In this document: piece after piece, positions 1 through 64,000 of the stretch | How the letters are laid out: every line of letters begins with the position of its first letter | How positions within the stretch are numbered: the stretch's first letter is position 1 | Source: Candidatus Vogelbacteria bacterium RIFOXYD1_FULL_44_32 | Lineage (GTDB): Bacteria; Patescibacteriota; Minisyncoccia; Phycocordibacterales; XYD1-FULL-46-19 | Assembly (NCBI GenBank): GCA_001823065.1 | Contig: MHTJ01000003.1 | Coordinates: forward strand, 181,460-245,459 | Length of the DNA stretch: 64,000 nucleotides | Direction: 5' to 3' | The notes under the pieces: generated by a model | What the model was told of the DNA's origin: nothing | The model's database searches: none | Seen by the model: only the letters and a program-made list of their open reading frames with translations | Translations under genes and position numbers: made by a program

Positions 1-419
1 TGGCAGGTGCAGTGGGGTTGGCTTTGGCTTTGACTATCTGTCAGACCACGGCGACTAATGAGAATAAACGATTGTCGGCCCTAAGAGATTTATTTATTAG
101 ACAAGCCCAGCGCGATTTACCGGGTATTATTTTCCACGGGACCTTGGTTGACCGTTTGCCTAATAATATCAATTTTACTTTGCCGGGGGTGGAGGCCGAG
201 TGGGTGGTGTTGTGGCTCGACAGTCAAAATATTGAAGCGTCCACGGGGAGTGCTTGTGCCAACAACTTTGCCAATGACAATCATATCTTAACCGCTTTAT
301 ATGGGGTGAAAGCGCCTAGCGAGGGTTCGGTCCGGTTATCTTTCGGCCGAGAAACTACCACTAAAGATATTATTAAAATCATTGCGGTTTTGAAAGAAAT
401 ACCTAGATCTAACGTGTAA
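1..419 (+). CDS. Cysteine desulfurase (class V aminotransferase), C-terminal fragment running in from the upstream window edge
   Basis: The translation ...STGSACANNFANDNHILTALYGV...EGSVRLSFGRETTTKDIIKI matches the conserved C-terminus of IscS/NifS (SSGSAC...SIRFSLGRFTTEEEI). The reading frame is open to the window start. Confidence 0.7.
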   Translation, partial: AGAVGLALALTICQTTATNENKRLSALRDLFIRQAQRDLPGIIFHGTLVDRLPNNINFTLPGVEAEWVVLWLDSQNIEASTGSACANNFANDNHILTALYGVKAPSEGSVRLSFGRETTTKDIIKIIAVLKEIPRSNV

Positions 420-441
420 TATAATAGGGAACTTGGGCGCG

Positions 442-450
442 TGCTATAAT
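442..450 (+). promoter_or_regulatory. Extended -10 promoter element (TGcTATAAT) upstream of the SOD gene
   Basis: TATAAT at 445-450 is preceded by TG at 442-443, about 28 nt before the ATG at 478. No clear -35. Confidence 0.35.
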
Positions 451-477
451 GGGACAAATTATTAGTTCTAACCTCAA

Positions 478-1101
478 TTGGCTATGCACAAATTACCACC
501 ATTGCCTTATGATTATTCGGATTTGTCTCCTTATATAGATGAAGAGACAATGCGTTTACATCATGACAAACATCACCAAGCTTATATTGATAAGCTAAAC
601 GGGGCGCTGGAAAAATATCCAGACTGGGCCGAAAAGGCCGTGGCGGATCTGCTTGGTGATTTAGAGGCTGTACCAGCTGAAATTAAAATGGCGGTGCGTA
701 ACCATGGGGGCGGGCATTTTAATCATTCCTTTTTCTGGGAGATAATGCGCCCCGGCCGAACTGACAATGTCCCGGAGGGTGAGCTTTTATTTAAGCTAAA
801 CGAAGTTTTCGGTGATTTACTTTCCTTTAAGGAAAAATTTACCACGGCGGCCTTGGGGCAGTTTGGCTCGGGTTGGGTCTGGTTGGTCCAAAATGGGCAA
901 GGTGAGCTGGCCATCAGCACGACCGCCAATCAGGACTCTCCACTGGAACTAGGGCAGAAGCCCATTATTGGGTGTGATGTCTGGGAGCATGCCTATTATT
1001 TGAAATACCAAAATCGGCGGGCTGAGTATGTCGATAATTTTTTTGCGGTTATAAATTGGAGTGTGGCCGATGCCAATTTTAAACATGCGAAACTGGGGTA
1101 A
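478..1101 (+). CDS. Fe/Mn superoxide dismutase
   Basis: Contains HHDKHHQAYIDKLN, the metal ligands and the DVWEHAYYLKYQNRRAEYV signature. 207 aa is typical. Confidence 0.9.
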   Translation: MAMHKLPPLPYDYSDLSPYIDEETMRLHHDKHHQAYIDKLNGALEKYPDWAEKAVADLLGDLEAVPAEIKMAVRNHGGGHFNHSFFWEIMRPGRTDNVPEGELLFKLNEVFGDLLSFKEKFTTAALGQFGSGWVWLVQNGQGELAISTTANQDSPLELGQKPIIGCDVWEHAYYLKYQNRRAEYVDNFFAVINWSVADANFKHAKLG

Positions 1102-1137
1102 TTTGCGAGGCGGTAAATTAAAAGATATTATTATGAG

Positions 1138-1950
1138 ATGGATATTGAAGAACTAAACAAAAGTCAGATAATTTTACTCACTCTTTTGGTGAGCTTTATT
1201 ACTTCAATTGCCACTGGGATTGTGACCGTGACACTAATGGACCAAGCGCCAGAGGGAGTGACCCGCACTATTACGCAAGTGGTAGAACGAACGGTCGAAT
1301 CGGTCAAACCAGGAGATACTCAAGTCGCGACGGTGATAAAAGAGGTGCCAGTGATTGTGACTGAAGAAGAATTAGTTTTAAAAGCGATCAATATTGCCTC
1401 GCCCGCGGTTGCTACCCTTTCTACTTCTCCCCTTAAAAAATATGAAGGAGTGAGCCAAGTTGGGACCGCCTTTTTAATTGAGGGTAAAAATCGTTTTATC
1501 ACTAGCGGTCGGTTGGTCCTTCCTAAAGTTGTTTATCAAATTCAGCTAGAAAATGGCACTTCCGCTAAGGTGATGATGACCGCCAAAAGTCTCGATGGGC
1601 AAGTGGCTATACTTGATGTCATTGCTGAAGACAGTCTGGCTTTTACGACCGCGACTAAAGAGATTAAACATTTAGTTTTTTCGGATAGCGCAATCTCGAT
1701 TGGCCAATCAGTCATCGGTATTGGCGCCAGCGCTGATGTCAACCACAATGTGGCGATGGGGATTGTATCTAATTTGTCGGGCCAAGCTTCCAGTACCACG
1801 ACGATGATTGTCACCAATGCTTCGGCGGTTAATAATATTGGGGGGCCGTTGATTGATATCCGGGGGAAAATTATTGGTCTAAATGCTGGGGCGGGGGAAG
1901 CAATTAGTAAAAAAAGCATCTTGGCTTTGATTGACGAGCTAAATAAATAG
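1138..1950 (+). CDS. Membrane-anchored trypsin-like (HtrA/S1-like) domain protein, probably a catalytically inactive pseudo-protease
   Basis: N-terminal TM helix. The S1 fold motifs are recognisable (GTAFLIEGKNRFITSGRLV, NNIGGPLIDIRGKIIGLNAG), but the His position reads R (TSGRLV versus TNAHVV) and GNSGGP reads NNIGGP, so Ser is replaced by Ile. Confidence 0.5.
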   Translation: MDIEELNKSQIILLTLLVSFITSIATGIVTVTLMDQAPEGVTRTITQVVERTVESVKPGDTQVATVIKEVPVIVTEEELVLKAINIASPAVATLSTSPLKKYEGVSQVGTAFLIEGKNRFITSGRLVLPKVVYQIQLENGTSAKVMMTAKSLDGQVAILDVIAEDSLAFTTATKEIKHLVFSDSAISIGQSVIGIGASADVNHNVAMGIVSNLSGQASSTTTMIVTNASAVNNIGGPLIDIRGKIIGLNAGAGEAISKKSILALIDELNK

Positions 1951-2009
1951 TTGTAGAATATAATTGGAGTTGGTTTCAAACTCCAAATTCTAATTTTAAT
2001 TTCCAAACC

Positions 2010-4691
2010 ATGCCTCCTTTTCAAAAATTTACATCTAAAGCCCGAGAAGTTATCCGCAAGGCTCATGAGCTGGCCATTGAGCGGGGTCAAAACCATGTCA
2101 GCCCGACTCATTTGTTGGCGGCTTTACTGTTGCAGGAAGACAGCACCACGGTTTCGATTATTGAAAAGCTTGAGGTAGATAGTCTGATGCTGACCGACTA
2201 TATTTTAGACCTAATGGAAACCCCCGAGGGGGCGACCGTGGCCTCGCCCTCCTATCAGATTTATCTAACCCCAGAATTGGTCCGCATTTTTGATTCCGCT
2301 TCCAAGGTTGCTGATAGTTTAAGTGATGAATTTGTTTCGACCGAGCATTTACTTATATCACTACTTGATGTTTCGAGTGATGCCCGCGATATTTTAAATC
2401 GGTTTAAGGTTACCAAAGAGGTGGTGCTAAAGGTGGTCGAGGAACTGCGGGCCGGGGTGGTGAAGGATATTGACCAGCCCAAGAAAAATAAAGCGGTTGA
2501 AAAATTTACTCGTAATCTAACTGATTTAGCGCGGGCCGATAAGCTGGACCCAGTCATCGGTCGTGACCAGGAAATTCGACGGATTATGGAAATACTTTCG
2601 CGCCGGACTAAAAATAATCCGATCTTGATTGGCGAAGCGGGCACTGGTAAAACCGCGATTGCCGAAGGGCTGGCGGTCCGGATTGCTAAAGGCGATGTGC
2701 CGGAGTCACTAAAGGATAAAGAAATTGCTTCTCTGGATTTAGGCTTGCTAATTGCTGGGACTAAATATCGGGGCGAGTTTGAGGAACGATTAAAAAATTT
2801 GATTAAGGAGATTGAACGGGCCGAAGGACGGATTATTTTATTTATTGATGAAATGCATACATTGGTCGGCGCCGGTAGTGCCGAAGGGGCCATCGACGCT
2901 TCTAATATGCTAAAGCCGGCGCTGGCGCGGGGTGAATTGCGGGTGATCGGGGCCACCACACTGAAAGAATATCAAAAACATATTGAAAAGGATCAGGCCC
3001 TGACTCGGCGGTTTCAACCAATTCACGTCGAGGAGCCCACCGTGGAAGACGCGACAGCTATTTTGCGGGGCTTGAAGGACCGTTATGAAATCCATCATGG
3101 GGTACATATTACTGACGATGCTATTATATCCGCGGTCAATTTATCTTCACGTTATATTACCGATCGTTTTTTACCCGACAAAGCCATCGACTTGATCGAT
3201 GAAGCGGCGTCGGCCCTTCGGCTACAGTTAGAAAATAAACCGGCCGCGCTGGAAGACGCCGAGCGTAAAATTATGCGTCTGGAAGTTGAAAAAGAAGCGA
3301 TGAAAAAAGAAGTCGAGATCAATGACGACTCGACCGCTAAAACGCGGATTAAGGATATTGAGCAAGAAATTGGCAATTTGAAAGAAAAAACCTCGGAGCT
3401 GGAATTGCGCTGGAAAAATGAGAAGGAAATAATCGGCGAAGTGCGCGCTGACAAAGAAAAACTAGAGGGACTACGGCTCGAGGCCCAACAGGCCGAAATT
3501 CATGCCGAATTGACCAGAGCAGCCGAAATACGCTATGGCGAGATTCCGGTGCTAGAAAAGGAGATTAAGACCAAAGAAGCCAAATTAAAACGGTTGCAAA
3601 GCCAGCGGCGGATTTTAAAGGAAGAAGTGACCGAGGAAGAGATTGCCCGAGTGGTCGCCCGTTGGACGGGTATACCAGTGGTCCGCATGCTTGAAGAAGA
3701 AGCGGATAAATTGGCGCGGATGGAGGATGGACTAAAAGGTAAAGTGCGGGGCCAAGACGATGCGATTGAGAAAATTTCGGCCGCGGTCCGCCGGAGCCGG
3801 GCGGGTATTTCTGACCCCGACCGACCGATTGGTTCGTTTATTTTCCTTGGGCCAACCGGTGTCGGTAAGACCGAGCTCGCGAAAAAATTGGCGGAATTTA
3901 TGTTTAATGATGAAAAATCTTTAATCAGAGTGGATATGTCGGAATATATGGAAAAATATTCCGTGTCTAAAATGATTGGCGCCGCGCCGGGCTATGTCGG
4001 CTACGATGAGGGTGGGGCGCTCACTGAGCTGGTGCGCCATCGACCATATTCAGTTTTACTCTTTGATGAGATTGAGAAAGCTCATCCGGAGGTGTTTAAT
4101 ATATTATTGCAAGTTCTCGATAATGGCCGATTGACCGACTCGAAAGGACGGGTAGTGAATTTCAAAAATACCGTTATCATCTTGACTTCCAATTTGGGTA
4201 GTCAGTTTATGAACCGGTTTCAAAAGATTGGTTTTGGGACTGGTGGCGAAGAAGCGCAGTTTAGCGAAGTTAAAGAAAAAGTCATGGATACAGTTAAAGA
4301 AAGCTTCAAGCCGGAATTTTTGAATCGCCTCGATGATATTATTATTTTCAACCCGCTAAACGCCGAAGTAATACGCGATATTGTATCGATTCAACTAGAT
4401 ATCGTGCGTAAACGGCTTTTATTGAAAGGAATTAAGCTAGAAATTTCGGATGAGGTAGTTTCCTATTTAGCGAAGGAGGGATTTAATCCCGAGTATGGGG
4501 CCCGACCGCTAAAACGGCTGATTCAAAACCGCATTCTCAATAAAGTGGCGGAGTTTATTATTTCGCGGCGAGTGGAAAATGGGGGGATTGTGAAAGTCTC
4601 CATTCGCGACAACGAACCAGTCATTGAACTCAAAAAAAGCTATAGTGTGCGTGGTGGCAAGAAGACCAATGAGTACACGCAGACGGTGTAG
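2010..4691 (+). CDS. clpB: ClpB chaperone (AAA+ disaggregase)
   Basis: 893 aa. It has the Clp N-domain repeats, a D1 Walker A GEAGTGKTAIAEGLA, a long coiled-coil middle domain, a D2 Walker A GPTGVGKTELAK and the sensor-2 motif GARPLKR. Confidence 0.92.
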   Translation: MPPFQKFTSKAREVIRKAHELAIERGQNHVSPTHLLAALLLQEDSTTVSIIEKLEVDSLMLTDYILDLMETPEGATVASPSYQIYLTPELVRIFDSASKVADSLSDEFVSTEHLLISLLDVSSDARDILNRFKVTKEVVLKVVEELRAGVVKDIDQPKKNKAVEKFTRNLTDLARADKLDPVIGRDQEIRRIMEILSRRTKNNPILIGEAGTGKTAIAEGLAVRIAKGDVPESLKDKEIASLDLGLLIAGTKYRGEFEERLKNLIKEIERAEGRIILFIDEMHTLVGAGSAEGAIDASNMLKPALARGELRVIGATTLKEYQKHIEKDQALTRRFQPIHVEEPTVEDATAILRGLKDRYEIHHGVHITDDAIISAVNLSSRYITDRFLPDKAIDLIDEAASALRLQLENKPAALEDAERKIMRLEVEKEAMKKEVEINDDSTAKTRIKDIEQEIGNLKEKTSELELRWKNEKEIIGEVRADKEKLEGLRLEAQQAEIHAELTRAAEIRYGEIPVLEKEIKTKEAKLKRLQSQRRILKEEVTEEEIARVVARWTGIPVVRMLEEEADKLARMEDGLKGKVRGQDDAIEKISAAVRRSRAGISDPDRPIGSFIFLGPTGVGKTELAKKLAEFMFNDEKSLIRVDMSEYMEKYSVSKMIGAAPGYVGYDEGGALTELVRHRPYSVLLFDEIEKAHPEVFNILLQVLDNGRLTDSKGRVVNFKNTVIILTSNLGSQFMNRFQKIGFGTGGEEAQFSEVKEKVMDTVKESFKPEFLNRLDDIIIFNPLNAEVIRDIVSIQLDIVRKRLLLKGIKLEISDEVVSYLAKEGFNPEYGARPLKRLIQNRILNKVAEFIISRRVENGGIVKVSIRDNEPVIELKKSYSVRGGKKTNEYTQTV

Positions 4692-4716
4692 GGAATGAAT
4701 AATTTAGTTATGAGTC

Positions 4717-4753
4717 AAAAACCCCCGCGAGCCTAGGCTCGCGGGGGTTTTTG
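4717..4753 (+). terminator. Rho-independent terminator after clpB
   Basis: Perfect 12-bp stem CCCCCGCGAGCC/GGCTCGCGGGGG followed by TTTTT. Confidence 0.85.
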
Positions 4754-4793
4754 ACTCAGGACCATTTTTTGTGTAATAATACTCTTGTTTAAT

Positions 4794-4876
4794 GCGTCGG
4801 TGGTGGAGTGGTCAATCACAACAGACTGTAAATCTGTCGCCTTACGGCTACGCAGGTTCGAATCCTGCCCGGCGCA
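4794..4876 (+). tRNA. tRNA-Tyr (anticodon GUA), long variable arm
   Basis: Hand-folded. Acceptor GCGTCGG/CCGGCGC with discriminator A. Anticodon loop CUGUAAA. T-arm CAGGTTCGAATCCTG. 83 nt, no encoded CCA. Confidence 0.85.
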
Positions 4877-4903
4877 CAAAAAATCCCCGTTAGGGGATTT
4901 TGT

Positions 4904-5033
4904 GCGCCGGGAGCAAAGCACCTGCGTGCTTTGCGTCAGGATTCGAAAGACTTTTCGTTATCAAATATTTGCTAAGAATATTTGGTCGAAAAGTACTCGC
5001 CCCCGTAGGGGGAGAATCCTGCCCGGCGCACCA
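4904..5033 (+). ncRNA. tRNA-adjacent structured element E1 (candidate tRNA-mimic RNA ending in CCA)
   Basis: The 5' end GCGCCGG pairs with the 3' end CCGGCGC-A-CCA. The 3' terminal 17 nt copy the tRNA-Tyr 3' end. Internal 9-bp hairpin GCAAAGCAC-CTGC-GTGCTTTGC. Helix CTTTTCG/CGAAAAG. Conserved CGCCCCCGTAGGGGGAGA. It is homologous to E2 at 57844-57963, with compensatory changes in both helices. Confidence 0.5.
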
Positions 5034-5061
5034 ATGATACTTTATGTGTTATTATAAATAA

Positions 5062-5832
5062 ATGAAGAAAATAGTAAAAAGAAGAAAAATACTAATTCTC
5101 GGGTTAGGTATTATCCTTTTCGGATTATTGCTAGGGTACCGATTTATTTCCAGAGAAACCATTCCTTTGTCTATATATAAGGGTGAGTTTGGAGACTCCC
5201 GAGACAATCCTCAAGGGATAAGAAAAGTTCAAGGTAAATACATAAATTTGGATTCTAAAAACAAGCTATACAAAAGCAAGGATTTAGGAATATCAATCAT
5301 TGTCCCAGCAGATTATACTGATTCAACATCTGCAAATGATGATAACTCTGCATACTATGAGCGCCCTAATGGCGATTTTGCTTACACAACTTATAGACTG
5401 TTTCGTCCTTTAGAAAGTCAGAAAGATCAAAATGAGCTTTTATTTGTCTACCAAGGCATCAACATCTATAAAGCGGCTGTTAGGGAAGATAAAAACACAT
5501 TAGCATTGATTCAGAGTGGGGATAATTTTTATGATATTAATAATTCAATGTGGAGTCCTGAAAGACAAAAAATTAATAGTTATCTTAAACAGACAAATTA
5601 CAAAGTCTCATTAGTTAATATTGGAAATAAAAAATTTATTAAAGTAAGCTATGGCTTGTCTTACTGTTATGAAGGACCTTGCCCAGATGAAAACATCCAC
5701 TTCTATACGCTTAATAATAGGGGTGATATTTATTATGATATTAGTTATACGTCCTTCGAGACAAATACACCATGGCTTGTGCAAAAAGCAGAATATGAAA
5801 AAATCATTAAAAGTATTAAAATAATCGATTAG
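5062..5832 (+). CDS. Hypothetical protein with N-terminal signal anchor, AT-rich
   Basis: 256 aa ORF with an N-terminal hydrophobic helix. GC is clearly lower than the flanking genes. It lies immediately after tRNA-Tyr and E1. Confidence 0.55.
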   Translation: MKKIVKRRKILILGLGIILFGLLLGYRFISRETIPLSIYKGEFGDSRDNPQGIRKVQGKYINLDSKNKLYKSKDLGISIIVPADYTDSTSANDDNSAYYERPNGDFAYTTYRLFRPLESQKDQNELLFVYQGINIYKAAVREDKNTLALIQSGDNFYDINNSMWSPERQKINSYLKQTNYKVSLVNIGNKKFIKVSYGLSYCYEGPCPDENIHFYTLNNRGDIYYDISYTSFETNTPWLVQKAEYEKIIKSIKIID

Positions 5833-5906
5833 TATAATTTCAAGGCAGAGTCTTCCTTTTTGTAGCTCTCTATGCTACAGTATTCCGGTACCTAATTTAG
5901 ATATCT

Positions 5907-6062
5907 ATGTCCCAAAATAACCTAATCAAACTAAGCAATAAGGAAACTGGTGAATCTTACTGGACTCGCAAAAACAAGAAAAAGGTGGAGCGGAAAATTG
6001 AGGTCAAAAAATACAGCAAAAAGCTCAAAAAGCACGTCAAATTCACGGAGTCGAAGAAGTAA
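5907..6062 (+). CDS. rpmG: 50S ribosomal protein L33 (non-zinc form), 51 aa. Missing from the ORF track because it is under 60 aa.
   Basis: Manual translation MSQNNLIKLSNKETGESYWTRKNKKKVERKIEVKKYSKKLKKHVKFTESKK matches the L33 pattern (Y.T.KN....R.E.KKY......H..F.E.K). The overlapping 71-aa ORF at 5950..6165 is in another frame and runs across a tRNA. Confidence 0.7.
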   Translation: MSQNNLIKLSNKETGESYWTRKNKKKVERKIEVKKYSKKLKKHVKFTESKK

Positions 6063-6093
6063 AAAACAACCCCAAACAGGGGTTGTTTTTTAC
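6061..6093. terminator. Bidirectional terminator hairpin between rpmG (+) and tRNA-Trp (-)
   Basis: AAAAAACAACCCC-aaaca-GGGGTTGTTTTTT. Confidence 0.75.
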
Positions 6094-6094
6094 T

Positions 6095-6169
6095 TGGCGG
6101 GCCCACGAGGACTCGAACCTCGAACTACGGTTTTGGAGACCGGCGTTTTACCATTGAAACTATAGGCCC
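6095..6169 (-). tRNA. tRNA-Trp (anticodon CCA), CCA encoded
   Basis: The reverse complement reads GGGCCTATAGTTTCAATGGTAAAACGCCGGTCTCCAAAACCGTAGTTCGAGGTTCGAGTCCTCGTGGGCCCGCCA. Anticodon loop CUCCAAA. T-arm CGAGGTTCGAGTCCTCG. Confidence 0.85.
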
Positions 6170-6220
6170 ATATCTTAAAATCTCAATCAACCAATTCTAG
6201 CATTTACGATAAGGTGTCGT

Positions 6221-7186
6221 CTATTGTGACAAAAACTTCCGCACCAACGGATAGGATTGTTCTGGTTCAGTAATCCACCTGATACGATTGTCGCGTTTGA
6301 ACCAGCTCATTTGCCGTTTGGCATATTGGCGGATAGCCTGCTCGAGTTCCGCGAGCATGGTGTCTTTAGAAAATCTGCCATCTAAATATTGGCTGATATA
6401 GCGATATTCGAGGCCAAGCGCTTCTAATCGGGCGGAAGTAATACCAGCATCCTTTAAATTTTTGACTTCCTCAATTAGCCCCACTTTGACCCGCGCGAGA
6501 AGTCGATTGTGAATTTTTTTGAATAATTCGGGTTGGGGCACATAAATACCGATTTGGAGTAGGTCGTAAGGAGAGTTTATTTCTAGTGGTGGGACTTTAC
6601 CGAGGGCTTTGGCGATCTCAATTGCTCTAATCAAGCGGGGGCGGTTTTGGTCATCAATATTACTGGCGCGGTCGGGGTCAATCGTGCGCAAAAGTTCGAC
6701 TAGATCGATAGTGGGGTAGGTGTCTAGCTCTAAACGCAGAGTTTCGTCGGGGGGGACTTCAGGGAGTTTTAAATCATCAACCACTGCCTGAATATAAAAA
6801 CCAGTGCCACCAGCGAGGATGGGCAATTTGCCTTGTTCACTGATATTACCGATAGCTGAGGTCGCCAAACTCTTGAAATCAGCCACCGTAAAAGTATCGG
6901 CTAGGTCGGCCACATCTAACAGGTGATGCATTACCCCACGCATTTCGTCTTCGGTGACTTTGCCGGCGCCGATATCGAGCCCACGATAAACCTGGCGCGA
7001 ATCGGCCGAAATAACTTCACCTGCAAATTCCACCGCCAAGTCAACGGCGAGGGCCGATTTACCCGAGGCCGTGGGGCCAAGGATGACTAGAAGTTTATCT
7101 TTTTTATTATTAGTAGAATCCACGCTAATACGATATACGAAAAACCAGCGCGTCGCCAGCCTGCCTCCGAATTGTTCGGTTGACAA
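6221..7186 (-). CDS. miaA: tRNA dimethylallyltransferase MiaA
   Basis: LLVILGPTASGKSALAVDLA P-loop, ISADSRQVYRGLDIGAGKVT and the overall MiaA architecture. The true start is probably internal to the listed ORF, since the N-terminal 25 aa look non-native. Confidence 0.9.
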   Translation of the reverse strand: MSTEQFGGRLATRWFFVYRISVDSTNNKKDKLLVILGPTASGKSALAVDLAVEFAGEVISADSRQVYRGLDIGAGKVTEDEMRGVMHHLLDVADLADTFTVADFKSLATSAIGNISEQGKLPILAGGTGFYIQAVVDDLKLPEVPPDETLRLELDTYPTIDLVELLRTIDPDRASNIDDQNRPRLIRAIEIAKALGKVPPLEINSPYDLLQIGIYVPQPELFKKIHNRLLARVKVGLIEEVKNLKDAGITSARLEALGLEYRYISQYLDGRFSKDTMLAELEQAIRQYAKRQMSWFKRDNRIRWITEPEQSYPLVRKFLSQ

Positions 7187-7224
7187 GCTGGCGACGCACT
7201 GGTTGAAAGGGAAAGACTAGCTCT

Positions 7225-7530
7225 CTAATACCCCAAGACGGCCCGGCATTCAATATCTGAAATCTCCGGCCAGAAGTGGATTAAAAAAGTCTGCTGGTAA
7301 CAGGTAGTGTGCAGAACATATTTGGCCACTACATGGCCGTCATCCTCGATGAAGGTCTGGAGGTTGTCGCGCCAAATCTTTCTGGCACTCGAATAGGGCT
7401 TTCTGCGCCGGGGTTCAGGGACCACTTCACCTATTTGGACACTTTCCACTTTGTCCAAACTGGCTATGTACCGGACTTTTTTCCTAAACATCCGGTATAC
7501 TTTGGCATTTTGTCTCGTTGCGGTGGCCAT
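7225..7530 (-). CDS. Hypothetical basic protein (101 aa) with a strong RBS
   Basis: AAGGAGGG lies 6 nt upstream of the ATG. Intact ORF between tRNA-Leu and miaA. No family recognised. Confidence 0.5.
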   Translation of the reverse strand: MATATRQNAKVYRMFRKKVRYIASLDKVESVQIGEVVPEPRRRKPYSSARKIWRDNLQTFIEDDGHVVAKYVLHTTCYQQTFLIHFWPEISDIECRAVLGY

Positions 7531-7584
7531 AAACCCTCCTTCTGCTTGGGTTTGTTACACTGCGGTTTAAGGACCAAGGGTCTG

Positions 7585-7666
7585 TGCCGGAGGGGAGACT
7601 TGAACTCCCATGTCTTGCGACACACGATTTTGAGTCGTGCGTGTATACCAATTCCACCACTCCGGC
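7585..7666 (-). tRNA. tRNA-Leu (anticodon CAA), long variable arm
   Basis: The reverse complement reads GCCGGAGTGGTGGAATTGGTATACACGCACGACTCAAAATCGTGTGTCGCAAGACATGGGAGTTCAAGTCTCCCCTCCGGCA. Anticodon loop CUCAAAA. The six-frame ORFs 7484..7675 and 7309..7686 are spurious overlaps. Confidence 0.8.
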
Positions 7667-7726
7667 AGATAACATTGCCAGTTTAGCAATTTTCTAGCCA
7701 AAATCAAATATGATATAATACAAAAT

Positions 7727-8692
7727 ATGGATGACGAGAAAATAGCCGAAGAAGATAAACTTCTCTACAATCATTCTATTTTTTGGATTGAAATAGATAA
7801 AATAAAACCAAATCCGTATCAACCCCGTCGGGATTTTGATGAGGACCAGCTTCGGAGTTTGGCTGACTCTATCCGCCAATATGGCGTGCTCCAGCCCCTT
7901 GTGGTAACCCGTAAGGAAATAGAGCGAGAGGAAGGTGGTCTCTATACGGAATATGAACTGATTGCGGGGGAACGTCGCCTCAGGGCTTCAAAGATTGCCG
8001 GTTTATTTCAGGTGCCAGCGATTATTCGCACCGGTACCCAAACCGACAAAATGAAATTGGAGTTGGCGATTATTGAAAACCTGCAACGAGAAGATTTAAA
8101 TCCAGTTGACCGAGCCGAGGCGTTTATGAAGCTCGCTAAAGAATTTAATTTAAAGCATACCGAAATTGCCAAGAAAGTGGGGATGAGCCGAGAATATGTG
8201 GCTAACTCGGTGCGCATTCTTGGTCTACCCCAGGAAATGCTTGATGCCCTAACTGGGAAAAAAATAACCGAGGGGCATACTCGACCACTACTCATGTTGA
8301 CCGATCGACCGGCCGAACAAACTACTTTATTTCTCGATATTATGACTCGTCGCTTGACCGTGCGTGAGGCCGAGCAAGCAGCTCGGAGGGTGGCGGTGGA
8401 AAAAGTGCGTAAGCCCGGGACGATGACCGACCCGCAGGTGGTAGCTATGGAGGAAAGATTGTCTAATAAATTTGGAGCAAAAGTCCGTCTTGAAAAAAAG
8501 GAGCAAGGGGGCCGGCTCACTATTTCTTTTTTTGCACCGGAGGATTTGGGAAAAATTCTAGCCCTAATTGAGGGGGAAGTAGATGAGGACAATATGACGA
8601 CGGCAGAACCGACCATACCAGAAATTACTGCCCCAGTGGATGATTCCACCGCTGACGATGAGCTGTATTCAATCCATAATTTTTCACTTTAA
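7727..8692 (+). CDS. parB: ParB/Spo0J-family partition protein
   Basis: ParB N-terminal box GVLQPLVV...YELIAGERRLRA. HTH KHTEIAKKVGMSREYVANSVRILGLP. Acidic C-terminal tail. Confidence 0.85.
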   Translation: MDDEKIAEEDKLLYNHSIFWIEIDKIKPNPYQPRRDFDEDQLRSLADSIRQYGVLQPLVVTRKEIEREEGGLYTEYELIAGERRLRASKIAGLFQVPAIIRTGTQTDKMKLELAIIENLQREDLNPVDRAEAFMKLAKEFNLKHTEIAKKVGMSREYVANSVRILGLPQEMLDALTGKKITEGHTRPLLMLTDRPAEQTTLFLDIMTRRLTVREAEQAARRVAVEKVRKPGTMTDPQVVAMEERLSNKFGAKVRLEKKEQGGRLTISFFAPEDLGKILALIEGEVDEDNMTTAEPTIPEITAPVDDSTADDELYSIHNFSL

Positions 8693-8696
8693 GCAG

Positions 8697-8742
8697 AAAA
8701 CCCCTCCCCCGGCTCGCTACGCGAGCCGGGGGAGGGTTTTTG
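8697..8742. terminator. Bidirectional terminator between parB (+) and rel (-)
   Basis: AAAACCCCTCCCCCGGCTCGC-tac-GCGAGCCGGGGGAGGGTTTTTGG. Confidence 0.85.
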
Positions 8743-8744
8743 GT

Positions 8745-10196
8745 TTATTTCTGCAAAAACTGTCGGATATGTCTTTTAGCCATGGTGGTTTTGGCGAAGT
8801 CTAACCATTTTAAACTTGGTTTGGCGATCTTTTTTACCTCAATTTCTACAACATCCTTATTATTTATAATAGTGTCCAAACTGGAAAATTTACCATTAAT
8901 ACGCGAGCCAGCCGCGTGATTGCCAATATCTGAGTGAATAGCGTAGGCAAAGTCGATGACAGTGGCGCCAACTGGCAACTCGATCACATCACCTTTGGGG
9001 GTAAAGGTAAAAATTTGGTCGTGGAAGAAATCAGTTTTTAAGGTGGTTAAAAATTCCTCTGACCCTTGGGTATTTTTTTGCCACTCAATCAAATTTTTTA
9101 TCCAATCAATTTTAGTATTCATTCTGCCCCCTTCCTTGGGCTTGCCAGTTTCGCTATAGACGATATGTGAAGCAATACCATATTGGGCTTCCTCGTGCAT
9201 GGCCGTGGTGCGGATCTGCACCTCCACAATTTGACCGTCAGGGGTAAAAATATCGGTATGGATACTCTGATAGCCATTGGGTTTTTCGTGAGCAATATAG
9301 TCGTTTAAGCGCCCGGGAACCGGTCGGTATAAACCATGGATAATACCCAGGGTTTGATAGCAGATAGGCACCGTGTCCACAATAATCCGGAGGGCGAGGA
9401 TATCGTAAATCCGATCAATATCCATATTATTTTTTTGCAGTTTTTTGTATAGTCCGTACAAATATTTAATTCGATAGTCAATTTGAAAATTAATAATATT
9501 ATGTTCCACTAGAGTTTTTTGAATAGTGCGTGACAATTTTTCAATTCGTTTCAAAGATTCTTTCCCTTTGGTTTTACGAAGTTTTGCAACTCTTTCATAA
9601 GCGCTAGGGTAGACAAAAGGAAAGCTGGCATCTTCTAATGTGCCTTTGAGGCGCCAAATACCAAGTCGATTGGCGATGGGTGCGTAGATATCGATAGTCT
9701 CCCGAGCTATCCGCTCTCGTTTGTCGGGGCGGACATATTGCAGGGTGCGCACATTGTGCAGGCGGTCGGCCAGCTTGATAATAATCACGCGAATATCTTC
9801 AGCGGCAGCCACAAACAATTTGCGGAGACTTTCGGCGTGGCGCTCGATCCCGCGATATTTTATTTTACCCAATTTGGTTACGCCTTCGACTAAAAACAAA
9901 ATATTAGCGCCAAATTTGGCTTGGATTTCTTCGGCCGTGACTGCGGTGTCCTCAATAGTGTCGTGAAGGAGAGAGGCGACTATCATTTCGGAGCTGGCTT
10001 TCATTTCCGCGAGGATTTTTGCCACTTCAAATGGGTGGGTCACATATGGTTCACCGGAAAAGCGGGTTTGACCCTCGTGGGCTTTGGTGGCAAAAATTAG
10101 GGCATCTGAAATAAGTTTTTTATCATCATCGGTTACTTTTTCCATCAAAGAAAAAATCTCCTTGGGGTCAAGTTGTTTAGTAAAAAAGCCGAACAT
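8745..10196 (-). CDS. rel: Bifunctional (p)ppGpp synthetase/hydrolase, short RelA/SpoT homologue (HD + synthetase + TGS; no ACT region)
   Basis: HD motif HDTIEDT. Synthetase region RIKYLYGLYKKL...YDILALRIIV. TGS FTPKGDVIELPVGATVIDFAYAIHSDIGN. 483 aa. Confidence 0.88.
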   Translation of the reverse strand: MFGFFTKQLDPKEIFSLMEKVTDDDKKLISDALIFATKAHEGQTRFSGEPYVTHPFEVAKILAEMKASSEMIVASLLHDTIEDTAVTAEEIQAKFGANILFLVEGVTKLGKIKYRGIERHAESLRKLFVAAAEDIRVIIIKLADRLHNVRTLQYVRPDKRERIARETIDIYAPIANRLGIWRLKGTLEDASFPFVYPSAYERVAKLRKTKGKESLKRIEKLSRTIQKTLVEHNIINFQIDYRIKYLYGLYKKLQKNNMDIDRIYDILALRIIVDTVPICYQTLGIIHGLYRPVPGRLNDYIAHEKPNGYQSIHTDIFTPDGQIVEVQIRTTAMHEEAQYGIASHIVYSETGKPKEGGRMNTKIDWIKNLIEWQKNTQGSEEFLTTLKTDFFHDQIFTFTPKGDVIELPVGATVIDFAYAIHSDIGNHAAGSRINGKFSSLDTIINNKDVVEIEVKKIAKPSLKWLDFAKTTMAKRHIRQFLQK

Positions 10197-10249
10197 TCCT
10201 ATATGTTAGCAGACGGGTAGCTAAAATAAAAATGCCCATTTGGGCATTT

Positions 10250-12442
10250 TTAGTTATCATTTTTATCTAATTTTTGGAGATTATGATTTGGACAAGTCTT
10301 GTCTGAGCAACGCTCGGGAATGGTCTTGGTCCCAGCCATCATCAGGTGCGGGCAGGGGCCGGTTTCGCGAGCATAGCCACAAATTGCGCCAGTCGGTTTA
10401 GATTTAACAATATGTTTACAATCGGGATAATTGGAACAACCGTAGAAGAGACCAAAGCGCCCGCGTTTTTCCACCATCGTCCCTTTTTTACATAAGGGGC
10501 AACCGACCCCCGTGTCACCGGGTTTCTCGGCATTGGGGTCTTGTTCAATATGTTTACACTTGGGGTAGCTACTGCAGGAAATAAATTTACCAAACCTTCC
10601 CTCGCGCTCAACCAGGTTGGCCTTACCACATTTGGGGCATATTCGGCCAGTGTCTTTTGGCCCGGCTTGCACTTTACCTTCCATTGTGCGAGCCCCATTA
10701 CAAGCAGGGAAATTATTACAACTGTAAAATTTACCACCCTTGCCCAGCTTGATAATCATTGGTTTGTCACAAAGAGGGCATTTAATATCTTGGGGGGCTT
10801 CACCGAGGTTGCTAATTTTCTCAATATTCTTTTTAGACTTGATTGCTTTTGTAAATGGGCCATAAAAATCCTGCATGGTTTTAGTGTAAGACCTTTTACC
10901 GCTGGCAATCTCATCAAGCTCATCTTCCATCTCGGCGGTAAAAGTGTCGCTCACATAATCGGCAAAATGTTCGGTGATAAAGTCGGACACCAAGACGCCA
11001 ATGTCGGTTGGCTTGAGCGAGCGGGCCTCTTTCTCGACATAACCACGGTCAATAATCGTTTTAATCGTTGGAGCGTAAGTACTAGGCCGACCAATACCCC
11101 TTTTTTCTAATTCTTTCACTAGACCAGCTTCGGAATAGCGTGGTGGTGGTAAAGTGGTTTTACCCTCGCTATTGATAGAAATTAACTCCAATTTTTCGTT
11201 CGCTTTTAATTTAGGTAAATCGACATCCTCACCGCGTGCGCGGGGGTCGGCCAAGAGCCAGCCAGAATAGAGAACTTGAGAACCATTGGCCAAAAAATCT
11301 GGCACTGATTTATCGGCACAGACGGCGGTGACCTTGGTGCGTAAAATATTGGCGGGGGCCATTTGGCTCGCGACTGTCCTTTCCCAAATCAATTTGTACA
11401 ATCTTTTTTCCTGGTCACTAAACCCCGCTGATTTGGTGGTAACGTGGGTGGGACGGATGGCTTCGTGGGCTTCCTGGGCGTTTTTAGATTTCTTGCTGTA
11501 AATATTAGCGGAAAAATGTTCAGCGCCAAATTCGCGACTGACGATAGATTTGATTTCTGCCTGGGCTTGTTGCGAGAGGTTGGTACTGTCGGTCCGCATA
11601 TAGGTGATGAAACCTTTTTCATAAAGTTTTTGAGCGAGGCGCATGGTCACACTTGGCGAGTAGCCGAGTCGGCTAGAGGCTGTCTGTTGTAAAGTGGAAG
11701 TAGTAAAAGGGGCGCGCGGGTTTCTCTTTGCTTCAGTCTCGCTAATATCTTTTATTTTCCAAGCTTCCTGTTTAGCTTTTTTGGTAATAGTATTGGCCTC
11801 GGCTTCAGTTTTGGGTTCTAGACTGCAGGTAAAGGGAATACTGGTACCACTGGCCGTTTTCATTTCGGCGGTGATAACCCAAAATTGCTCAGGGATAAAC
11901 GCTTCAATTTCTTTTTCCCGTTCCACTAGGATGCGGAGCGCGGGTGATTGGACTCGGCCAGCGGACAAACCATAGCGGAGTTTAGTCCAAATTAGGCCAG
12001 ACAAATCATAGCCAAAAAGCCGGTCAAGCACTCGGCGAGCTTCTTGGGCCTGGCGCAAATCATCATCTATTTGACGGGGATGTTTGATTGCTTCTTGCAC
12101 TGCTTCGGGCGTGATTTCGTGAAAGACAATTCGCTTTGGTTTTTTGAGGCCCAACGCTTCTTTAATATGCCAAGCAATGGCTTCACCTTCGCGGTCGGGG
12201 TCAGTGGCAAGGACTACCTCTTCGGCTTTTTTGGCGAGGGATTTTAGATCAGCGACCACTTTATATTTATCTTTCGAAATTTCGTAGCGGGGAATAAAAC
12301 CACCTTCGATATCGATGGCGTTTTTGTTGGATTTTGGTAAATCACGGATATGACCAACCGAGGCGCGTACAGTGTAGGCACCGTCTAAATATTTAGAAAT
12401 AGTTTTAGCTTTAGCGGGTGATTCAACAATCAGTAATTTCAT
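10250..12442 (-). CDS. topA: DNA topoisomerase I with C-terminal zinc ribbons
   Basis: Toprim start MKLLIVESPAKAKTISKYLG...VGHIRDLP. Active-site region and repeated C4 ribbons at the C-terminus. The terminator hairpin AAAAATGCCCATTTGGGCATTTTT at 10231-10254 follows the stop. Confidence 0.95.
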   Translation of the reverse strand: MKLLIVESPAKAKTISKYLDGAYTVRASVGHIRDLPKSNKNAIDIEGGFIPRYEISKDKYKVVADLKSLAKKAEEVVLATDPDREGEAIAWHIKEALGLKKPKRIVFHEITPEAVQEAIKHPRQIDDDLRQAQEARRVLDRLFGYDLSGLIWTKLRYGLSAGRVQSPALRILVEREKEIEAFIPEQFWVITAEMKTASGTSIPFTCSLEPKTEAEANTITKKAKQEAWKIKDISETEAKRNPRAPFTTSTLQQTASSRLGYSPSVTMRLAQKLYEKGFITYMRTDSTNLSQQAQAEIKSIVSREFGAEHFSANIYSKKSKNAQEAHEAIRPTHVTTKSAGFSDQEKRLYKLIWERTVASQMAPANILRTKVTAVCADKSVPDFLANGSQVLYSGWLLADPRARGEDVDLPKLKANEKLELISINSEGKTTLPPPRYSEAGLVKELEKRGIGRPSTYAPTIKTIIDRGYVEKEARSLKPTDIGVLVSDFITEHFADYVSDTFTAEMEDELDEIASGKRSYTKTMQDFYGPFTKAIKSKKNIEKISNLGEAPQDIKCPLCDKPMIIKLGKGGKFYSCNNFPACNGARTMEGKVQAGPKDTGRICPKCGKANLVEREGRFGKFISCSSYPKCKHIEQDPNAEKPGDTGVGCPLCKKGTMVEKRGRFGLFYGCSNYPDCKHIVKSKPTGAICGYARETGPCPHLMMAGTKTIPERCSDKTCPNHNLQKLDKNDN

Positions 12443-12509
12443 GTTTCGTTACTTTACCATAAATAAGGAGTAATAAGTAGTAACAGAAGTTGGCCAACTT
12501 AGCAACCGA

Positions 12510-13379
12510 TTATCTGGTTAATCTAAATTCACCGCCAGTTTCTTCAATTAAACCTTTTATTTCTAACAGGGATAGTGCCATACTGGCTTCCGTAGCCGAA
12601 AGTTTGGCTTCGATAATAATATCTTCGCGGGCTAGAGGTTCGGTCATTAATAATTCGTAAATTAGTTTTTCGGTTGGTGAAAAATTGGTAGTGACACTGG
12701 GGGCTTCGCTCGGCGTGATGCGTTTTATTTCGAGCGCGTCTAAAATATCCTCGCTGGTAGTCACCGGGCGAGCGCCGTCTTTTAATAGATTTAAAGTACC
12801 GGTTGAGCCATCGTTGAATATGGGGCCAGGTACAACTAAGACCTCGCGGTTGTAGTCGAGAGCTAGCCGAGCGGTGATTAGGGTACCAGACTTGGCGGTG
12901 GCCTCGACAATAAGCGTGGCTGGGCTCATACCCGCCATTAGGCGGTTTCTTTGGGGAAAACTATAAGGAGTAGCTCGAAAGTCACACTCAAATTCAGACA
13001 AAAGACAACCACCACTGGCGACAATTTTTTCTGCTAGGCCACGATTGGATGGAGGATAAAGCACTTCGGGGCCGAGGCCCGACCCGGGTACCGCGATTGT
13101 CGGCAAACCAGCTTCCAGGGCCGCTTGGTGAGCGATACTGTCTATCCCGAGAGCAAGCCCCGAGACAATAGCGACTGGGTAGCTGGCGAGGCCGTGAATA
13201 AGTTCCCGGCAAGCGTCCTTACCGTAGTGGGAATATTTGCGTGAGCCAACAACGGAAAAATAAATATATTTTTCTGGGTCAGGTAAATTGCCGACAATAT
13301 AAAGTTTGTTGGGACCGTCAGGAATTTCGGCCAGAAGGGGTGGCCAATTTTTTTTAGCCAATGATTTTATTTCATACAT
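12510..13379 (-). CDS. dprA: DNA processing protein DprA (Smf)
   Basis: Rossmann-like DprA core VVGSRKYSHYG...SGLALGIDSIAHQAALEAGLPTIAVPGSGL, plus a C-terminal winged-helix-like tail. Confidence 0.85.
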   Translation of the reverse strand: MYEIKSLAKKNWPPLLAEIPDGPNKLYIVGNLPDPEKYIYFSVVGSRKYSHYGKDACRELIHGLASYPVAIVSGLALGIDSIAHQAALEAGLPTIAVPGSGLGPEVLYPPSNRGLAEKIVASGGCLLSEFECDFRATPYSFPQRNRLMAGMSPATLIVEATAKSGTLITARLALDYNREVLVVPGPIFNDGSTGTLNLLKDGARPVTTSEDILDALEIKRITPSEAPSVTTNFSPTEKLIYELLMTEPLAREDIIIEAKLSATEASMALSLLEIKGLIEETGGEFRLTR

Positions 13380-13442
13380 TATTTATCTATTGTACCAAAA
13401 GATTATTTAATGTATGAATATTTAGAGAAAGGAGGGCTCAAT

Positions 13443-13643
13443 ATGCCAAGACGACCATTGGTCAAGCCCCAGTCGAGACGAGACTTGCAACTCTTTGACC
13501 GCGAAGCGAAAGGAATAAAAACAGTGGTCACCAAGGACAGCCAGGCGGATATTTTTCGTCTCCATGATTACCCCTTGGCCAAACTGGCGGTGGACGATGA
13601 GCTGGTAGGGGAGAAAAACCTACTAAATCAACAACAAGGCTGA
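13443..13643 (+). CDS. Small hypothetical protein (66 aa)
   Basis: AAAGGAGGG RBS before the ATG at 13443. Followed by a hairpin and T-run at about 13690-13735. Confidence 0.4.
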   Translation: MPRRPLVKPQSRRDLQLFDREAKGIKTVVTKDSQADIFRLHDYPLAKLAVDDELVGEKNLLNQQQG

Positions 13644-13764
13644 GTAAATACTCAAGCCCTTGGGACAAGTTTTGATGGCGATGGTGGTGGAGCCGGAAGC
13701 GCCCAGTGGTGCTTTCGGCTTTGTTTTTTTAGTCGTTTTTGCTATTCTATAGCTAACAAAACAT

Positions 13765-15033
13765 ATGCTTGATATAAAATTTATCCGGGAAAACAAGGAT
13801 CTAGTGCAAGATGGTGCTCGCAAAAAACGAGTAGATATAAATATTGAAGAAATAATTACTTTAGACGACAGACGCCTAGTGCTTTTGCGAGAAGTTGAGG
13901 ATAAGCGAAGCCAACAAAACGAGGCTAGCACCAAAATAACTAGTACCACTGATGTGGTAGTGCGTGAGCAACTAATTGGTGAAATGAAGGCTGTTAAGAC
14001 ATCTATGCAAATTAAGGAAGAGGAATTAAAAGGAGTTATTAAGGAGTGGCAAATGTTAATGTTGCGAGTACCTAATATACCTGACATGTCGGTGCCAGCT
14101 GGCGAGAGTGAGGAAAATAATGTTACCGCTAAAGAGTGGGGACAAAAGCCCCAGTTTGATTTTGAACCGAAAGATCATGTCGAGCTAATGGTTAAAAATG
14201 GGATGGTTGATTTTGAGCGGGGGGTCAAGGCCCATGGTTTTCGTGGCTATTTTTTAAAAGGAGACGGTGCTCGCTTGTCTTGGGCAATATGGAATTTTGC
14301 GCGAGAGTTTTTTGAAGCCAAAAATTTTGAACCATTTATTGCGCCAGCCATATTAAAGAAAGAACATTTTTTTGGTACCGGTCATTTACCTGGTGATGCT
14401 GAAGATTTGTTTAAAACGCAGGACGATGACTATTTGTCTGGGACAGCGGAGGTGGCTATGATGGCTTATCATGCTGATGAAATATTAAAAAAGGAAGAAT
14501 TACCTAAACGTTACTTGGCTTTTTCTCCCTGTTATCGGCGTGAAGCCGGTAGTCATGGTAAAGATACTCGGGGCCTGATTAGGGTTCATGAGTTTTATAA
14601 GCTTGAACAGTTAGTATTATGTGAAGCTAGTCATGAAATGTCGGTGGCTATTCATGAAGAATTAACTAGAAATAATGAGGAATTTATCGAAGCATTAGGC
14701 CTACCTTACCGGCGGCTAACGATTTGTACTGGTGACCTAAAGGGGGCACATGTAAAATCATATGACACGGAATTATGGGTGCCATTGGAAAATAAATATC
14801 GTGAGATTGCTAGTTCTTCTTATTACCACGATTTTCAAACCAGGAGGTTTAATACTCGTTATGATGACAATGGCCAAAAGCGTTATGTGCATTCTCTTAA
14901 TGCTACCGCTATACCAACGCCAAGAATTCTTGTTTCTCTGGTTGAAAATTATCAGCAGGCCGATGGTTCAATAAAAGTACCACTAGCTTTGCAGCCTTAT
15001 GTCGGTCAAGAAATTATCCGTTCGAATAAATAA
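13765..15033 (+). CDS. serS: Seryl-tRNA synthetase
   Basis: MLDIKFIRENKDLV start, N-terminal coiled coil, class II motifs (FRRE-like YRREAGSHGKDTRGLIRVHEF), 422 aa. Confidence 0.95.
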   Translation: MLDIKFIRENKDLVQDGARKKRVDINIEEIITLDDRRLVLLREVEDKRSQQNEASTKITSTTDVVVREQLIGEMKAVKTSMQIKEEELKGVIKEWQMLMLRVPNIPDMSVPAGESEENNVTAKEWGQKPQFDFEPKDHVELMVKNGMVDFERGVKAHGFRGYFLKGDGARLSWAIWNFAREFFEAKNFEPFIAPAILKKEHFFGTGHLPGDAEDLFKTQDDDYLSGTAEVAMMAYHADEILKKEELPKRYLAFSPCYRREAGSHGKDTRGLIRVHEFYKLEQLVLCEASHEMSVAIHEELTRNNEEFIEALGLPYRRLTICTGDLKGAHVKSYDTELWVPLENKYREIASSSYYHDFQTRRFNTRYDDNGQKRYVHSLNATAIPTPRILVSLVENYQQADGSIKVPLALQPYVGQEIIRSNK

Positions 15034-15910
15034 AGAGCCAGCGCAGAAACCCGCCCCTCACGCGCGGGACGATTTGCGACGGCAAAAAGTGGCCGCGACT
15101 CGTCGGGCTCGTCGGGTGCGGGGCAAGATTTTGGCTGGCTTTCTGATTCTGTCTATCGCCGCGCTGGTGTGGCTTATGAGGCACCCTAGTCTACAAATCA
15201 AAGAGATAATAATAACTGGCAACCAAAAAGTTGAGACTACTGACATTAGGCGGGCGGTCGAAGCCAATTTAACTGGGAGCTATTTTTATATTTTCCCCAA
15301 AAATAATTTTTTACTTTATCCGCAAGCGGAAATTAGACGGCAGATTTCCCGGATATCGGGCTATATTTATGATGCCGATATTGGGGTGAGTAATTTTCAT
15401 ACTTTAAATATAAAAATTTCCGAACGGCAGGCTAAATATATTTGGTGTGGTGACTCAGCTTCAACTTCTAGTTGCTATTTGGCGGATCAAACCGGCTTGA
15501 TATTTTCCTCCGCCCCGGGGATTTCTAAGAACATTATGTTTACTATTTATAGCCCATTGCCTACCAATCCCCAAGGGAAAAAACCGCTGACGACCGCTGG
15601 CTTTGCTAAGTTAGACGAAGCCGTGGGAGCACTGCCGGCGATTTTAGATTTTGTTGGGCTCAAGCGCTCGGATGTGGGGGCGGTGCGAGTGTCGGGAGAC
15701 AATGACTATTTCTTTATTATTGAAGATATTGCTAGTCGTGGACCCGAAGAGTGGGAATTACGTTTTAAAGCCGAAAGCCAGTTGTCGGCGATTGCCTCCT
15801 ATTTAAAAGCTTTGTGGCAGTCGGCTGAGTTTCAGGCTGAGCGGTCCAACTCGGCTTTAGATTATGTTGATTTGCGATTTGGTAAAAAGGTTTACTATAA
15901 ATTTGATTAG
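14999..15910 (+). CDS. FtsQ/DivIB-like cell-division protein (TM + POTRA)
   Basis: Basic N-terminus, one TM (ILAGFLILSIAALVWLM), then a POTRA-like LQIKEIIITGNQKVETTDIRRAV. It sits in the serS to amidase cell-wall context. The start may be downstream of the listed one. Confidence 0.55.
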   Translation: MSVKKLSVRINKEPAQKPAPHARDDLRRQKVAATRRARRVRGKILAGFLILSIAALVWLMRHPSLQIKEIIITGNQKVETTDIRRAVEANLTGSYFYIFPKNNFLLYPQAEIRRQISRISGYIYDADIGVSNFHTLNIKISERQAKYIWCGDSASTSSCYLADQTGLIFSSAPGISKNIMFTIYSPLPTNPQGKKPLTTAGFAKLDEAVGALPAILDFVGLKRSDVGAVRVSGDNDYFFIIEDIASRGPEEWELRFKAESQLSAIASYLKALWQSAEFQAERSNSALDYVDLRFGKKVYYKFD

Positions 15911-15913
15911 TTT

Positions 15914-16852
15914 ATGTTTGGTTACTTCGCCACGGCCGGCAAAATTTTAGCAACCACTGTGGTTGTGTTTTTGGTCGCATTGGCTTGGCAACCAAGAGAA
16001 TTACCTGATACAGCCGAAATAAAATTAGCGTCAACAAATACTGTGCCAGTCGTGGCTGAAAAGGTGTCCTCTGAATATTCGGTGTTGGTTGAACCAATCA
16101 CGATTCTTTTAGTACCTGGGCATGACTTGTATTCAAGTGGGGCGGAATTTAAAGGGGTGAAAGAAGAAACCTTGACGAGGCAACTAGCGGAAAAAATTGA
16201 CGACTTGCTGACTACTGATGGGCGGTTTCAGGTGATACGGGTGAGAGATTATAATAGTGGTGAATATACCGAGGAGTTTGCTGTCTATTTTTCTGGGGCG
16301 GAAACTCAAATTAAACGTTTTCGTCAAACGGCCCGAGAGACGATGAAAAATTTGTTGGGCACCGGGAAAATTGAAAAAATAAACAATGGTATAGAACACA
16401 ACTATGCCAGAGATGATGTGTCGTTTCGTCTTTATGGTCTAAACAAGTGGGGTAATGACCATGAGGTAGATTTATCACTACATTTACATTTCAACGATTA
16501 TCCCCGTAAAAATTTAGGTTCGCCGGGTAAATACAAAGGTTTTGCGATGTATATTCCCGAAAGGCAATTGGCTAATGGGGCTACTAGCCGGGCCCTAGCG
16601 GAAGATATTTATGATCGTTTGCAGTGGGTGAGTGCGACTAGTACTTTTCCGTTAGAAGCGGAGACTATTATTGAAACTCAAGATTTGATTGCCACTGGCT
16701 CTTATAATTCGCAAACCCAACCGGCGATGCTGGTGGAATATGGTTATATTTATGAACCAAGAATATATTTGGATAATAAAAGAATGCAGACACTCGATGT
16801 TTTAGCTGAGGCCACCTATCGGGGGATTGTGCGGTATTTTTTTGGGCGGTAG
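15914..16852 (+). CDS. N-acetylmuramoyl-L-alanine amidase (Amidase_3-like)
   Basis: N-terminal TM. LLVPGHDLYSSGAEF and DLSLHLHFND resemble the metal-binding motifs of the AmiC/CwlD family. Confidence 0.55.
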   Translation: MFGYFATAGKILATTVVVFLVALAWQPRELPDTAEIKLASTNTVPVVAEKVSSEYSVLVEPITILLVPGHDLYSSGAEFKGVKEETLTRQLAEKIDDLLTTDGRFQVIRVRDYNSGEYTEEFAVYFSGAETQIKRFRQTARETMKNLLGTGKIEKINNGIEHNYARDDVSFRLYGLNKWGNDHEVDLSLHLHFNDYPRKNLGSPGKYKGFAMYIPERQLANGATSRALAEDIYDRLQWVSATSTFPLEAETIIETQDLIATGSYNSQTQPAMLVEYGYIYEPRIYLDNKRMQTLDVLAEATYRGIVRYFFGR

Positions 16853-16863
16853 TTTAAATATAA

Positions 16864-16907
16864 AAAGAAAGCTCCGGTTCGCGTTTACGCGAACCGGAGC
16901 CAAAACC
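16864..16907. terminator. Bidirectional terminator between the amidase gene (+) and a GC-rich ORF (-)
   Basis: AAAGCTCCGGTTCGCG-ttta-CGCGAACCGGAGC flanked by A/T runs. Confidence 0.75.
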
Positions 16908-16920
16908 AGTCGGGTGAGAA

Positions 16921-17358
16921 TCAATTTCGCCGGGCCACATCGTTAGCCAGGTGCTCGGCGTAGTCGATGAAAGATTGTGCTACCCACATCAGGTAGTAAG
17001 TCCTAATGGCTCGGCAGACGCCCATCAGGTGCTTCCACCCCAGCTCCCAGGAAGCCCCAATTTCCTTGGGCTCAATAGGGAAAGTCTTTTCCGGAAAAAG
17101 GGGATTGTCGCCAACAGCAACGAGCAGCTGGTTCCTTTCCGGAACATACATAATGTGAGTGTAGTACCGGTCTCGACGGATGTCGGCGGGGAAAATCCGA
17201 TATCCATCCATATCATTGACCACGACCGGCATGGCAAGAGCAAAGCCATTGTTGGCACGCATGGCTTCGTGCTCGGGTGTGATATGTTCTGTCTCCTCCG
17301 GTTGGATGGTGAAGCTTTTCACGTCCACCAAAAGGTTTGGTCTCCCGTCAATAAACAT
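16921..17358 (-). CDS. Hypothetical protein, GC-rich orphan (145 aa)
   Basis: GGGAGGAAAAAGG RBS before the ATG. About 53% GC, above the local average. No family recognised. Confidence 0.5.
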   Translation of the reverse strand: MFIDGRPNLLVDVKSFTIQPEETEHITPEHEAMRANNGFALAMPVVVNDMDGYRIFPADIRRDRYYTHIMYVPERNQLLVAVGDNPLFPEKTFPIEPKEIGASWELGWKHLMGVCRAIRTYYLMWVAQSFIDYAEHLANDVARRN

Positions 17359-17467
17359 CCTTTTTCCTCCCGTGTTGTTGATTCACTCTGAGTACTATTA
17401 TATCACAGGTCCCGTAAAAGTCAAACGCAACCTGGCAAATATCGCAATTTTCCGTTAAGCTTTACCG

Positions 17468-18526
17468 ATGTCAGCTAATTTTTGGCAAAACTTACCCAAA
17501 CCAATATTTACCCTCGCCCCCATGGCCGATGTCACTGACGCGGCTTTTCGGCAGATTATCGCTAAATATAGTCGACCTTACGGTCCCCATATTTTTTATA
17601 CCGAATTTGTCTCGGCTGATGGGCTAATGCATCCAGCTGGTCGAGCCAAACTTTTACGCGAGCTTTACTTTACGCCCGCCGAGCAACCGATCGTGGCCCA
17701 ACTTTTTACATCTAAACCAGCCAAAATGCGCGAAGCAGCCGCCTATGTGGCTGAACTTGGTTTTGCCGGAGTGGATATTAATATGGGTTGCCCAGACGAA
17801 GGAATAGAAAAACAAGGTTGTGGTGCCAGTCTCATTAAACACCCGGAACTCGCCCAAGAACTGATTTTGGCCGCCAAAGATGGGGCTGGTGACCTGCCAG
17901 TGTCGGTCAAAACGCGTATTGGCTACAACAAAGTAGAATTGGAAACCTGGGCGGCGGCACTTTTAGCAACCAAACCCGCTTCAATTACTTTTCACTGGCG
18001 CACCCGTAAGGAAATGTCTAAAGTGGGAGCGCATTGGGAACTAGCGGAAATTCCGGTCCAAATGGCCACAGGTTCGGGGGTGTTAATTTTAGGCAATGGC
18101 GATGTTGCTGATTTGGCCGACGCCCGCGCCAAAGTGGCACAGTCTGGTGTCGATGGCGTGATGATAGGCCGGGCCATCTACGGTAACCCATGGTTGTTTG
18201 CCGAAACTATACCAACCACAACGGAAAAATTGCAGGTTTTAGTTGAACACACTAAACTATTTTCTGATTTATTTTTGGCGGGCGAAACCAATGAAAAATT
18301 ATTTAATAGTCTAAATCAATCCTCCGGATTGATCGACCGAACAGACTCTGAAAGAAAGTCTGTTTTAGGTCATACCAAAAGTTTTGCCATGATGAAAAAA
18401 CATTTCAAGGCCTACGTTGATGGTTTTGCTGGAGCTTCGGAATTGCGGGCCAAATTAATGCTTCAGGACTCGGCGACGGGAGTGGCCGAGGTGGTCAAAC
18501 ATTTTTTGACAGATTTTGTCGGTTAA
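17468..18526 (+). CDS. tRNA-dihydrouridine synthase
   Basis: FTLAPMADVTDAAFRQI, the FMN-binding TIM barrel motifs (DINMGCP, catalytic Cys region), 352 aa. Confidence 0.9.
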   Translation: MSANFWQNLPKPIFTLAPMADVTDAAFRQIIAKYSRPYGPHIFYTEFVSADGLMHPAGRAKLLRELYFTPAEQPIVAQLFTSKPAKMREAAAYVAELGFAGVDINMGCPDEGIEKQGCGASLIKHPELAQELILAAKDGAGDLPVSVKTRIGYNKVELETWAAALLATKPASITFHWRTRKEMSKVGAHWELAEIPVQMATGSGVLILGNGDVADLADARAKVAQSGVDGVMIGRAIYGNPWLFAETIPTTTEKLQVLVEHTKLFSDLFLAGETNEKLFNSLNQSSGLIDRTDSERKSVLGHTKSFAMMKKHFKAYVDGFAGASELRAKLMLQDSATGVAEVVKHFLTDFVG

Positions 18527-18587
18527 GAAACAAATTAGATCGCTCTGATTGTGGCTTTAATGACAGTCGGGGCAGTATATATTACAA

Positions 18588-18983
18588 TTGAAGTTAATGA
18601 ATTGGCTGACCTTAGCCCCCCAGTATTTTTATTGGCACTATACTAAAGGTGCAAAGGATTTTATTGCTGTCTGGAGTAATTTGCTTTGGTTTGAATTTCA
18701 CTTTTTTTCCGTACCCATAATGGTAAGAACACTTTTTGTCCCTTTTCGCCGTTTAGGCGAAAGTTATCCCAAATTTGCCAATATCTGGGAGTATTTTTCG
18801 GCCTTCATTGTCAATACCCTAATGCGGCTGGTGGGGGCGGTCCTGCGGTTTGTTATCATTATTATTGGTCTGGTAACTTGGATTTTATTGTTTTCACTTG
18901 GTCTGCTGGCTTTTCTGATTTGGTTAATTTTACCAGCATTACTGGTATTTATGTTTATTAAGGGGGTTTATTATCTCACCTAG
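18588..18983 (+). CDS. Small polytopic membrane protein, hypothetical
   Basis: Three or four predicted hydrophobic helices. Lies immediately upstream of the membrane AAA+ protein. Confidence 0.45.
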   Translation: MKLMNWLTLAPQYFYWHYTKGAKDFIAVWSNLLWFEFHFFSVPIMVRTLFVPFRRLGESYPKFANIWEYFSAFIVNTLMRLVGAVLRFVIIIIGLVTWILLFSLGLLAFLIWLILPALLVFMFIKGVYYLT

Positions 18984-18987
18984 CTTT

Positions 18988-21447
18988 ATGGCTCACCCCC
19001 TCCGTCACATAGTCGTCGGCACTGAATTTTATCCGGCCTATCATCTGGAAAGTCTTTTTTCGCACCATCGGCGCCATCAGATTTTGAGGATTTTTACTAC
19101 TGTCACAACCATCCTAATCATCGTGGCGATTTTGCAATTTTTTCTAGCCTCTTTGTCACTACTGCCGACTGACCATTTCTTTATTTCTTGGTTGGCGGAA
19201 AAAGTTTTGGCTCTAATATTTATTTTTTTACCCTTAGCTACCGCCCTCTATTGTCTCGAAGCCTTTTTTCGCTCGTATTTTATGACGGAAGAAAAAAGAG
19301 TAGGTCAAACTTCACCTTTTGTTTATGAAGTTGGTCACATTTTATATACAGCCAAGAGTGAAGATATTTTGACCGCTTTCTTGTCAGCCATCTATGGTCG
19401 GAGGATTATGCTTAGACTAGGTCTGGGGCCGGCCGAGATTAAAAGTCTAATTATTGGTCGGGCTCTAACCAAAAGTGATTTACCAGTAGGCACGGCCGGG
19501 CCTCTAACCCTGGTTGAGCTGACTCAATATCTTTGGTCAACCAATAAAGATTTTTCCGATTTACTGTTTACGGCTGGAGTGCAGGCCACTGACCTAGTTG
19601 GGGCCAGTGCTTGGGTGGAGCGGGATCTAGAGGAAGAAAAGGAGGCAGAGTGTTGGTGGCGCCGGGATAAACTTGAAGCCATACCCAGTCTTGGCCGTGA
19701 TATGGCCTATGGTACAGTCTACACTCTAAAGCGCTATGGCGCGGAAATGAAGGTGCCAGCTAGTCTTATCCGCTTTGCGGCCACTCTGCGCCAAAAAGAA
19801 GTTAAACAACTAGAGACTACTTTACAGCGGGGGCGTGAGACCAATGCTCTGCTAGTGGGGGAGACGCATGAGGCCGCTTTAGAAACTTTACGGCAGTTGG
19901 CTAGTCGGATTAAGGCTGGCGTGGTTGGCCACGAGCTTGAACATCGGCGGGTTTTTGTTTTTGATACAGCTCTTTTTCTGTCTAGTTTTAAAAATAAAAG
20001 TGAAATGGAGTTGGAATTTCAAAAGGCCATGACCGAAGCGGTGCAAGCCGGCAACTTGATTTTAGTTCTAAACTCGCTGGAAACTTTACTTCATGGTTTT
20101 GAATCTATGGGCAGTGAGGCCGTGGCTTTGCTAGAGCCCTACTTAAAATCTTCTCGGCTCCAAATTGTGGGCATAGTTGAAAACGCTGTTTTTCAGCAGG
20201 CGATCGGGCCCGGGAGCGTCTTGTCTTCTTTATTTGAAAAAATTGTAGTCGCTAATCCGGAGCCGGCTGATTTGGTTTGGCTGTTGGAGCGAGCGGCAGG
20301 CCAGGCGGAAGTTGAACATAGTTTGTTTTTCACTTATCAATCACTGGTGACGATGATTGAGAGTGCCGTCCAATATTACAGTGGTGATAATATTTTAGAT
20401 AAAGCGCTTGATATTTTAACGGAAGTGTCTATTGCCCTAGCTAAAGCCGGTAAAACTGTGGTGAGTAAGGCCGATATTTTAGAGTTTGTCGGTAAAAAAA
20501 CCAATATCCCCCTCGGTGTAATTTCGCCTGAGGAAAAAACTAAGTTGTTGGATTTGGAAAAGATTTTACACGAGCGGGTTATTGGCCAAGACGAGGCGGT
20601 AAGAGCGGTAGCCGAAAGTTTACGACGGGCCCGCGCCGCCACAACCAATCCTAGCCGGCCCCTCGGGACCTTTCTTTTTCTTGGCCCGACTGGGGTGGGC
20701 AAAACCGAAACAGCCAAGGCCCTGGCCGCTGTATTTTTTAATGATGAAAATAAAATGTTGCGACTAGATATGTCCGAATATCAAGGGACCGAGGCCCTAG
20801 GGGCATTGGTCGGCTCCTTTGCCTCCGGCAAAGCGGGCTTGCTTTCCACGATGTTGCGGGAAAAACCTTATGCGGTATTACTTTTAGATGAATTTGAAAA
20901 AGCCTCAGCCGAAGTGCGTAATTTATTTTTGCAAATTCTCGACGAGGGGCGGTTTGCCGATGGGAGTGGTAAGCCAGTCAATGCCCGTAATACTATTATT
21001 GTGGCCACTTCTAATGCTGGCGCCGATTATATCTGGGAGAAAATAAGTGGCGGTGAAAGTACTGCTTCGATTAAAACTGAACTCATAGATCGGTTGGTCA
21101 AAGCGGGGACCTATACGCCAGAGCTTCTAAACCGCTTTGATGCCGTGGTGGTTTTTCATCCGTTGGTGGGCGAAAATTTGCAACAGGTGGCCGGTCTGAT
21201 GCTCGGCAAGCTGGCCGAGCGTCTGGCCAAGCAGGGGCTTAAACTTATCGTTACGCCCGAGCTATCTTTATATGTGGCTCAAAACGGGGCTGATCCAAAA
21301 TTTGGGGCCCGGCCAATGAATCGTTTTATTCAAGACAAAATTGAAGCGGTGATAGCGGAGGCAATTATTCGTGACAGCTTAGGGGCGGGGACCACCATTA
21401 CCATTACTGGTTTTGCGACTGGAAAATTGGTAGTGGCTAGGGTCTAA
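18988..21447 (+). CDS. Membrane-anchored Clp/Hsp100-like AAA+ ATPase with a degenerate D1 and an intact D2
   Basis: N-terminal TM helices. The D1-like region has lost Walker A (LLVGETHEAALETL instead of GEPGVGKTA). D2 is canonical: GPTGVGKTETAKALA, LLLDEFEKA, sensor-2 GARPMNR. Confidence 0.75.
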   Translation: MAHPLRHIVVGTEFYPAYHLESLFSHHRRHQILRIFTTVTTILIIVAILQFFLASLSLLPTDHFFISWLAEKVLALIFIFLPLATALYCLEAFFRSYFMTEEKRVGQTSPFVYEVGHILYTAKSEDILTAFLSAIYGRRIMLRLGLGPAEIKSLIIGRALTKSDLPVGTAGPLTLVELTQYLWSTNKDFSDLLFTAGVQATDLVGASAWVERDLEEEKEAECWWRRDKLEAIPSLGRDMAYGTVYTLKRYGAEMKVPASLIRFAATLRQKEVKQLETTLQRGRETNALLVGETHEAALETLRQLASRIKAGVVGHELEHRRVFVFDTALFLSSFKNKSEMELEFQKAMTEAVQAGNLILVLNSLETLLHGFESMGSEAVALLEPYLKSSRLQIVGIVENAVFQQAIGPGSVLSSLFEKIVVANPEPADLVWLLERAAGQAEVEHSLFFTYQSLVTMIESAVQYYSGDNILDKALDILTEVSIALAKAGKTVVSKADILEFVGKKTNIPLGVISPEEKTKLLDLEKILHERVIGQDEAVRAVAESLRRARAATTNPSRPLGTFLFLGPTGVGKTETAKALAAVFFNDENKMLRLDMSEYQGTEALGALVGSFASGKAGLLSTMLREKPYAVLLLDEFEKASAEVRNLFLQILDEGRFADGSGKPVNARNTIIVATSNAGADYIWEKISGGESTASIKTELIDRLVKAGTYTPELLNRFDAVVVFHPLVGENLQQVAGLMLGKLAERLAKQGLKLIVTPELSLYVAQNGADPKFGARPMNRFIQDKIEAVIAEAIIRDSLGAGTTITITGFATGKLVVARV

Positions 21448-21510
21448 GCTCTAAAAAAATACAAAATAAGCTGTTTTTCGGCATAGCTAAAAACTGCTAT
21501 ACTACAGTCG

Positions 21511-22557
21511 ATGTCGCACGAAGTTCTCTATCGTAAATATCGTCCCCACACTTTTGCCGAAGTCGCGGGGCAGGAGCATATTGTCTCGGCGCTCGAAAAC
21601 CAAGTTAAAACTGGCAATTTTGGGCATGCCTATCTTTTTTATGGCAGTCGGGGTACTGGCAAGACCTCGGTGGCGCGGATTTTTGCCCGGGCGCTCGGTT
21701 GTACCGATAAAGACCTATACGAAATAGACGCCGCTTCCAACAATGGAATCGATGATGTCCGTGAGCTTCGTGATGGGGTACGGACTTTGCCTTTTGAGTC
21801 ACCGCTTAAGGTTTATCTCATCGACGAGGTTCATATGCTGTCCAAGCCCGCTTTCAATGCTTTGCTAAAAACGCTAGAAGAGCCACCGGCCCATGTGGTG
21901 TTTATTTTAGCGACCACCGAATTGCACAAAGTGCCCGACACTATTATTTCCCGTTGTCAGATGCAGACTTTTTATCGCCCGTCGTCAGAGGTACTGGCGG
22001 ATGTAGTCAAAAAAATCACTAAAAAAGAAGGATCAAAGATAGATACCGAGGGGGCGCGACTGGTGGCTTTTTTAGGTGATGGTTCTTTTCGGGATACGCT
22101 TGGGGTTTTACAAAAAGTTTTGGCGGGAACAGGGGAGGGCGAGATTACAGTTGAAATTGTTGCCAATATTACTGGCGTGCCCGAAGTCAGCCAGATTCAC
22201 AGTTTTTTGTTGGCGCTTTTAGATGCACGGGCGGCTGAAGCGCTCGAGATTTTGGAAAAGATTGCGACTCACAATCGTGATATTAAAATCTTTAGTCGGC
22301 GCGTGTTAGACGAGCTACGTCTCGCCATGCTGATTAAATATGCGCCGGAGATGAGAAAAGAGATTGAGCAAATTGCTGATAAAGAACGACTAGCTTTTTT
22401 TACCCAATTGGCCACGCACCCTAACTCGACCAAAATCTCGGCCGTACTCAAAGAACTACTTGAAAGTCACGATTTAATTGGTACAACTTCTTTAGCCCAA
22501 ATTCCGCTGGAGCTCGCGGTGGTGAGTATCACTGAAAAACTAAAGCATGCGCAATAA
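21511..22557 (+). CDS. dnaX: DNA polymerase III subunit gamma/tau, short form
   Basis: FAEVAGQEHIV...GHAYLFYGSRGTGKTSVARIFARALGC, DEVHMLS, SRC motif TIISRCQ. 348 aa. Confidence 0.85.
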   Translation: MSHEVLYRKYRPHTFAEVAGQEHIVSALENQVKTGNFGHAYLFYGSRGTGKTSVARIFARALGCTDKDLYEIDAASNNGIDDVRELRDGVRTLPFESPLKVYLIDEVHMLSKPAFNALLKTLEEPPAHVVFILATTELHKVPDTIISRCQMQTFYRPSSEVLADVVKKITKKEGSKIDTEGARLVAFLGDGSFRDTLGVLQKVLAGTGEGEITVEIVANITGVPEVSQIHSFLLALLDARAAEALEILEKIATHNRDIKIFSRRVLDELRLAMLIKYAPEMRKEIEQIADKERLAFFTQLATHPNSTKISAVLKELLESHDLIGTTSLAQIPLELAVVSITEKLKHAQ

Positions 22558-22987
22558 TTTACTAATTCTGGTGGTGGTTATTATTTTGGTCGCCATTTGG
22601 TGGTTTAGTTTACGGGCTCCAACGGCCGATAAAGAAATAGTCAGTCTAGGTAAAGTTAATATTCCCGTGGAAGTAAGTCGGACACCCACCGAGTGGGGCC
22701 AAGGTTTGTCGGGGCGGAAGTCACTACCGGCTGGCGAGGGGATGCTCTTTGTTTTTCCGGCCCCCGCAATTCAAGAATTTTGGATGCCCGATATGCATTT
22801 CCCGCTGGATATTGTCTGGATTACTGGTGGCCAGGTGGTGGGGATAGAGGCCAATGTCAGCAATGATTTTGACCCCCAGCACCCCAAGTATTACCACTCG
22901 CCCGTGCCGGTGGAATATGTGCTTGAGTTGAACGCGGGGTTTATGGCCAAAAATGGGCTGAAGGTAGGGACAGAAGTAAAAATTTAA
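22547..22987 (+). CDS. DUF192 family protein (COG1430-like)
   Basis: Signal/TM start and the conserved DMHFPLDIVWI motif. Confidence 0.55.
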   Translation: MRNNLLILVVVIILVAIWWFSLRAPTADKEIVSLGKVNIPVEVSRTPTEWGQGLSGRKSLPAGEGMLFVFPAPAIQEFWMPDMHFPLDIVWITGGQVVGIEANVSNDFDPQHPKYYHSPVPVEYVLELNAGFMAKNGLKVGTEVKI

Positions 22988-23046
22988 ATTTGTAATTTGC
23001 CCCGTTAGATTGCGTTAAGCCCTTAAATATTGCAGAATATCGATAT

Positions 23047-23117
23047 TGCCGGATCGTCTAAAGGTAGGACATGAGCCTTTGAAGCTCAGTATCTTGGTTC
23101 GATTCCAAGTCCGGCAG
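23047..23117 (+). tRNA. tRNA-Gln (anticodon UUG)
   Basis: U1:A72 acceptor (TGCCGGA/TCCGGCA, discriminator G). Anticodon loop CUUUGAA. T-arm TTGGTTCGATTCCAA. Confidence 0.8.
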
Positions 23118-23140
23118 CTAGGAGTTTTTTGTAAAAAACG

Positions 23141-23262
23141 ACGAGACTGTCCGGCTTGGAATCGAACAGGAGTGGGGTCGGGAGAACATATGGTCTCCCG
23201 TGGAGGAAGGATTGGGAAAACCGAGGGTTTCCCAGGGGTGAGATATCCAAGTCCGGTAGCCA
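23141..23262 (+). ncRNA. Diverged tRNA-adjacent structured element E3 (same family as E1/E2), ending ...TCCAAGTCCGGTAG-CCA
   Basis: The 5' part GTCCGGCTTGGAATCGAAC is the reverse complement of the tRNA-Gln 3' end. The 3' part copies the tRNA-Gln 3' end plus CCA. Internal GTCGGGAG... and GGGAAACC/GGTTTCCC-AGGGG-GAGA-ATCC resemble the E1/E2 core. Confidence 0.3.
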
Positions 23263-23279
23263 ACTCGCGCTAGCACAAA

Positions 23280-23630
23280 ATGCTTAGCTTAAATACAATC
23301 ATGAAAAATAATTATGGTTTACCAAAAACAGAATTGCAAAAAATCTTTGAAAGAGACAAGGTTTGTGTCTACTGTAAAAAGAAAATGCTTGGACACATTT
23401 CAGATAACCCTCGTAGCGATTGGTATACTATTGAGCATTTAAATTATTTGCCACCATGGAATAACCCAAGCACCGTTACTATTTGTTGTTGGGGTTGTAA
23501 CTCTAGTCGTGGAAATAAAAAGATTAGGGATTGGTTTAAAACCCCTTATTGTTTAGATAAAAATATTAATGAAAAAACCGTATCAAAGTTTGTGTATAGA
23601 TATATATCAGATGTTGAGGATAGGAAATAA
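23280..23630 (+). CDS. HNH endonuclease, AT-rich
   Basis: CVYCKKKM...TIEHL...ICCWGCNSSRGNK gives the CxxC...H...N...CxxC HNH pattern. About 33% GC. Confidence 0.6.
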   Translation: MLSLNTIMKNNYGLPKTELQKIFERDKVCVYCKKKMLGHISDNPRSDWYTIEHLNYLPPWNNPSTVTICCWGCNSSRGNKKIRDWFKTPYCLDKNINEKTVSKFVYRYISDVEDRK

Positions 23631-23833
23631 GGAGACGATCGAAGACAACAAAATAATGATGAAATTATTAGCTTTTACACTTAGAAAGAGTCATTCCGAG
23701 GAGGGTCAAAATGGTAGAATTAGAATAGCTAAAAAATCTTTGTGGGGTAAGGTATAAAAATATCCGAATCCGATGAGGCCAGCCAACGCGAGCCAGGTTT
23801 AACCCCAAAAATCATCGCAATCTATATTAATTC

Positions 23834-24763
23834 ATGTCGACACACAAAACTACAGTAGATGAGAAGGTCGTGTTAGATTTTCTACAAGAGAATTTTTCTA
23901 ATCAAATTTCTAATTTTGAAGTTATTGTTGGTGGCGAGGGTTCGCAAGCTTATAGCTTCAATGTATTGGCAGACCAATACGTCATTAGAATAAATAAACA
24001 TTGGACCCGAGGATTTAAAAAAGACGAGTATGCTTTTACTCATTTTGTCTCACCTTCACTACCTATTCCAAAAGTAATAAAAATTGGAAAAATCAATGAA
24101 AATCTGCGTTTTTGCATATCACAAAAAGTAGGGGGAAAAATTTTAAATGAATTTTCTAGTGGAGAACTAGTCCCGCTATTACCCCAATTGTTTCAGGTTT
24201 TGGACACCATCCATACTATAGATATAAGCCAAACAACAGGCTACGGAAAATGGGATGCCGAAGGAGTGGGAGAAAAAACAAGTTGGAAGGAATATATTTT
24301 GAGTGTTGATACTTTTGCAAAGGGTGAGGATGGCAAGCCGAGTCTGTTTGAAACGACTTTTCTGGAAAAAGATTTTTGGGATAAAACTTATACTAGACTT
24401 GCCGACTTGGTAAAATATTGTCCTAAAGAAAGATTTTTAGTCCATGGTGATTATGGCTTTAATAATGTTTTGTCGGATGGCAATAAAATCACCGGAGTAA
24501 TTGATTGGGAAGGTTCGATATATGGGGATTTTCTTTTTGATATAGCTTGGCTCAGTTTCTGGTCTTACAATCTAGATTATCAGAACTTGTATTTGGAATA
24601 CTCAAAAAATAAAGGGGTTGAGATTCAAAATTTTAATGAACGGATGCTTTGCTACAAGTTGCATATTGGCCTAGGGAGCTGTAGTTTCTTTGCATATTCG
24701 GGCCAGGAGGAAAAGTACAGAAAAGCCAAGGATGCTATAGAAAAATTGTTGAATTTGAATTAG
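23834..24763 (+). CDS. Aminoglycoside phosphotransferase, hygromycin-B 4-O-kinase (APH(4)/Hph)-like
   Basis: Block-by-block similarity to E. coli Hph as I recall it: GEGSQAYSF/GEESRAFSF, YVIRIN/YVLRVN, FKKDEYAFTHFVSPSLPIPKV/FYKDRYVYRHFASAALPIPEV, CISQKVGG/CISRRAQG, FLVHGDYGFNNVLSDGNKITGVIDWEGSIYGD/HLVHADFGSNNVLTDNGRITAVIDWSEAMFGD. Confidence 0.8.
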   Translation: MSTHKTTVDEKVVLDFLQENFSNQISNFEVIVGGEGSQAYSFNVLADQYVIRINKHWTRGFKKDEYAFTHFVSPSLPIPKVIKIGKINENLRFCISQKVGGKILNEFSSGELVPLLPQLFQVLDTIHTIDISQTTGYGKWDAEGVGEKTSWKEYILSVDTFAKGEDGKPSLFETTFLEKDFWDKTYTRLADLVKYCPKERFLVHGDYGFNNVLSDGNKITGVIDWEGSIYGDFLFDIAWLSFWSYNLDYQNLYLEYSKNKGVEIQNFNERMLCYKLHIGLGSCSFFAYSGQEEKYRKAKDAIEKLLNLN

Positions 24764-24792
24764 TCTAAATAATATTAAATAAATTAAACCTT

Positions 24793-25317
24793 ATGATCAC
24801 CCCCGAACAAGAAGCGTGGATAAATACTCTGTCCGACCGGACTATTTCTATTTTCCCATATGACCCAAAAGCAGAAGAGCTGTTTAAGGTGGTTAGCGAT
24901 AAAATACACGATCTGTTAGGGGAAGATGTGCTAGTAGAACATAGTGGTTCCACTATTTTCGGTATTGCCGGCCAAGATGAAATAGATGTCGCGGTGGTGG
25001 CGTCTAAGGCCCAATTTGCCGACTATATTCCCAAACTTGAAACGATATTTGGTCCAGTGCGCTCAAGCTACCCCGACCGGGCACGATTTGAGGTGAAAGA
25101 GGCTGGCAAGAAAATAGATTTGAAAATTGTTGATGTGGACCACCCCAACTACAGAGAGGGAAAAATTTTTGAAGACTATCTCAAGACCCACCCCGCCGAC
25201 CTTGAATACTACAAAGTTTTCAAAGAGGAGTCCGATGGTCTCACCTTAAAAGAATATTACCGCCGAAAAATCGAATTTACTAATGAAATATTAGCTAAGG
25301 CGGGAGTTCAGATTTAA
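24793..25317 (+). CDS. GrpB-family nucleotidyltransferase-fold protein
   Basis: VEHSGSTIFGIAGQDEIDVAVV matches the GrpB (COG2320) hGSTxxxGxxxxxxIDI motif. 174 aa. Confidence 0.55.
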   Translation: MITPEQEAWINTLSDRTISIFPYDPKAEELFKVVSDKIHDLLGEDVLVEHSGSTIFGIAGQDEIDVAVVASKAQFADYIPKLETIFGPVRSSYPDRARFEVKEAGKKIDLKIVDVDHPNYREGKIFEDYLKTHPADLEYYKVFKEESDGLTLKEYYRRKIEFTNEILAKAGVQI

Positions 25318-25409
25318 TTTGTTTTTTATATTTTTTCTCGACATTTTTATAAATAGTTTTACAATACAACCAGAGCTCTGATACTTGGGCAAAAGTAAAG
25401 GAGGATGTC

Positions 25410-25631
25410 GTGGGCAGATATAAGAAAATTGTGGTGGATGCAGCGGCGCGGATGCAGGCCCAGCTAACGGAAATGCTGGGTGACTTAAACCGCTGGTTTA
25501 CGGGGATTGCGGTCGGTCACGACCCCAATCCGCACGAAATGGTCATGCACTACATCCACAGTGGCGGAGCCGAGGATTTTGCTCGGCGCCACGAAAATGA
25601 CTTCCTGGTGGAAGTCGAAGAGGAGGAATGA
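25410..25631 (+). CDS. Hypothetical protein (73 aa), GC-rich, GTG start
   Basis: AAGGAGG lies 9 nt upstream of the GTG. Followed by a strong terminator. Confidence 0.4.
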   Translation: MGRYKKIVVDAAARMQAQLTEMLGDLNRWFTGIAVGHDPNPHEMVMHYIHSGGAEDFARRHENDFLVEVEEEE

Positions 25632-25641
25632 ATTTGGGTTA

Positions 25642-25682
25642 CCTGAGCGCCGCCCCCGGCGGCGCTCAGGTTTCTTTTTTCT
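25642..25682 (+). terminator. Rho-independent terminator
   Basis: CCTGAGCGCCGCC-cccg-GCGGCGCTCAGG followed by TTTCTTTTTT. Confidence 0.8.
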
Positions 25683-25740
25683 TAATTTTCTGGTTTAATC
25701 TTGGCAGAAAAAGCGCTGTGGCGCGGAAAGGAGAGCAGGT

Positions 25741-26158
25741 TATGTTTTGGTATTTATTATTTGGGTGGGTGTTGCCGGATACCTACGTCATGGACCGATG
25801 TTTGGAAGGTGTCTCGCATTTTGCTTATCTTCTTGACTGGGCTAAGGACCAGCGGTTTATCCTCAATCGTGAGGATATTAGAGCGGCTAAAGACTGGATG
25901 CGCTGGGAGAAGAGGGCAGTGGAGCGAGGGTATATTCCAGTGGCAGCGGAAAATTATCATGACCACCTGGAAGAACATGGTTACTGTCTCCTAGAGTTTG
26001 ACGGTCCCATAGAACCGCAAACCTATGCCCTTCCATTTTGGAACACTCATCGGCTGTGGGAGAGTAAACCGTGTTTGTATCCGGGAGTGGCTACGGGAGA
26101 GCCCTTTTCTCGAGAAACTGCCCAACAAGGGGCTGAGTTTTCAGTGCCAAAGCGGTAG
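25741..26158 (+). CDS. Hypothetical protein (139 aa), GC-rich
   Basis: GGAAAGGAGAG RBS before the ATG at 25741. The listed longer ORF would start inside the upstream terminator. Confidence 0.45.
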
Positions 26159-26171
26159 ATAGGCTAATAGT

Positions 26172-26208
26172 GGGGGCGGGGTGCGCGAAGCGCGCCCCGC
26201 CCCTTTTT
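26172..26208 (+). terminator. Rho-independent terminator
   Basis: GGGGGCGGGGTGCGCG-aa-GCGCGCCCCGCCCC followed by TTTTT. Confidence 0.85.
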
Positions 26209-26456
26209 ACAAAATACATCTGTTGATAAGCCAAGTAGGCAAAAATAATAAGGGGTATATAATTTTAAATATGAATTCAAACGAATTATTTGAAGATTCT
26301 GCCGTCGCGGTTTTAGAGCAAGAAAGAGGTATTGAATTTGCTCTGGCGGAAATGGAATCAACCCTCGAACACCCTCGGTCCCAGCATAGCCATGTGTGGG
26401 ATAGGCTGGTGGAGCAAGCTATGAATGAGCTAATGAGTGGTAAATAATTTTAAAAA

Positions 26457-26768
26457 ATGTCGACTTTTCTAGCGGATATTCCCCAACTAATTAAGGAACT
26501 AGGCTTTACTTCTCTTCCTAATGACAAACAAGCGGATTATTTGTCACGACTGGAGGAAATAATTTCTAGCCGGATCAACGTCGCGGTGCTCGAACGTTTG
26601 TCGGAAGAAGGTCATACCTATTTTATTTCCTTGGTCGAACAGGGTCGAGACGACGATGCTCTCGCTTATGTGCAAAATCAAATTTCAGATTTAACAGACT
26701 TGGTCAAACAAGTGACCAAGCAGGCCATTGAAGATTTTCTTTTTTTACGAAAGAAAGAGCAAAGCTAG
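26457..26768 (+). CDS. Hypothetical protein (103 aa)
   Basis: Intact ORF, no recognised family. Confidence 0.4.
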   Translation: MSTFLADIPQLIKELGFTSLPNDKQADYLSRLEEIISSRINVAVLERLSEEGHTYFISLVEQGRDDDALAYVQNQISDLTDLVKQVTKQAIEDFLFLRKKEQS

Positions 26769-26801
26769 GCAATTTGTAATAAAACTAATATTAGGCCATC
26801 T

Positions 26802-27665
26802 ATGACCGCCGATTTTGTGGTAATTCTTTTTTATAAATTTGTTGATATCGCTAAACCCGAGGAACTTTTGGCTAGTCAGCGAGCTTTGGCCGGAAGCTTG
26901 GGTCTAACCGGGCGGGCCCTTATCGCCGAGGAGGGGATCAATGCTACTTTTGAGGGTACGCGCGAAGCCGTGGAAAAATATAAGACAGCGATGCGCCAGG
27001 ACCCACGTTTTGCTGATATCAAATATAAGGAAAGTGTGGGCACTGGCCAAGCCTTTCCTAAATTAAAAATCAAAGTCCGACCAGAGATTGTTACTTTGGG
27101 TGCGGGTCGGTTTAAGGTGGCCGAAGAAACTGCCACCAATCTTTCCGCTACTGAACTAGAGCGTTGGTATGAAGCTGGAGAGGATTTTGTCGTCCTTGAT
27201 CTACGTAATAGCTATGAACTAGCGTCTGGACAATTTGACCAGACGGTTGACCCAGAGCTGGTCAATTTTCGTGACTTAGGTGGCAAACTGCCGGAATTAG
27301 AAAATCTGAAAAACAAAAAAGTGGTGACAGTGTGTACTGGTGGTATTCGTTGTGAAAAAGCTACTTGTCTGCTTAAGCGAGAAGGATTTAAAAATATTTA
27401 TCAGTTGCAAGACGGCATTCATACTTATATGGCCCAATTCCCCAATCGACATTTTAAGGGGACATTGTTTGTGTTTGATAATCGGATGACCACTGACGTG
27501 GTAGCTTTGCCAGCCAAAGAAATTATTGGACGCTGTTTGTATTGTGCTGGTCAAACCGAAAATTATGCCTGTGACGACTCGGTGCGACCATCGCGTAAAA
27601 TATTATGTTGTGTTGATTGTTTTGAGGACAGAAAAGATATCCTGCGGGCAAGTGTGGCGGTCTAA
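26802..27665 (+). CDS. Rhodanese-domain protein of the UPF0176/YceA (TrhO, tRNA U34 hydroxylase) family
   Basis: N-terminal YceA-like region. Rhodanese active-site loop CTGGIRCEK. C-terminal Cys cluster. Confidence 0.7.
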   Translation: MTADFVVILFYKFVDIAKPEELLASQRALAGSLGLTGRALIAEEGINATFEGTREAVEKYKTAMRQDPRFADIKYKESVGTGQAFPKLKIKVRPEIVTLGAGRFKVAEETATNLSATELERWYEAGEDFVVLDLRNSYELASGQFDQTVDPELVNFRDLGGKLPELENLKNKKVVTVCTGGIRCEKATCLLKREGFKNIYQLQDGIHTYMAQFPNRHFKGTLFVFDNRMTTDVVALPAKEIIGRCLYCAGQTENYACDDSVRPSRKILCCVDCFEDRKDILRASVAV

Positions 27666-27746
27666 GTTGGTCCCAGAATAGACTTTTTTGGGCTTGTGGG
27701 GTAGTAATATGGCTAGAATAGATGTTCAACCACAGGAGTTTGACTG

Positions 27747-28661
27747 ATGAAAGTTATTGTTGAATCAGCGGGTGGGCATACTCACCCAATCCCAAAAGGG
27801 ACAGATGAACTAATCAAGGCCCTACTCATCGAGTGTGGGTTTGCCGAGACATCGGAATGGATTGTGGTTCACGGCCCCGTGGTCAAAGGTAAGGCATCAA
27901 TGCCAGCCATCAAGGTCCTAGATCTGGACAGTGGACATAGTTCGATTCGTCTGCGGACCAAACCAGGCAACAACACCACCGCTCGGATTTGCTATCTTCG
28001 TCCACCTACAGGGTCAGGTATTTTACTGGAGGATTTGTATGACAAAATCAAGGGTAGGAATGGTTTTGTTTTGCCGCCATTAGTTACTTCGGCTGTGAAG
28101 AACCGCAGTAATTTGGTGACAAAGGAATCAAGCCAAGCCAACTCCGCTGAGCTGGCTAAGTTTTTGAGTAACCAGGTTTGTCTTCACGGGTTGCTTTCTA
28201 CTTTGTGGCCCGACGGCTACCTTGAAGATAAACTCCAAGTCGATGAGATCCGTAGTGCTATCGGCATTGCCTCCGGTCTGGAGCTTTCGTGGGCCCAACT
28301 GGTACAAGCAAGTAAGAAGCTCATTGACTTAGACTTTATAGCCAAGGTGCCAAAGTCAGGAGGAAAGGAGGTTCGGCTTGGTGTGGTGGGCAAAAAGTTG
28401 CTAGACGGCGCCGGCGAGATACAAAAGATAGTCAAGGTCGAACCCAGACCGGTTGTTTTGGCAAGCCCAGATCCATCTCCTGCTAAAGAGGATGCCAAAG
28501 TGGATCTGACGGCCGAACAAATGATGCTGGTCGAAATAAGTGGGCTGGAAAAAAAGCTTTCCCTGATTGAGGCCGAGAAAGAGGCCCTAGAGGAGAAGGC
28601 CAGGCCTGATCGCGAGCGACTCGAAAAGCTTCAGCGTGCTCTGGCGGTGCTTCGAGGTTAA
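27747..28661 (+). CDS. Hypothetical protein with C-terminal coiled coil, GC-rich
   Basis: AGGAG RBS. 304 aa. No family recognised. Confidence 0.5.
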   Translation: MKVIVESAGGHTHPIPKGTDELIKALLIECGFAETSEWIVVHGPVVKGKASMPAIKVLDLDSGHSSIRLRTKPGNNTTARICYLRPPTGSGILLEDLYDKIKGRNGFVLPPLVTSAVKNRSNLVTKESSQANSAELAKFLSNQVCLHGLLSTLWPDGYLEDKLQVDEIRSAIGIASGLELSWAQLVQASKKLIDLDFIAKVPKSGGKEVRLGVVGKKLLDGAGEIQKIVKVEPRPVVLASPDPSPAKEDAKVDLTAEQMMLVEISGLEKKLSLIEAEKEALEEKARPDRERLEKLQRALAVLRG

Positions 28662-28737
28662 TTATAACCGTGTAGGTCCCTTTGGGGTCTACGCGGTATT
28701 TTTGTGGCTAAACAAAATTTAAAAGTCGGTGTAGAAT

Positions 28738-28890
28738 AAACCAGTCCGCCCGTCTATCCTCGAGGCAGAGCCTCGGCGTATTGAGCGGACGGCAACAGGG
28801 CTGGTTTTTTGGAAGAGGAAGCGGCTCCGCCACTTCGTTTGTTAGTGCCTTACATTCCCGCCGCAAGCGGACCGGGTATTACGGCACACC
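28738..28890 (+). repeat. Intergenic hairpin/repeat element, copy A (shares ends and an internal motif with copy B at 55956-56030)
   Basis: AAACCAGTCCGCCCGTC...GGACGG...GGGCTGGTTTTTTGGAA, plus downstream CCGCAAGCGGACCGGGTATTACGG. Copy B reads AAACCAGTCTGTCCGTC...CGCCAGCGGACGGGGTATTACGCGGACAGC...GGGGCTGGTTTTTTGGAA. Confidence 0.55.
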
Positions 28891-28899
28891 AATAAAGAA

Positions 28900-29262
28900 A
28901 TGAAAAAAAATTTTAATGAAAAAATAGTTGGTCTTAGTATTCCAGATAGTGATATAAAAGGTTGGATGCAGGAATTACGGCAGTCTAAATTGACCCAAGC
29001 AGAAATTGATGATTTTCTGGCAAATTTAAATTTAACCTATGCGAACAAGCTTATGACTAGGGCCACTAAAGTAGAAAATGAGTTAAAAGGTTCGGTTGAA
29101 TATTTAGAGGATAAATATGGCCATCAAATTACTCCCGAAGCTGAGGATTGTTTAAGACAAATGATTGATAAAATGCTTTCCGATCATGAAAATAAAATAA
29201 ATATCGACAGGGGTGAAGAACTAAAACTCGAAGATGGTGATTATGAGCACGAACGGGGTTAA
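28900..29262 (+). CDS. Hypothetical protein (120 aa)
   Basis: Intact AT-rich ORF. Confidence 0.4.
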   Translation: MKKNFNEKIVGLSIPDSDIKGWMQELRQSKLTQAEIDDFLANLNLTYANKLMTRATKVENELKGSVEYLEDKYGHQITPEAEDCLRQMIDKMLSDHENKINIDRGEELKLEDGDYEHERG

Positions 29263-29350
29263 AGTTTGCGAGTAATAAATTGTCGTTATATACTCGTGGT
29301 AGGCATTTGGTCCAGGTGAAAAACTGTGCCCAAGCGGTGGAGGTACTAGA

Positions 29351-29614
29351 ATGCGTAGCCAACACGGTGTTTGCCGAAAATGTTTATGTACTCTAACCAG
29401 AACAAACTCCAACTACAAGGGGAGACGCAATGGTTTTTGTTTGGGGTGTCACGCAATTCACCAAGTCTTGTTGAAAGAGAAAAAGCAGAGTGTTAACAGT
29501 AACACTGCTAACCAGTCGGCGAAGGAAGGGCTAAACCGCCCCATGCCGGCCTTTTTTCGGGATATGGATTGGGATTTGTCCCTGAAGTATCCCGATTTCG
29601 GGGAGAAAAAATAG
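29351..29614 (+). CDS. Small zinc-ribbon protein (CRKC...GFCLGC)
   Basis: GGAGG RBS. Cys pattern CRKC-x17-GFCLGCHA. A paralogue follows. Confidence 0.45.
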   Translation: MRSQHGVCRKCLCTLTRTNSNYKGRRNGFCLGCHAIHQVLLKEKKQSVNSNTANQSAKEGLNRPMPAFFRDMDWDLSLKYPDFGEKK

Positions 29615-29620
29615 AACACT

Positions 29621-29660
29621 AAAGACCCGGGCGCGCGAAGCGCGCCCGGGTCTTCCTTGC
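29621..29660 (+). terminator. Hairpin terminator (weak T-run)
   Basis: AAAGACCCGGGCGCGCG-aa-GCGCGCCCGGGTCTT. It has the same GCGCGAAGCGCGC core as the terminator at 26172. Confidence 0.5.
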
Positions 29661-29706
29661 TATTTCAGCTGGAAACAGCTAAAACATATTTAGAAAGGAG
29701 GACAAG

Positions 29707-30072
29707 ATGTATGCAAAGCACCTTTGGTCAAGGGTTTGGCATCGCTACTTACCATATTTTCGTTGCCGAAAATGTCGGCGGTCATTATTTGGTTTAAGGC
29801 GAGATGCCAGTCCACGCTATTATGGCTATTGTGGTTATTGCTTTGCCGCGCGGTGTGAGGAATCATGCCTTCGTTGTTTAAAATCTCTGCACCAAAAAAA
29901 TACGGGGCGTCTAGGGCTATGTGCAGACTGTTTTATTTCGGAAATGGAACAAGGTCGCCTGGGTTTATATCTAACAAACCCAAGCGTCGAAGCGGACAGT
30001 ACTATGACTCCCTGGGATGAGTATGAACTGGAACGCGAGCTTGAGGAAGGGGAAGATGATGACGATTTTTAA
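29707..30072 (+). CDS. Zinc-ribbon protein with an acidic tail, paralogue of the preceding gene
   Basis: CRKC-x19-GYCGYCFA aligns with CRKC-x17-GFCLGCHA. Additional CxxC pairs. The C-terminal end reads EEGEDDDDF. Confidence 0.45.
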   Translation: MYAKHLWSRVWHRYLPYFRCRKCRRSLFGLRRDASPRYYGYCGYCFAARCEESCLRCLKSLHQKNTGRLGLCADCFISEMEQGRLGLYLTNPSVEADSTMTPWDEYELERELEEGEDDDDF

Positions 30073-30105
30073 TACCTGGTCGCTGGTCGACCAGGTATTA
30101 ATTTT
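30071..30105 (+). terminator. Terminator hairpin
   Basis: ATACCTGGTCG-ctg-GTCGACCAGGTAT followed by TAATTTTTA. Confidence 0.65.
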
Positions 30106-30110
30106 TATAA

Positions 30111-30143
30111 GAAAAAACCCACCATTAGGTGGGTTTTTTCTTT
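30111..30143. terminator. Bidirectional terminator
   Basis: AAAAAACCCACC-atta-GGTGGGTTTTTTC. Confidence 0.8.
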
Positions 30144-30145
30144 AA

Positions 30146-30373
30146 TTATTTAATACTACAGGATTTACAGCGACAGCCAGTGAGGGAGTAGATAGCCGAG
30201 AGGCCAACTAAAATATAGACAATGGCTTCAACTGTTGACCAACGACTAAATAGCCGTTCGACGACATTCCAGTTGCTACCTAAAAGCATTCCCAGACCAT
30301 AAAGACCCCAGTTAATAGCACCAATGATGACCAAAATCCAGGCCACACCAGCGGCGGAACATTTTTTGTGCAC
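30146..30373 (-). CDS. DUF378 family small membrane protein
   Basis: GAINWGLYGL motif and two TM helices. 75 aa. Confidence 0.65.
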   Translation of the reverse strand: MHKKCSAAGVAWILVIIGAINWGLYGLGMLLGSNWNVVERLFSRWSTVEAIVYILVGLSAIYSLTGCRCKSCSIK

Positions 30374-30473
30374 GTTTTTGAAAGGTTGAAATAATAAATA
30401 ATCGACCTTTTCTAACTATATGCTATATTATACTTTCGTTATTATTATTAGCGAAATAAGTTTTACACATCAT

Positions 30474-31178
30474 ATGTCAAAATCTATAGTTATGACGATA
30501 GTTATTCTAATTGTGATTATTTTGGGCGGTATCTGGTTTGCTTCTAAAGCCAAGACCCCTAGTATTATTGATAATACAGATAATGCCACTTCTACGACTG
30601 ATACATTGGTTAGTACTATGCCAGCTGACGGCAGTTATGAGCTAATCGCGAGTGCCACAAAAGTGGAATGGACTGGCACCAAATCCTTGATTGCCGATTA
30701 TAAAGATGTGGGCACAATTGGCCTCAAGGAGGGATCTTTTGCAGTGGCCGAGGGGAAAATTACCACTGGCAAAATTGTTTTTGATATGAAAACAATTGCT
30801 GGCGAGGAAACTTCAAACAAAGTAATGCCAATTGCTAATCTAGGTAAACATCTCCAATCGGCTGATTTTTTTGATGTGGTAAAATTTCCCACAGCGACCT
30901 TTAATTTAACTAGGGCCGAGGTGGTGGGGGGCTCAAATGGGGGCACTTTTATCTTTACCGGCGATTTGGAGTTGAAAGGGGTAAAAAATGAGGTCCAGTT
31001 TCCTGTAAAATTTAGCCAAAATCTGTCTGGCCAGACTCTTATGACTGGTGAATTTGAAATTGACCGCACTAAGTGGGACATAAAATACGGCTCAACTAAG
31101 TTTTTTCAGGATTTAGGGGATAATGTGATTGCGGATGAGGTAAATGTCAAGTTTGAAGCCACGGCGGAGGTAAAATAG
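30474..31178 (+). CDS. YceI-like periplasmic/lipid-binding domain protein
   Basis: Signal anchor, then a YceI-like beta-barrel segment (TKVEWTGTKS...FTGDLELKGVKNEVQFPVKF). The start was chosen at the ATG 54 nt inside the listed ORF. Confidence 0.6.
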   Translation: MSKSIVMTIVILIVIILGGIWFASKAKTPSIIDNTDNATSTTDTLVSTMPADGSYELIASATKVEWTGTKSLIADYKDVGTIGLKEGSFAVAEGKITTGKIVFDMKTIAGEETSNKVMPIANLGKHLQSADFFDVVKFPTATFNLTRAEVVGGSNGGTFIFTGDLELKGVKNEVQFPVKFSQNLSGQTLMTGEFEIDRTKWDIKYGSTKFFQDLGDNVIADEVNVKFEATAEVK

Positions 31179-31231
31179 GTTTAGTTTCTTTATCCACAAC
31201 GAGATTAGATGGTTTGTGCTAATATTAGAGT

Positions 31232-31561
31232 ATGCAAGATGTTGTTAATTCTCCGCTCTTTGTTATTATATCGGGCTTTGCTGATATTATTATTGTTGTC
31301 ATTTTTATTGCTGTCCTGATTTATGTGCTCCGCATTGTGCATAATCTGCAGGTTATTAGTAAAATTGCCAAGGACGAAACGGAAAAAATAGTCAAGGATG
31401 TTGAGAAAGCTCGTGATGATATTAAAGACGGTGTTGATATGACGAAAAAGCAAATTGGTGTTTTGGTCAGTGGTTTGGCGGCTCAAAAAATGATAAAATT
31501 TTTTATGAGTGCTAGTCGTCCAACTAAATCTGGTACCAAAAAAACTAATCGCCAGAAGTAG
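31232..31561 (+). CDS. Small membrane protein, hypothetical
   Basis: One TM helix plus a charged tail. Confidence 0.4.
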   Translation: MQDVVNSPLFVIISGFADIIIVVIFIAVLIYVLRIVHNLQVISKIAKDETEKIVKDVEKARDDIKDGVDMTKKQIGVLVSGLAAQKMIKFFMSASRPTKSGTKKTNRQK

Positions 31562-31600
31562 AATTAAGTTTAATTATTGTAAATTAACCCAATAACTTAT

Positions 31601-32017
31601 ATGGCAGAGAAGAAAATTTCCGCAAAAAATAGCTCAAATTTAGGTGCTGGCATTGCGATGGGGGTGGGTTTGGTGGCGGCCGCCGCCGGAGGCTATTTCC
31701 TCTATGGTCCACAAGGTAAGGCAAATCGTAAAAAAGTTAAGGCCTGGGGTATAAAAGCGCGGGGCGAGGTTTTGCACGAATTAGAAAAAATGAAAGACGT
31801 GTCGGCCGACAAGTATAATGAGACAGTGGAGAAAGTGATGGCCAAATACGGCAAGGTCAAAGGGGTGAGTGTCGAAGAAGTAGTTGAGCTTGGTGGTGAG
31901 CTTAAGCGCTATTGGAAGAAGATATCGGCCGATTTAAAAAAACAAACCGGCGCGGTGAAAAAAAAGAGCAATACTGTCCGTAAACTTGTCGCCAAAAAAA
32001 TTGCTCCTAAAAATTAA
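31601..32017 (+). CDS. Hypothetical lysine-rich protein with an N-terminal hydrophobic segment
   Basis: Intact ORF. Followed by (TAAT)x4 and a terminator hairpin. Confidence 0.45.
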   Translation: MAEKKISAKNSSNLGAGIAMGVGLVAAAAGGYFLYGPQGKANRKKVKAWGIKARGEVLHELEKMKDVSADKYNETVEKVMAKYGKVKGVSVEEVVELGGELKRYWKKISADLKKQTGAVKKKSNTVRKLVAKKIAPKN

Positions 32018-32039
32018 TTAATTAATTAATTTTCGCTCG

Positions 32040-32072
32040 CCCCACCCCACTTCGTGGGGTGGGGCTTTGGTT
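32040..32072 (+). terminator. Terminator hairpin
   Basis: GCCCCACCCCAC-ttc-GTGGGGTGGGGC followed by TTTGGTT. Confidence 0.65.
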
Positions 32073-32074
32073 AA

Positions 32075-32614
32075 ATGCTAAAAACTATTGATACTAGCCT
32101 TACTAATATAATTATCAATCTTCGCAGTAGCTGGCTGACGGATTTTTTCCTTGGTGCCACCTATTTGGGTAATCCCTGGCCTCTGGCTGTTATTTTAGTT
32201 GTTACCGTCTTACTTTTTTGGCAGGGGGGTAAAAAACGGGCTGGAATTGCAATTTTTCTAGGCACCAGCTTGGCGGTTTCACTTCAATATTTATTGAAGG
32301 TACTAATTGTAAGGGCTAGACCCGATAGTTTGGGTTCATTGATAGAGGTGACTGGCTATTCTTTTCCCAGTGGCCATGCCGCAGTCACTACCACTTTTTT
32401 TCTTCTGGCTGGCTTCTGTCTTTCAACTCTTAAACCACTTAAAAAATATCGTGGGTATATTTATGGCTGTGCATTTTTTCTAGCAATTACTATATCCTTG
32501 TCTCGGGTGTATTTAGGGGCTCATTGGCCATCGGATATTTTCGCTGGTTTTATTATTGGTTTAGCGGTCTGGCAATTTATTATCTGGCTTTTTTATCGGA
32601 GTAAGCTAAAATAA
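32075..32614 (+). CDS. PAP2-family phosphatase (undecaprenyl-diphosphatase/PgpB-like)
   Basis: PAP2 motifs SFPSGHAAVTTTFF and SRVYLGAHWPSDI. Multi-TM. Confidence 0.85.
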   Translation: MLKTIDTSLTNIIINLRSSWLTDFFLGATYLGNPWPLAVILVVTVLLFWQGGKKRAGIAIFLGTSLAVSLQYLLKVLIVRARPDSLGSLIEVTGYSFPSGHAAVTTTFFLLAGFCLSTLKPLKKYRGYIYGCAFFLAITISLSRVYLGAHWPSDIFAGFIIGLAVWQFIIWLFYRSKLK

Positions 32615-32621
32615 AATAATA

Positions 32622-33485
32622 ATGGATAATACACCTAGTAACCGTTTTTTGCGTCAGTTAGTTCATGAGTATCGAGGAGATAGAGTTGGTCTATATTCAG
32701 CTGCGTCTGCCTATTATGCGATTTTTTCTTTAGCCCCAATTATTGTCATTATCTCATTTATTTATACGTTTATTTTAGGCGAAACCAAAGCTAATTATAT
32801 TGGTCTAAATACGGCCTATCAATTTTTTGGTGCCAACGGGGTTCAGTTTTATACTAGCGCCACCGAGGCTCCCTTAAGTGGGACCTTGGGACTGATTGCG
32901 ATTTTGGCTTTAGGCCTTTTTATTTATGGTATTAGTCGGTTGTTTTCCAGTATTCATTCTAGTTTTGCAGATATTTTTAATTTTGCCATTGCCGGTGAAT
33001 CAGTTGTGGCGAGAACAGTCAAAAAGCACCTGTGGGTGGTCCTATATCTGAGTTTTTTATTGCTATTTATTCTAATTCTAGCCCTTAGCAATATTATGGT
33101 TAGTCTATTTGGAAATATTATTACGGCCGTATTTTTAATAAATTTAACCGGGGTTAAAGTGGTGTCTAGTAATTTTATTGCTACCCTTTTAGGGGCCACT
33201 TTCTGTTTAGCTATTATCTATCGGGTTGTTTCCGACCAAAAAATTGCCTGGCGCAGTGCTTTTATTGGCGGTGTGGCTGGGGCGAGCTTATTTACTATCA
33301 TCACGACTTTTTTTGGTCTGTTTGTATCTCATAGTGTGGTCATACCACTTTATGGCGCTGGGAGCTTTTTAGTGGCTTTAGTTTTATGGATTTATTATTC
33401 TGTACAGACCATGTTTTTAGGGGCGGAAGTGGCCAAAGTCTACCAATGCCGTTATCCGCGTCACCGGCAAAAGGTTTGTTTGTAG
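32622..33485 (+). CDS. YihY/BrkB-family membrane protein
   Basis: AASAYYAIFSLAPIIVI and a six-TM topology typical of YihY. Confidence 0.7.
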   Translation: MDNTPSNRFLRQLVHEYRGDRVGLYSAASAYYAIFSLAPIIVIISFIYTFILGETKANYIGLNTAYQFFGANGVQFYTSATEAPLSGTLGLIAILALGLFIYGISRLFSSIHSSFADIFNFAIAGESVVARTVKKHLWVVLYLSFLLLFILILALSNIMVSLFGNIITAVFLINLTGVKVVSSNFIATLLGATFCLAIIYRVVSDQKIAWRSAFIGGVAGASLFTIITTFFGLFVSHSVVIPLYGAGSFLVALVLWIYYSVQTMFLGAEVAKVYQCRYPRHRQKVCL

Positions 33486-33525
33486 GTTTGGGTAGCCACC
33501 GCTACTTTATGCTATAATTCTGATT

Positions 33526-34602
33526 ATGAATAATGAACTAATAAAAAGCCACAGTCTCCAACTATATTTTTTTGGATTATTGTTTATTTTAGCTACTTTT
33601 TTGGCTACCATGGTTTTATGGCCGTTTTTTAATAGTATTGCGATTGCTTTTGTTTTGGCAATAGTTTTTAAGCCAGTCTGTCGTTATTTTGAGGATGGAT
33701 TAAATTTCAAAAAAAGTTGGGCGTCAATCATTACGATAATAATTGTCATGATGGCGATTATATTGCCTTTGTCACTACTATTTAATCAGATTTTAAACGA
33801 AGCGCGTGGTGTATCTACCTACCTAGTAAGTACTAATTCTACGTCATATATTATTGATCTGGCTAATCAGGTGGAGGATTATATTGGTAAATTTGTACCG
33901 GGTTATGAATTGGATATTGAAATTTACGCCAAAAATATTTCTTCAGGAATTTTAAAAACGGCTTTACAAAATTGGAGCATAATTACCTCTGGTACCTTAT
34001 CGGTATTACGAGGGTTGTTGTCGTTTATGATTTCAATTGTTACTCTCTTTTTCATTTTTCGTGATGGCTCGGTTTTGCGAAAAAATATAATTCGTTATAG
34101 TCCGTTATCGGAGGATTTGGACCGGAAGATTATGACCAAACTTGAGGATACAATTTCCTCAGTCATTCGGGGGTCCTTTGCTATAGCGCTTATTCAGGGT
34201 ATTTTGGCTGGGATTGGGGTCTTAGCTTTTGGAGTGCCAAATCCAGCCCTGTGGGGGGTAGCCGCCTCCATTGGGGCCCTGATCCCAGGTGTGGGAACAG
34301 CTATAGTCATGATCCCAGCTACAATCTATTTATTTTTAACTGCTAATTTATTTTCCGCCATTGGGCTACTGGTTTGGAGTGTGGTGGTGGTGGGATTGAT
34401 AGATAATTTACTTCGACCATATTTTTATTCTAAAGGGATACATATTCACCCGGTGCTTATATTTTTGTCAGTCCTAGGTGGTATTTCGGCTTTTGGGCCT
34501 TTAGGATTTATTTTTGGGCCGTTGGCATTGTCCCTCTTTTTTACTTTGTTAGAAACTCATCACTCTTTTGTGTCTGATGAGGGTCTGCCAAAAAAGGTTT
34601 AA
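33526..34602 (+). CDS. AI-2E family transporter (UPF0118/PerM)
   Basis: Eight-TM architecture with the conserved C-terminal LRPYFYSKGIHIHPVLIFLSVLGGISAFGPLGFIFGP. Confidence 0.8.
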   Translation: MNNELIKSHSLQLYFFGLLFILATFLATMVLWPFFNSIAIAFVLAIVFKPVCRYFEDGLNFKKSWASIITIIIVMMAIILPLSLLFNQILNEARGVSTYLVSTNSTSYIIDLANQVEDYIGKFVPGYELDIEIYAKNISSGILKTALQNWSIITSGTLSVLRGLLSFMISIVTLFFIFRDGSVLRKNIIRYSPLSEDLDRKIMTKLEDTISSVIRGSFAIALIQGILAGIGVLAFGVPNPALWGVAASIGALIPGVGTAIVMIPATIYLFLTANLFSAIGLLVWSVVVVGLIDNLLRPYFYSKGIHIHPVLIFLSVLGGISAFGPLGFIFGPLALSLFFTLLETHHSFVSDEGLPKKV

Positions 34603-34608
34603 TGTAAT

Positions 34609-35355
34609 ATGAAAAAAATTATTTTATTTTTCGTTATATTACTCGTTGCAATTAGTTTTGTTTACTGGTTTCTAATTAAGGATTGGTTAACTATTGATAG
34701 AGTGCCCGAGACTAAACCGGTATTGTTAAATTTCTCTTTTGATTCTGGGGCTCGTCAATTTGTGGCGGAGGGCCAGGGTTTGTCAGCTGTGGAGGTCAAA
34801 GCCATTCCGACTGGCTCTGGGCTAACAGAGAAGGATCATCTAGCCTTGGGTGAAATGACTATTATTAATGAGGCTGAAAAGCAGACCTGGAATATGGCGG
34901 TACCAAAATACCCAATCTCAGTGTCAGAAATATACGCCGTTGGTTTTGATGAACAGGGTAATAAATTAGAACGGATTGCCTTGTCTATTTTAGGAGCGAC
35001 CGATATTTATGATGCATTGTGGAAGCAGATACCGTTTCAAGAAATTGTTTTAAAAGTTGGTCAAGTCCAAAATTTAGAGTCGATTGCCGTCAAATTGCTC
35101 GATGTTCCGGAGGATAATCGTTGTCCGGTTGGGGTCGAGTGTATCCAAGCTGGACGGATCACGGCTGACCTGGAAATAAATATTAATGGTCGAACAAGTC
35201 TAATCAGTCTAAAAAGTGATGAGGGGGAAAGACGGGTGGGTGGCGACTATTTTCTAAATATTACTAAAGTTGAACCCGAGGCCATTGAGGGCCAGACGAT
35301 TGACAGCACTGATTACAAAATTACATTTTACCTGACTAAAACTCTCAATCAATAG
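34609..35355 (+). CDS. Hypothetical secreted/anchored protein
   Basis: N-terminal TM. No family recognised. Confidence 0.45.
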   Translation: MKKIILFFVILLVAISFVYWFLIKDWLTIDRVPETKPVLLNFSFDSGARQFVAEGQGLSAVEVKAIPTGSGLTEKDHLALGEMTIINEAEKQTWNMAVPKYPISVSEIYAVGFDEQGNKLERIALSILGATDIYDALWKQIPFQEIVLKVGQVQNLESIAVKLLDVPEDNRCPVGVECIQAGRITADLEININGRTSLISLKSDEGERRVGGDYFLNITKVEPEAIEGQTIDSTDYKITFYLTKTLNQ

Positions 35356-35359
35356 AGAT

Positions 35360-35398
35360 AAAAATCCCCCCGCCGGCATAGCTGGCGGGGGGATTTTT
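35360..35398 (+). terminator. Rho-independent terminator
   Basis: AAAAATCCCCCCGCCGGC-ata-GCTGGCGGGGGGATTTTT. Confidence 0.85.
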
Positions 35399-35414
35399 GC
35401 TATACTATATCACT

Positions 35415-37043
35415 ATGACACAAGACGAGGCCTTTGAGCTTCTTACGATGGGGCACAATGTTTTTCTCACCGGGCCGGCGGGCGCTGGTAAAACTCACTT
35501 GATTAGACGTTACCGCGATTGGCTGGAACAAAAAAATATTCCCGTTGCCCTCACGGCGTCTACTGGTATTGCCGCGACCCATATTGGTGGTGTCACTATT
35601 CACTCGTGGTCTGGCTTGGGAGTGAAAGAAGGTTTATCGGCCTATGATTTGGAAAGTTTAAGCGAAAAAAAATATTTAAGCGACCGGATCCGTGGTACGT
35701 CGGTTTTAATTTTAGATGAAATTTCTATGCTCTCGTCTCGGCAGTTTTCGGCCCTAGACGATATTTGTCGGGCTTTCCGAGCGGTTGATCTGCCTTTTGG
35801 TGGGTTGCAATTAGTGGTAGCGGGAGATTTTTTCCAATTACCACCAATCCAAAGTTATTCGCGTCAGCCCAATTTTGCTTTTGAATCTGAGAGTTGGAAG
35901 AATGGGCGGATCAAGCCCTGCTACTTGGAGGGGCAGTTTCGTCATACTGGTGATGGCTTGTCCCAAATTTTGGCGGATATTAGAGATAATACGGTTAATA
36001 AAAATACTAAGAATATTTTATTATCACGTCTAAACAAAAAACCGGCTGGTGGTATATTACCAGTTCGTCTTTTTACCCACAACGAGGACGTTGATGCTAT
36101 CAACAATAATGAGTTGAGTAAGTTAGCTGGCCCAACCAAAATATACGAAATGACTGGGCGGGGCGCCAAAAAACTGCGGGAGGCCTTAGCCCGGTCAATT
36201 TTAGCACCAGAAAGACTAGCCTTAAAACCTGATGCCAAAATAATATTTGTCCGTAATAATTTTGAAGCTGGTTTTGTCAACGGTACCTTAGGTGTGGTCA
36301 TTGGTTTTGACCGCACTGGTTGGCCAATAGTGAGATTGGCTAATAATAAAAAAATTGTTGTCTCCCCTGAGACCTGGCGAGTAGAGGACGAAGGTAAAGT
36401 CAAAGCTGAAGTAAACCAATTGCCCCTACGCTTGGCCTGGGCGATAACTATCCATAAAAGCCAGGGGATGAGTCTCGATGCGGTCGAGATTGATTTATCT
36501 AAGGCTTTTGTGCCTGGTATGGGCTATGTGGCCTTGTCGCGGGCTCGTCGGCTGGAGGGCCTAAATTTACTGGGTTTCAATGAGATGGCCCTTCAGGTGG
36601 AAGAACGAATTCAACTCGCTGAAACAAAAATTAAAGATATGTCTGCTCGTTTTACTACGGGGCTAAAAAATATTATTCAGACAGACAAGGAAAAATTAGT
36701 CCAAAAGTTTATTGCAGAAGCAAAAAAAGACGGACCCAAAAAACCACTTTCAACCTATGAAGAAACCAAAAAATTAATCGACGCCGGTCTAACTCTCGCG
36801 GATATGGCCAAACAACGGCAGTTGACCGAAGAAACTATTATCAGCCATTTGGAAAAATTAGTAGAGAATATTCCTAGTCTAGCTATATCTCAGCTTAAAC
36901 CGGCTCCTAATCGGATGCAAAAAATAAAGGAGGCGTTTAAAAAAACTGGTAACTATAAGTTGGCTGATGTAAAAAAGATTTTACCAGCTAGTTTTAGTTT
37001 TAAGGAAATACGATTGGGCCGATTGTTTTTACATGACCAGTAA
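35415..37043 (+). CDS. SF1B DNA helicase, Pif1/RecD family, with a C-terminal helix-rich extension
   Basis: Walker A FLTGPAGAGKTHLI. Walker B ILDEISML. Motifs QLPPI and AITIHKSQGMSLD. Confidence 0.8.
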   Translation: MTQDEAFELLTMGHNVFLTGPAGAGKTHLIRRYRDWLEQKNIPVALTASTGIAATHIGGVTIHSWSGLGVKEGLSAYDLESLSEKKYLSDRIRGTSVLILDEISMLSSRQFSALDDICRAFRAVDLPFGGLQLVVAGDFFQLPPIQSYSRQPNFAFESESWKNGRIKPCYLEGQFRHTGDGLSQILADIRDNTVNKNTKNILLSRLNKKPAGGILPVRLFTHNEDVDAINNNELSKLAGPTKIYEMTGRGAKKLREALARSILAPERLALKPDAKIIFVRNNFEAGFVNGTLGVVIGFDRTGWPIVRLANNKKIVVSPETWRVEDEGKVKAEVNQLPLRLAWAITIHKSQGMSLDAVEIDLSKAFVPGMGYVALSRARRLEGLNLLGFNEMALQVEERIQLAETKIKDMSARFTTGLKNIIQTDKEKLVQKFIAEAKKDGPKKPLSTYEETKKLIDAGLTLADMAKQRQLTEETIISHLEKLVENIPSLAISQLKPAPNRMQKIKEAFKKTGNYKLADVKKILPASFSFKEIRLGRLFLHDQ

Positions 37044-37107
37044 TTCTTTGTTGCCAGATTAGCTAGTACCAAATATAATAGATGAATTAACTGATATTTA
37101 GATTTTA

Positions 37108-38004
37108 ATGCTCAAGAAAAAAGAAGCGGAGTTATTGTTTAAAATTATTTGCCTGGGGCTCATAATAATTACTTTAGTTTTTTCTAGTCTCGCTTACTAT
37201 CAGACAAACCAAAAATTTAGAGCGGTTAAACTCGCTAGTGCAAAAATCGAGACCAGTCTAAAACAGGAAATAAATGATTTACGTGAGATAGTGACGGCGC
37301 TAACCAATGGTAATGAACAGTTGGCCCAAAATTTAGAAGCCGAAAGGATAAAAAGAGAGGAATCGGAAATTACTACTCAGGCCTCCAATAAAAAGCTGGC
37401 AGAAATTTCAGCCGGTCTCGATGCCTCGGATATCACCAGATTGATTAGTGAATGGAACCCGCGGGTGGTCAAGCTTGAATGTGTGGTTGAATTTGCAGAT
37501 AAAACTACTAAAAAATCCACAGCTTCGGGTGTAGTAAATGTTTCTGATGCAGTGACTAAAATTTATACCAGCAAACATGTGGTAGAGGAAAAAGGGGTAT
37601 TAGCCAAAGATTGTCGGGTTGTTTCTTCTGATGTCACCACCAAATTTGCTACGAGTAATATTACTATTGATGCCAATATTGATTTGGCTTATTTAAATTT
37701 TACTAAAATCCTTGACCTACCAGGTGGGGTCAGTTTACCGGTAAAGAAATGTGCCCAGAAACCAATATTGGGCGACCAGGTGGTAATATTGGGTTATCCA
37801 AGTGTCGGCTCAACCAACGGGGTGACCGCGACCGAGGGCATAATTTCTGGTTTTGACAAAGAATATTATATTACTTCAGCCAAGATCGAACGAGGCAACT
37901 CGGGCGGAGCAGCTATTTTGGTTAAAAATAATTGTTTGTTAGGGTTACCAACCTTGGTGGTGGCGGGACAAATTGAGTCTCTGGCTCGTATCCTTGCGCT
38001 GTAA
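37108..38004 (+). CDS. Membrane-anchored trypsin-like serine protease (S1 family) with an intact triad
   Basis: TM, then coiled coil. His in TSKHVV, Asp in IDLAYL, Ser in ERGNSGGAAIL. Confidence 0.6.
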   Translation: MLKKKEAELLFKIICLGLIIITLVFSSLAYYQTNQKFRAVKLASAKIETSLKQEINDLREIVTALTNGNEQLAQNLEAERIKREESEITTQASNKKLAEISAGLDASDITRLISEWNPRVVKLECVVEFADKTTKKSTASGVVNVSDAVTKIYTSKHVVEEKGVLAKDCRVVSSDVTTKFATSNITIDANIDLAYLNFTKILDLPGGVSLPVKKCAQKPILGDQVVILGYPSVGSTNGVTATEGIISGFDKEYYITSAKIERGNSGGAAILVKNNCLLGLPTLVVAGQIESLARILAL

Positions 38005-38067
38005 TTTATAGCTTGTTATTTGGTAAATATTTTGCTTAGTGTTAGGGTATGGGTGTAGTTTTTACAT

Positions 38068-38910
38068 ATGGCTCAAGATAAATATTCAGCTGTCTGGGTG
38101 TCACACTCCTCAATGGGGGATTTTCTAAAATGCCCGCGGGCCTATTTTCTTCATAATGTCTATAAGGATCCAAAGACGGGACATAAAATAAGTATAGTTA
38201 ATCCGGCTTTGTCCTTAGGCTCAGCCGTCCATGAAGTGGTGGAAGGTTTACTAGATTGGCCAGCCAAAGCCAGGGCCACCCAACCTCTGTTTGAAAATTT
38301 TAATCTCGCCTGGGTTAAAGTGGCCGGTAAAAAGGGCGGATTTGAAAGTTTAGATGAAGAGGAAAAATATAAAACTCGTGGTCGTAAAATGATTGAGAGA
38401 GTAATGGCCCACCCGGGACCGCTTTTAAATAAAGCAATTAAATTGCCGGAACATGAAAATGGGATGCCACCAAATTTTTATTTATCCGAAGAGGAAAACA
38501 TCATTTTGTGTGGCAAAATTGATTGGCTAGAATATTTACCAGCCACAGACAGTCTACATGTAATAGACTTTAAAACTGGTAAAAATGAAGAAAGCGAAGA
38601 TTCGCTTCAGTTGCCAATTTACCTTTTACTTTTAAATAATTTACAAAAAAGAAAAGTAACCAAGGCTAGCTATTGGTATTTAGAAACGGATGATGATTTG
38701 AAGTCGGTTTTGTTGCCGGACTCGACCGAGGCATATGAAAAAGTTTTTGATGTCGCTATACAGGTCAAGAGGGCCAGAGAAAGCAATGATTTTGAATGTC
38801 GCCACGGTGGTTGTTTTCATTGTAAACCGTTTGAAAAAATTCTAGCCGGTGAGGCAACATATTTAGGTATAGGTGGTTATGGTCAAGATATTTATTATGT
38901 AAAAAAATAG
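38068..38910 (+). CDS. PD-(D/E)xK nuclease with four Cys (Cas4/RecB-nuclease-like, PDDEXK_1)
   Basis: CPRAYFL N-terminal Cys. GKIDWLEY...HVIDFKTGK catalytic core. QLPIYLLLL (QxxxY). C-terminal CRHGGCFHC. Confidence 0.6.
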   Translation: MAQDKYSAVWVSHSSMGDFLKCPRAYFLHNVYKDPKTGHKISIVNPALSLGSAVHEVVEGLLDWPAKARATQPLFENFNLAWVKVAGKKGGFESLDEEEKYKTRGRKMIERVMAHPGPLLNKAIKLPEHENGMPPNFYLSEEENIILCGKIDWLEYLPATDSLHVIDFKTGKNEESEDSLQLPIYLLLLNNLQKRKVTKASYWYLETDDDLKSVLLPDSTEAYEKVFDVAIQVKRARESNDFECRHGGCFHCKPFEKILAGEATYLGIGGYGQDIYYVKK

Positions 38911-38968
38911 CCGTCGACGCTAGGGGGATTCGTCGACGGCTACTAGCAGGCAATAGGGAGCCCTGCTA
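38909..38968 (+). terminator. Two consecutive hairpins after the nuclease gene (no clear T-run)
   Basis: GCCGTCGACG-ctagggggatt-CGTCGACGGC, then TAGCAGGC-aatagggag-CCCTGCTA. Confidence 0.4.
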
Positions 38969-39124
38969 ATCTAGGGTGAAGTCCGGCTTGAGCCCAGAGA
39001 ACAAGGAGCTAGGCTCCTCGGGGCTACTGTAGGAATCCGTCCCTCACTGAAAAAATATTACCGTATAATTTATTAATTGTCAAATAATTTTTTCTTGATA
39101 AATTTTGCACTAGATTGTGACTTT

Positions 39125-40318
39125 ATGACTAAAAAACCAATACAATTTAAGACCGAAATAAAAGGTAATAGGTTGGCGCGGGCCGGTGTTATTTCTACAC
39201 CTCATGGGGAAATTGCTACTCCAGCCTTTGTGGTGGTGGGGACCAAAGCCACGGTCAAGGCCCTTGCTCCCGAACAGGTGCGTGATTTGGGTGCCCAAAC
39301 TACTCTTTGCAATACCTATCACTTATACCTCCAGCCGGGGGACCATTTGGTGGCCGAGGCGGGTGGTCTGCATAAGTTTATGAATTGGGATAAGCCGATG
39401 TTTACTGATTCGGGTGGGTTCCAAGTGTTTTCGCTTGGCGCGGCCTTTGGCGAGGGTGGAGTGACAAAATTTGCCAAAGAGGGGACGCAAAATGCCCAGA
39501 CCATGGTCGCCGAGGAGGGGGCGAAGCTAGCTCAAGTTGACGACGACGGCGTGACTTTTAAATCTCATATTGATGGTAGTAAACATCGCTTGACACCCGA
39601 AAAATCAATAGCGATTCAGCACAATTTGGGGGCAGATATTATTTTTGCTTTTGACGAATGTACTTCACCACAAGCCGATTATGATTATCAAAAAAAAGCA
39701 ATGGAGCGAACCCATGTTTGGGCCCTAAGATCGCTCAATTATCATGAGCAATCGGGCAAAGCTGGTACTCAAGGTTTGTTTGGGATTGTTCAAGGTGGTA
39801 AACATCGTGACTTGCGCGAAGAGTCGGCGCGGGTGATTGGCAGTATGGAGGGCCTGGCTGGTTTTGGGATTGGTGGATCATTTAGTAAAGACGATTTGGG
39901 TGAGGCTCTTGGTTGGGTAAATAATATTTTACCGGAAGATAAGCCACGGCACCTTTTGGGAATTGGCGAACCAGAGGATTTATTTATTGGTGTTGAAAAT
40001 GGCATTGATACCTTTGACTGTGTGGCGCCGACCCGTATGGCGCGCAATGGTACCCTGTACACCAAGACTGGCAAAATAAATATTTTTAATACTCAGTATA
40101 AAAATGATTTTACACCGATTGATAGTGGTTGTGGTTGTTACACTTGCCAAAATTACAGTCGAGCATACCTCTCACATCTTTTCCGCGCCAAAGAAATGAT
40201 GGCTGGGACTTTGGCCTCGATTCATAATTTATATTTTATAGTTAACCTGGTGTCAGCGATTAGATCATCGCTAGTTGCTGGTACTTATGAGCAGCTTAAA
40301 AAGGAGTATTTAGGGTAA
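39125..40318 (+). CDS. tgt: Queuine tRNA-ribosyltransferase
   Basis: FMTDSGGFQVFSLG, LLGIGEPEDL, zinc site CGCYTCQNYSRAYLSHL. The start was chosen at MTKKPIQF, 48 nt inside the listed ORF. Confidence 0.9.
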   Translation: MTKKPIQFKTEIKGNRLARAGVISTPHGEIATPAFVVVGTKATVKALAPEQVRDLGAQTTLCNTYHLYLQPGDHLVAEAGGLHKFMNWDKPMFTDSGGFQVFSLGAAFGEGGVTKFAKEGTQNAQTMVAEEGAKLAQVDDDGVTFKSHIDGSKHRLTPEKSIAIQHNLGADIIFAFDECTSPQADYDYQKKAMERTHVWALRSLNYHEQSGKAGTQGLFGIVQGGKHRDLREESARVIGSMEGLAGFGIGGSFSKDDLGEALGWVNNILPEDKPRHLLGIGEPEDLFIGVENGIDTFDCVAPTRMARNGTLYTKTGKINIFNTQYKNDFTPIDSGCGCYTCQNYSRAYLSHLFRAKEMMAGTLASIHNLYFIVNLVSAIRSSLVAGTYEQLKKEYLG

Positions 40319-40380
40319 CTTTGTTTTTATAGATGGCATCTGTTAATCTTGTTTAAGTCTTGAACAATGGAGGATAAATT

Positions 40381-40683
40381 ATGAGTGAGGATATGTCGCA
40401 TGGGGAAAGACAGCAATTTCTACAAAGGGAGCTGGAAGCAGGAGCGGTCGTTACTCTTGGTGACATCAAAACAGGAGTTCAGGAACTTATCTGTGCCATC
40501 GAGAACAACAATCGGCCAAGCTACAACCCGACTAGGATGCAAATGATGTGGTATCTGCTGGCTAAACTGCGAGCGCCACACCTTTTGCAACCACTGCACC
40601 AGAAGTGGTTTCTACCCGAAGGTGGTAGTCCCACCTTCCGACCAGTTGGCTATGAAGTAGCGGAGGTGAAGCGAGTTAGCTAG
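40381..40683 (+). CDS. Hypothetical protein (100 aa), GC-rich
   Basis: TGGAGG RBS. No family recognised. Confidence 0.45.
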   Translation: MSEDMSHGERQQFLQRELEAGAVVTLGDIKTGVQELICAIENNNRPSYNPTRMQMMWYLLAKLRAPHLLQPLHQKWFLPEGGSPTFRPVGYEVAEVKRVS

Positions 40684-40776
40684 ATTGTGATTTGTTAAGC
40701 GCCATAATGTCCGGGTGCGCTAAGCGCGTCTGGACATTTTCATTTTACCCTTGTTTTTGCTACATTTACTGCACCA

Positions 40777-42801
40777 ATGAGTGTATTTAACCTAAAAACT
40801 GAATATACCCCCAAGGGTGACCAGTCCGTGGCTATCGTTAGTTTGGTCAAGGGTTTAAACCAAGGTTTGCGCCATCAGACGCTTTTAGGTGTGACTGGTT
40901 CGGGTAAAACTTTTACCGCCGCCAATGTCATCGCCCAATTTGGCAAGCCGACTTTGGTCATTGCCCACAATAAAACCTTGGCCGCCCAGCTGGCGCAAGA
41001 GTATCGCGATATTTTTCCCGATCACGCGGTGCATTATTTTGTCTCCTACTACGACTACTACCAGCCCGAGGCCTATATGCCGATTACCGATACCTACATT
41101 GAAAAAGACGCAGCTATCAATGAGGAAATCGAGCGTTTGCGCCACGCCTCTACTCAGGCGCTACTCACGAGGCAAGATGTGATTATTGTCGCGTCGGTGT
41201 CTTGTATTTATGGCTTGGGGAGCCCAGCTGAATACCAAAAAGAACATTTGCGGGTGCAGGTGGGTGAAAAAATATCGCGCGAAGGTTTTATGAAGCAACT
41301 TATTGGTCGGCATTTTGAGCGAACCAATGCCGACCTCACCTCGGGTACTTTTCGGGCGGTGGGCAACTCGATTGAAATAATGCCCGCTTCAGCTAAAGAT
41401 ATTTACAATATTAAAATTGTCGGGGGTGAGATTGCGGAAATATTAGAACTAGATGCGGTCACGCGCGCCGTGCGCAGTACTCCCGCCGACTTTTATCTTT
41501 TTCCCGCTAAACATTTTATTACCAACGAAGACGAAAGAAAACGGGCCATCCAAAGTATTTCGCTGGAGCTAGAGAACCAGCTGAAAAAGTTGGCCAAGGA
41601 GGGGAAAAATTTAGAGGCGGAAAGATTAAAGAGGCGTACCCGCTACGATATGTCGATGATTGCCGAAGTTGGCTATTGCAATGGAATCGAAAACTATTCA
41701 CGCCACTTGTCAGGGCGGGAGGCGGGCCTGCCACCAGACACCTTGCTCGCTTATTTTCCGCATAAGCCAGATGGCACCCCCGACTTTCTCACTATCATCG
41801 ACGAGTCGCATGTTAGTGTCTCGCAGATTGGCGGTATGTATGCTGGTGACCAAAGTCGGAAAAAAACTTTGGTGGAATACGGTTTTCGCTTGCCTAGTGC
41901 CCTTGATAACCGACCGCTCAAGTTTGCCGAATTTGAAGAGCGCGTGGGTCAGGTTATCTATACTACCGCCACGCCGGGTAGCTATGAGTTAGAACACAGC
42001 GCGCCACCGGCTGGAAAAATTGTAGAACAAATCATTCGTCCGACTGGCCTTGTTGACCCAGTGTTGGAAGTAAAACCAGTTATTGAAAAAGGTAAGTATG
42101 GTGGGCAGATAAAAGATTTTATTGAGCAAGCTCAAAAAGAAATCGGTCGAGGTTATCGGGCGATTGCCACCACCCTAACCAAGAAAATGGCCGAGGACCT
42201 TAGTGACTACCTAAAAAAAGAGGGGATCAAGGCCGAATATTTACACAGCGAAGTTAAAACTTTAGAGCGGATTCAAATTTTAACGAACTTCCGTAAGGGA
42301 GTGTTTGATGTGTTGGTGGGGGTGAACTTGTTGCGCGAGGGCCTAGACCTACCCGAAGTTTCTTTTATTGGGATTTTGGACGCTGACAAAGAAGGTTTTT
42401 TGCGGTCGGATACGGCCCTTATCCAGACTATTGGTCGGGCCGCCAGAAACAGCGATGGGCGTGTCACCTTGTATGCCGACATTGTGACTGGTTCGATGAA
42501 GCGAGCGATGGAAGAAACCGAGCGCCGGCGAGTTATTCAGCTCTCTTACAACAAAAAACATAATATTACCCCGACGACGATTAAGAAAAATATTAGTGAT
42601 ATTACCGAGAGTCTAATGTCCGAGCGCGACAAAACGGTCAAGCGCCTAGTGGCGCTCGACCGCTCCACCGTGGGTACTAGTGCCAAGGCCCTAAAACAGC
42701 TAATTAAAGACAAAGAACGCCAAATGTCCGAAGCTGTCAAAACCCTCGACTTTGAAACCGCGGCGATTTTGCGGGATGAGATTAAGGGGTTGACGAAATA
42801 A
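40777..42801 (+). CDS. uvrB: Excinuclease ABC subunit B
   Basis: Walker A GVTGSGKTFT. Beta-hairpin region YYDYYQPEAY. Helicase motifs. C-terminal UVR domain AAILRDEIKGL. Confidence 0.95.
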   Translation: MSVFNLKTEYTPKGDQSVAIVSLVKGLNQGLRHQTLLGVTGSGKTFTAANVIAQFGKPTLVIAHNKTLAAQLAQEYRDIFPDHAVHYFVSYYDYYQPEAYMPITDTYIEKDAAINEEIERLRHASTQALLTRQDVIIVASVSCIYGLGSPAEYQKEHLRVQVGEKISREGFMKQLIGRHFERTNADLTSGTFRAVGNSIEIMPASAKDIYNIKIVGGEIAEILELDAVTRAVRSTPADFYLFPAKHFITNEDERKRAIQSISLELENQLKKLAKEGKNLEAERLKRRTRYDMSMIAEVGYCNGIENYSRHLSGREAGLPPDTLLAYFPHKPDGTPDFLTIIDESHVSVSQIGGMYAGDQSRKKTLVEYGFRLPSALDNRPLKFAEFEERVGQVIYTTATPGSYELEHSAPPAGKIVEQIIRPTGLVDPVLEVKPVIEKGKYGGQIKDFIEQAQKEIGRGYRAIATTLTKKMAEDLSDYLKKEGIKAEYLHSEVKTLERIQILTNFRKGVFDVLVGVNLLREGLDLPEVSFIGILDADKEGFLRSDTALIQTIGRAARNSDGRVTLYADIVTGSMKRAMEETERRRVIQLSYNKKHNITPTTIKKNISDITESLMSERDKTVKRLVALDRSTVGTSAKALKQLIKDKERQMSEAVKTLDFETAAILRDEIKGLTK

Positions 42802-42896
42802 ATATTTTTATGTTATAATTAAATTAGTAAAGTGTAATTAGTCTGACGGTGTATTGTCAGGAGAGAGAGTGTCTTGAACCTTGAAAGGGTAAAGCT

Positions 42897-43592
42897 ATGG
42901 AAAATCAAACCCGTGACCAGAAGTTCGCACATCTTTTCGAGTTGTGTGAGAAACTGAAGAAGCAGGTGATTTATGGTAGGAATATTGACGAGGTTATTGG
43001 TGATCTGCAAACCACCATTGATAATCCTCAAGCTTCAACGACATCGCGTTGGCGCATCGCTGAGGATGGCCTCATTCACTTCTCACTCACTTCCACTGGC
43101 GAAACCGGCGCACAGTGGGCCGACTGGTTTACGGTTAACAAGTTTGCAGTTGGTAGCGAGTTTGGGTCTAGATACATACTCCGCTCAGCTTCTTTCAAAC
43201 CGAGCCAGGTCGGAACGGTCTACAAGATTGCTGTTCTACCCGGTAATCTCTTTGAGAAAAAGAGAGACTGGACTAGTATCTCAAATGTTCGCGCTGAGGC
43301 CGATCGTCAGGGTTTAAAGCATGGGGAGGAGATGAATGCTGAAATCGCTTGTCTCCTTCGGCGGGAGTTTGCCAATAAAGAGCTTGAGGCCATGGGACTG
43401 TTTTGGGTTGTGTGTCTACATGAACCCATCGCCGACGGCCATGGGTTTCTGAGCTTGCTCGGTCCTGGTTGTTATTCGGGCGGTCGCTGGTTTTCCGCGT
43501 TCCGTTGCGGGCCAGATGACGTTTTTCCCACCAAATATCACTTTGCCACCTTGGTCTCTGTAATATCACCTCCGATGGTAGAGCAGACCTGA
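42897..43592 (+). CDS. Hypothetical protein (231 aa), GC-rich, between uvrB and uvrA
   Basis: Intact ORF. The overlapping minus-strand ORF (43273..43695) is Arg-rich junk. Confidence 0.5.
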   Translation: MENQTRDQKFAHLFELCEKLKKQVIYGRNIDEVIGDLQTTIDNPQASTTSRWRIAEDGLIHFSLTSTGETGAQWADWFTVNKFAVGSEFGSRYILRSASFKPSQVGTVYKIAVLPGNLFEKKRDWTSISNVRAEADRQGLKHGEEMNAEIACLLRREFANKELEAMGLFWVVCLHEPIADGHGFLSLLGPGCYSGGRWFSAFRCGPDDVFPTKYHFATLVSVISPPMVEQT

Positions 43593-43606
43593 CCATTCGG
43601 GTTATT

Positions 43607-43648
43607 GCGCTCCTGGTTCTGAAACCAGGGCGCTTTTTATTTTTTCCA
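43607..43648 (+). terminator. Rho-independent terminator
   Basis: GCGCTCCTGGTT-ctgaa-ACCAGGGCGC followed by TTTTTATTTTTT. Confidence 0.8.
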
Positions 43649-43690
43649 AAGTCGGTTAAGTGTGGTATACTCCTACTACCCCATAAGGCC

Positions 43691-43757
43691 CACACACTAG
43701 GTTTGGCATTGTCGAGCTATGCTAGACAATTTTGTCTGATACCAAACCTAGTGTGCG
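43691..43757. promoter_or_regulatory. Nested palindrome upstream of uvrA (candidate operator, possibly an SOS-type box)
   Basis: Outer 16-bp inverted repeat CACACTAGGTTTGG...CCAAACCTAGTGTG. Inner near-palindrome TTGTCGAGCTATGCTAGACAA. It lies 20-85 nt before the uvrA start. Confidence 0.35.
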
Positions 43758-43775
43758 GGCAGGGGATTTTGATGT

Positions 43776-46442
43776 ATGTCAGAACAGAAAAAAATAAAAA
43801 TAAAAGGGGCGCGCACGCATAACCTGAAAAATATTGACCTAGAAATACCCCGCGACCAAATGGTGGTTTTTACTGGTCTCTCTGGTTCGGGCAAATCAAG
43901 CCTTGCTTTTGATACTATTTTTGCCGAGGGACAGCGCCGGTATGTAGAGTCGCTGTCTTCCTATGCTCGGCAGTTTCTGCGCCAAATGCAAAAGCCCGAT
44001 GTGGACGAGATCACGGGCCTTTCGCCTGCTATTTCTATTGACCAAAAGTCACGCTCGCAAAACCCGCGCTCAACCGTGGCGACTATTACCGAAATTTACG
44101 ACTATTTGCGCGTTTTGTACGCCCGCGTGGGCAAGCCTCATTGTTTGGTCTGTGGTTTACCGATTGAAAAGCTAACCCATGATGAAATAGTTCAGCTGGC
44201 GCTTGATAAAGTTAAAAAGATTTTAAAAACCCGCCGTTCACATGAAGAACTGGGCGGGCAGGAAATTTTAAGTTTACAGATATATGCTCCTCTCGTGCGT
44301 GGGCGCAAGGGCGAGTATTACCAAATGCTCTATGACCTAATAGACAAGGGTTATGGTGAAGTGCTGATCGACGGCCACCGCTACAACTTACGCGAGCGGA
44401 TTGAGCTGGGGCGGATGAAAAAGCATGATATAGATGTTCTGACCGACGAAATAGATTTGATTGATTTTAAACCTGTTCCCAAAACAAAAAACCTAAAAAG
44501 CAAGGTTGATGAAGCGGTTTATGACAATGCCTATGGTCGTCTCACGGAGGCCATAGAACGCGCCCTAAAAGAAGCCGACGGTTTGGTGCGGATTGTGATT
44601 GCTTCGCCCAAAGTTAAAAAGGGGGTACTGGAAAGCGCGGTGGAACAAAATATCTTGTCCGCCAAGTTTGCTTGCCCGCGCGATGGCTTTTCTTTTCCCG
44701 AAGTGGAACCTCGCTTGTTTTCTTTCAACTCGCCCTATGGCGCCTGTCCCGAGTGCCACGGCTTGGGCACCAAACATTTGTACAGTGAAAAAGCTTGCCC
44801 CGTTTGTAACGGTGCGCGCCTGCGCCAAGAAGCGCTGCATGTTTTGTTGACCACTAAAAATGGTTTGTCTAAAAATATTGTGCAGTTTACGGCGATGTCC
44901 ATACGCGACACGCATGATTTCGTCGCTGATTTAAGCCTAACGGCTAATGAGCAAAAAATTGCCGAAATGGTTTTGCGTGAAATCGAGGCCCGCATTAAAT
45001 TTTTGCTTGATGTCGGCTTAGACTATATTTCACTCGACCGGCGCGCCAACACCCTCTCGGGCGGCGAGGCCCAGCGGATTCGCCTCGCGTCCCAGCTGGG
45101 CTCGCGTTTGGTGGGCACCCTGTATGTTTTAGACGAGCCGACTATTGGTCTGCATAGTCGGGACAATGACCGACTAATTAAAACTTTGCTCAACCTGCGC
45201 GACTTGGGCAACACAATTATTGTCGTGGAACACGACGAGGACACGATTTATGCCTCGGACTATTTGGTGGACATTGGCCCCGGTGCGGGGGTGCATGGGG
45301 GCAATATTGTGGTGGCTGGAGAAACCGAAAAACTACTAACAGCCAAGAAAAATGATTTTGGATCGCTCACTGTCGACTATTTACGTGGTGAAAAAGAAGT
45401 CACCGTGCCAGACAGTAGACGCACCGCCCAAAAAGGGGTGATCCGGATTAGAAATGGCAATATTTTTAATATCAAAAACCTAAATGTTGATATTCCACTC
45501 GGTAAGCTGGTGGCGATTACTGGCGTATCAGGATCGGGCAAGTCGTCTTTTGTGTATGAGATTTTGCACAAAAACTTGCAGGCGCGGTTTGAGCGGAAAT
45601 ATCGCTCCAATGAAATACACAACTGTGGTGAATTTGCTGGTACGGAATATATTGGGCGGGAAATATTGATCGACCAATCGCCGATTGGGCGTACCCCACG
45701 CTCTAACCCCGCCACCTACACCGGCGCCTTTACTTGGATTCGCGATGTTTTTGCTTCTACCGACTATGCCCGCTTGCGGGGGTGGAAGCCGGGCCGGTTT
45801 TCTTTCAATGTTAAAGGTGGTCGCTGTGAAGCTTGCCAAGGCAATGGCCTCATTGCGGTGGAAATGCATTTTTTGCCGACCGTGTATGTGACCTGTGATG
45901 TTTGCAATGGAACTCGCTTTGAAAAAGAAACTTTGGAAGCCAAATATAAAGGCAAGAGTATTACCGATGTTTTGCAGATGACTATTGAAGAGGCTTTAGA
46001 ATTTTTCCAAGACCTACCAGCGATTGCTGACCGGCTAAAAACTTTAAATGAAGTGGGGTTGGGCTATCTCAAACTGGGACAGTCAGCCACCACTTTGTCA
46101 GGGGGCGAGGCTCAGCGAGTAAAAATATCATCCGAGCTGTACCGGCCGTTTATTCACAAATCGATTTATATTTTAGACGAGCCAACAGTGGGTCTACACT
46201 ATGAAGATGTTAAAAATTTAGTGGAGATTTTGCACAAGCTGGTAGAAAGGGGAAATACCGTGGTGGTGATTGAGCACAATTTGGATGTAGTGAAAAATGC
46301 CGATTATGTTATCGATATGGGTCCGGAAGGGGGCGATGGCGGGGGACAGATTGTCGCCAAAGGTACGCCAGAAGAGATTGCCAATACCGATACCCACACC
46401 GGAAAATATTTGCGGAAATTACTTCGTCGGAGAAAAAAATAA
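43776..46442 (+). CDS. uvrA: Excinuclease ABC subunit A
   Basis: Two ABC modules ([14 protein letters not shown] and [13 protein letters not shown]). Signature LSGGEAQR twice. Zinc-finger Cys pairs. Confidence 0.95.
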
Positions 46443-46476
46443 AAAAAGAGTCCCTAGACGCAAGGTCTAGGGACGG
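46442..46476 (+). terminator. Hairpin after uvrA
   Basis: GTCCCTAGAC-gcaag-GTCTAGGGAC, preceded by an A-run. Confidence 0.5.
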
Positions 46477-46500
46477 GTAGGAGATTCAAATCAGAATGCA

Positions 46501-46643
46501 ACGGGGGCAGGGCTTGGTTCAAAAATTGGATGGAGCGGATGGCTTCAACGTTCATATATGGCGAGACACGGGAGTCTCATTGCCTTTCCTGTTGAAGTAA
46601 CAACCTTTATGCGGATACCAAGCCCTTGGCCCCCGCAAACTCT
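46501..46643. ncRNA. Structured intergenic region (candidate small RNA or leader) between uvrA and uvrC
   Basis: 16-bp imperfect inverted repeat GGGGGCAGGGCTTGGT...ACCAAGCCCTTGGCCCCC enclosing about 100 nt. Inside are the helices CTTCAAC/GTTGAAG and GAGAC-acggga-GTCTC. Confidence 0.3.
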
Positions 46644-46763
46644 TCTCCTATGCAGAATTGTAGCCTCTGCTCTTAATGCATTCAGACCGATTTCTCCTCC
46701 CATCAATACTACACAGCTATTTGAATTTAGTCAAGTTTTTTGTAAATATAGTACAATCTACCT

Positions 46764-47978
46764 ATGATTTTGGCTGATTTAAAACAATTTAATCTTCCCG
46801 ATGAGCCGGGGGTGTATTTTTTCAAGCGGGGAAAGAAAACGACCTATATTGGCAAGGCGACTTCACTGCGCGACCGAGTGCGGAGCTATTTTAGCTGCGA
46901 CCTCGCCACTACCAGAGGCGTTGCTATCTTAAATATGGTGGCCGAGTCTGATGGCTTAGAATTTAAAACTACCAATTCGGTGTTAGAGGCGCTGATTTTG
47001 GAAGCAGCGCTCATTCGCAACTTGAAGCCCAAATATAATACGCTCCAAAAAGACGACAAGAGCTACTGGTATGTGGTGGTGACCAAAGAAAAGTGGCCCC
47101 GCGTGCTTATGGTGCGGGAAAAAGATTTGGCGACCGCCATTGAACCCGAAAATATTAAACAGTATTTCGGGCCCTTTCCCAATGCGAGTGAATTGAAGGA
47201 GGCCCTAAAAATAATTCGCAAAATCATTCCGTGGCGCGATAAATGTGAACCCGAAATTGGCAAACCTTGCTTCAATGCCCAACTTGGTTTGTGCCCCGGG
47301 GTATGTGCTGGCACTATTTCTCACCGCGATTATTTAAAAAATATCCGGCATTTTACGCTCTTTTTTTCCGGTAAAACTGAAGTCTTAATAAAAGCATTGG
47401 AAAAGGAAATGGCGGGGGAAGCCAAAAAGAAAAATTTTGAGCAAGCGGGCAAAATTCGCAATCAAATTTTTGCCCTCACTCATATCAATGATATGGCGAT
47501 GATTAAGGAAAACCGCCAGACCCGCGGGGTACGGATTGAAGCCTATGATATTGCCCATTTGGCGGGCAAGGAAACTATTGGTGTGATGACGGTAATCTTG
47601 GGTGGTACTCCGGAAAAGGGGGCTTACCGCAAGTTTATTATTAAGGGGGCGGGGAGTAAGGTGGTCAATGATACTTTGAACCTAAAAGAGCTTTTAGAGC
47701 GCCGCCTAGCCCATAGCGAGTGGCCCCTGCCGGTGTTGTTTGTTATTGATGGGGGCAAGGCCCAGCTAAATGTCGCCAAAAAAGTGCTGGCAGAAGCTGG
47801 TTACCAAATACCTGTTGTGGCAGTAACTAAAGATGAGCACCATCGACCAAAAGAAATTATCGGTGACAATATATCAGCCCGTGATTTTGAAACGGACATA
47901 CTGCTTGCTAATGCCGAGGCCCACCGTTTTGCGATTGCTTTTCACCGCCGGCGCCTCGGCCGTCTTTACCGATCATAG
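46764..47978 (+). CDS. uvrC: Excinuclease ABC subunit C, compact form (GIY-YIG plus RNase-H-like endonuclease half; no UVR/HhH tail)
   Basis: GIY-YIG PGVYFF...YIGKATSLRDRV. Cys motif KPCFNAQLGLCPGVCAG. C-terminal VIDGGKAQLN. 404 aa. Confidence 0.8.
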   Translation: MILADLKQFNLPDEPGVYFFKRGKKTTYIGKATSLRDRVRSYFSCDLATTRGVAILNMVAESDGLEFKTTNSVLEALILEAALIRNLKPKYNTLQKDDKSYWYVVVTKEKWPRVLMVREKDLATAIEPENIKQYFGPFPNASELKEALKIIRKIIPWRDKCEPEIGKPCFNAQLGLCPGVCAGTISHRDYLKNIRHFTLFFSGKTEVLIKALEKEMAGEAKKKNFEQAGKIRNQIFALTHINDMAMIKENRQTRGVRIEAYDIAHLAGKETIGVMTVILGGTPEKGAYRKFIIKGAGSKVVNDTLNLKELLERRLAHSEWPLPVLFVIDGGKAQLNVAKKVLAEAGYQIPVVAVTKDEHHRPKEIIGDNISARDFETDILLANAEAHRFAIAFHRRRLGRLYRS

Positions 47979-48071
47979 TCTTGGTGTCGGGCGGGCTTCC
48001 CCGCCTTCGCTAAAGCTGCGGCGGGGATTACGCTAAAGACAAGTTGGGCTAATAACGATATAATTTAGTCA

Positions 48072-49565
48072 ATGCAAACTGAAGTTGATAGTCTAAAAGC
48101 TATCGCATCTCGGCGTTTTATCTTTGCCCGTTGGTTTTTTCTGTTCGCCGGTATTTTATTTGTTGGTTATCGAGAGGTGGTAGTTGGTAATGCAGAAATT
48201 TTTAGTAACTCAGCCACTGGGCCCATTGTGGGGTTGTTGTTTATGGTGGCGATGCTAAACATTTTATACCTGCTATTTTCCAATATTGCCAGTAAAAAAT
48301 CCTCCTATTTCTTATCTACTATATTAAATATTGGCCAGTTGGGGCTAGATTTTTTACTCGTGGCCTTTTTGGTGGCGGTTTTTCCTAATGCCAGTCCATT
48401 TATTGGCCTTTTATTTATTTTACCAACCATTGAAGCTATTTTACTTTTTGATTCGGCGATCGCCCTAGTTATTTCACTTCTAGGGGCGGGAGTACTCTGG
48501 GGCTGGTCATATTTACCAGCCAGTGAAATTAAGTTACTAAGTGGGTTATTTAGTTTACCAGTTTTTGGAATGTCCGACTTGATGAGGGAATATAGTATTT
48601 ATACCGCGGGGCTAATTATATTATTTGTCGTCTTTTGGTCGTATTTCACAGATTTAATTAGAATTAGGCAGGTCAATCGTAGTTTAGACCATAAATTAGA
48701 AGACATTCCTGTCCTTAGCACAAGACAGACTCAAACCGAATGGGCACGGGGCTTTGGGCGAAAAATGGAAGAAAATTCGCGTCTCCTGCGGTCCAAAGAA
48801 ATCGAGCTGACTCTAGCTAAAGAACAACTGGAAACACTAGAAAATGCCAAATCAGAATTTATTTCCGTTACCACTCATGAGCTACGGACCCCACTGTCGG
48901 CCATCAAATGGACTTTTAATATGATAATGTCCGAGCAACTGGGGCCGATAAATACCGAACAGAAAGAATTTTTAAGCAAAGGTTATCAAAGTACTCTAAA
49001 GATGATTGGGATTGTCAATAATTTGGTTCATATTGACCATGCCACGGCCAAAAAAGAGGATTATAGTTTTGTCGCGACCGATATCGTGAGTTTAATCGAT
49101 AATGCGATTGCTGAATTTTCCAATCAAGCAATAAGTAAAAAAATAAATTTATCTTTTAGTAAGATGGTAACTAATTTACCTCTCATTGAGATTGATAAAA
49201 ATAAAATTAGTATGGTGATGGAAAATTTGATTGATAATGCCATTAAATATACACCAAAAGAGGGGAAAATTACGGTGACGGTCACCGATAGTCGTCTAAA
49301 TTCGGCGCAACCAGCGCTGGAAATTTCTGTTATCGACAATGGGGTGGGTATACCAAAAGACGAGCAGGAGAAAATATTCCACAAGTTTTTTCGGGCCTCC
49401 AATGCTCGGTTGGCCGAGCCAGATGGCAGTGGGATTGGTCTCTATATTGCCAAAGATATTGTAGACCGACATTTTGGTTCGATGTGGTTTAAGAGTGAGG
49501 AGGGTAAGGGTACGGCATTTCATATTGTTTTACCAGTGCATCAGTTAAATAAAAATGTGGTATGA
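48072..49565 (+). CDS. Membrane sensor histidine kinase
   Basis: Six to seven TM helices. H-box ISVTTHELRTPLSAIKW. HATPase N, G1 and G2 boxes (NLIDNAIKYT, DNGVGIP, GSGIGLYIAK). Confidence 0.85.
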   Translation: MQTEVDSLKAIASRRFIFARWFFLFAGILFVGYREVVVGNAEIFSNSATGPIVGLLFMVAMLNILYLLFSNIASKKSSYFLSTILNIGQLGLDFLLVAFLVAVFPNASPFIGLLFILPTIEAILLFDSAIALVISLLGAGVLWGWSYLPASEIKLLSGLFSLPVFGMSDLMREYSIYTAGLIILFVVFWSYFTDLIRIRQVNRSLDHKLEDIPVLSTRQTQTEWARGFGRKMEENSRLLRSKEIELTLAKEQLETLENAKSEFISVTTHELRTPLSAIKWTFNMIMSEQLGPINTEQKEFLSKGYQSTLKMIGIVNNLVHIDHATAKKEDYSFVATDIVSLIDNAIAEFSNQAISKKINLSFSKMVTNLPLIEIDKNKISMVMENLIDNAIKYTPKEGKITVTVTDSRLNSAQPALEISVIDNGVGIPKDEQEKIFHKFFRASNARLAEPDGSGIGLYIAKDIVDRHFGSMWFKSEEGKGTAFHIVLPVHQLNKNVV

Positions 49566-49670
49566 TTAGTCTATTATTGGAGTTGCCAAGAATACACCGA
49601 CGGTTCACCGCGGTGATGAATTGGCGAGAATGAAATAGCCATTGGCGGAGCCAATTTTTTAACCAAAAAA

Positions 49671-49746
49671 GTTTGCCCCGCTGCCTCGCCCCAATCCCCG
49701 CGGCAAAGCCGACGGGGATTGGGGCGAGGACAAACTTTATTGTTTA
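49671..49746 (+). terminator. Very long GC hairpin with T-run between the histidine kinase and receiver genes
   Basis: GTTTG...CCTCGCCCCAATCCCCG-CGGCaaaGCCGa-CGGGGATTGGGGCGAGG-aCAAAC followed by TTTATTGTTT. There is a 17-bp perfect core. A separate hairpin GCCATTGGC-gga-GCCAAT plus TTTTTT lies at 49638-49660. Confidence 0.6.
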
Positions 49747-49757
49747 ATATGTAATAT

Positions 49758-50129
49758 ATGAGTGACAATACCAATAAAAAAATACTAATTGTCGAAGATG
49801 ATGAATTTTTGCGTTCGCTGACGGCTAAAAGACTGGAAAAGGAAAATTATCAGATAGTGATCGCGGCGGACGGTGAGCAGGCCTTGACGACCCTATCCGC
49901 TGACCAGCCGGACTTGGTTCTTTTGGATTTACTTTTACCTGGTACCAATGGGTTTCAGGTTTTAGAAAAAATGAATAAAAAAATGCCGGTGGTAGTTTTC
50001 TCCAACCTTGGTCAAAAAGAAGATATTGAAAAGGCCAAAGGTCTTGGCGCCGACGATTTCCTAATTAAGGCCAATTTTACGCTTGACGATGTGGTGGCCA
50101 AGGTCAATTCCTATCTTAAAAAGACTTAA
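49758..50129 (+). CDS. Stand-alone response regulator receiver (CheY-like)
   Basis: KILIVEDDEF, phospho-acceptor LVLLDLLLP, T and K motifs. 123 aa with no output domain. Confidence 0.85.
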   Translation: MSDNTNKKILIVEDDEFLRSLTAKRLEKENYQIVIAADGEQALTTLSADQPDLVLLDLLLPGTNGFQVLEKMNKKMPVVVFSNLGQKEDIEKAKGLGADDFLIKANFTLDDVVAKVNSYLKKT

Positions 50130-50140
50130 ATTTAGACAAA

Positions 50141-51118
50141 ATGAAAACTCGGGTCGCAGTTATAAGGGGTGGCAAAGGGGCCGAATACGAGGTCTCGCTT
50201 AAAAGTGGCGCGAGCGTGCTCTCCGCTTTGCCCGAAGATAATTACCAACCAGTCGATGTCCTTATTACTCGTGATGGGCAGTGGCATGCCGGTGGCCTAC
50301 CCATTCGTCCCCAAGATCTTAGTAGATTTGCTGATGTGGCTTTTATTGCTCTACACGGTGAATATGGTGAAGACGGCACGATCCAAAAAATATTAGACGA
50401 CCTAAATTTTTCTTATACTGGTTCTGGTCACATTGCTTCGGCTTTGGGTATGGACAAGGTGGCTTCCAAAAAAATATTTGCTGAGGCCGGAATAAAAGTA
50501 CCCTATGGTTTACTACTCTCCCGGGCGGAAATAACGGAAGCGGCCAAAAACATTTTTAATAAAATACCACCACCTTGGGTGATAAAGCCCAATGATAAGG
50601 GTTCTTCGGTCGGGCTATATTTTGCGCGAACTTTTGCCGAGCTGGCCGGAGCTATCGACCAAGCTTTTCGCGAGGCCGACTCGGTCTTGGTCGAAGAATA
50701 TATTCGGGGGCGTGAAGCCACTTGTGGGGTCATTGACGATTTTCGACGTGAAAAATTTTATGCGCTTTTGCCTATTGAGATAGTGCACCCCGCCACTTGT
50801 CCAGTTTGGAATTACCAAGATAAATATTCTGGTGCAACTCAGGAATTGTGTCCGGGGCGTTTTTCTGATGAGGAGAGCCAAGAAATCCAAAAGTCCGCTA
50901 GACTAATTCACGAAGTACTGGCTTTGAGACACTATTCCCGTAGTGATTTTATTATTTCACCTCGCGGGGTCTATGCGCTAGAGGTCAACACCTTGCCCGG
51001 GCTGACTCCAGAATCACTTTTACCCAAGTCTATTTCGGCGGTGGGTTGCGATTATGGCCATTTTTTAGACCACTTGGTTACCCTTGCGCTCTCTGATAGA
51101 AAGGGTATGATGGCATAA
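50141..51118 (+). CDS. ddl: D-alanine--D-alanine ligase
   Basis: KTRVAVIRGGKGAEYEVSLKSG N-domain, ATP-grasp motifs, C-terminal EVNTLPGLT. Confidence 0.9.
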   Translation: MKTRVAVIRGGKGAEYEVSLKSGASVLSALPEDNYQPVDVLITRDGQWHAGGLPIRPQDLSRFADVAFIALHGEYGEDGTIQKILDDLNFSYTGSGHIASALGMDKVASKKIFAEAGIKVPYGLLLSRAEITEAAKNIFNKIPPPWVIKPNDKGSSVGLYFARTFAELAGAIDQAFREADSVLVEEYIRGREATCGVIDDFRREKFYALLPIEIVHPATCPVWNYQDKYSGATQELCPGRFSDEESQEIQKSARLIHEVLALRHYSRSDFIISPRGVYALEVNTLPGLTPESLLPKSISAVGCDYGHFLDHLVTLALSDRKGMMA

Positions 51119-51137
51119 TCATTTTAACTATATACCA

Positions 51138-51443
51138 ATGAAAGCCACTACTAAAAATATAATTATTTATGCGGTTTTGGTTCTTATTATTGCCAGTAGT
51201 TCTACTTATGTGTGGTGGAGGGCGAGGGTCCAACCCGATCAGGTGTTGGCGCGGATTGAGGCCAAATTGGTAACTTTTGAGCAAGAAATAGCTGTCTGTA
51301 AGAAGGAAACAGAGGTAAAAAAACTAGAAAAATGTAGTGACCGGATGAAGGAAATTTCCACAGAGCTTGATAATTTCCAAACTGATTTGACTGGGATTAA
51401 GACAAAAAAAGAAACAGCCAGCACGACAGATAAAATTAAATAA
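51138..51443 (+). CDS. Small anchored coiled-coil protein, hypothetical
   Basis: TM plus coiled coil. Followed by a terminator. Confidence 0.4.
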   Translation: MKATTKNIIIYAVLVLIIASSSTYVWWRARVQPDQVLARIEAKLVTFEQEIAVCKKETEVKKLEKCSDRMKEISTELDNFQTDLTGIKTKKETASTTDKIK

Positions 51444-51446
51444 CCC

Positions 51447-51479
51447 AAAAAAACCGGCTTCGGCCGGTTTTTTTGGGTT
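51447..51479. terminator. Bidirectional terminator
   Basis: AAAAAAACCGGC-ttcg-GCCGGTTTTTTTGGG. Confidence 0.85.
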
Positions 51480-51481
51480 TG

Positions 51482-51553
51482 TGCTCTCGGCCGGAGTCGA
51501 ACCGGCATTACCAGCTTCGGAGGCCAGCGTTCTATCCATTAAACTACGAGGGC
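51482..51553 (-). tRNA. tRNA-Arg (anticodon CCG)
   Basis: The reverse complement reads GCCCTCGTAGTTTAATGGATAGAACGCTGGCCTCCGAAGCTGGTAATGCCGGTTCGACTCCGGCCGAGAGCA. Anticodon loop CUCCGAA. T-arm GCCGGTTCGACTCCGGC. One C:A mismatch and two G:U pairs in the stems. Confidence 0.7.
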
Positions 51554-51568
51554 AAATAGTATTGTTTA

Positions 51569-52345
51569 CTAATTATTAGGTAAATTTTTAAAATCTCCGC
51601 TAGTCAGAATATAAATCAAGAGAATAAAACATACAATAGAAACAATTATTAAACTTATAATCCCTACATTAATTGATAGAATAATTAATAATAATAGATA
51701 AATTATTTGGGTAAATTGTGACCATTTTTTTCTTTTTACAATGCCTATTATTGTTATGATCGAAATAATTAACGAAAATATAATACTAACGAAAATCAAT
51801 AACGGATATAATTCGATACCATATCTAAAACTATAAGTCATCATCGATAAAGCCATAATTAATGAAAATATAAAAAACCAGACATCTAAAACTAAAATTG
51901 CTTTAGCCCCTTTAGGTATGCCGGCATAGGTGGGTATATTTTCACCTATTTTTTCTGCTGTAAATAAACCCCAAAGTAGACATATTAAAGAAATTAATAC
52001 AGAGAATCCGATAAATGGCCAAACAACAAAAATAGCAAGAAATCCACCGCCAAACTCACTAGAGTTAATAATCAATATTGAGAGGAAAGATCCTACAAAA
52101 GACAACCAACAAAACACCATGGAAAGTTTATAGGATAATTTATCAAATTGGATATCAGAAAATAATGCCAGGGAGTATATAATTGTAAAAAAAATCAATA
52201 ATGCCAGGGGAATATTTATATTTGGATTTTCCAGCCACCTCGGTACTGGCTGGGAATGTCCAATAATCTCATAAATAATAGACAAGATAAGTAAAACAGC
52301 AACCAAAAGATAATTAAACAAAAAATTTATTTTACTTTTTAACAT
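51569..52345 (-). CDS. Polytopic membrane protein, very AT-rich (about 28% GC), hypothetical
   Basis: Seven to eight hydrophobic helices. The start was moved to the internal Met (MLKSKINF...), because the listed N-terminus overlaps tRNA-Ala. Confidence 0.55.
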   Translation of the reverse strand: MLKSKINFLFNYLLVAVLLILSIIYEIIGHSQPVPRWLENPNINIPLALLIFFTIIYSLALFSDIQFDKLSYKLSMVFCWLSFVGSFLSILIINSSEFGGGFLAIFVVWPFIGFSVLISLICLLWGLFTAEKIGENIPTYAGIPKGAKAILVLDVWFFIFSLIMALSMMTYSFRYGIELYPLLIFVSIIFSLIISIITIIGIVKRKKWSQFTQIIYLLLLIILSINVGIISLIIVSIVCFILLIYILTSGDFKNLPNN

Positions 52346-52362
52346 ATTTTTTATGTTTCTCT

Positions 52363-52438
52363 TGGTGGACCCTATCGGATTCGAACCGATGACCTCCTCA
52401 TTGCAAATGAGGCGCTCTACCAACTAAGCTAAGGGCCC
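52363..52438 (-). tRNA. tRNA-Ala (anticodon UGC), CCA encoded
   Basis: The reverse complement reads GGGCCCTTAGCTTAGTTGGTAGAGCGCCTCATTTGCAATGAGGAGGTCATCGGTTCGAATCCGATAGGGTCCACCA. Confidence 0.85.
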
Positions 52439-52478
52439 AATTTAATTATAAACCTTTATAATACATCATTTTTAATAC

Positions 52479-52618
52479 CTGGCGCCTCATTTGGCAAATG
52501 AGTGTCACAAGTATTTTTCTGCTGAAAAATCTCGCGACCCCACCTCGCGCCGTCGCGCTCCGGTCTTGCACTTGGGTCCCACCCCAAGCTCACTCTACCA
52601 ACTAAGCTAAGGGCCCAA
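52479..52618 (-). pseudogene. tRNA-derived fragment/pseudo-tRNA upstream of tRNA-Ala(UGC)
   Basis: 52593-52618 is an exact 26-nt copy of the tRNA 5' end (acceptor plus D-arm), followed by an anticodon-arm-like hairpin TTGGG-GTGGGAC-CCCAA. There is no T-arm or 3' acceptor. The internal helix GATTTTTC/GAAAAATAC resembles the E1/E2 core helix. Confidence 0.4.
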
Positions 52619-52683
52619 CTTTTAACCTACACATATTAGCAATCTCGTATTGAAAAATCAATCCTGTTTGGTAGAATTGGGAT

Positions 52684-52998
52684 ATGAAAATATTTAAAGA
52701 ATTTAAAGAGTTTGCTACACGGGGGAACGTGGTGGACCTAGCTATTGGTGTCGTGATTGGCGCTTCGTTTAGCTCTATTACCAATTCTTTGGTGACTGAT
52801 ATTATTAACCCACTACTTGGTTTAGTTACCAACAAAGTAGACCTATCTGAACAGGCGATTGTCTTGCAACAAGCGGGAGCTAGTTCTACCCCCGTCATCT
52901 TGGGCTATGGCAACTTTTTGAGCAATGTTTTAAATTTTTTGATCATTTCTTTCGTTTTATTTTTGGTGATAAAACGGGTTAACAAATTGGCTAAGTAG
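52684..52998 (+). CDS. mscL: Large-conductance mechanosensitive channel
   Basis: MKIFKEFKEFATRGNVVDLAIGVVIGASF... is collinear with E. coli MscL. 104 aa. Confidence 0.9.
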   Translation: MKIFKEFKEFATRGNVVDLAIGVVIGASFSSITNSLVTDIINPLLGLVTNKVDLSEQAIVLQQAGASSTPVILGYGNFLSNVLNFLIISFVLFLVIKRVNKLAK

Positions 52999-53059
52999 TT
53001 GGTTGGGGATATTGTGCCTATTTACAAATAGCTAGATATATATTACTATCTTGGCTGGC

Positions 53060-53315
53060 GTTGATTTGGTCTTGTTTTGTTCCCGCACCGCGGGGGAAGG
53101 ATTTATATGGAGGTTGATATAAGCTCGGAGGGTGGTCAGATGGCTCAACCAGATCTCTCTGGCCACCAAAAAAGTACTCTGGCCTGGCTATTTCACCAGG
53201 TCACAGGTCAATTGGTGGGGCGTCTACATTCAGAGGTCCCACCCCCAGCAGATTGACGACAACTCATATGAGCTGTCGGCAAAAAGCCCCGGACACCCGG
53301 GGCTTTTCTTTTTTC
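53060..53315 (+). ncRNA. Candidate structured RNA or riboswitch-like leader with its own terminator, between mscL and the ABC exporter operon
   Basis: At least four hairpins: GGTGGTCAGA...TCTGGCCACC, GGTCAAT..GTGGGG/CCCCAC..ATTGAC, CGACAACTCATATGAGCTGTCG, and the terminator AAAAAGCCCCGG-acac-CCGGGGCTTTTCTTTTTTC. The overlapping 80-aa ORF is unconvincing. Confidence 0.3.
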
Positions 53316-53407
53316 AATATTTTAGCTATACTCATTTGGTTACTATTTCGATAGTTATTCTCCTCGGGTTTTAGGTCGCCGTTGGTGCGATTATATTCAT
53401 TATTTAA

Positions 53408-54190
53408 ATGAAATTATTTTTTTCTGTTGTTAAATTCAATTGGTTAAAAATCCTTGCTTATCCATTTGAAATAATTGCTTTTTTTGCTTGCCGACTTATT
53501 GCCTTGGGCATGTTGGCTTTGTTTTGGTATGCCTTTGCTCAAAGCACTGGTGGGACCATGGATTTTAAACCACTAGTGGCTTATTTTTTGGTTGCGGCGG
53601 CTATAAAGGATCTTACTTTTTCCACCGATTTTAAGTTTGGCCGTTATATTCAAAAAATAATTATGCAGGGTGAAATAAGTAATTATTTTATTAAACCAGT
53701 TAAAACCGTTCCATTTTTATTTTTTTCCTATGCTGGCGAAAATGGTATGGGTATAGTTTATGCTTTTATATCTCTTACTATTGGCTTAGTGGTTTTGCCG
53801 CCAGCTAGTTGGGTTAATATTTTAGCTTTTATAATATTTCTTTTTATTGCTCTTTTTGTATCGGTGGCCTTCAATACTTTAATTGGCATTATTAGTTTTC
53901 ATTCCACCGAGGGGTCGGGTTTTCGCAACGCAATTAATCATGTCATTAAAATACTATCGGGAGCAATTATACCCCTGACTTTGTTTCCGATTGGTATAAG
54001 GGAAATTATTTTACTTTTGCCATTTCCGGCACTAGTGTTTACCCCAGCCTATGTTTTGCAAAATAATTTGAGTGGTGGAGAAATGTTCTTTACTTTTAGT
54101 GTGTCGCTTGGCTGGGCTATTGTTTTGTTTTTCTTGACTCATTATTTATGGCGTTATTCTGTAAAAAAATATGAAGGAGTTGGTATCTAA
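53408..54190 (+). CDS. ABC-2 family transporter permease
   Basis: Six TM. The operon is shared with a second permease and an ABC ATPase, with overlapping start/stop. Confidence 0.6.
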   Translation: MKLFFSVVKFNWLKILAYPFEIIAFFACRLIALGMLALFWYAFAQSTGGTMDFKPLVAYFLVAAAIKDLTFSTDFKFGRYIQKIIMQGEISNYFIKPVKTVPFLFFSYAGENGMGIVYAFISLTIGLVVLPPASWVNILAFIIFLFIALFVSVAFNTLIGIISFHSTEGSGFRNAINHVIKILSGAIIPLTLFPIGIREIILLLPFPALVFTPAYVLQNNLSGGEMFFTFSVSLGWAIVLFFLTHYLWRYSVKKYEGVGI

Positions 54191-54983
54191 AATTAAAATG
54201 CGTTTGAATATTTTGCGAGTGAATACTGTTAATACCTTTCAGGGTGAGACGGCCTATTTTGGTAATAATTGGGGCAATATTTTATCCACTTTTTTATATA
54301 CCGTGGTGCAAATTTTATTTGTGCAGGTGCTTTATTCACAAATAAACACTTTTGCGGGCTATGATAAAAATCAAATGTATTTCCTACTGTTTGTCAGCCA
54401 GTTAGGTTTTTATACCAATTGGACCTGGGGTGAAGTAAATCACCGGTTATTAATTGAAGATGTGCGGAGGGGAATTTTGGATTTTTTGTTGGTGTTGCCG
54501 GTACCATCTCTCTGGTATGTCACATTTAGAAAAATTCCCTTATTGACCATAGCCAGAGATGCTCTACCAAACCTGGTTTTACTGGCCTGGCTCATAAATT
54601 GGGCGCACCTACCCTTAGTGGTAGGTAATGTCGTGCTGGCTGTGCTCATTTTTATCTTAGGTATAATAGCTTGGGAAAGTTTTTGTTTTCTACTTTTACT
54701 GCCAGTGTTTTGGCATGGTGAATCTAAGCAAATATATTCCTTGTGCTATGTGCTTCGGGATAATGAAAATGTACCATGGGAAGGCTATCGGCCAGTTTTT
54801 CAGTTTACATTTTCAGTGATTGTTCCGACCTTATTCATGGCTATGATTCCAGTTTCAGTAGCTCTGGGTAAGGTTGATGGTTGGCCGATGTTTAGTCTGG
54901 CGGTTGCTGTGGCTACGGTTTTTGTCATTTTGAAAAAAATATTTTGGAAAATTGCTCTTAAAAATTATACCTCGGCTTCTTAA
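54171..54983 (+). CDS. ABC-2 family transporter permease (second subunit)
   Basis: Six TM. Translationally coupled to the neighbouring genes. Confidence 0.6.
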   Translation: MKELVSKIKMRLNILRVNTVNTFQGETAYFGNNWGNILSTFLYTVVQILFVQVLYSQINTFAGYDKNQMYFLLFVSQLGFYTNWTWGEVNHRLLIEDVRRGILDFLLVLPVPSLWYVTFRKIPLLTIARDALPNLVLLAWLINWAHLPLVVGNVVLAVLIFILGIIAWESFCFLLLLPVFWHGESKQIYSLCYVLRDNENVPWEGYRPVFQFTFSVIVPTLFMAMIPVSVALGKVDGWPMFSLAVAVATVFVILKKIFWKIALKNYTSAS

Positions 54984-54992
54984 TCAAAAAAT

Positions 54993-55955
54993 ATGAAAAA
55001 TATAATTTCTGTTAAAAATCTCGGTAAGGATTTTAAAATTAGACAAAACAAAAATGTTATTACCGGCCTCTGGCGACCAGATTTTCGCATCGTTTCAGCC
55101 GTGGCGGATATTTCCTTTAGTGTAAATGGGGGTGAGAGTTTAGCTATCTTGGGCCCAAATGGGGCTGGCAAAACTACCACTATTAAAGCTTTAACTGGAC
55201 TTATTTATCCCACGCGGGGCGAGGTAAGTGTACTGGGTTTTTTACCCTTTGATCGTAACCCGGAATTTTTACAACAAATTGGACTGCTGATGGGCAATAA
55301 GGCTGGTCTAAATTGGGACCTGACTGCTAACCAAAGTTTTTATTTATTACGCGAAATATATCACCTCGAGCCAGCCAGCTGTGAAGCTAGGGTAAATGAG
55401 TTGGCTGAATTGATGTCGGTCAAACATGTTTTAGATGTGCCAGTGCGAAAACTATCACTAGGGGAGAGGATGAAATTAGAATTGATCGGGGCAATTATTC
55501 ACAGCCCACGCATCCTTTTCTTAGATGAACCAACAATTGGCCTAGACATTGTGGCCAAGAAAAAAATTCGTCACTTCCTGCGGGAAATACAGGCTCGTTA
55601 TAAGGTGACAATAATTTTAACCAGTCACGATATGGCCGATGTGGAAAAGGTTTGTGACCGGGTTATTGTTATAAATAAAGGTAATAAAATATATGATGGC
55701 TTGGTGGAGCAACTAGTCGACGACCACAATGAGGAAAAAATGGTTAAATTTTATTTTGAAACCACACCGACTATTTTGCCAGAAATATTGCAGGCGGAAC
55801 TTATTACCACAAGTGATGATGGGGTAGTATTTAAGGTAAAAACCAATCAAATGCCCCAACTCATATCACAAATAACTACCGCCTGGCCAGTTTTAGATAT
55901 TGATATATATGCCACTCCACTAGAGGATATCATCGAAAGCTTGTTCAGAAAATAA
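54993..55955 (+). CDS. ABC transporter ATP-binding protein
   Basis: Walker A GPNGAGKTTT. Signature LSLGERMKL. Walker [14 protein letters not shown]-loop TSHDM. Confidence 0.88.
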   Translation: MKNIISVKNLGKDFKIRQNKNVITGLWRPDFRIVSAVADISFSVNGGESLAILGPNGAGKTTTIKALTGLIYPTRGEVSVLGFLPFDRNPEFLQQIGLLMGNKAGLNWDLTANQSFYLLREIYHLEPASCEARVNELAELMSVKHVLDVPVRKLSLGERMKLELIGAIIHSPRILFLDEPTIGLDIVAKKKIRHFLREIQARYKVTIILTSHDMADVEKVCDRVIVINKGNKIYDGLVEQLVDDHNEEKMVKFYFETTPTILPEILQAELITTSDDGVVFKVKTNQMPQLISQITTAWPVLDIDIYATPLEDIIESLFRK

Positions 55956-56030
55956 ACCAGTCTGTCCGTCGATTCCTCGCCGCCAGCGGACGGGGTATTA
56001 CGCGGACAGCATCGGGGCTGGTTTTTTGGA
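55956..56030. repeat. Intergenic hairpin/repeat element, copy B (convergent-gene terminator region)
   Basis: See copy A at 28738. Ends AAACCAGTC.../...GGGGCTGGTTTTTTGGAA. It contains GCGGACGGGGTATTACGCGG. Confidence 0.55.
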
Positions 56031-56038
56031 ATAGGCTT

Positions 56039-56596
56039 TTACTTGTCTAATAATTTCAGCCTAGGTTTGTATAATTCCCTTAATCTCTTTAAACCGCGAT
56101 GCATTTGCACGGCGATGGCATTTTTGGATTGGCCGGTAAGTAGTGATATCTCGGCAAGGGATAAATCTTGGACATAACGCATGCGAATAACCTTTTGATA
56201 AGTTTTTGGCAAATGATTGATTAATACTACCGCCGCTTTGCCGTCTAAAATATTAAATAACTTCTCCGAGTCCTCACCACCTGGTTCAAATCCCTTGTCT
56301 AATAAGTCGTCCAGAGAGCTGGTTTTATGTTTGCGATATTCGTCAACAATTAGGTTATTTAGCACATGGTATAAAAAGGCCTTCATCATATCAATCTTAC
56401 CCTCGCGGACAAAGTAAGCCCATGTTTTGAGAAAGGTGTCTTGCACCAGCTCCTCGCTGATTTGCCGGTTGTGAACCTTGAAATAGGCATAATTATTTAG
56501 ACCTCTCCCAAAATCCTTATGAGCGGTAGTTAGTAAGGCACTTAGGCGATTATTTTCTTGAGGAGTCATATAGATATGGCCGAGTGAGGGCATCAA
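56039..56596 (-). CDS. ECF-type RNA polymerase sigma factor
   Basis: Region 2 LVQDTFLKTWAYF...DEYRKHK. Region 4 HTH LSLAEISLLTGQSKNAIAVQMHRGLKRLREL. Confidence 0.8.
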   Translation of the reverse strand: MMPSLGHIYMTPQENNRLSALLTTAHKDFGRGLNNYAYFKVHNRQISEELVQDTFLKTWAYFVREGKIDMMKAFLYHVLNNLIVDEYRKHKTSSLDDLLDKGFEPGGEDSEKLFNILDGKAAVVLINHLPKTYQKVIRMRYVQDLSLAEISLLTGQSKNAIAVQMHRGLKRLRELYKPRLKLLDK

Positions 56597-56793
56597 ATAT
56601 TACACTTATATTACAGCTGTCATTAATATCTAGATTTACGGCTTTAAAATTGAAGTTTAGAGCTAACCGGCTATTACCGCGATATTACAGGGCGCTTAGG
56701 GGTAGAAGAAGTAATACTAGACTTTTAGTATAGCATGTTGTCAAACAAACTAAAAGGGCGAAATATTATTGGTTATCTAGCGTCAGTATAATT

Positions 56794-57369
56794 ATGGAAA
56801 CACCCAAGCAAAAAAACAGAACGGAACTCTTTGGCGCCGAGCTTATTCAGCACGTGTGGCGAGACAGCTGGGGCTATATTAAAACAATTGTCGATGTTTT
56901 ACGCGAGCCGGTGCTTATTTTAGACAAAAATTTTTGCGTCATTGCTGCCAATGATCCCTTTTATCGGACTTTTCAGGTGGAAATTAAAGATACAGAAAAT
57001 AAAATTGTCTATGATTTGGGCAATGGGCAGTGGAATATTCCCGCCCTTCGAAAATTATTGGAAGATATTTTACCCAAGAACACTTTTTTCAAGGGTTTTG
57101 AGGTGGACCATGATTTTCCGATTATTGGTCGTAAAATAATGATTTTAAATGCCCGCCAAATTTATTTTAATGACGACCGAACCACCGAGCTTTATCCCCC
57201 AATTATACTTCTAGCTATTGAGGATATAACCGAGATGATGGCGGTAGCCGAGGTTTTGGCCACGCACACGCAGGAATTGGAAACAAAATTTACCACGCAA
57301 ACCCTTAAGTTTGAGTTGCAGGTTAATAAACTTAAAGAAGAAATAGCTGATTTCAAAAAAAACAGGTAA
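56794..57369 (+). CDS. PAS-like domain protein with a C-terminal coiled coil (no output domain)
   Basis: VLILDKNFCVIAANDPFYRTF...GRKIMILNARQI has the PAS fold pattern. It is divergent from the ECF sigma gene. Confidence 0.45.
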   Translation: METPKQKNRTELFGAELIQHVWRDSWGYIKTIVDVLREPVLILDKNFCVIAANDPFYRTFQVEIKDTENKIVYDLGNGQWNIPALRKLLEDILPKNTFFKGFEVDHDFPIIGRKIMILNARQIYFNDDRTTELYPPIILLAIEDITEMMAVAEVLATHTQELETKFTTQTLKFELQVNKLKEEIADFKKNR

Positions 57370-57409
57370 AAACCTAACCAAGTTGGATTAATAAACTAAC
57401 AAAACTAAT

Positions 57410-57682
57410 ATGGGAATAATTCTTTGGATTGTCTTTGGCGCTCTGGTAGGCTGGGTGGCATCAATTATTATGAAAACTAATGCTAAACAGGGGATCTTGT
57501 TAAATATTTTAGTTGGTATTGTGGGGGCTGTTATCGGCGGTTGGTTAATGAGCTTTTTTGGGGGTAGTGAAATAATTGGATTTAACTTTTATAGCTTTGT
57601 TGTGTCACTGATTGGCGCAGTTATTCTAATCGCCGGTTATAAATTTATTACTGGTAGTATGCCAAAAGAGATAGGGATGTAA
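57410..57682 (+). CDS. GlsB/YeaQ/YmgE family small membrane protein
   Basis: MGIILWIVFGALVGWVASIIM... is the family signature. 90 aa. Confidence 0.75.
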   Translation: MGIILWIVFGALVGWVASIIMKTNAKQGILLNILVGIVGAVIGGWLMSFFGGSEIIGFNFYSFVVSLIGAVILIAGYKFITGSMPKEIGM

Positions 57683-57771
57683 TCAAATATTTGTTTGAGC
57701 GTCAACATATATGGGCTAGACTTGCCCCAACAGTTTTCTTACCAAATAGTTAAACTACTAAGTTGGTAATC

Positions 57772-57803
57772 AAAAAACACCGCCTAAGCCCGGTGTTTTT
57801 TGG
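57772..57803 (+). terminator. Rho-independent terminator
   Basis: AAAAAACACCGCC-taag-CCCGGTGTTTTTTGG. Confidence 0.8.
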
Positions 57804-57843
57804 TGGAAGAAACTCTTTTTATTTCTTCCGAGCCAATGTTGTT

Positions 57844-57963
57844 TGGTGGACCCACGGGGAGTCTCCCCCTACGGGGGCGGGTACTTTTCCGTCTCATTTC
57901 ATTCGACAAGGAAAAGTCTTTCGACTTCCCGACGTGAGTGAAGCAGTTCACTCACTTGGGCCC
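57844..57963 (-). ncRNA. tRNA-adjacent structured element E2 (homologue of E1), ending ...CCCCGTGGGTCCA-CCA with a G3:U70 acceptor
   Basis: The reverse complement reads GGGCCCA-AGTGAGTGAA-CTGC-TTCACTCAC-GTCGGGAAGTCGAAAGACTTTTCC-...-GGAAAAGTACCCGCCCCCGTAGGGGGAGACTCCCCGTGGGTCCACCA. The ends are copied from, and complementary to, the adjacent tRNA-Ala(GGC). Confidence 0.5.
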
Positions 57964-58005
57964 ACCCTACAAAAATGGCTCACCGAAAGATCGGTTAGCT
58001 CATTT

Positions 58006-58076
58006 TTGTAAGTGTGGACCCACGGGGAGTCGAACCCCGGACTCGTCCATGCCATGGACGCGTGTTACCACTATAC
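58006..58076 (-). tRNA. tRNA-Ala (anticodon GGC), G3:U70 present
   Basis: The reverse complement reads GGGCCCATAGTATAGTGGTAACACGCGTCCATGGCATGGACGAGTCCGGGGTTCGACTCCCCGTGGGTCCA. Anticodon loop AUGGCAU. Confidence 0.8.
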
Positions 58077-58255
58077 TATGGGCCCTAAAACACCCCTGAT
58101 TTCATTGGGGTGTTCGGGCAAACATTTGGTTACAAATGTTTTAGCCCTAAAACTCCCAGATATACTAAACGCTGTTCGGGCGATCATCTGCAAGGGCAGA
58201 TGATTTAGCCTAAAACATCATTGTTTGAAAAAATAACACATTTCTGTTACATTTC
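58069..58255. repeat. Three tandem roughly 62-nt hairpin units beginning (T)TAGCC(C)TAAAAC, abutting the tRNA-Ala(GGC) 5' end
   Basis: Units at about 58071, 58132 and 58196. Each has the CTAAAAC junction (the first is the tRNA 5' end GGGCCC+TAAAAC). The first two carry GTTCGGGC plus a long hairpin (GGGCAAACATTTG-gtta-CAAATGTTTTAGCCC, and GGCGATCATCTGC-aagg-GCAGATGATTTAGCC). Confidence 0.45.
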
Positions 58256-58260
58256 AAAGC

Positions 58261-58476
58261 ATGTTTAAAGACTTTCTCATGCGTAAGATGCTCAAAAGCC
58301 AAGGGGTACCCGAGGCGCAGATAGACCAGGCTTTATTGATGATCAACAAAAACCCCGATTTATTTAAAAAAATTGCCGACGAAATTCAAATTAAAACTAG
58401 TGCCGGTGGAGACAAGATGGCGGTAACTATGGAGGTAATGAAGAAATACGAGAGTGAACTGAAAGCAATAAAATAA
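58261..58476 (+). CDS. Small hypothetical protein (71 aa)
   Basis: Intact ORF just upstream of ychF. Confidence 0.4.
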   Translation: MFKDFLMRKMLKSQGVPEAQIDQALLMINKNPDLFKKIADEIQIKTSAGGDKMAVTMEVMKKYESELKAIK

Positions 58477-58480
58477 TATT

Positions 58481-59584
58481 ATGGGCTTATCAATCGGCAT
58501 TGTGGGACTACCAAACGTGGGAAAATCCACGCTTTTTAATGCGCTGACTAAAAAAAGTGTGCCAGCCGAAAACTACCCTTTTTGTACTATCGATCCGTCG
58601 GTCGGCATTGTCCAAGTGCCAGACGAGCGACTCTGGAAATTGTCCGAGCTTTCTAAATCGGCCAAGACTATTCCGGCAGCGGTAGAATTTACCGATATCG
58701 CCGGCTTGGTGAAAGGGGCCTCGGAGGGTGAGGGGCTGGGCAACCAGTTTTTGTCGCATATTCGCGAAGTCGATGCAATTGCCCAAGTAGTGCGGGTGTT
58801 TCCCGCCCGAGGCGGGTCCGCCTCGGGCGGAGAGGATGTCATTCATATCTATGGCGATATTAATCCAATGCGTGACGTAGAAATAATAAATCTTGAACTT
58901 ATTCTCGCCGATATGCAGTCGGTAACCAAAAGACGCGCCAATATTTTGCGTGATGTAAAAAGGGGGGACAAAGCCGCGGCCATAGAAGATGGTATTTTAG
59001 CCAAGGTGGAAGTTGAACTGGAAGCGGGAAGACTAGCTTCTACTGTCGCCTTAGATGAAGCGGAAAAAGAAATTTTAAAAAGTATGCATTTACTTTCCGC
59101 GAAACCAATATTATATGTTTTAAACAAAAAAAGCGGAGCGAAGCTTGCCGACACTACCGAACTTATGAAATATATTACCGCTTCGGGAGCGCAATTTGTG
59201 GAAGTGGACGCTGGTATTGAAAACGAGTTGTCGGCCCTGTCCGATGAAGATAAAGGGGTATTTCGGGCAGAATATGACGCTAAAGACGATGGAGTCAATG
59301 ACCTAATCCGCCAAAGCTATAAGTTGCTGGGCCTGATGACCTATTTCACCACCGGCACCGACGAGACCAGGGGCTGGACCGTGAAAGTGGGGGCCACGGG
59401 GCCCGAGGCCGGCATGGCTATTCATACCGATTTTAAAGAAAAGTTTATTCGCGCGGAGGTGGTGGCCTATGACAAGCTAATCGAGGCTGGTTCCTACGCC
59501 ACCGCCCGCGAAAAAGGCTGGGTGCGCACCGAAGGAAAAGAGTATATAGTAAAGGATGGAGATGTAATAGAGTTTAAAATATAA
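58481..59584 (+). CDS. ychF: Ribosome-binding ATPase YchF
   Basis: GIVGLPNVGKSTLFNALT G1. TGS-like C-terminal domain YFTTGTDETRGWT...GDVIEFKI. 367 aa. Confidence 0.9.
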   Translation: MGLSIGIVGLPNVGKSTLFNALTKKSVPAENYPFCTIDPSVGIVQVPDERLWKLSELSKSAKTIPAAVEFTDIAGLVKGASEGEGLGNQFLSHIREVDAIAQVVRVFPARGGSASGGEDVIHIYGDINPMRDVEIINLELILADMQSVTKRRANILRDVKRGDKAAAIEDGILAKVEVELEAGRLASTVALDEAEKEILKSMHLLSAKPILYVLNKKSGAKLADTTELMKYITASGAQFVEVDAGIENELSALSDEDKGVFRAEYDAKDDGVNDLIRQSYKLLGLMTYFTTGTDETRGWTVKVGATGPEAGMAIHTDFKEKFIRAEVVAYDKLIEAGSYATAREKGWVRTEGKEYIVKDGDVIEFKI

Positions 59585-59590
59585 TTTAAC

Positions 59591-60181
59591 ATGTATAAAA
59601 ATAAAATACTGGTGATATTTTCTATAATAGTATTAATAATTGTTGTACTTGGTGGTTACCTTTATACGAGCACATTACAACAATTAGTCTTTGATAACCC
59701 AGAGAATATTACGGAAGTTAAGACAGAATTTTGGGGTGATAATTATTATGGGAAAAGTGAAACATTTATAAATCCTGAATGGAAAACCTATCAAAACGAT
59801 CAATATCACTTTAAATTTGACTACCCTATACTAGGTCAGCATAAAATTAAACCCACTCTTTCAGAGAACGACCTTAGGTTTGAGCTTATACCTTTTAATT
59901 CGTCTCTAAGAGTAAGTAAGGTGGGAAAAGTAGACATAGACGACTATGTTCGTTCTAATAGTTGGGACGAAACGAGCTTCAATAAAGTTACATTTAAAGG
60001 AATTGAAGCATATGAAGGTGTTGATGGTGGTATGGACAGCTCATATATTATTGTTTTTATAAAAGATGACTATTTATACAAATTTAGTTTTACTGGTATA
60101 GGAACAACGATTGAAGAGTTAAAATCTGAGCTTAACCCTGAGCACAAGCGAATATTATCAACGTTTGAGTTTATTAACTAA
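59591..60181 (+). CDS. Hypothetical anchored protein, AT-rich
   Basis: N-terminal TM. No family recognised. Confidence 0.45.
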   Translation: MYKNKILVIFSIIVLIIVVLGGYLYTSTLQQLVFDNPENITEVKTEFWGDNYYGKSETFINPEWKTYQNDQYHFKFDYPILGQHKIKPTLSENDLRFELIPFNSSLRVSKVGKVDIDDYVRSNSWDETSFNKVTFKGIEAYEGVDGGMDSSYIIVFIKDDYLYKFSFTGIGTTIEELKSELNPEHKRILSTFEFIN

Positions 60182-60719
60182 ATATCTTATGCAAACAAAA
60201 TCAATTTTGAAGTGGGTGTTGATCGGATCAATTGTGGTTGTTTTGAACCTGTTTTTCAATTTTGCGATTGATACTGTCTATAATGCGCCGGAGTACGACA
60301 AGTTTTGTGTGGTTAAACAGGTTACTATTCAGCCGGACACCGAAGCAAAATGTGTCGCCGAGGGTGGGGCGTGGACCGCTAATACGGAAAAGCCGGTAAA
60401 TGCCAGCACGCCGGTGATGAAGGGTTGGTGTGATACCAATTTTACCTGTGGTAAAGAGTTTAATGAGGCAAACAGTGTCTACAACCGCAATGTGTTTATT
60501 GCTTTGGTGGTGCTAGGGCTACTGTCATTAGGGGTTGGGCTGTTTGTCACTGCTACCGGCAGTGCGGTGTCACTCGGGCTTTCTCTAGGTGGTCTCTTGT
60601 CTTTCATTATTGCCTCGATCCGCTACTGGTCGGATATGGACGAATACTTGCGGGTAATAGTGCTGGGTATTGCTCTCGTGCTTTTGATTGGGGTGGGGAT
60701 TAAGAAGTTTAAAGAATAA
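60165..60719 (+). CDS. Hypothetical membrane protein (N- and C-terminal TM segments)
   Basis: Intact ORF, Cys-containing central region. Confidence 0.45.
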   Translation: MSLLTKYLMQTKSILKWVLIGSIVVVLNLFFNFAIDTVYNAPEYDKFCVVKQVTIQPDTEAKCVAEGGAWTANTEKPVNASTPVMKGWCDTNFTCGKEFNEANSVYNRNVFIALVVLGLLSLGVGLFVTATGSAVSLGLSLGGLLSFIIASIRYWSDMDEYLRVIVLGIALVLLIGVGIKKFKE

Positions 60720-60725
60720 AAATAA

Positions 60726-60762
60726 ATGCAAAACCGCCCGCACCGTAAGGTGCGGGCGGTTT
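60726..60762 (+). terminator. Rho-independent terminator
   Basis: AAAACCGCCCGCACC-gtaa-GGTGCGGGCGGTTTTGCTTTTT. Confidence 0.85.
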
Positions 60763-60808
60763 TGCTTTTTCAGACTAATGTTGTATAGTAAACGACATCA
60801 AATCTCCT

Positions 60809-63727
60809 ATGAAGTCCTACGATCATAAAAAAATCGAAAAGAAGTGGCAGAAGGATTGGGCTAAGTCTGGTTTGTACGAAACCAAAGATAATTCTAAAAA
60901 ACCAAAGTTTTATTGTTTAGACATGTTCCCTTACCCGTCGGGTGAAGGGCTCCATGTTGGTCACCCCAAGGGCTATATTGCCACCGATATTTATAGTCGG
61001 TATATGCGGATGAAGGGTTTTAATGTTTTACACCCGATGGGTTGGGACGCTTTTGGACTACCGGCCGAAAATTATGCCATCAAAAACAAAGTTCACCCGA
61101 AAATTTCGACCGCTAAAAATATCAAGCACTACAAACAGCAACTAGAAATGCTGGGTCTGTCTTACGACTGGACCAGGGAAATAGACACCACCGACCCTGC
61201 TTACTATCGGTGGACGCAGTGGATTTTCTTGCAGATGTTTAAGCAGGGTTTGGCCTATGAGTCCTATGAGCCGATCAACTGGTGCCCATCGTGCCAGACG
61301 GGCCTCGCCAACGAAGACCTAGAAGACGGCAAGTGCGAACGCTGTGGCTCGGAAATAGAGAAGAAACCTATGCGCCAATGGGTGCTAAAGATTACCGACT
61401 ACGCTGATCGACTTTTAAATGATTTAAGTACGACCGACTACGACCGACCAAAGATTATTGACAAAACAAACCCTCCTATCAAAGGATCGCCTTTTGTTGA
61501 AAGAAATGTTGCTCATGCTATTGTTTTTGATCCTAAAAATAAAAAATATCTCATTATTAGAAACAAAAAACACGGCTGGGACACGTTGGTGATTGGTGGT
61601 ATTGAAAAAGGAGAAACTGCTGAAGAAACCGCTCGGCGGGAAGTAAGGGAAGAAACTGGCTACACCGATCTTGAATTTAAAAAAATATTGGGGGGTGAAA
61701 CCGAAGCTCACTATTACGCTAAACACAAAGGTGAAAACCGGATTGCTTTTGCTACGGCTGTTTATTTTGAATTAAAAAGTAATAAACGGGTGCCGATCGC
61801 CGACGGTGAAGACGCGGCCGATGAAGTGCTGTGGATTGAGGAAAAAGATTTCGTGCCGGGGAAAATGATTAACGCTGAACTGCCGGTCTGGCTCGCGCGA
61901 CTCAAAAATCCAAAACTAGGCTGGCCTAAACCGCTGCTCGAGTGGCCCGAATCAATTAAAGAAGCCCAGCGCAATTGGATTGGCCGAAGTGAAGGTCTGC
62001 TTTTTACTGCCCCAGTTAAAGATACTGACATTAAAATCCAAACATTCAGTGCTCACTTTGAAGCATTTTATGCCGATACTTTTGTAGTTATCGCACCTGA
62101 CCATCCGTTGTTACCCCAACTGGTAGCCGGTACTGCAAATGAAAAAGAGGTTCTAAAATTTTCCCAAGATTTAGTTAAAAAAAGAATCAAGGAAGGTTTT
62201 AATGCCAACAAAGAGCCGGAGGGTATATTTACTGGTCGCTATATTGTGGACCCAATCGGTAACGGTGATCTACCAATTTGGGTGGCCAATTTTGCCATTG
62301 CTGACTATGGCACCGGCATAGTAAAGGCCTCTTGTCACGATGAACGCGATTTTGCTTTTGCTAAAAAATATAATATTAAAATGAAGCCAGTGTTGTTTCC
62401 GGCTGATCCAGCCGAGAAGGCGAAGGTGAAAAATCTGGAAGTTTGTTATTTTGATATGAAAAATGGTCTATTGGCCGAACCAGCCGAATTTGCGGGTAAA
62501 AAAGCGGGAGATATTAGAGCTGATATTGCCAATTTTGCGGTTAAAAAAGGTCTGGCCGTTAAAAAAGTGAGCTATAAACTGCGCGACTGGGTCTTCTCTC
62601 GCCAGCGCTATTGGGGTGAGCCTATCCCACTCATTCATTGCGAGAAATGCGGCGTGGTCGCGGTACCAGAAAAAGATTTGCCAGTGGAACTACCCAAAGT
62701 AAAAAGCTATGCACCGACCGGTACAGGGGAGTCGCCGCTAGCCGATATTAAAAGTTGGGTCAATACGAAGTGCCCCACCTGTAAAGGCCCAGCGAAGCGC
62801 GAAACCAACACTATGCCCCAATGGGCAGGCTCGTCTTGGTATTATTTGCGCTACATGGATCCTAAAAATAAGAAAGCTTTAGTGGATTCAACCAAAGAAA
62901 AATATTGGTCACCAGTTGACCTCTATGTCGGCGGGACCGAACACGCCACTCGTCACCTTATTTACGCCCGCTTTTGGCATAAGTTTTTAAATGATATTAA
63001 AGTGGTTTCCACCAATGAACCTTTTAAGCGCTTTGGCAAAAGTCTGGGCCTCGTTTTAGGTGAAGATGGCCGCAAAATGAGCAAGCGCTGGGGTAATGTC
63101 GTAAACCCCGACGAGGTGGTAGCGACCTACGGTGCCGACACGATGCGCTTGTACGAAATGTTTATGGGTCCGTTTGACCAAGAAATAGCGTGGAATACTC
63201 AAAGCATGATTGGCTCGCGGCGTTTTTTGGAGAAAGTTTGGAAACTGAGTGAAAAAGTAGGCAAGAAAACTACTCCAGAGATAGCGGTTGATTTGCATCG
63301 GACGGTCAAAAAAGTGGGCGAGGATATTGAAAGCTTTAATTTTAACACTGCTGTTTCCAGCTTGATGATTTTGGCTAATAGTCTAGAGAAATGTGAGACT
63401 ATTGCCCGAGCCGATTTTGAGGCTTTAATTAAGCTTTTAGCCCCTTTTTCACCCCATATAGCCGAGGAATTGTGGTCTGGTAAAGGTTCGGTGCATAACG
63501 CGCCTTGGCCAATATATGACGAGGCCAAAACAATATCAGCCATGGTCACGATTATTATTCAAGTGAATGGCAAAGTGAGGGGGAATATTAATGTCAAAAT
63601 GGGTACAGTTGAGACCACAGTGGTAGAAGAAGCGATGTCTTGTGCTAGTGTCGCCATGCATATTTCTGGTAAGGAAATAAAAAAGACTATCTTTATCCCC
63701 AATAAGTTGGTTAATTTTGTGGTGTAA
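60809..63727 (+). CDS. leuS: Leucyl-tRNA synthetase carrying an inserted Nudix hydrolase domain (roughly aa 207-377; nt 61427-61940)
   Basis: HIGH motif (HVGHP). KMSKS motif (KMSKRWGN). CP1 editing motifs (TGIVKASCHDERD). Anticodon-binding and C-terminal domains present. Between LLNDL and EWPESIKEAQRNWIGRSEG, which are contiguous in E. coli LeuRS, lies a full Nudix fold with the box GGIEKGETAEETARREVREETGY. Confidence 0.9.
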   Translation: MKSYDHKKIEKKWQKDWAKSGLYETKDNSKKPKFYCLDMFPYPSGEGLHVGHPKGYIATDIYSRYMRMKGFNVLHPMGWDAFGLPAENYAIKNKVHPKISTAKNIKHYKQQLEMLGLSYDWTREIDTTDPAYYRWTQWIFLQMFKQGLAYESYEPINWCPSCQTGLANEDLEDGKCERCGSEIEKKPMRQWVLKITDYADRLLNDLSTTDYDRPKIIDKTNPPIKGSPFVERNVAHAIVFDPKNKKYLIIRNKKHGWDTLVIGGIEKGETAEETARREVREETGYTDLEFKKILGGETEAHYYAKHKGENRIAFATAVYFELKSNKRVPIADGEDAADEVLWIEEKDFVPGKMINAELPVWLARLKNPKLGWPKPLLEWPESIKEAQRNWIGRSEGLLFTAPVKDTDIKIQTFSAHFEAFYADTFVVIAPDHPLLPQLVAGTANEKEVLKFSQDLVKKRIKEGFNANKEPEGIFTGRYIVDPIGNGDLPIWVANFAIADYGTGIVKASCHDERDFAFAKKYNIKMKPVLFPADPAEKAKVKNLEVCYFDMKNGLLAEPAEFAGKKAGDIRADIANFAVKKGLAVKKVSYKLRDWVFSRQRYWGEPIPLIHCEKCGVVAVPEKDLPVELPKVKSYAPTGTGESPLADIKSWVNTKCPTCKGPAKRETNTMPQWAGSSWYYLRYMDPKNKKALVDSTKEKYWSPVDLYVGGTEHATRHLIYARFWHKFLNDIKVVSTNEPFKRFGKSLGLVLGEDGRKMSKRWGNVVNPDEVVATYGADTMRLYEMFMGPFDQEIAWNTQSMIGSRRFLEKVWKLSEKVGKKTTPEIAVDLHRTVKKVGEDIESFNFNTAVSSLMILANSLEKCETIARADFEALIKLLAPFSPHIAEELWSGKGSVHNAPWPIYDEAKTISAMVTIIIQVNGKVRGNINVKMGTVETTVVEEAMSCASVAMHISGKEIKKTIFIPNKLVNFVV

Positions 63728-63730
63728 TGT

Positions 63731-63758
63731 TTGCATATTGACATAAATTAGATATAAT
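63731..63758 (+). promoter_or_regulatory. Sigma-70-like promoter (TTGCAT-16 nt-TATAAT)
   Basis: -35 TTGCAT at 63731-63736. -10 TATAAT at 63753-63758, about 25 nt upstream of the next ATG. Confidence 0.45.
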
Positions 63759-63783
63759 GGTAGTAATTAATAAACAAAATTTT

Positions 63784-63999
63784 ATGAAAAAAACCCAGGA
63801 AGTAATTACTTTTAAACCAAAAGATATCACTAAGCGTCTTTTGACGGTTCTGTCCGAACGGGCCCAGGATGTTATCACCAAACGATACGGCTTGGGTAAA
63901 AACTCGACCTGCCTTACCTTGGAAGCGATTGGTTCCGAATATGGTATTACCCGTGAGCGGGTTCGTCAGATTGAAAACTTTTCTATCAATGCCATCAAG
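63784..63999 (+). CDS. Protein beginning with a sigma-70 region-4-like HTH (partial; continues past the window end)
   Basis: LSERAQDVITKRYGLGKNSTCLTLEAIGSEYGITRERVRQIE closely matches sigma-70 region 4.2 (RFGL...TLEEVG..FGVTRERIRQIE). Confidence 0.45.
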   Translation, partial: MKKTQEVITFKPKDITKRLLTVLSERAQDVITKRYGLGKNSTCLTLEAIGSEYGITRERVRQIENFSINAIK

Positions 64000-64000
64000 A

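Follow-up and report, generated by a model that had tools for sequence, protein, structure and literature searches.

The window, by which we mean the whole stretch of 64 kb that was analysed, is chromosomal DNA of Candidatus Vogelbacteria (CPR/Patescibacteria) and carries seven tRNA genes (ARAGORN); its ClpB shows 100% identity to the ClpB of bin RIFOXYD1_FULL_44_32. Three of these, specific for tyrosine, alanine (GGC) and glutamine, are each followed on their own strand by a short element, referred to as E1, E2 and E3, respectively (Table 1), and the genes in the neighbourhood of E1 and E2 are the usual housekeeping set according to the analysis of window ORFs. The tRNA genes at element-bearing sites score as normal tRNAs in ARAGORN and Rfam, and the promoter-like sequence 5' of tRNA-Tyr is graded as good. 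CCA is absent from the three occupied genes and present on a second copy of the tRNA 3' end (segment c) at the far side of each element, whereas the element-free genes for Trp and Ala(TGC) encode it.

Table 1. Positions of the element-bearing tRNA genes, the elements and their parts in the window
Feature	Position	Strand	Remarks
Promoter-like site	4751-4780		TTGACT-18-AATAAT, 5' of tRNA-Tyr
tRNA-Tyr(GTA)	4794..4877	+	ARAGORN; Rfam tRNA, 61.3 bits; 3' end N73-C74, then AAAAAA
Segment a of tRNA-Tyr	4857-4877	+	last 21 nt, T54-C74
E1 spacer hairpin (sp)	4878-4901	+	AAAAAATCCCC-GTTA-GGGGATTTT; A- and T-runs on either side
E1	4902-5033	+	directly 3' of tRNA-Tyr; sequence reading and computation
E1 bAcc	4902-4911	+	GTGCGCCGGG; reverse complement of tRNA-Tyr nt 65-74
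E1 hp1	4913-4934	+	GCAAAGCAC-CTGC-GTGCTTTGC; 9-bp hairpin, CTGC loop
E1 bT	4937-4947	+	CAGGATTCGAA; reverse complement of tRNA-Tyr nt 54-64
E1 type-A core	4948-5013	+	66 nt; covariance model R1, 119.7 bits
E1 core P3	4949-4996	+	GACTTTTCG / CGAAAAGT-C; variable hairpin extension
E1 core P4	5000-5012	+	CCCCC-GTA-GGGGG; final A after P4
E1 segment c	5014-5031	+	GAATCCTGCCCGGCGCAC; 18/18 vs tRNA-Tyr nt 57-74
E1 terminal CA	5032-5033	+	completes CCA after segment c
tRNA-Gln(TTG)	23047..23118	+	ARAGORN; 3' end N73-C, then TAGG
E3 unit including spacer	23119..23262	+	3' of tRNA-Gln; element proper 23147-23262
E3 spacer	23119-23146	+	precedes arm b
E3 arm b	23147-23166	+	CTGTCCGGCTTGGAATCGAA; unbroken, without hp1; bT exact
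E3 core	23167-23241	+	75 nt; different type, unplaced
E3 segment c	23242-23260	+	GATATCCAAGTCCGGTAGC; vs tRNA-Gln, 1 extra base and 1 substitution
E3 terminal CA	23261-23262	+	after segment c
E2	57844-57965	-	3' of tRNA-Ala(GGC); layout of E1
E2 terminal CA	57844-57845	-	follows segment c
E2 segment c	57846-57863	-	18/18 vs tRNA-Ala(GGC)
E2 type-A core	57864-57919	-	covariance model R1, 105.7 bits
E2 bT	57920-57931	-	CGGGAAGTCGAA; T-arm complement
E2 hp1	57934-57955	-	GTGAGTGAA-CTGC-TTCACTCAC; hairpin with CTGC loop
E2 bAcc	57957-57965	-	GTGGGCCCA; G opposite T70
E2 spacer	57966..58013	-	imperfect long hairpin between A- and T-runs
tRNA-Ala(GGC)	58014..58085	-	ARAGORN, Rfam; 3' end N73-C, then ACTTAC

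In E1, the end of the tRNA gene (segment a), the spacer and the antisense segment b form a single long near-perfect palindrome. The acceptor part of b (bAcc) pairs at 10 of 10 positions with segment a and likewise at 10 of 10 with segment c, and the hairpin hp1 lies exactly between the acceptor-complement and the T-stem-complement (bT). The latter pairs with the start of segment c as helix P2, which closes the core, and the core junctions read GAAA and, between P3 and P4, TCG. Direct repeats of tRNA nt 57-74 flank the element, with a and c identical (18/18) in both E1 and E2. Most of what had been predicted for these two elements is borne out: a 5' arm complementary to the 3' end of the neighbouring tRNA (nt 65-74 for E1, and similarly for E2), 9-bp hairpins with the same CTGC loop on unrelated stems, a small hairpin between tRNA and element, and a terminal copy of the tRNA end with CCA, found as an exact copy of nt 57-74 followed by CA. 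The suggestion that E2 keeps G3:U70 likewise agrees with the G of its bAcc. The block GTC(A/G)GGA..TCGAA, which had been taken as conserved, was retained only in part, since much of it is the reverse complement of the T-arm of the respective tRNA rather than element sequence, and appears conserved because T-arms resemble each other.

E3 resembles the other two in layout, as had been claimed, but its core is unrelated. This core is not matched by the type-A covariance model R1 and has no relatives among the loci examined, and E3 folds no better than its shuffles (z = -0.8). A predicted fourth copy, E4, was not found in the window by tail searches, by motifs of all core types or by the covariance model, and a tail-like match at 62244-62259 was discarded as it lies within a coding region. 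The original prediction is largely borne out for E1 and E2, and their covariation is real.

E1 and E2 fold far better than their shuffles (z = -9.9 and -5.4, respectively). In the minimum free energy structure of the whole tRNA-Tyr and E1 transcript, the 5' part of the tRNA pairs with segment c while a pairs with b via the spacer hairpin, giving the shape of a cloverleaf with an insertion of about 155 nt in the T-loop. This shape is what suggests an intron-like insertion in the T-loop, where c with its CCA would be the true 3' exon, b an internal guide aligning nt 54-56 (the 5' exon end) with nt 57-74 (the 3' exon), and a a second exon copy owing to which the gene would not depend on splicing. 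Moreover, b complements the sequence that ligation would create, nt 54-56 included, and these three nucleotides are absent from c; the internal segments of mobile introns (group I IGS, group II EBS/IBS) are similarly complementary to the insertion flank; and tRNA and rRNA introns are unusually abundant in Patescibacteria (PMC13011429; 10.1101/2025.07.03.662931). However, the gene upstream encodes a full tRNA by itself, and the insertion leaves the needed copy uninterrupted; c has decayed in most copies; the cores (55-125 nt) are far below any known self-splicing intron in size; and stacks of remnants would not be expected of a spliced intron. The group I, group II and small self-cleaving ribozyme models of Rfam 15 gave no match in the window or at the ten loci L001-L010. 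The tRNA introns reported from Patescibacteria are group I introns at anticodon-loop position 35/36 (PMC13011429; 10.1101/2025.07.03.662931), unlike the present elements at the T-loop and 3' end. Hence we regard an intron as very unlikely. A hammerhead-type three-way junction was ruled out by inspection of the junction strands and by Rfam.

Core classes, covariation and strand

The cores belong to at least two superfamilies, to which hp1 is added as an optional hairpin module. The GTA-triloop class, comprising types A, A', C and D, follows the plan bT - GAA - P3 with a variable extension - (G)UAC.. - 5-bp P4 with a GUA loop - A - c. In 16 of 30 elements, P4 consists of five base pairs capped by a GTA triloop, with eight different stem sequences. 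Class B cores begin with ..CCGGAG.. and end with GAGTCGCGGGA or TTTGTGACC. The hp1 hairpin is present in 18 of 30 elements and in both core classes, and is a separable module; where it occurs, it always has 9 bp and always stands at the boundary between the acceptor and T-stem parts of the antisense arm. At five different tRNAs, one spacer subtype (ACGAACGAAGTGAG), hp1 and core A surround arms that are tRNA-specific, so that constant modules (spacer subtype, hp1 and core) alternate with three tRNA-specific segments. A switch from one tRNA to another would require all three of these separate segments to be rewritten, a point that counts against reading the units as insertion elements.

The helices are maintained by compensatory changes. 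In an alignment of 16 type-A copies, 95.7% of the cells pair, compared to 81.2% in shuffles (0/500), and 18 of the 35 pairs have changed on both sides; slid controls pair at 36-54%. Covariation was found at seven of the nine hp1 pairs and also in distal P3, while type A shows no variation in proximal P3 or in P4, and the covarying helices carry conserved loops and a conserved bulge. The compensatory change proposed earlier between E1 and E2 (CTTTTCG:CGAAAAG versus CTTTTCC:GGAAAAG) is real and corresponds to alignment columns 46:84. A further compensatory change is seen in the spacer stem between L005 and L030.

The strand preference of folding was assessed on the cores with the palindromic arms left out, as whole type-A elements are uninformative in this respect. 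The tRNA-sense strand folds better than its complement in 26 of 28 cores, and the bias is consistent in class B (11/11; mean ddG of -9.2 kcal/mol; 26 G.U pairs versus 10). Such strand-biased folding favours a single-stranded sense molecule over double-stranded protein-binding sites, and together with the covariation it supports the earlier idea of selection on single-strand structure. The spacers of E1 and E2 were not scored as intrinsic terminators on their own strand, and with the promoter-like site before tRNA-Tyr this makes read-through transcription into the element plausible. The sense-strand bias and the non-terminator spacers fit a read-through RNA at least as well as single-stranded DNA. 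Antisense transcription was considered and rejected, since the promoter-like sequence at 5078-5051 (- strand) of E1 has no counterpart at E2 and the cores fold better in the sense orientation.

Distribution, stacking and turnover of the elements

Relatives of E1 and E2 were collected from several sources. An exact core-motif scan over one genome per species yielded 10 loci, all labelled CPR, and a degenerate core-motif scan of metagenomes yielded 16 loci, 15 of them genuine and one (L022) a chance match. With four extra loci added by ClpB synteny and with the window itself, this gave 69 distinct tRNA genes with sufficient flanks on both sides; 28 related loci were compared. The core motif is located directly 3' of a tRNA gene on the same strand in 10 of 10 genome matches and 15 of 16 metagenome matches. 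The tRNAs concerned include Ile, Glu, Tyr, Leu, Lys, Val, Arg, Ser, Met, Gln and His, among others.

The arms are specific for the adjacent tRNA, as indicated by comparison of each tRNA with its own flank and with those of other tRNAs. The reverse complement of a gene's own nt 54-64 occurs within 170 nt downstream of 45 of the 69 tRNA genes, upstream of 4/69 and in 2/69 with the reversed control. An exact 8-mer of the T-arm complement was found downstream of 27/69 and upstream of 0/69, as against 3/326 in the wrong-tRNA control. Thus, both the question whether other tRNAs carry such partners and the search for further copies by covariance model and motifs were answered positively, with many relatives at other CPR loci. 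Elements of some 130-200 nt that encode no protein occupy roughly two thirds of the sampled tRNA genes of Patescibacteria (CPR), and core motifs are identical in lineages as distant as Saccharibacteria and Vogelbacteria.

The elements form a large family which is apparently undescribed so far. Full-text literature searches returned no description of them, and neither did a search within one paper on tRNA introns of Patescibacteria. The proposed comparison with tmRNA, tRNA-like and mobile-element families gave no Rfam family for E1-E3. At the gathering score, Rfam 15 identified only tRNAs and rRNAs in the window and in L001-L010. In E-value mode, the non-tRNA matches within 4700-5100 were all terminator-like noise outside the core, and positions 1-330 of L009 matched no family.

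Several arrangements suggest that the units come and go. Stacked units behind one tRNA are found at L015, L001, L008, L016, L026, L009 and L032, often with mixed core types; the unit nearest to the tRNA is intact, and those farther out are reduced to the 3' part of the core and the start of c. At L021, three exact tandem units of 136 nt follow tRNA-Met. Filled and empty sites were observed for tRNA-Cys and tRNA-Leu(tag) between L004 and L006, and the Trp, Leu(caa) and Arg(ccg) sites are empty in the window and filled in L031-L033 or L016. The tRNA-Cys of L004 and L006 is the only filled/empty pair that aligns on both flanks, and there a difference in the length of a C-run blurs the insertion point.

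The tRNA-Tyr gene is occupied in seven of seven relatives examined, but the core types differ. The window, L003 and L010 have type A, L034 has type D with a second unit, and L031 and L033 have class B, while in L032 a class B unit is followed by an older one of type A. Copies within one genome are not near-identical, with variable hp1 and P3 extensions, and thus give no hint of recent bursts, which counts against mobile elements. The earlier suggestion of a miniature mobile element aimed at tRNA 3' ends fits the many tRNA targets, the flanking direct repeats of nt 57-74, the stacks, the presence/absence differences and the core turnover.

The distal repeat and its CCA

Segment c decays by deletion in most copies. 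It is intact at 16 or more of its 18 positions in 14 of the 47 elements detected by their T-arm complement. Of 10 perfect copies, 4 are followed by CCA. Type A elements have mostly lost the acceptor half of c but retain an antisense arm b that matches the tRNA. In class B, by contrast, the one element read closely here (tRNA-Leu(taa) of L006) has a perfect c and a degenerate acceptor part of b, and this part of the 5' arm is degenerate at tRNA-Tyr of L031 as well. A CCA-ended acceptor stem is therefore typical of young copies, among them E1 and E2, and not of the family.

These data bear on whether the elements act as tRNA-like small RNAs, transcribed by read-through from the tRNA promoter, excised by RNase P and RNase Z and ending in a 3' CCA. 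The arms b and c would then form an acceptor/T-stem minihelix, with hp1 in place of the D/anticodon stack and the core in place of the T-loop, and the RNA might serve, for example, as a decoy, a punctuation mark in processing, a primer or a template. E1 and E2 fold precisely in this way with the z-scores given above, hp1 with its constant 9 bp marks the border between the acceptor and T-stem parts, folding is better on the tRNA-sense strand, the spacers are weak terminators, CCA ends all three window copies and E2 retains G3.U70. The likeness extends to known tRNA-like RNAs (the tmRNA domain, viral 3' structures, mascRNA and YrlA Y RNA), in that the ends of E1 and E2 can form the minihelix with CCA. 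However, the present elements have no T-loop/D-loop elbow and their arms copy the upstream tRNA. Most members have lost the acceptor stem and CCA: c is rarely intact and rarely followed by CCA, type A mostly lacks the acceptor part of c with b intact, the acceptor part of b is degenerate in the class B cases, and the distal copies are fossils. The tRNA and tmRNA models (RF00005 and RF00023) and ARAGORN detected nothing at E1, E2 or E3, and E3 does not fold better than chance. An aminoacylatable form would need a family-wide acceptor stem with a free 3' CCA, which was seen in the window copies only. A tRNA-like RNA thus seems unlikely, and the tRNA mimic of the original prediction, which applies to the three window copies, does not extend to the family, unlike its mobile-element and structural readings. 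A primer-binding site, in which b would pair with the mature tRNA 3' end, was also rejected because b runs into the complement of the genomic spacer and not of CCA.

Which of the two direct repeats is the older can be approached from the CCA. In the window, CCA is found on the c copies and on the element-free genes and not on the occupied genes, and L034 has CCA on all three copies. This fits a 3' end brought by the element and an original end displaced by it. Most simply, c would then be what the gene originally ended with, moved outward by the insertion. However, most tRNA genes at these loci end in N73-CAA whether occupied or not. Moreover, arm b agrees with c rather than a in L001 and L005, and with a rather than c in L021 and L030, and the evidence on the element-borne repeat thus points both ways.

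The same repeats raise the alternative of passive scars with no function of their own, either att remnants of deleted phages or islands, or palindromes grown by template switching at tRNA terminators. Direct repeats of the tRNA 3' end from the T-loop on resemble the classic tRNA att duplications (attL/attR), and many copies are visibly decaying. Template-switch mutagenesis can correct quasi-palindromes toward matching arms, and such correction could hold b complementary to a without selection. The original prediction had named constant bounding by integrase genes or target duplications as the mark of att-site remnants; the duplications are always present, but integrases never occur in the window. 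Furthermore, the identical core motifs in Saccharibacteria and Vogelbacteria, the covarying helices with conserved loops and bulge, the strand-biased folding and the recurrence of the same modules at many tRNAs all argue against scars, as does the absence of a larger version of the element from about 420 kb of fetched sequence. We consider this explanation very improbable.

Possible mechanism and relation to known systems

In our estimate there is an even chance that E1, E2 and E3 belong to a family of miniature insertion elements of Patescibacteria that encode no protein and are specific for tRNA gene 3' ends. On the tRNA strand, the inserted unit would start with a (nt 57-74, completing the gene, usually without CCA) and the spacer hairpin, continue with b as an inverted copy of nt 54-74, optionally split by the 9-bp CTGC hairpin, and end with the conserved multi-helix core and c as the second direct copy of nt 57-74. 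Newcomers would enter beside the tRNA and shift older copies outward, where decay would follow. The active form may be a folded single strand of tRNA polarity, in which the a-spacer-b hairpin would mimic the duplex end of the tRNA gene, with the spacer as its loop and the core as the remainder of the element. A trans-acting recombinase could then swap one strand with the gene, as at CTXphi attP or integron attC. The topology of single-strand integration predicts exactly the order of a, loop, inverted copy, element remainder and c. We infer such a hairpin mimic by analogy and rank it first; the strand bias would suit a route through RNA just as well.

Any enzyme involved would have to act in trans. 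Among about 60 window ORFs, no recombinase, transposase, integrase, HUH, Y1 or reverse transcriptase was identified, and an all-against-all BLASTP of the ORFs of all loci showed only synteny groups and spurious element-spanning ORFs beside the elements. BLAST of E1 against phages and plasmids gave no match, and viral contigs contained no type-A motif. Four viral-contig matches to a class-B 17-mer were dismissed as evidence of viral origin, being chance matches inside coding DNA. Free, circular or cargo-carrying forms were not seen, which, like the lack of enzyme genes in the window, counts against insertion elements. An HNH-like ORF follows E3, but it was rejected as the mobilising enzyme because it does not recur at other loci and has no Pfam/NCBIfam match.

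A related reading has the elements as retargetable protein-less mobile elements that are active as tRNA-sense RNA, which we consider quite unlikely. The RNA would arise by read-through from the tRNA promoter and be trimmed by tRNA-processing enzymes, with the arms imitating the acceptor/T minihelix. To get back into tRNA genes, it would rely on a trans-acting enzyme, either a reverse transcriptase or an RNA-guided recombinase, with arm b as a guide of about 21 nt rewritten for each new tRNA. The interleaving of modules and arms is the least explained feature of the elements and the one most suggestive of templated retargeting; constant modules interleaved with tRNA-specific arms are the signature expected of a programmable targeting system.

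Integrative elements that target tRNA genes (tyrosine-integrase phages and islands, and CIME-type remnants) are similar to the present ones in several respects. They also target the 3' part of the tRNA from the T-loop on, rebuild the gene with their own copy, displace the old 3' end, which persists as a direct repeat, and accumulate in tandem; the corresponding repeats with an intact gene are seen here in E1 and E2 (a and c identical) and in the 14 elements with at least 16 of 18 positions of c. However, such integrative elements are kilobases long with their own tyrosine or serine integrase, while ours are gene-less units of 130-200 nt with no integrase in the window. They also differ by an extra inverted copy of the target, by a conserved structured core and by their presence at about two thirds of the sampled genes of many tRNA species.

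Folded single-stranded sites offer another comparison. CTXphi attP(+), other IMEX elements and integron attC are likewise imperfect palindromes conserved in structure and not in sequence; the hairpin stem of CTXphi attP(+) and attC reproduces the duplex target, and ordered arrays result from insertion beside a fixed site. A structure-conserved palindrome that could mimic the target is found at type-A elements as a-spacer-b. Unlike in those systems, the target is a tRNA gene and not dif or attI, the arms differ for each tRNA, and the element is tiny and without cargo. No recombinase gene was identified near any element, and a role of Xer or IntI would be hypothetical here.

MITEs, REP/REPIN sequences and IS200/IS605-derived palindromes are also short, gene-less, hairpin-rich, multi-copy and intergenic, and IS200/IS605 elements recognise their cleavage sites via an internal guide at the hairpin foot, which we count as a likeness. 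By contrast with MITEs and REPs, the present copies are not near-identical, and their 'terminal repeats' are derived from the target and tRNA-specific. The inverted arms are target-derived, the duplication measures 18-20 nt, the hairpins vary within a genome and no parent IS was seen, all of which differ from MITEs. IS200/IS605 does not make a target duplication, whereas an 18-nt direct repeat accompanies the elements, and no Y1, HUH or RAYT gene was found in the window. We place the elements with miniature integrative elements, as a variant of these, and there is a real chance that their mechanism is new.

Patescibacteria genomes are among the smallest in bacteria. Even so, about two thirds of the sampled tRNA genes carry at least one unit, with cores turning over between species. 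This points either to a highly successful selfish element, possibly with guide-based recognition of tRNAs, or to an unrecognised layer of tRNA-gene organisation in the phylum. The GUA-triloop three-way junction and the class B fold represent new candidate motifs of RNA or single-stranded DNA with a protein partner. Finally, the elements account for the tRNA 3'-end fragments and the lost encoded CCA in these genomes, as well as for the long palindromes that follow tRNA genes and the spurious ORFs found there.

Arrangements at element-bearing tRNA genes

The following arrangements were observed around tRNA genes that carry the structured elements, both in the window and among the related genomic and metagenomic loci (L001-L034). 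In close relatives (L031 and L032) the segment running from tRNA-Tyr to tRNA-Trp, rpmG included, is inverted relative to the window, and this inverted segment has its ends at element-bearing tRNA genes. Convergent tRNA-Val and tRNA-Lys genes, 100 nt apart in L005, have each their own spacer and their own antisense acceptor arm; a single CTGC hairpin, the optional 9-bp module, is common to both, and the core is absent between them. The tRNA-Met gene of L021 is followed by three exact tandem units of 136 nt with the GTA-triloop (type-A) core, whose distal repeat TTCCGTATCTGGGACAC is mismatched to this adjoining tRNA. We also found that the 3' strand of the variable hairpin extending core helix P3 in type A keeps a single bulged pyrimidine (GGTG-Y-CTYGG) despite differing stem sequences. 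For tRNA-Arg(CCG), L016 bears an element of another core superfamily (class B), whereas the window copy, with an apparent C3-A70 mismatch in its acceptor stem, is followed by a perfect palindromic hairpin with A/T flanks and has no antisense arm.

Positions of the features described (window-relative or local to each locus)
Feature	Sequence	Positions	Strand
Promoter-like site	window	5078-5051	-
Inverted segment	window	4790-6170	
Inverted segment	L031, L032	12680-13450	
tRNA-Val/tRNA-Lys	L005	2054-2301	
tRNA-Met, tandem units	L021	135-508	-
Bulged pyrimidine, example	L002	4014-4137	
Bulged pyrimidine, example	L019	7-130	
Bulged pyrimidine, example	L023	144-273	
tRNA-Arg(CCG)	window	51481-51553	-
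tRNA-Trp	window	6095-6169	
tRNA-Ala(TGC)	window	52363-52438	
TTCAATTCCCCGATGGGCACCA end	L009	241-300	
116-aa ORF	window	23280-23630	+
ClpB-like, first	window	2010-4691	+
ClpB-like, second	window	18988-21447	+
Leucyl-tRNA synthetase	window	60809-63727	+

Encoded tRNA ends and a promoter-like site

Most tRNA genes of the window and of L001-L034 end in N73-C-A-A (or CAG/CAC), not CCA, which in the window is encoded only by tRNA-Trp and tRNA-Ala(TGC). A stretch ending in TTCAATTCCCCGATGGGCACCA, with CCA, precedes the element stack of L009 and resembles a tRNA or tmRNA 3' end; neither ARAGORN nor Rfam recognised a gene there.

A promoter-like TTTACT-16-TATAAT (10/12) is aimed from the far side into E1, the element after tRNA-Tyr, and has no counterpart at E2, after tRNA-Ala(GGC). 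An antisense RNA starting from it would carry in its 5' part the complement of the 3' end of tRNA-Tyr, CCA included.

Other genes of the window

The ORF directly after E3, the tRNA-Gln element, gave no Pfam or NCBIfam matches and has no relatives in the other loci; by eye, it contains an HNH-type signature (CVYC ... IEHL ... CCWGCNSSRGNK). Two ClpB-like AAA+ chaperone genes lie less than 17 kb apart, the second without a Clp_N N-terminal domain or first AAA module detected at E < 1e-8. In the leucyl-tRNA synthetase, residues 233-350 make up a NUDIX domain that interrupts the N-terminal part of the protein as an insertion.

Follow-up and report, generated by a model that had tools for sequence, protein, structure and literature searches.

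Immediately downstream of a tRNA-Gln gene in Candidatus Vogelbacteria bacterium RIFOXYD1_FULL_44_32, three genes on the + strand encode an HNH nuclease, a protein resembling aminoglycoside kinases (APH) and a GrpB-family protein, in DNA that is partly poor in GC. The question raised by this locus is whether the three genes arrived together, as one genomic island carrying enzymes of antibiotic detoxification, or whether they have separate histories. It was addressed in a 64,000-nt stretch of the genome (hereafter, the window) and in homologous loci of other genomes. The host is a tiny-genome groundwater bacterium.

The region downstream of tRNA-Gln

The tRNA-Gln(UUG) gene (23047..23118, + strand), detected by ARAGORN and scoring 61 bits in Rfam, does not encode its CCA end. 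It is followed by an A/T-rich hairpin, the inverted repeat GTTTTTTGTAAAAAAC (23119..23146, + strand), on which a long, imperfect palindrome running from the 3' end of tRNA-Gln to an inverted copy of that end is centred, and by a structured element, E3 (23144..23262, + strand), recognized from its tRNA-end copies, a covariance model (R2) and its relatives. Within E3 lie the tRNA-Gln 3' end in inverted orientation (23147–23167), two inner hairpins and, in direct orientation, a repeat of the 16 terminal nucleotides of tRNA-Gln (23245–23260), after which comes CCA (23260–23262). Two relatives, L012 and L018, retain E3, and its inner hairpins show two compensatory changes there; model R2 matches the window, both of these loci and a further one (L083). 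No second copy of E3 was found in the window with blastn or nhmmer, and searches for known RNA families at E3 returned only the tRNA and noise, either at the Rfam gathering threshold or at an E-value threshold over 22950–23900. The majority of the 77 loci anchored on dnaX in Paceibacteria relatives have kept the order dnaX–(DUF192)–tRNA-Gln, and tRNA-Gln together with the structured E3 is a conserved anchor. ARAGORN, Rfam and the tRNA-end copies thus bear out the location given in the initial annotation, directly 3' of tRNA-Gln and an E-like element.

Beyond this anchor, GC content falls to 0.33–0.38 at about 23250–25000, versus 0.44–0.50 in the flanks (500-nt windows). The AT-rich islet described at tRNA-Gln is therefore real as a dip in GC, but it is shorter than the 2 kb claimed: it covers about 1.5 kb (23280–24790), with a GC of 0.343, whereas the window averages 0.435 (sd 0.034, z = −2.66), and is among the lowest 0.2% of 1.5-kb windows. 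Gene by gene, GC and GC3 amount to 0.31 and 0.27 for the nuclease, 0.36 and 0.32 for the kinase, and 0.44 and 0.45 for GrpB, the last being the window average. Moreover, no homologue of any of the three genes occurs 3' of tRNA-Gln among the 77 dnaX-anchored loci. The segment 23280–24790 hence combines the two marks of an island, atypical composition and absence from these loci, while the composition of GrpB is native.

The ORF of the nuclease can be extended upstream to an ATG at 23280, and its homologues begin at the second ATG; judging from these homologues, the true start is probably at 23301, which gives a 109-aa protein (23301..23630, + strand) like the homologues. The latter (n = 113, 45–88% identity, about 109 aa) are scattered through Parcubacteria genomes in about eight distinct genomic contexts. 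The ORF has no match in Pfam or NCBIfam, and its other profile matches are weak (PHROG HNH, E = 7e-5; PADLOC PtuB, E = 5e-4; a PDB profile, E = 0.005; further, phage HNH families, TIGR02646 HNH and DraIII). However weak these matches, the C-x2-C / EH / N / C-x2-C-N motifs are invariant in 25 homologues (C22/C25, E45-H46, N48 and C63/C66-N67, within RD..C.YC, EHLN and CC.SCN.SR), the AlphaFold (AF2) model has a pLDDT of 91.5, and its top 50 Foldseek matches in the PDB are almost all HNH domains (probability up to 1.00, TM about 0.5). By motifs and model, the ORF is a predicted nuclease of the beta-beta-alpha-metal HNH fold. It shares with free-standing HNH nucleases (PtuB of Septu, McrA, the HNH domain of Cas9) this fold, the CCCC zinc site, the EH...N...CN motif and the occurrence in many unrelated genomic contexts. 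Unlike them, it is a bare domain of about 109 aa with no partner domain, it lies outside any intron or intein and no conserved partner gene adjoins it, and its family is unusually well conserved across Parcubacteria (55–88% identity), even if unrecognized by Pfam. The gene may encode a selfish or defence-type nuclease, functionally uncoupled from the kinase. An assignment to a defence system was rejected, since PADLOC returned only the weak PtuB match and nothing for the kinase or GrpB; so was a phage origin, with only distant relatives in IMG/VR (43% identity for the nuclease, on one contig; 32–36% for the kinase, on four contigs).

The place held by the nuclease gene, between E3 and a leader that precedes the kinase gene, is filled differently in related genomes: by a 173-aa ORF in L012 and by a DUF4145-like gene in L007, the same leader motif following all three occupants. 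The slot is, in other words, variable, with the nuclease gene as one among several genes that can fill it. The leader itself (23688..23805, + strand), delineated by alignment with relatives and by pattern searches, is common to the window and L007, and partly to L012, while the genes before it differ. Its substitutions between the window and L007 are conservative in one frame. A peptide-coding remnant was discarded as an explanation of the leader owing to an in-frame stop in L012. Likewise rejected was an att-like copy of the E3/tRNA end at 23762–23796, which would make the nuclease gene a cassette with target duplication (p about 0.03–0.05, uncorrected, in local alignment with shuffled controls).

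Three genes with three histories

The history of the kinase gene (23834..24763, + strand, 309 aa) is best read in L007, the nearest relative, whose DnaX is 86% identical to that of the window. Synonymous divergence between the two loci is saturated for the neighbouring genes (dS of 1.9 for DnaX, 2.1 for DUF192 and 2.9 for GrpB) and other core segments are 65–78% identical, versus a dS of 0.19, a dN of 0.035 and 93.9% nucleotide identity for the kinase gene. Sliding identity, boundary alignments and dS delimit a block (23806..24813, + strand) that is about 94% identical to L007, with sharp edges and flanks at 45–70%, and that spans a promoter-like site (23799–23828, a candidate whose score is not above chance), the kinase gene in full and ~20 nt at the start of grpB. 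In addition, the GC3 of the kinase gene fits that of its homologues in lower-GC Parcubacteria (0.31–0.34), not that of the host (0.45–0.54). These sequence comparisons show a replacement or acquisition of the kinase unit (about 1 kb) that is recent by comparison with the divergence from the nearest relative. They involve one relative, a MAG contig ending 368 nt upstream of the kinase gene, and the 94% block may possibly be an assembly chimera in that contig. At 65–70% identity, the flanks are rather too dissimilar for ordinary homologous recombination to account for the replacement.

Could the genes nevertheless be native and vertically inherited, the low GC reflecting a local mutational or expression bias and the similarity of the kinases a very strong purifying selection? 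The kinase–GrpB pair does lie near DUF192/dnaX in the closest relative too, and GrpB has diverged like the core genes. Yet protein-level purifying selection cannot reduce synonymous divergence tenfold (0.19 vs. 1.9–2.9), nor can it produce sharp block edges that include non-coding DNA, and more distant relatives have no kinase or GrpB homologue 3' of tRNA-Gln, which leaves vertical inheritance hardly tenable. Horizontal acquisition, proposed for the whole islet, thus holds for the kinase gene, but not for the islet as one unit.

The third gene (24793..25317, + strand) encodes a 174-aa protein of the GrpB family (UPF0157, nucleotidyltransferase fold), which matches the family model PF04229 at full length (positions 2–158 of 159) with 65.2 bits (cut-off 25.5) and an E-value of 1e-17, and has 94 homologues, mostly in Paceibacterota; it is 100% identical to a protein of Candidatus Vogelbacteria RIFOXYD1_FULL_44_32. 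It is an older resident gene and was not recently acquired. Sequence searches found no solved close relative. To our knowledge, the GrpB family has no established substrate, so to call it an antibiotic nucleotidyltransferase is only an analogy drawn from the fold. A conserved kinase–GrpB operon was rejected by a Pfam census, in which the 62 downstream and 66 upstream neighbours of kinase homologues are spread over 74 and 77 Pfam families, respectively, none dominant, and no partner recurs among the 128. GrpB stands beside a kinase homologue only in L007 and, distantly, in L099. As a two-enzyme module, the pair is not conserved: of about 77 loci, it occurs in a single one besides this lineage.

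Altogether, the three genes are a mosaic and not one acquired unit, as had been supposed: GrpB has a native composition and the divergence of an old neighbour, and the nuclease gene sits in a variable slot. This bears directly on the reading of the locus as a classical tRNA island, gained in a single acquisition through a site-specific integrase acting at the 3' end of tRNA-Gln. Like tRNA-linked islands, for which partial tRNA copies are typical att sites (PMC9897764), the locus has low-GC, atypical accessory genes directly 3' of a tRNA gene and, close by, part of the tRNA 3' end repeated in direct orientation (23245–23260). Unlike them, it lacks any integrase or recombinase within 10 kb on either side (genes and Pfam) or among the ORFs located at 20–29 kb of the window, as well as any distal repeat of the tRNA-Gln 3' end at the right edge, at or beyond 25318. 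Its sole tRNA-end copy lies upstream of all three genes, 127 nt from the tRNA, together with an inverted copy and conserved hairpins, while the apparent second copy before the kinase gene does not exceed chance expectation (p ~0.04, uncorrected). Given also that the cargo has three histories and three compositions, we regard a classical island as very unlikely. We find it rather probable, instead, that the region 3' of tRNA-Gln is a recombination-prone accessory slot, in which the anchor formed by tRNA-Gln and E3 is followed by a variable gene, the conserved leader, the kinase gene with its promoter-like site, and the resident GrpB gene.

Elements derived from tRNA 3' ends

Two other elements of the E type occur in the same window, E1 (4899–5036, + strand) and E2 (57841–57968, − strand), and E3 had been described as a diverged member of their family. 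In architecture this is correct, as all three lie downstream of a CCA-less tRNA gene and a hairpin, have a closing stem made of the complement and a copy of the last 16–21 nt of the tRNA, contain two inner hairpins, and carry CCA after the tRNA-end copy. In terms of homology it is not: a covariance model of E1 and E2 (R1) had no match over 23144–23262 (E <= 10, filters on or off), on which ground E3 was rejected as an E1/E2 homologue. In contrast to E1 and E2, E3 is devoid of hairpin A, has different inner hairpins and linkers, is far less stable (z of −1.2/−3.0 vs. −8.8/−5.6), and has relatives of its own, those matched by model R2, apart from E1/E2.

The recurrence of E1/E2-type elements near kinase homologues hints at a site-specific mechanism that lies outside the accessory-slot reading favoured above. 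The E elements might be the footprint or a working part of an insertion mechanism in Paceibacteria, so far undescribed, that brings in accessory genes at tRNA 3' ends; in that case, the HNH nuclease would serve as the endonuclease, and the APH(4)-like gene would be among the cargoes. Several observations are consistent with such a mechanism. The elements are built from the adjacent tRNA 3' end, as complement plus copy, and in this genome the copy bears the CCA that is absent from the tRNA genes themselves; a tRNA-end copy is found downstream of 8 of 97 tRNAs and upstream of none; 13 of the 41 pairs are compensatory between E1 and E2; and the E1/E2 model matches 4 of the 80 kinase-homologue loci (0.52 Mb) vs. 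0 of the 77 dnaX-anchored loci (1.2 Mb). Moreover, one locus (L088) presents a tRNA-Met, an E element, an E3-like unit and an HNH homologue, in the same order as the window, another (L107) has tandem E units after tRNA-His, and AT-rich ORFs lie downstream of both E1 and E3.

Against it, HNH homologues mostly lack an adjoining tRNA or E element, the E element is absent at most kinase homologues, E3 has no detectable homology to E1 and E2, and the enrichment statistics are post hoc and based on few events. We also know of no mechanism that duplicates 16–21 nt of its target in both orientations, inverted and direct. An insertion mechanism in which the nuclease and the kinase gene would play these parts is for these reasons doubtful. 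The same low expectation applies to the broader formulation, that the E elements belong to an undescribed insertion or recombination system directed at tRNA 3' ends and making variable slots for stand-alone genes; in these slots, accessory genes such as, here, the nuclease and the APH(4)-like kinase would accumulate and move between lineages. Alternatively, the E elements could be RNAs resembling tRNA minihelices, with a function of their own. An origin from group I tRNA introns was rejected, as those described in Patescibacteria interrupt the anticodon loop (PMC13011429) and no intron model matched. IMG/VR does not contain the E1/E2 core. It is this repeated co-occurrence of structured, tRNA-end-derived elements with accessory genes that we see as the more interesting lead, since it could reveal a mode of gene gain in a phylum poor in classical mobile elements.

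Fold and probable substrate of the kinase

Profiles and structures agree with the gene identities first proposed, that is, an HNH fold, a GrpB-family protein and a kinase whose nearest characterized relative is APH(4)-Ia (Hph). The kinase matches PF01636 (E = 7e-19), and its closest solved relative is hygromycin-B 4-O-kinase (PDB 3w0m, E = 1.9e-46), the next APH having E > 1e-4; the two proteins are 33% identical over 280 aa (E = 5e-51), with a TM of 0.86. Its AF2 model (pLDDT 94) superposes on APH(4)-Ia structures with a TM of 0.84–0.89 and an rmsd of 2.5 Å, while the next fold matches have an E-value of ~1e-11. R52, H204, D206, N211, D224 and W225, which are invariant in 28 family members, are identical to the catalytic and Mg/nucleotide residues R49, H196, D198, N203, D216 and W217 of Hph, and the HGDYGFNN and IDW motifs are present. 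From sequence and model, the protein is thus predicted to have the fold of aminoglycoside kinases, with the H-x-D-x4-N loop and the Mg-binding Asp. With ATP or GTP as donor of the gamma-phosphate, it would phosphorylate a hydroxyl group on a small molecule resembling an aminoglycoside or aminocyclitol, which would thereby be inactivated.

The substrate pocket bears on whether that molecule is hygromycin B. The putative hygromycin contacts of Hph include D126, S201, N202, N203, N231, W235, W238, Q273 and D285. Of these, D126, N202, N203 and W235 are kept (as D130, N210, N211 and W243), while the others are changed (S201F, N231W, W238N, Q273S and D285K), the alignment being uncertain towards the C-terminus; across the family, the W238 position is variable and the Q273 position is S or A. 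A lysine at the D285 position is unexpected in a pocket that binds a polycationic aminoglycoside. Because these putative pocket positions differ from Hph, hygromycin B itself is probably not what the kinase phosphorylates, and with these changes, including the lysine at the D285 position, the substrate could be a non-antibiotic metabolite.

The competing reading, in which the kinase is a true hygromycin-B 4-O-kinase that makes the CPR cell resistant to hygromycin B, for instance against aminoglycoside-producing neighbours or hosts, seems to us improbable, though not extremely so. It draws on the fact that APH(4)-Ia is by far the closest relative in sequence and fold, on the four contacts kept, two of which, with D198, have been mutated in deposited Hph structures (D198A, N202A and N203A; 3w0p, 3w0r and 3w0q), on the name given by JGI to the homologues, and on the gene's recent spread, as is usual for resistance genes under selection. 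These points are opposed by an identity of only 33%, by the replacement of 5 of the ~10 putative contacts, D to K included, with substitutes conserved family-wide, and by the curated model NF000107 (APH_4_Ia) of NCBIfam, which is the best family but is matched with 158 bits (E = 3.5e-46) vs. a cut-off of 725 bits. Of the label "hygromycin-kinase-like", the kinship to Hph consequently stands, and the specificity for hygromycin is not supported.

The kinase has about 170 close homologues, nearly all in Patescibacteria and many of them labelled hygromycin-B 4-O-kinase by JGI, and automatic labels of this sort call for caution throughout the clade, because the substrate pocket appears to differ from that of Hph. 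Since these homologues have no conserved neighbour either, the gene is not an unusual cargo for the group, contrary to what had been assumed for a reduced-genome bacterium, and AR-like genes have been reported in 99.75% of CPR genomes (PMC8651080). It may spread among Patescibacteria as a stand-alone selectable unit. In the ordinary reading, the locus is one well-documented case of an already suspected exchange of enzymes of the antibiotic-modifying type among ultra-small Patescibacteria, for which the evidence is unusually clean (a 1-kb block with a synonymous divergence tenfold lower than that of its neighbours). If it is true that the clade inactivates an aminoglycoside, it would amount to an extensive reservoir, in the environment, of a type of resistance without known origin. 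The kinase shares the fold of APH(4)-Ia (PDB 3TYK, 3W0M–3W0S) over its full length as well as the catalytic residues, but it is shorter (309 vs. 341 aa), and it is chromosomal in Patescibacteria, whereas APH(4)-Ia is plasmid-borne in Enterobacteria.

Composition and mosaic structure of the tRNA-Gln locus

The initial annotation had described an AT-rich islet beside a tRNA-Gln gene and suggested its horizontal acquisition. The islet exists and its gene calls are right: on the forward strand, tRNA-Gln(UUG) (23047-23118, identified with ARAGORN and Rfam) and the structured element E3 are followed by an HNH ORF of 116 or 109 aa (23280 or 23301 to 23630), a kinase ORF of 309 aa (23834-24763) and a GrpB ORF of 174 aa (24793-25317). 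The window derives from a Patescibacteria genome; its GrpB protein shows 100% identity to one from Candidatus Vogelbacteria bacterium RIFOXYD1_FULL_44_32, and the scaffold that carries the kinase gene is of the Rifle type, 495 kb long. In the GC profile of the window, GC drops to 0.33-0.38 across about 23250-25000, and the stretch 23280-24790 (GC 0.343, z = -2.66) is among the lowest 0.2% of 1.5-kb windows. The AT-rich span is nevertheless limited to about 1.5 kb and leaves GrpB outside, with GC/GC3 values of 0.31/0.27 for the HNH gene, 0.36/0.32 for the kinase gene and 0.44/0.45, i.e., the window average, for the GrpB gene. A second AT-rich region of the window (50800-55000, GC 0.34-0.39) lies around tRNA-Arg (51481-51553) and tRNA-Ala(TGC) (52363-52438).

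With dnaX as an anchor, 77 related loci were fetched. Because most of them carry tRNA-Gln(UUG) a few kb downstream of dnaX, the position of this tRNA gene is considered ancestral, and homologues of the HNH, kinase and GrpB genes were found there in none of the 77 loci. In the closest informative relative (L007, GCA_030916795.1, contig JAUPVZ010000041; DnaX 86% identical), the leader, the kinase and GrpB genes lie beside DUF192/dnaX but inverted, with an ASCH gene and one of 401 aa after them, and a DUF4145-like gene occupies the place of the HNH gene. The window also holds, between dus and dnaX (18988-21447), an 819-aa ClpB-like AAA+ gene without counterpart in L007, whose dus and dnaX genes are direct neighbours.

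Between the window and L007, the kinase gene shows 93.9% nucleotide identity, a dS of 0.19 and a dN of 0.035, dS being 2.9 for GrpB, 1.9 for DnaX and 2.1 for DUF192, and further core segments are 65-78% identical. A sliding comparison of the two loci delineated a sharp-edged block of ~94% identity (about 23806-24813) within flanks that are 45-70% identical; its left edge falls ~30 nt 5' of the kinase start codon, where a promoter-like site did not rise above chance, and its right edge ~20 nt inside grpB. Together, the low dS and the sharp block indicate a hitherto unnoticed event, an exchange of the kinase gene, and of this gene alone, that is recent compared with the divergence of the window and L007 lineages. 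GrpB was already resident before these lineages split. Horizontal acquisition is thus retained for the kinase gene, but not for the HNH, kinase and GrpB genes as one unit.

A more distant relative (L012, DnaX 72% identical) carries tRNA-Gln, E3, an unrelated AT-rich ORF of 173 aa and then the same leader motif, at which point the contig ends. This difference from the window between E3 and the leader marks the intervening position as a variable slot. The locus is not one island but an accessory slot of mosaic make-up. No integrase was found within 10 kb, nor a second copy of the tRNA-Gln end at the right edge of the islet; a candidate tRNA-end copy upstream of the kinase gene was not significant. 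The leader itself is a ~100-nt motif (…GGTCAAAATGGTAAACTGAAAATCA…GAAACCCTTGTGGGAC…) located at 23688-23805 in the window, 236-340 in L007 and 14410-14520 in L012, which precedes the kinase gene in the first two and follows the unrelated ORF in the third, the preceding genes differing in each genome. Its substitutions between the window and L007 appear conservative in one frame, with a stop in L012.

Identity of the encoded proteins

The kinase matches the Pfam APH family (E 7e-19), and its best solved relative in a PDB sequence search is APH(4)-Ia, the hygromycin-B 4-O-kinase Hph (E 1.9e-46, residues 13-282), all remaining APHs having E > 1e-4. BLASTP gave 33% identity to Hph over 280 residues, using an Hph sequence that agrees with the alignment of the PDB search. 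The AlphaFold model (pLDDT 94.2) superposes on APH(4)-Ia structures with a TM of 0.84-0.89 and an rmsd of 2.5 A, the next folds being fructosamine-3-kinase and APH(2'') (E about 1e-11). The block-wise similarity to Hph noticed previously is thus genuine, and the protein is not a generic kinase devoid of APH(4) blocks. Sequence and model place it in the APH(4)-like clade, as a predicted small-molecule O-kinase.

Its substrate is another matter. With the NCBI AMR model for APH(4)-Ia, the protein reaches 158 bits, whereas the cut-off is 725. An alignment of Hph and 28 family members showed that the residues for catalysis and cofactor binding, R49, H196, D198, N203, D216 and W217 (Hph numbering), are invariant. 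We take the hygromycin-contact positions of Hph to be D126, S201, N202, N231, W235, W238, Q273 and D285; the residue types of this list fit the Hph sequence at those numbers, and part of it is consistent with the mutants (D198A, N202A, N203A) for which structures have been deposited. In the same alignment, D126, N202 and W235 are kept, S201, N231, Q273 and D285 are replaced by family-conserved residues (F, W, S/A and K, respectively), and W238 is variable. Judging from these positions, the substrate is probably not hygromycin B itself, and specificity for this antibiotic is doubtful.

The small HNH ORF has no match in Pfam or NCBIfam. Its family comprises 113 proteins of about 109 aa (45-88% identity), none of which has a Pfam domain; the few named members come from MAGs of the Parcubacteria group (Pacebacteria, Kaiserbacteria and Zambryskibacteria). 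Homologues of the ORF occur in at least eight unrelated genomic contexts. Three motifs are invariant (R-D-x2-C-x-Y-C, E-H-L-N and C-x2-C-N-x-S-R), weak profile matches point to PHROG HNH (7e-5), PtuB (5e-4) and TIGR02646 HNH (0.005), and the PDB structural matches of the model (pLDDT 91.5) are nearly all HNH domains (Cas9 HNH, McrA, Cap5, DraIII). Fold, motifs and profiles agree with the first call, so that the 109-aa protein can be regarded as a predicted HNH-fold nuclease.

Likewise, the GrpB assignment was confirmed, the protein being a member of PF04229 over its full length, with 94 homologues, mostly from Paceibacterota (40-75% identity), and no close solved relative in a sequence search.

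Distribution and genomic context of the kinase family

The kinase has 171 homologues (E <= 1e-10, 40-93% identity), many of which already bear the JGI label 'hygromycin-B 4-O-kinase', while those with a named source are from Patescibacteria (Parcubacteria, Paceibacterota, Taylorbacteria, Levybacteria, Spechtbacterales) or unclassified bacteria. Moreover, AR-like genes have been reported in 99.75% of 4,062 CPR genomes, 10% of them aminoglycoside-related (Maatouk et al., PMC8651080). The cargo, initially deemed unusual for a reduced genome, is hence typical for the phylum. Across 80 metagenomic loci, the immediate downstream neighbours of kinase homologues represent 74 Pfam families and the upstream ones 77, none of them dominant: the kinase gene is an accessory gene that stands on its own. 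Neither does the proposed module of two detoxifying enzymes generalize, since GrpB adjoins the kinase in L007 and L099 alone. In L099, a distant GrpB homologue (28% identity; 4394-4879, - strand) lies divergently beside a 51%-identical kinase homologue, the sole other such adjacency.

Other surroundings were also observed. In L010 (10001-17100) and L009 (7551-14650), kinase homologues that are 67-69% identical lie in stretches with many other genes for handling small molecules (a second APH, glyoxalase/bleomycin-resistance-like, SMR, LysE, PMSR, HIT and methyltransferase). In L098 (5981-6647), the gene following a 62%-identical kinase homologue encodes a LAGLIDADG-type endonuclease beside tRNA-Leu(CAA), i.e., another selfish nuclease and tRNA adjoining this kinase family.

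tRNA-derived elements beside accessory genes

In E3 (23144-23262), the 3' end of tRNA-Gln recurs in inverted form (23147-23167), followed by two inner hairpins and a direct copy of the last 16 nt of the tRNA (23245-23260), then CCA. Two other elements of the window are built alike and are very stable: E1 (4899-5036, + strand, 3' of tRNA-Tyr; z -8.8) and E2 (57841-57968, - strand, 3' of tRNA-Ala(GGC); z -5.6) have a closing stem made of the complement and a copy of the last 16-21 nt of the adjacent tRNA. In all three, CCA follows the distal copy, and the adjacent tRNA genes lack an encoded CCA; among the seven tRNA genes of the window, only tRNA-Trp and tRNA-Ala(TGC) encode it. E1 and E2, for which there is no Rfam match, differ by compensatory changes in 13/41 pairs, including 7/9 in one hairpin. 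Their joint covariance model does not match E3, even unfiltered, and E3 has a separate set of relatives (L012, L018, L083), among which two compensatory changes occur; therefore, its description as a diverged member of the E family fits the architecture but not the homology. Over all fetched loci, a copy of the last 14 nt of the tRNA (at most one mismatch) occurs within 350 nt downstream for 8 of 97 tRNAs, and upstream for none. Directly 3' of E1 lies an AT-rich ORF (5062-5832, 256 aa, GC 0.32; no PADLOC family match), which parallels the AT-rich genes after E3.

The E1/E2 model matches none of the 77 dnaX-anchored loci and four loci fetched only for their kinase homologues (L100, L102, L107, L109). 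In L102 the element immediately precedes the kinase gene, and tandem units separate tRNA-His from the kinase gene in L107 and L109. In a Pacebacteria MAG (L088, 4577-5333), which the model also matches, tRNA-Met is followed by a terminator hairpin, the E1/E2-type element scoring 52 bits, an E3-like unit that terminates with a degenerate tRNA-Met 3'-end copy, and a homologue of the HNH protein (74% identity across 101 aa), the same order as that of tRNA-Gln, E3 and HNH in the window. These co-occurrences, albeit few and post hoc, suggest a link between E elements, HNH gene and kinase gene worth pursuing, in which the elements may mark, or make, the landing places of such accessory genes.

In the related metagenomic contigs L107 (3517-3830) and L109 (4195-4440), each tandem unit downstream of tRNA-His has an inverted T-arm (CTGGGAATCGAA) at its start and a partial tRNA 3'-end copy at its end, the kinase homologue lying ~1.2 kb further on.

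Follow-up and report, generated by a model that had tools for sequence, protein, structure and literature searches.

A structured intergenic element of about 160 nucleotides, dispersed in Vogelbacteria and other Patescibacteria, with features of a gene-less IS200/IS605-type mobile element

A discrete, structured, and dispersed DNA unit, whose occurrence at individual sites varies among relatives, was found in the genome of Candidatus Vogelbacteria bacterium RIFOXYD1_FULL_44_32 (Parcubacteria/CPR, Rifle aquifer). The element comprises about 160 nt and six helices, organized as two similar hairpin modules on one strand, and its structure is conserved with covariation. The 64 kb of DNA analyzed here (referred to as the window) contain three copies in both orientations, A, B, and D, which were detected with covariance models (Table 1). 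R1 represents the left half of the element, R2 the whole composite, and R3 the right half. With moderate confidence, we interpret the element as a non-autonomous, PATE-like mobile element of the IS200/IS605 type, which inserts 3′ of AATAA and carries a built-in terminator.

Table 1. Copies of the element and a further hairpin in the window (positions counted from the first nucleotide of the window)
Feature	Position	Strand	Support
Copy A, full composite including AATAA on both sides	28735..28896	+	R2 150.5 bits, E 4e-38
Copy A, left half: P1, P2, internal loop, P3, bulge CAACAGG, U6 (28805-28810)	28738..28810	+	fold; R1 91 bits
Copy A, middle: purine-rich GGAAGAGGAAG, then small hairpin P4	28811..28841	+	alignments A4, A6
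Copy A, right half (the GGGTATTACG site of the first-pass annotation)	28842..28896	+	R3 63.5 bits, E 3e-16
Site C, GC-rich hairpin after uvrC ending in GGGGATTACG	47990..48035	+	not a family member
Copy D, full, diverged, between histidine kinase and response regulator genes	49573..49741	-	R2 113.7 bits
Copy B, deletion derivative	55951..56054	+	R2 73.5 bits; R1 90 bits

Both modules follow the same plan, in which an outer stem leads via an internal loop (5′ xAU, 3′ UAUU) to an inner hairpin whose 5′ strand is rich in C and whose 3′ strand is rich in G. AU-CCCC...GGGG-UAUU is common to both, and the modules detect each other: R3 matches the left module at 15–27 bits, and R1 matches the right module. 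The left module sits within an extra outer stem, which is followed by five to six uridines, and the left AATAA is located approximately 18 nt ahead of the foot of the inner hairpin. The right module reads GUGCC-CUCUUAU-CCCC[hairpin]GGGG-UAUUnC-GGCAC and is followed by CCAAUAA. A purine run (GGAAGAGG) and the small hairpin P4 with GGCUCCGCC lie between the modules. The latter motif, a 5-nt loop CUCCG with two closing pairs on each side, is unchanged in 12 of the 13 full copies. Together with the CAnCRGG bulge, the U5–6 tract, and the terminal CCAAUAA, it belongs to the nearly invariant motifs of the element, which are unpaired or partly paired. In copy A, P1 is formed by AAACCAGU/GCUGGUUU and P2 by CCGCCCGU/GCGGACGG, and the right half consists of P2b (GUGCC/GGCAC), an internal loop, hairpin P3b, and the terminal CCAAUAA. 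A subfamily with an extra GC-rich hairpin (GCCUGCC...GGCAGGC) directly after the U-tract was observed in the loci L005 (4293–4335) and L016 (minus strand, about 465–505).

Two intergenic regions of the window had been described as sharing identical ends in a first-pass annotation, and these regions correspond to copies A and B. The segments 28738–28812 and 55954–56028 begin with AATAAACCAGTC and end with GGGCTGGTTTTTTGGAA, and a 17-mer searched with up to three mismatches matched these two sites of the window only. The long hairpins proposed for both sites were confirmed by folding (−33.0 and −33.5 kcal/mol, z about −3). The internal CCGTC/GACGG partners, also listed in that annotation, form the second helix P2, in which copy A (CCGCCCG/CGGACGG) and copy B (CUGUCCG/CGGACAG) differ by a compensatory change from C-G to U-A; the inner hairpin P3 differs between these copies as well. 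The motif at 28874, which had been taken for a separate site, is part of the right half of the element whose left hairpin is located at 28738, because conservation runs approximately 85 nt past the U-tract in homologous loci. Copy D on the minus strand was first detected by the covariance model of the left half, and its right half reaches 44.9 bits with R3. Copy B consists of a left half (55951–56027, U6 at 56022–56027) followed by GGAAUAGG and the terminal CUAAUAAU; it has kept the left half and the terminal CTAATAAT and lost P4 together with the right half. The AATAA at its left edge (55951–55955) is the Lys-stop end of an ABC ATPase gene. The identity among the window copies is only 58–71%, and they are therefore old. 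Copy B and L006, which has a different gene context, are 94% identical.

The sharing of a motif by three sites of the window, also stated in the first-pass annotation, is correct at the level of the 10-mer GGGKATTACG. It occurs exactly three times, in all cases intergenic and on the plus strand, versus 0.22 expected occurrences. With one mismatch allowed, nine matches were found versus 7.5 expected, that is, the motif is not enriched. The third of these sites, at 48018 (site C), shares the 10-mer but does not belong to the family: R2 returned only negative scores for it with filters off, and R3, run over the whole window with filters off, did not list it at E ≤ 10. The GC-rich hairpin of site C is located in the 93-nt spacer between uvrC and the histidine kinase gene (47979–48071); the same spacer comprises 34 nt in Vogelbacteria RIFOXYD1_FULL_46_19 (L075). 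A long, nearly perfect hairpin (AACCAGUGCGUCGCCAGC...GCUGGCGACGCGCUGGUUUUU) was also seen at 7127–7208 on the minus strand, after the minus-strand ORF 7225–7530. Its outer AACCAG/CUGGUU matches P1, and it has no other feature of the family (R1 21 bits, E 0.017).

The alignment A6 with 15 sequences displayed compensatory changes in 28 out of 43 base pairs, covering all six helices and reached by none of 500 shuffles, and 90% of its cells were paired (76.7% in shuffles, 38–48% with slid partners), these counts being derived from an alignment fitted to the model. In an unfitted MAFFT alignment of the left half, compensatory changes were found in five of the eight pairs of P2. Three of the six pairs of P4 covary, and the eight pairs of P1 are paired to 99%. 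Copy D shows covariation of P1 (AAAGUUUGUC/GGCAAACUUU). The folded strand was assigned on the basis of conserved G-U pairs and far lower scores of the reverse strand. A DNA-uptake sequence was considered and rejected, since P1 covaries in copy D and L059 and its sequence is thus not a fixed uptake signal.

The boundaries of the element are sharp and follow the pattern (A)ATAA/...CCAATAA/ in 13 copies (slashes mark the boundaries). On the left, the information content climbs from noise to 2 bits at (A)ATAA, and on the right, it drops back to noise behind CCAATAA. All 13 copies examined have an unchanged ATAA directly 5′ of the element, mostly as AATAA, which is often the Lys-stop end of a gene. 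AATAA is already present at the empty site in the two comparisons of filled and empty sites described below. The pentamer is found on both sides, on the right always after a conserved CC, and the left and right pentamers differ in L005, L059, and L016, which makes a right motif encoded by the element somewhat more probable than a target duplication of 4–5 bp. The termini are not inverted repeats: in the 13 copies, the left ACCAGTC... is unrelated to the reverse complement of the right end (TTATTGGTGTGCC).

Filled and empty sites were compared for copy D (spacer between the histidine kinase and response regulator genes, HK–RR) and copy B (end of the ABC ATPase gene). The gene order uvrA-uvrC-HK-RR-ddl is kept in relatives. 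In four of them, the HK–RR spacer comprises 28–56 nt (L075/L076, L077, L078, L079/L080), compared with 192 nt in the window, where the spacer accommodates copy D. The junction reads ...TATTAAT... in relatives and ...GTC/TATTATTGG[element]CTTTATT/GTTTAAT in the window, and the empty sites bear an AATAA-like sequence at the junction. Orthologues of the ABC ATPase gene (79–95% identity) end with ...AAATAA/TTGACAG or ...AAATAG/ and are not followed by the element; in the window, the gene ends with ...AAAATAA/ACCAGTC. No copies were detected in about 164 kb of syntenic relatives. Deletion derivatives that retain both termini are represented by copy B and L016:183–302. The uvrB locus was also considered as an empty site, since the element follows the uvrB orthologue in L023/L032 and is missing after uvrB in the window, but it was discarded because the downstream genes differ. 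In Vogelbacteria 46_19, uvrB is followed by a gene for an IS1595-type transposase (L075 3013–3876), and in the window by an orphan ORF of 231 amino acids (42897–43592) with no Pfam match. This region looks like a local hotspot of gene turnover.

Outside the window, 13 further copies from Vogelbacteria, Kaiserbacteria, and other Patescibacteria were identified in metagenomes and genomes. When metagenomes were scanned for the shared ends, 56 loci were obtained, of which about 14 were clearly homologous, and R2 assigned 89–181 bits to copies elsewhere, with E-values down to 1e-46. The hosts include two Vogelbacteria genomes, a Kaiserbacteria genome (in which P1 covaries, too), a Patescibacteria MAG labelled Saccharibacteria, and several metagenome contigs with a GC content of 34–50%; one contig of 355 kb carries several copies (L006, L008, and L055). 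A strict pattern independent of P1 gave three true copies among 16 matches in genome contigs and was too strict for deriving copy numbers per genome. Viral contigs contained zero copies in two pattern scans and with R2, and hence no link to phages is seen. Rfam 15 at the gathering threshold returned only tRNAs for the whole window, and its permissive mode returned nothing relevant for copies A and B. In the searchable literature, no description of a Patescibacteria repeat or structured RNA of this kind was found.

In most cases, the element follows closely on a co-directional gene, precedes a convergent one, or does both. Its neighbors elsewhere are unrelated housekeeping genes (rpsP, lysS/mraZ, ndk, smpB, purH, and a pilB-like gene). 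The upstream stop codon lies in or beside the AATAA in copy B, L063, and L068. Copy D is oriented antisense to both the histidine kinase and the response regulator gene. The unrelated neighbors and the antisense orientation of copy D do not support a role as a leader or riboswitch. Copy A ends 3 nt ahead of a start codon. The 304-amino-acid gene upstream of it possesses its own intrinsic terminator according to a terminator scan (28667..28697, plus strand; a stem of 14 pairs followed by ATTTTTGTGG), so that copy A is not needed to end this gene. The 304-amino-acid ORF itself (27747–28661, plus strand) has no Pfam match; no relatives were found in genome contigs, and a search among 5.8 billion proteins retrieved only the protein itself. 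The ORFs of 120 and 121 amino acids downstream of copy A have no Pfam match either. A sigma70-like sequence, TAAACA-17-TAGAAT (28709–28737, plus strand), extends precisely up to the left edge of copy A. If copy A is removed, it lies approximately 7 nt before the ATG of ORF 28900–29262, which resembles a leaderless arrangement. Because of this placement, the insertion of copy A may have parted the ORF from its promoter. A general promoter role of the A-rich left flank was rejected, since the hexamers are not consistently −10-like.

The properties described so far resemble those of PATEs, which are gene-less pairs of IS200/IS605 ends, and mobilization of such end pairs in trans is known (bioRxiv 10.1101/2023.03.14.532601). 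Like PATEs, the element is short, non-coding, and dispersed, and it lacks terminal inverted repeats. Two similar imperfect hairpins are located near the ends on one strand, the insertion occurs directly 3′ of a short, invariable sequence, in this case AATAA, which the right end of the element itself resembles, and bases at the hairpin feet are complementary to the target sequence. Insertion of IS200/IS605 elements takes place 3′ of a tetra- or pentanucleotide that is specific to the element and recognized via a guide beside the hairpin foot (PMC5027513). The bases beside both inner hairpins of the element (5′ UAU, 3′ UAUU) are complementary to AAUA(A). The element would accordingly move as single-stranded DNA via the "peel and paste" route of IS200/IS605; it would have lost its transposase gene and be mobilized in trans. 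In this scheme, the two inner hairpins would serve as palindromes bound by the transposase, and the AU-rich bases at their feet (UAU, UAUU) would act as guides by pairing with the AAUA(A) of the left flank and that of the right end. In contrast to PATEs, the hairpins are nested in additional outer stems, giving six helices in total, and a conserved middle hairpin with the invariant GGCUCCGCC is present. A further difference concerns the partner genes: Y1 transposase and TnpB families had no match among the 30 window ORFs scanned, and two ends parted by a gene were not seen in about 0.5 Mb of related loci. As no transposase partner was found, we infer the mechanism of transposition from these resemblances. 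The orientation of the copies may be another difference. In 10 of 16 copies, many of them on short loci, the local GC skew of the element strand is positive, and no clear lagging-strand bias was seen.

The left end might additionally act in RNA. P1 is followed by U5–6 in 15 of 15 copies, and with a calculated folding energy of −33 kcal/mol this corresponds to the predicted layout of an intrinsic terminator. A simple terminator scan does not call P1 and U6, because the enclosed "loop" comprises 55 nt of structure. The left-end hairpin and the U-tract, mirrored by the A-rich 5′ flank, would form an intrinsic and probably bidirectional terminator, which would insulate the insertion site like the left end of IS200. 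The left end of IS200 contains a bidirectional rho-independent terminator that blocks incoming transcription and is followed by a second hairpin (PMC4513863). A hairpin at the extreme left end that may function as a terminator, followed by a second hairpin, would thus be shared with IS200 of Salmonella and other Enterobacteriaceae. The likeness is one of layout, and no sequence similarity was seen. The IS200 terminator is a simple palindrome of 23 nt (nt 12–34; PMC4513863), whereas the element has a rod of 75 nt with three helices, and IS200 carries tnpA, unlike the element.

The transposon model offers no explanation for the outer stems P1, P2, and P2b, for the invariant GGCUCCGCC, or for the CAnCRGG bulge, and the fact that diverged copies each keep the fold in place also fits an RNA function at the level of the host. 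The copies could accordingly be structured ncRNA genes or RNA modules of 3′ untranslated regions with a host function, for example, a protein-binding RNA with two modules or a stabilizer of mRNA 3′ ends combined with a terminator, which spread by duplication or recombination. The strong covariation, the invariant P4 motif, the bulge, the UAUU loops, and the presence of the U-tract in every copy argue for this explanation. The same holds for the retention of every helix at 58–71% identity within one genome, which suggests selection at each locus, for the canonical terminators after the whole composite in L055 and L016, as if the full length of approximately 160 nt were transcribed, and for the sigma70-like promoter ending exactly where copy A begins. 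Promoter-like hexamers upstream are not conserved, however, and an ncRNA gene would not be expected to have sharp boundaries with AATAA at either end, precise empty sites in relatives, deletion derivatives with both termini, a patchy presence among syntenic relatives, and an antisense insertion within an HK–RR gene pair. We therefore consider it unlikely. A repeat of the REP/BIME type was considered as well, in which an extragenic palindrome unit is mobilized by a single-copy REP-associated tyrosine transposase (RAYT) and domesticated by the host as a terminator, mRNA stabilizer, or protein-binding site. REP units are palindromes of 20–40 nt with a conserved tetranucleotide head that often occur as inverted pairs, and RAYTs share their enzyme class (HUH/Y1) with the IS200/IS605 transposase. 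Both enzymes have been treated together (PMC6006769). With the REP/BIME systems of E. coli and Pseudomonas, the element shares the position outside genes, for the most part at their 3′ ends or between convergent ones, the hairpins in multiple diverged copies and both orientations, and a possible role in termination or mRNA stability. The "REP-like terminator family" of the first-pass annotation was correct in this respect: the repeat is structured and extragenic, contains a terminator-like hairpin, and is dispersed well beyond the two copies. The unit, however, comprises approximately 160 nt and six helices instead of about 75 nt, it lacks a GTAG-like head, its two modules are direct and not inverted, and it behaves as a discrete insertion at a fixed AATAA junction, which is more typical of IS200/IS605. 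A RAYT gene was not seen in the tiny share of the genome covered. An origin as a REP/BIME repeat thus appears decidedly unlikely.

The first-pass annotation had also suggested a small cis-regulatory RNA and a geometry of alternative terminator and antiterminator structures. Such a reading would correspond to a riboswitch-like or attenuator leader controlling the downstream gene. The stem enclosing the left module runs straight into the U-tract, copy A lies directly ahead of a start codon, and the 5′ strand of P2 in copy B can indeed pair with either of two downstream segments, because the 3′ strand of the inner hairpin (GCGGACGG) resembles that of P2 (GCGGACAG). This alternative pairing is not conserved, though. 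It is confined to copies with a P3 of the GCGGACGG type, is absent from copies with other P3 sequences (A, L005, and L018), and would leave the outer stem P1 next to the U-tract closed. Moreover, the downstream genes are unrelated and often convergent or absent, the copies usually follow genes, several of them beginning in or right after the upstream stop codon, copy D is antisense to both neighbors, and no Rfam family matched, all of which makes a leader very improbable. The last alternative is a coincidental likeness of two GC-rich terminators, for which it could be argued that just two window copies have identical ends and that the 10-mer with one mismatch is not enriched. It would be consistent with only two copies and no covariation. 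It is refuted by at least 15 homologous copies, which come from several genomes and reach E-values as low as 1e-46, and by the covariation of all six helices; its probability is negligible. The interpretation as a PATE-like mobile element with a terminator is hence preferred.

Other known repeats share single properties with the element. Like the Correia elements of Neisseria and other MITEs (ERIC, RUP, and BOX), it is non-autonomous, falls into the range of about 100–200 nt, forms long RNA hairpins, and adjoins genes, and promoter or terminator activity may be associated with elements of this kind. In classical MITEs, the termini are inverted repeats and a target such as TA is duplicated. Assignment to this group was rejected, since the ends of the element are not inverted and the flanking pentamer does not vary with the site but reads AATAA almost throughout. 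The attC sites of integrons are likewise folded single-strand recombination sites right after stop codons with a structure more conserved than the sequence, unpaired bases, and a variable terminal hairpin. They were also rejected: R″/R′ boxes (RYYYAAC...GTTRRRY) were not found on either strand, the copies are single and dispersed and do not form cassette arrays, and no integrase is located nearby.

CPR genomes have a size of about 1 Mb with very short intergenic spacers and are usually thought to be poor in repetitive or mobile DNA. The element occupies entire intergenic regions, separates the two genes of a two-component system, and brings along a predicted terminator; it would be an unrecognized force acting on gene expression and synteny in CPR bacteria. 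The covariance model is readily applicable to the annotation of puzzling intergenic regions in Patescibacteria. A mechanism of the IS200/IS605 type, if true, implies that a transposase and possibly an RNA-guided nuclease await discovery in this clade; otherwise, the family represents a strongly covarying RNA missing from Rfam. More speculatively, and in our opinion doubtful, the element might be a previously undescribed, CPR-specific mobile structured module, either a portable terminator/insulator cassette, which the reduced and gene-dense genomes of these bacteria would tolerate or exploit, or a PATE and a functional RNA at the same time. In the latter version, it may serve as a guide-RNA scaffold for a transposon-encoded nuclease or as a protein-binding RNA with two sites. 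Either version, if true, would provide a reason for the invariance of GGCUCCGCC, for the CAnCRGG bulge, and for the two UAUU internal loops.

Further observations were made at individual loci. On the 1.5-kb contig L016, two copies are arranged tail to tail (183–302, plus strand; 369–561, minus strand) with an ordinary bidirectional terminator between them; the minus-strand copy is reduced and has neither the inner hairpin of the left half nor the internal loops. In L043 (14145–14535), the right half is interrupted, and a fragment of an integrase-core (rve-like) ORF enters from the contig end; another insertion sequence may have landed in this copy. In the window, a 29-nt stretch that covers the 5′ part of tRNA-Ala(UGC) occurs twice, at 52415–52443 and 52593–52621, the two being 178 nt apart and 97% identical; an integration at the tRNA gene could have left this scar.
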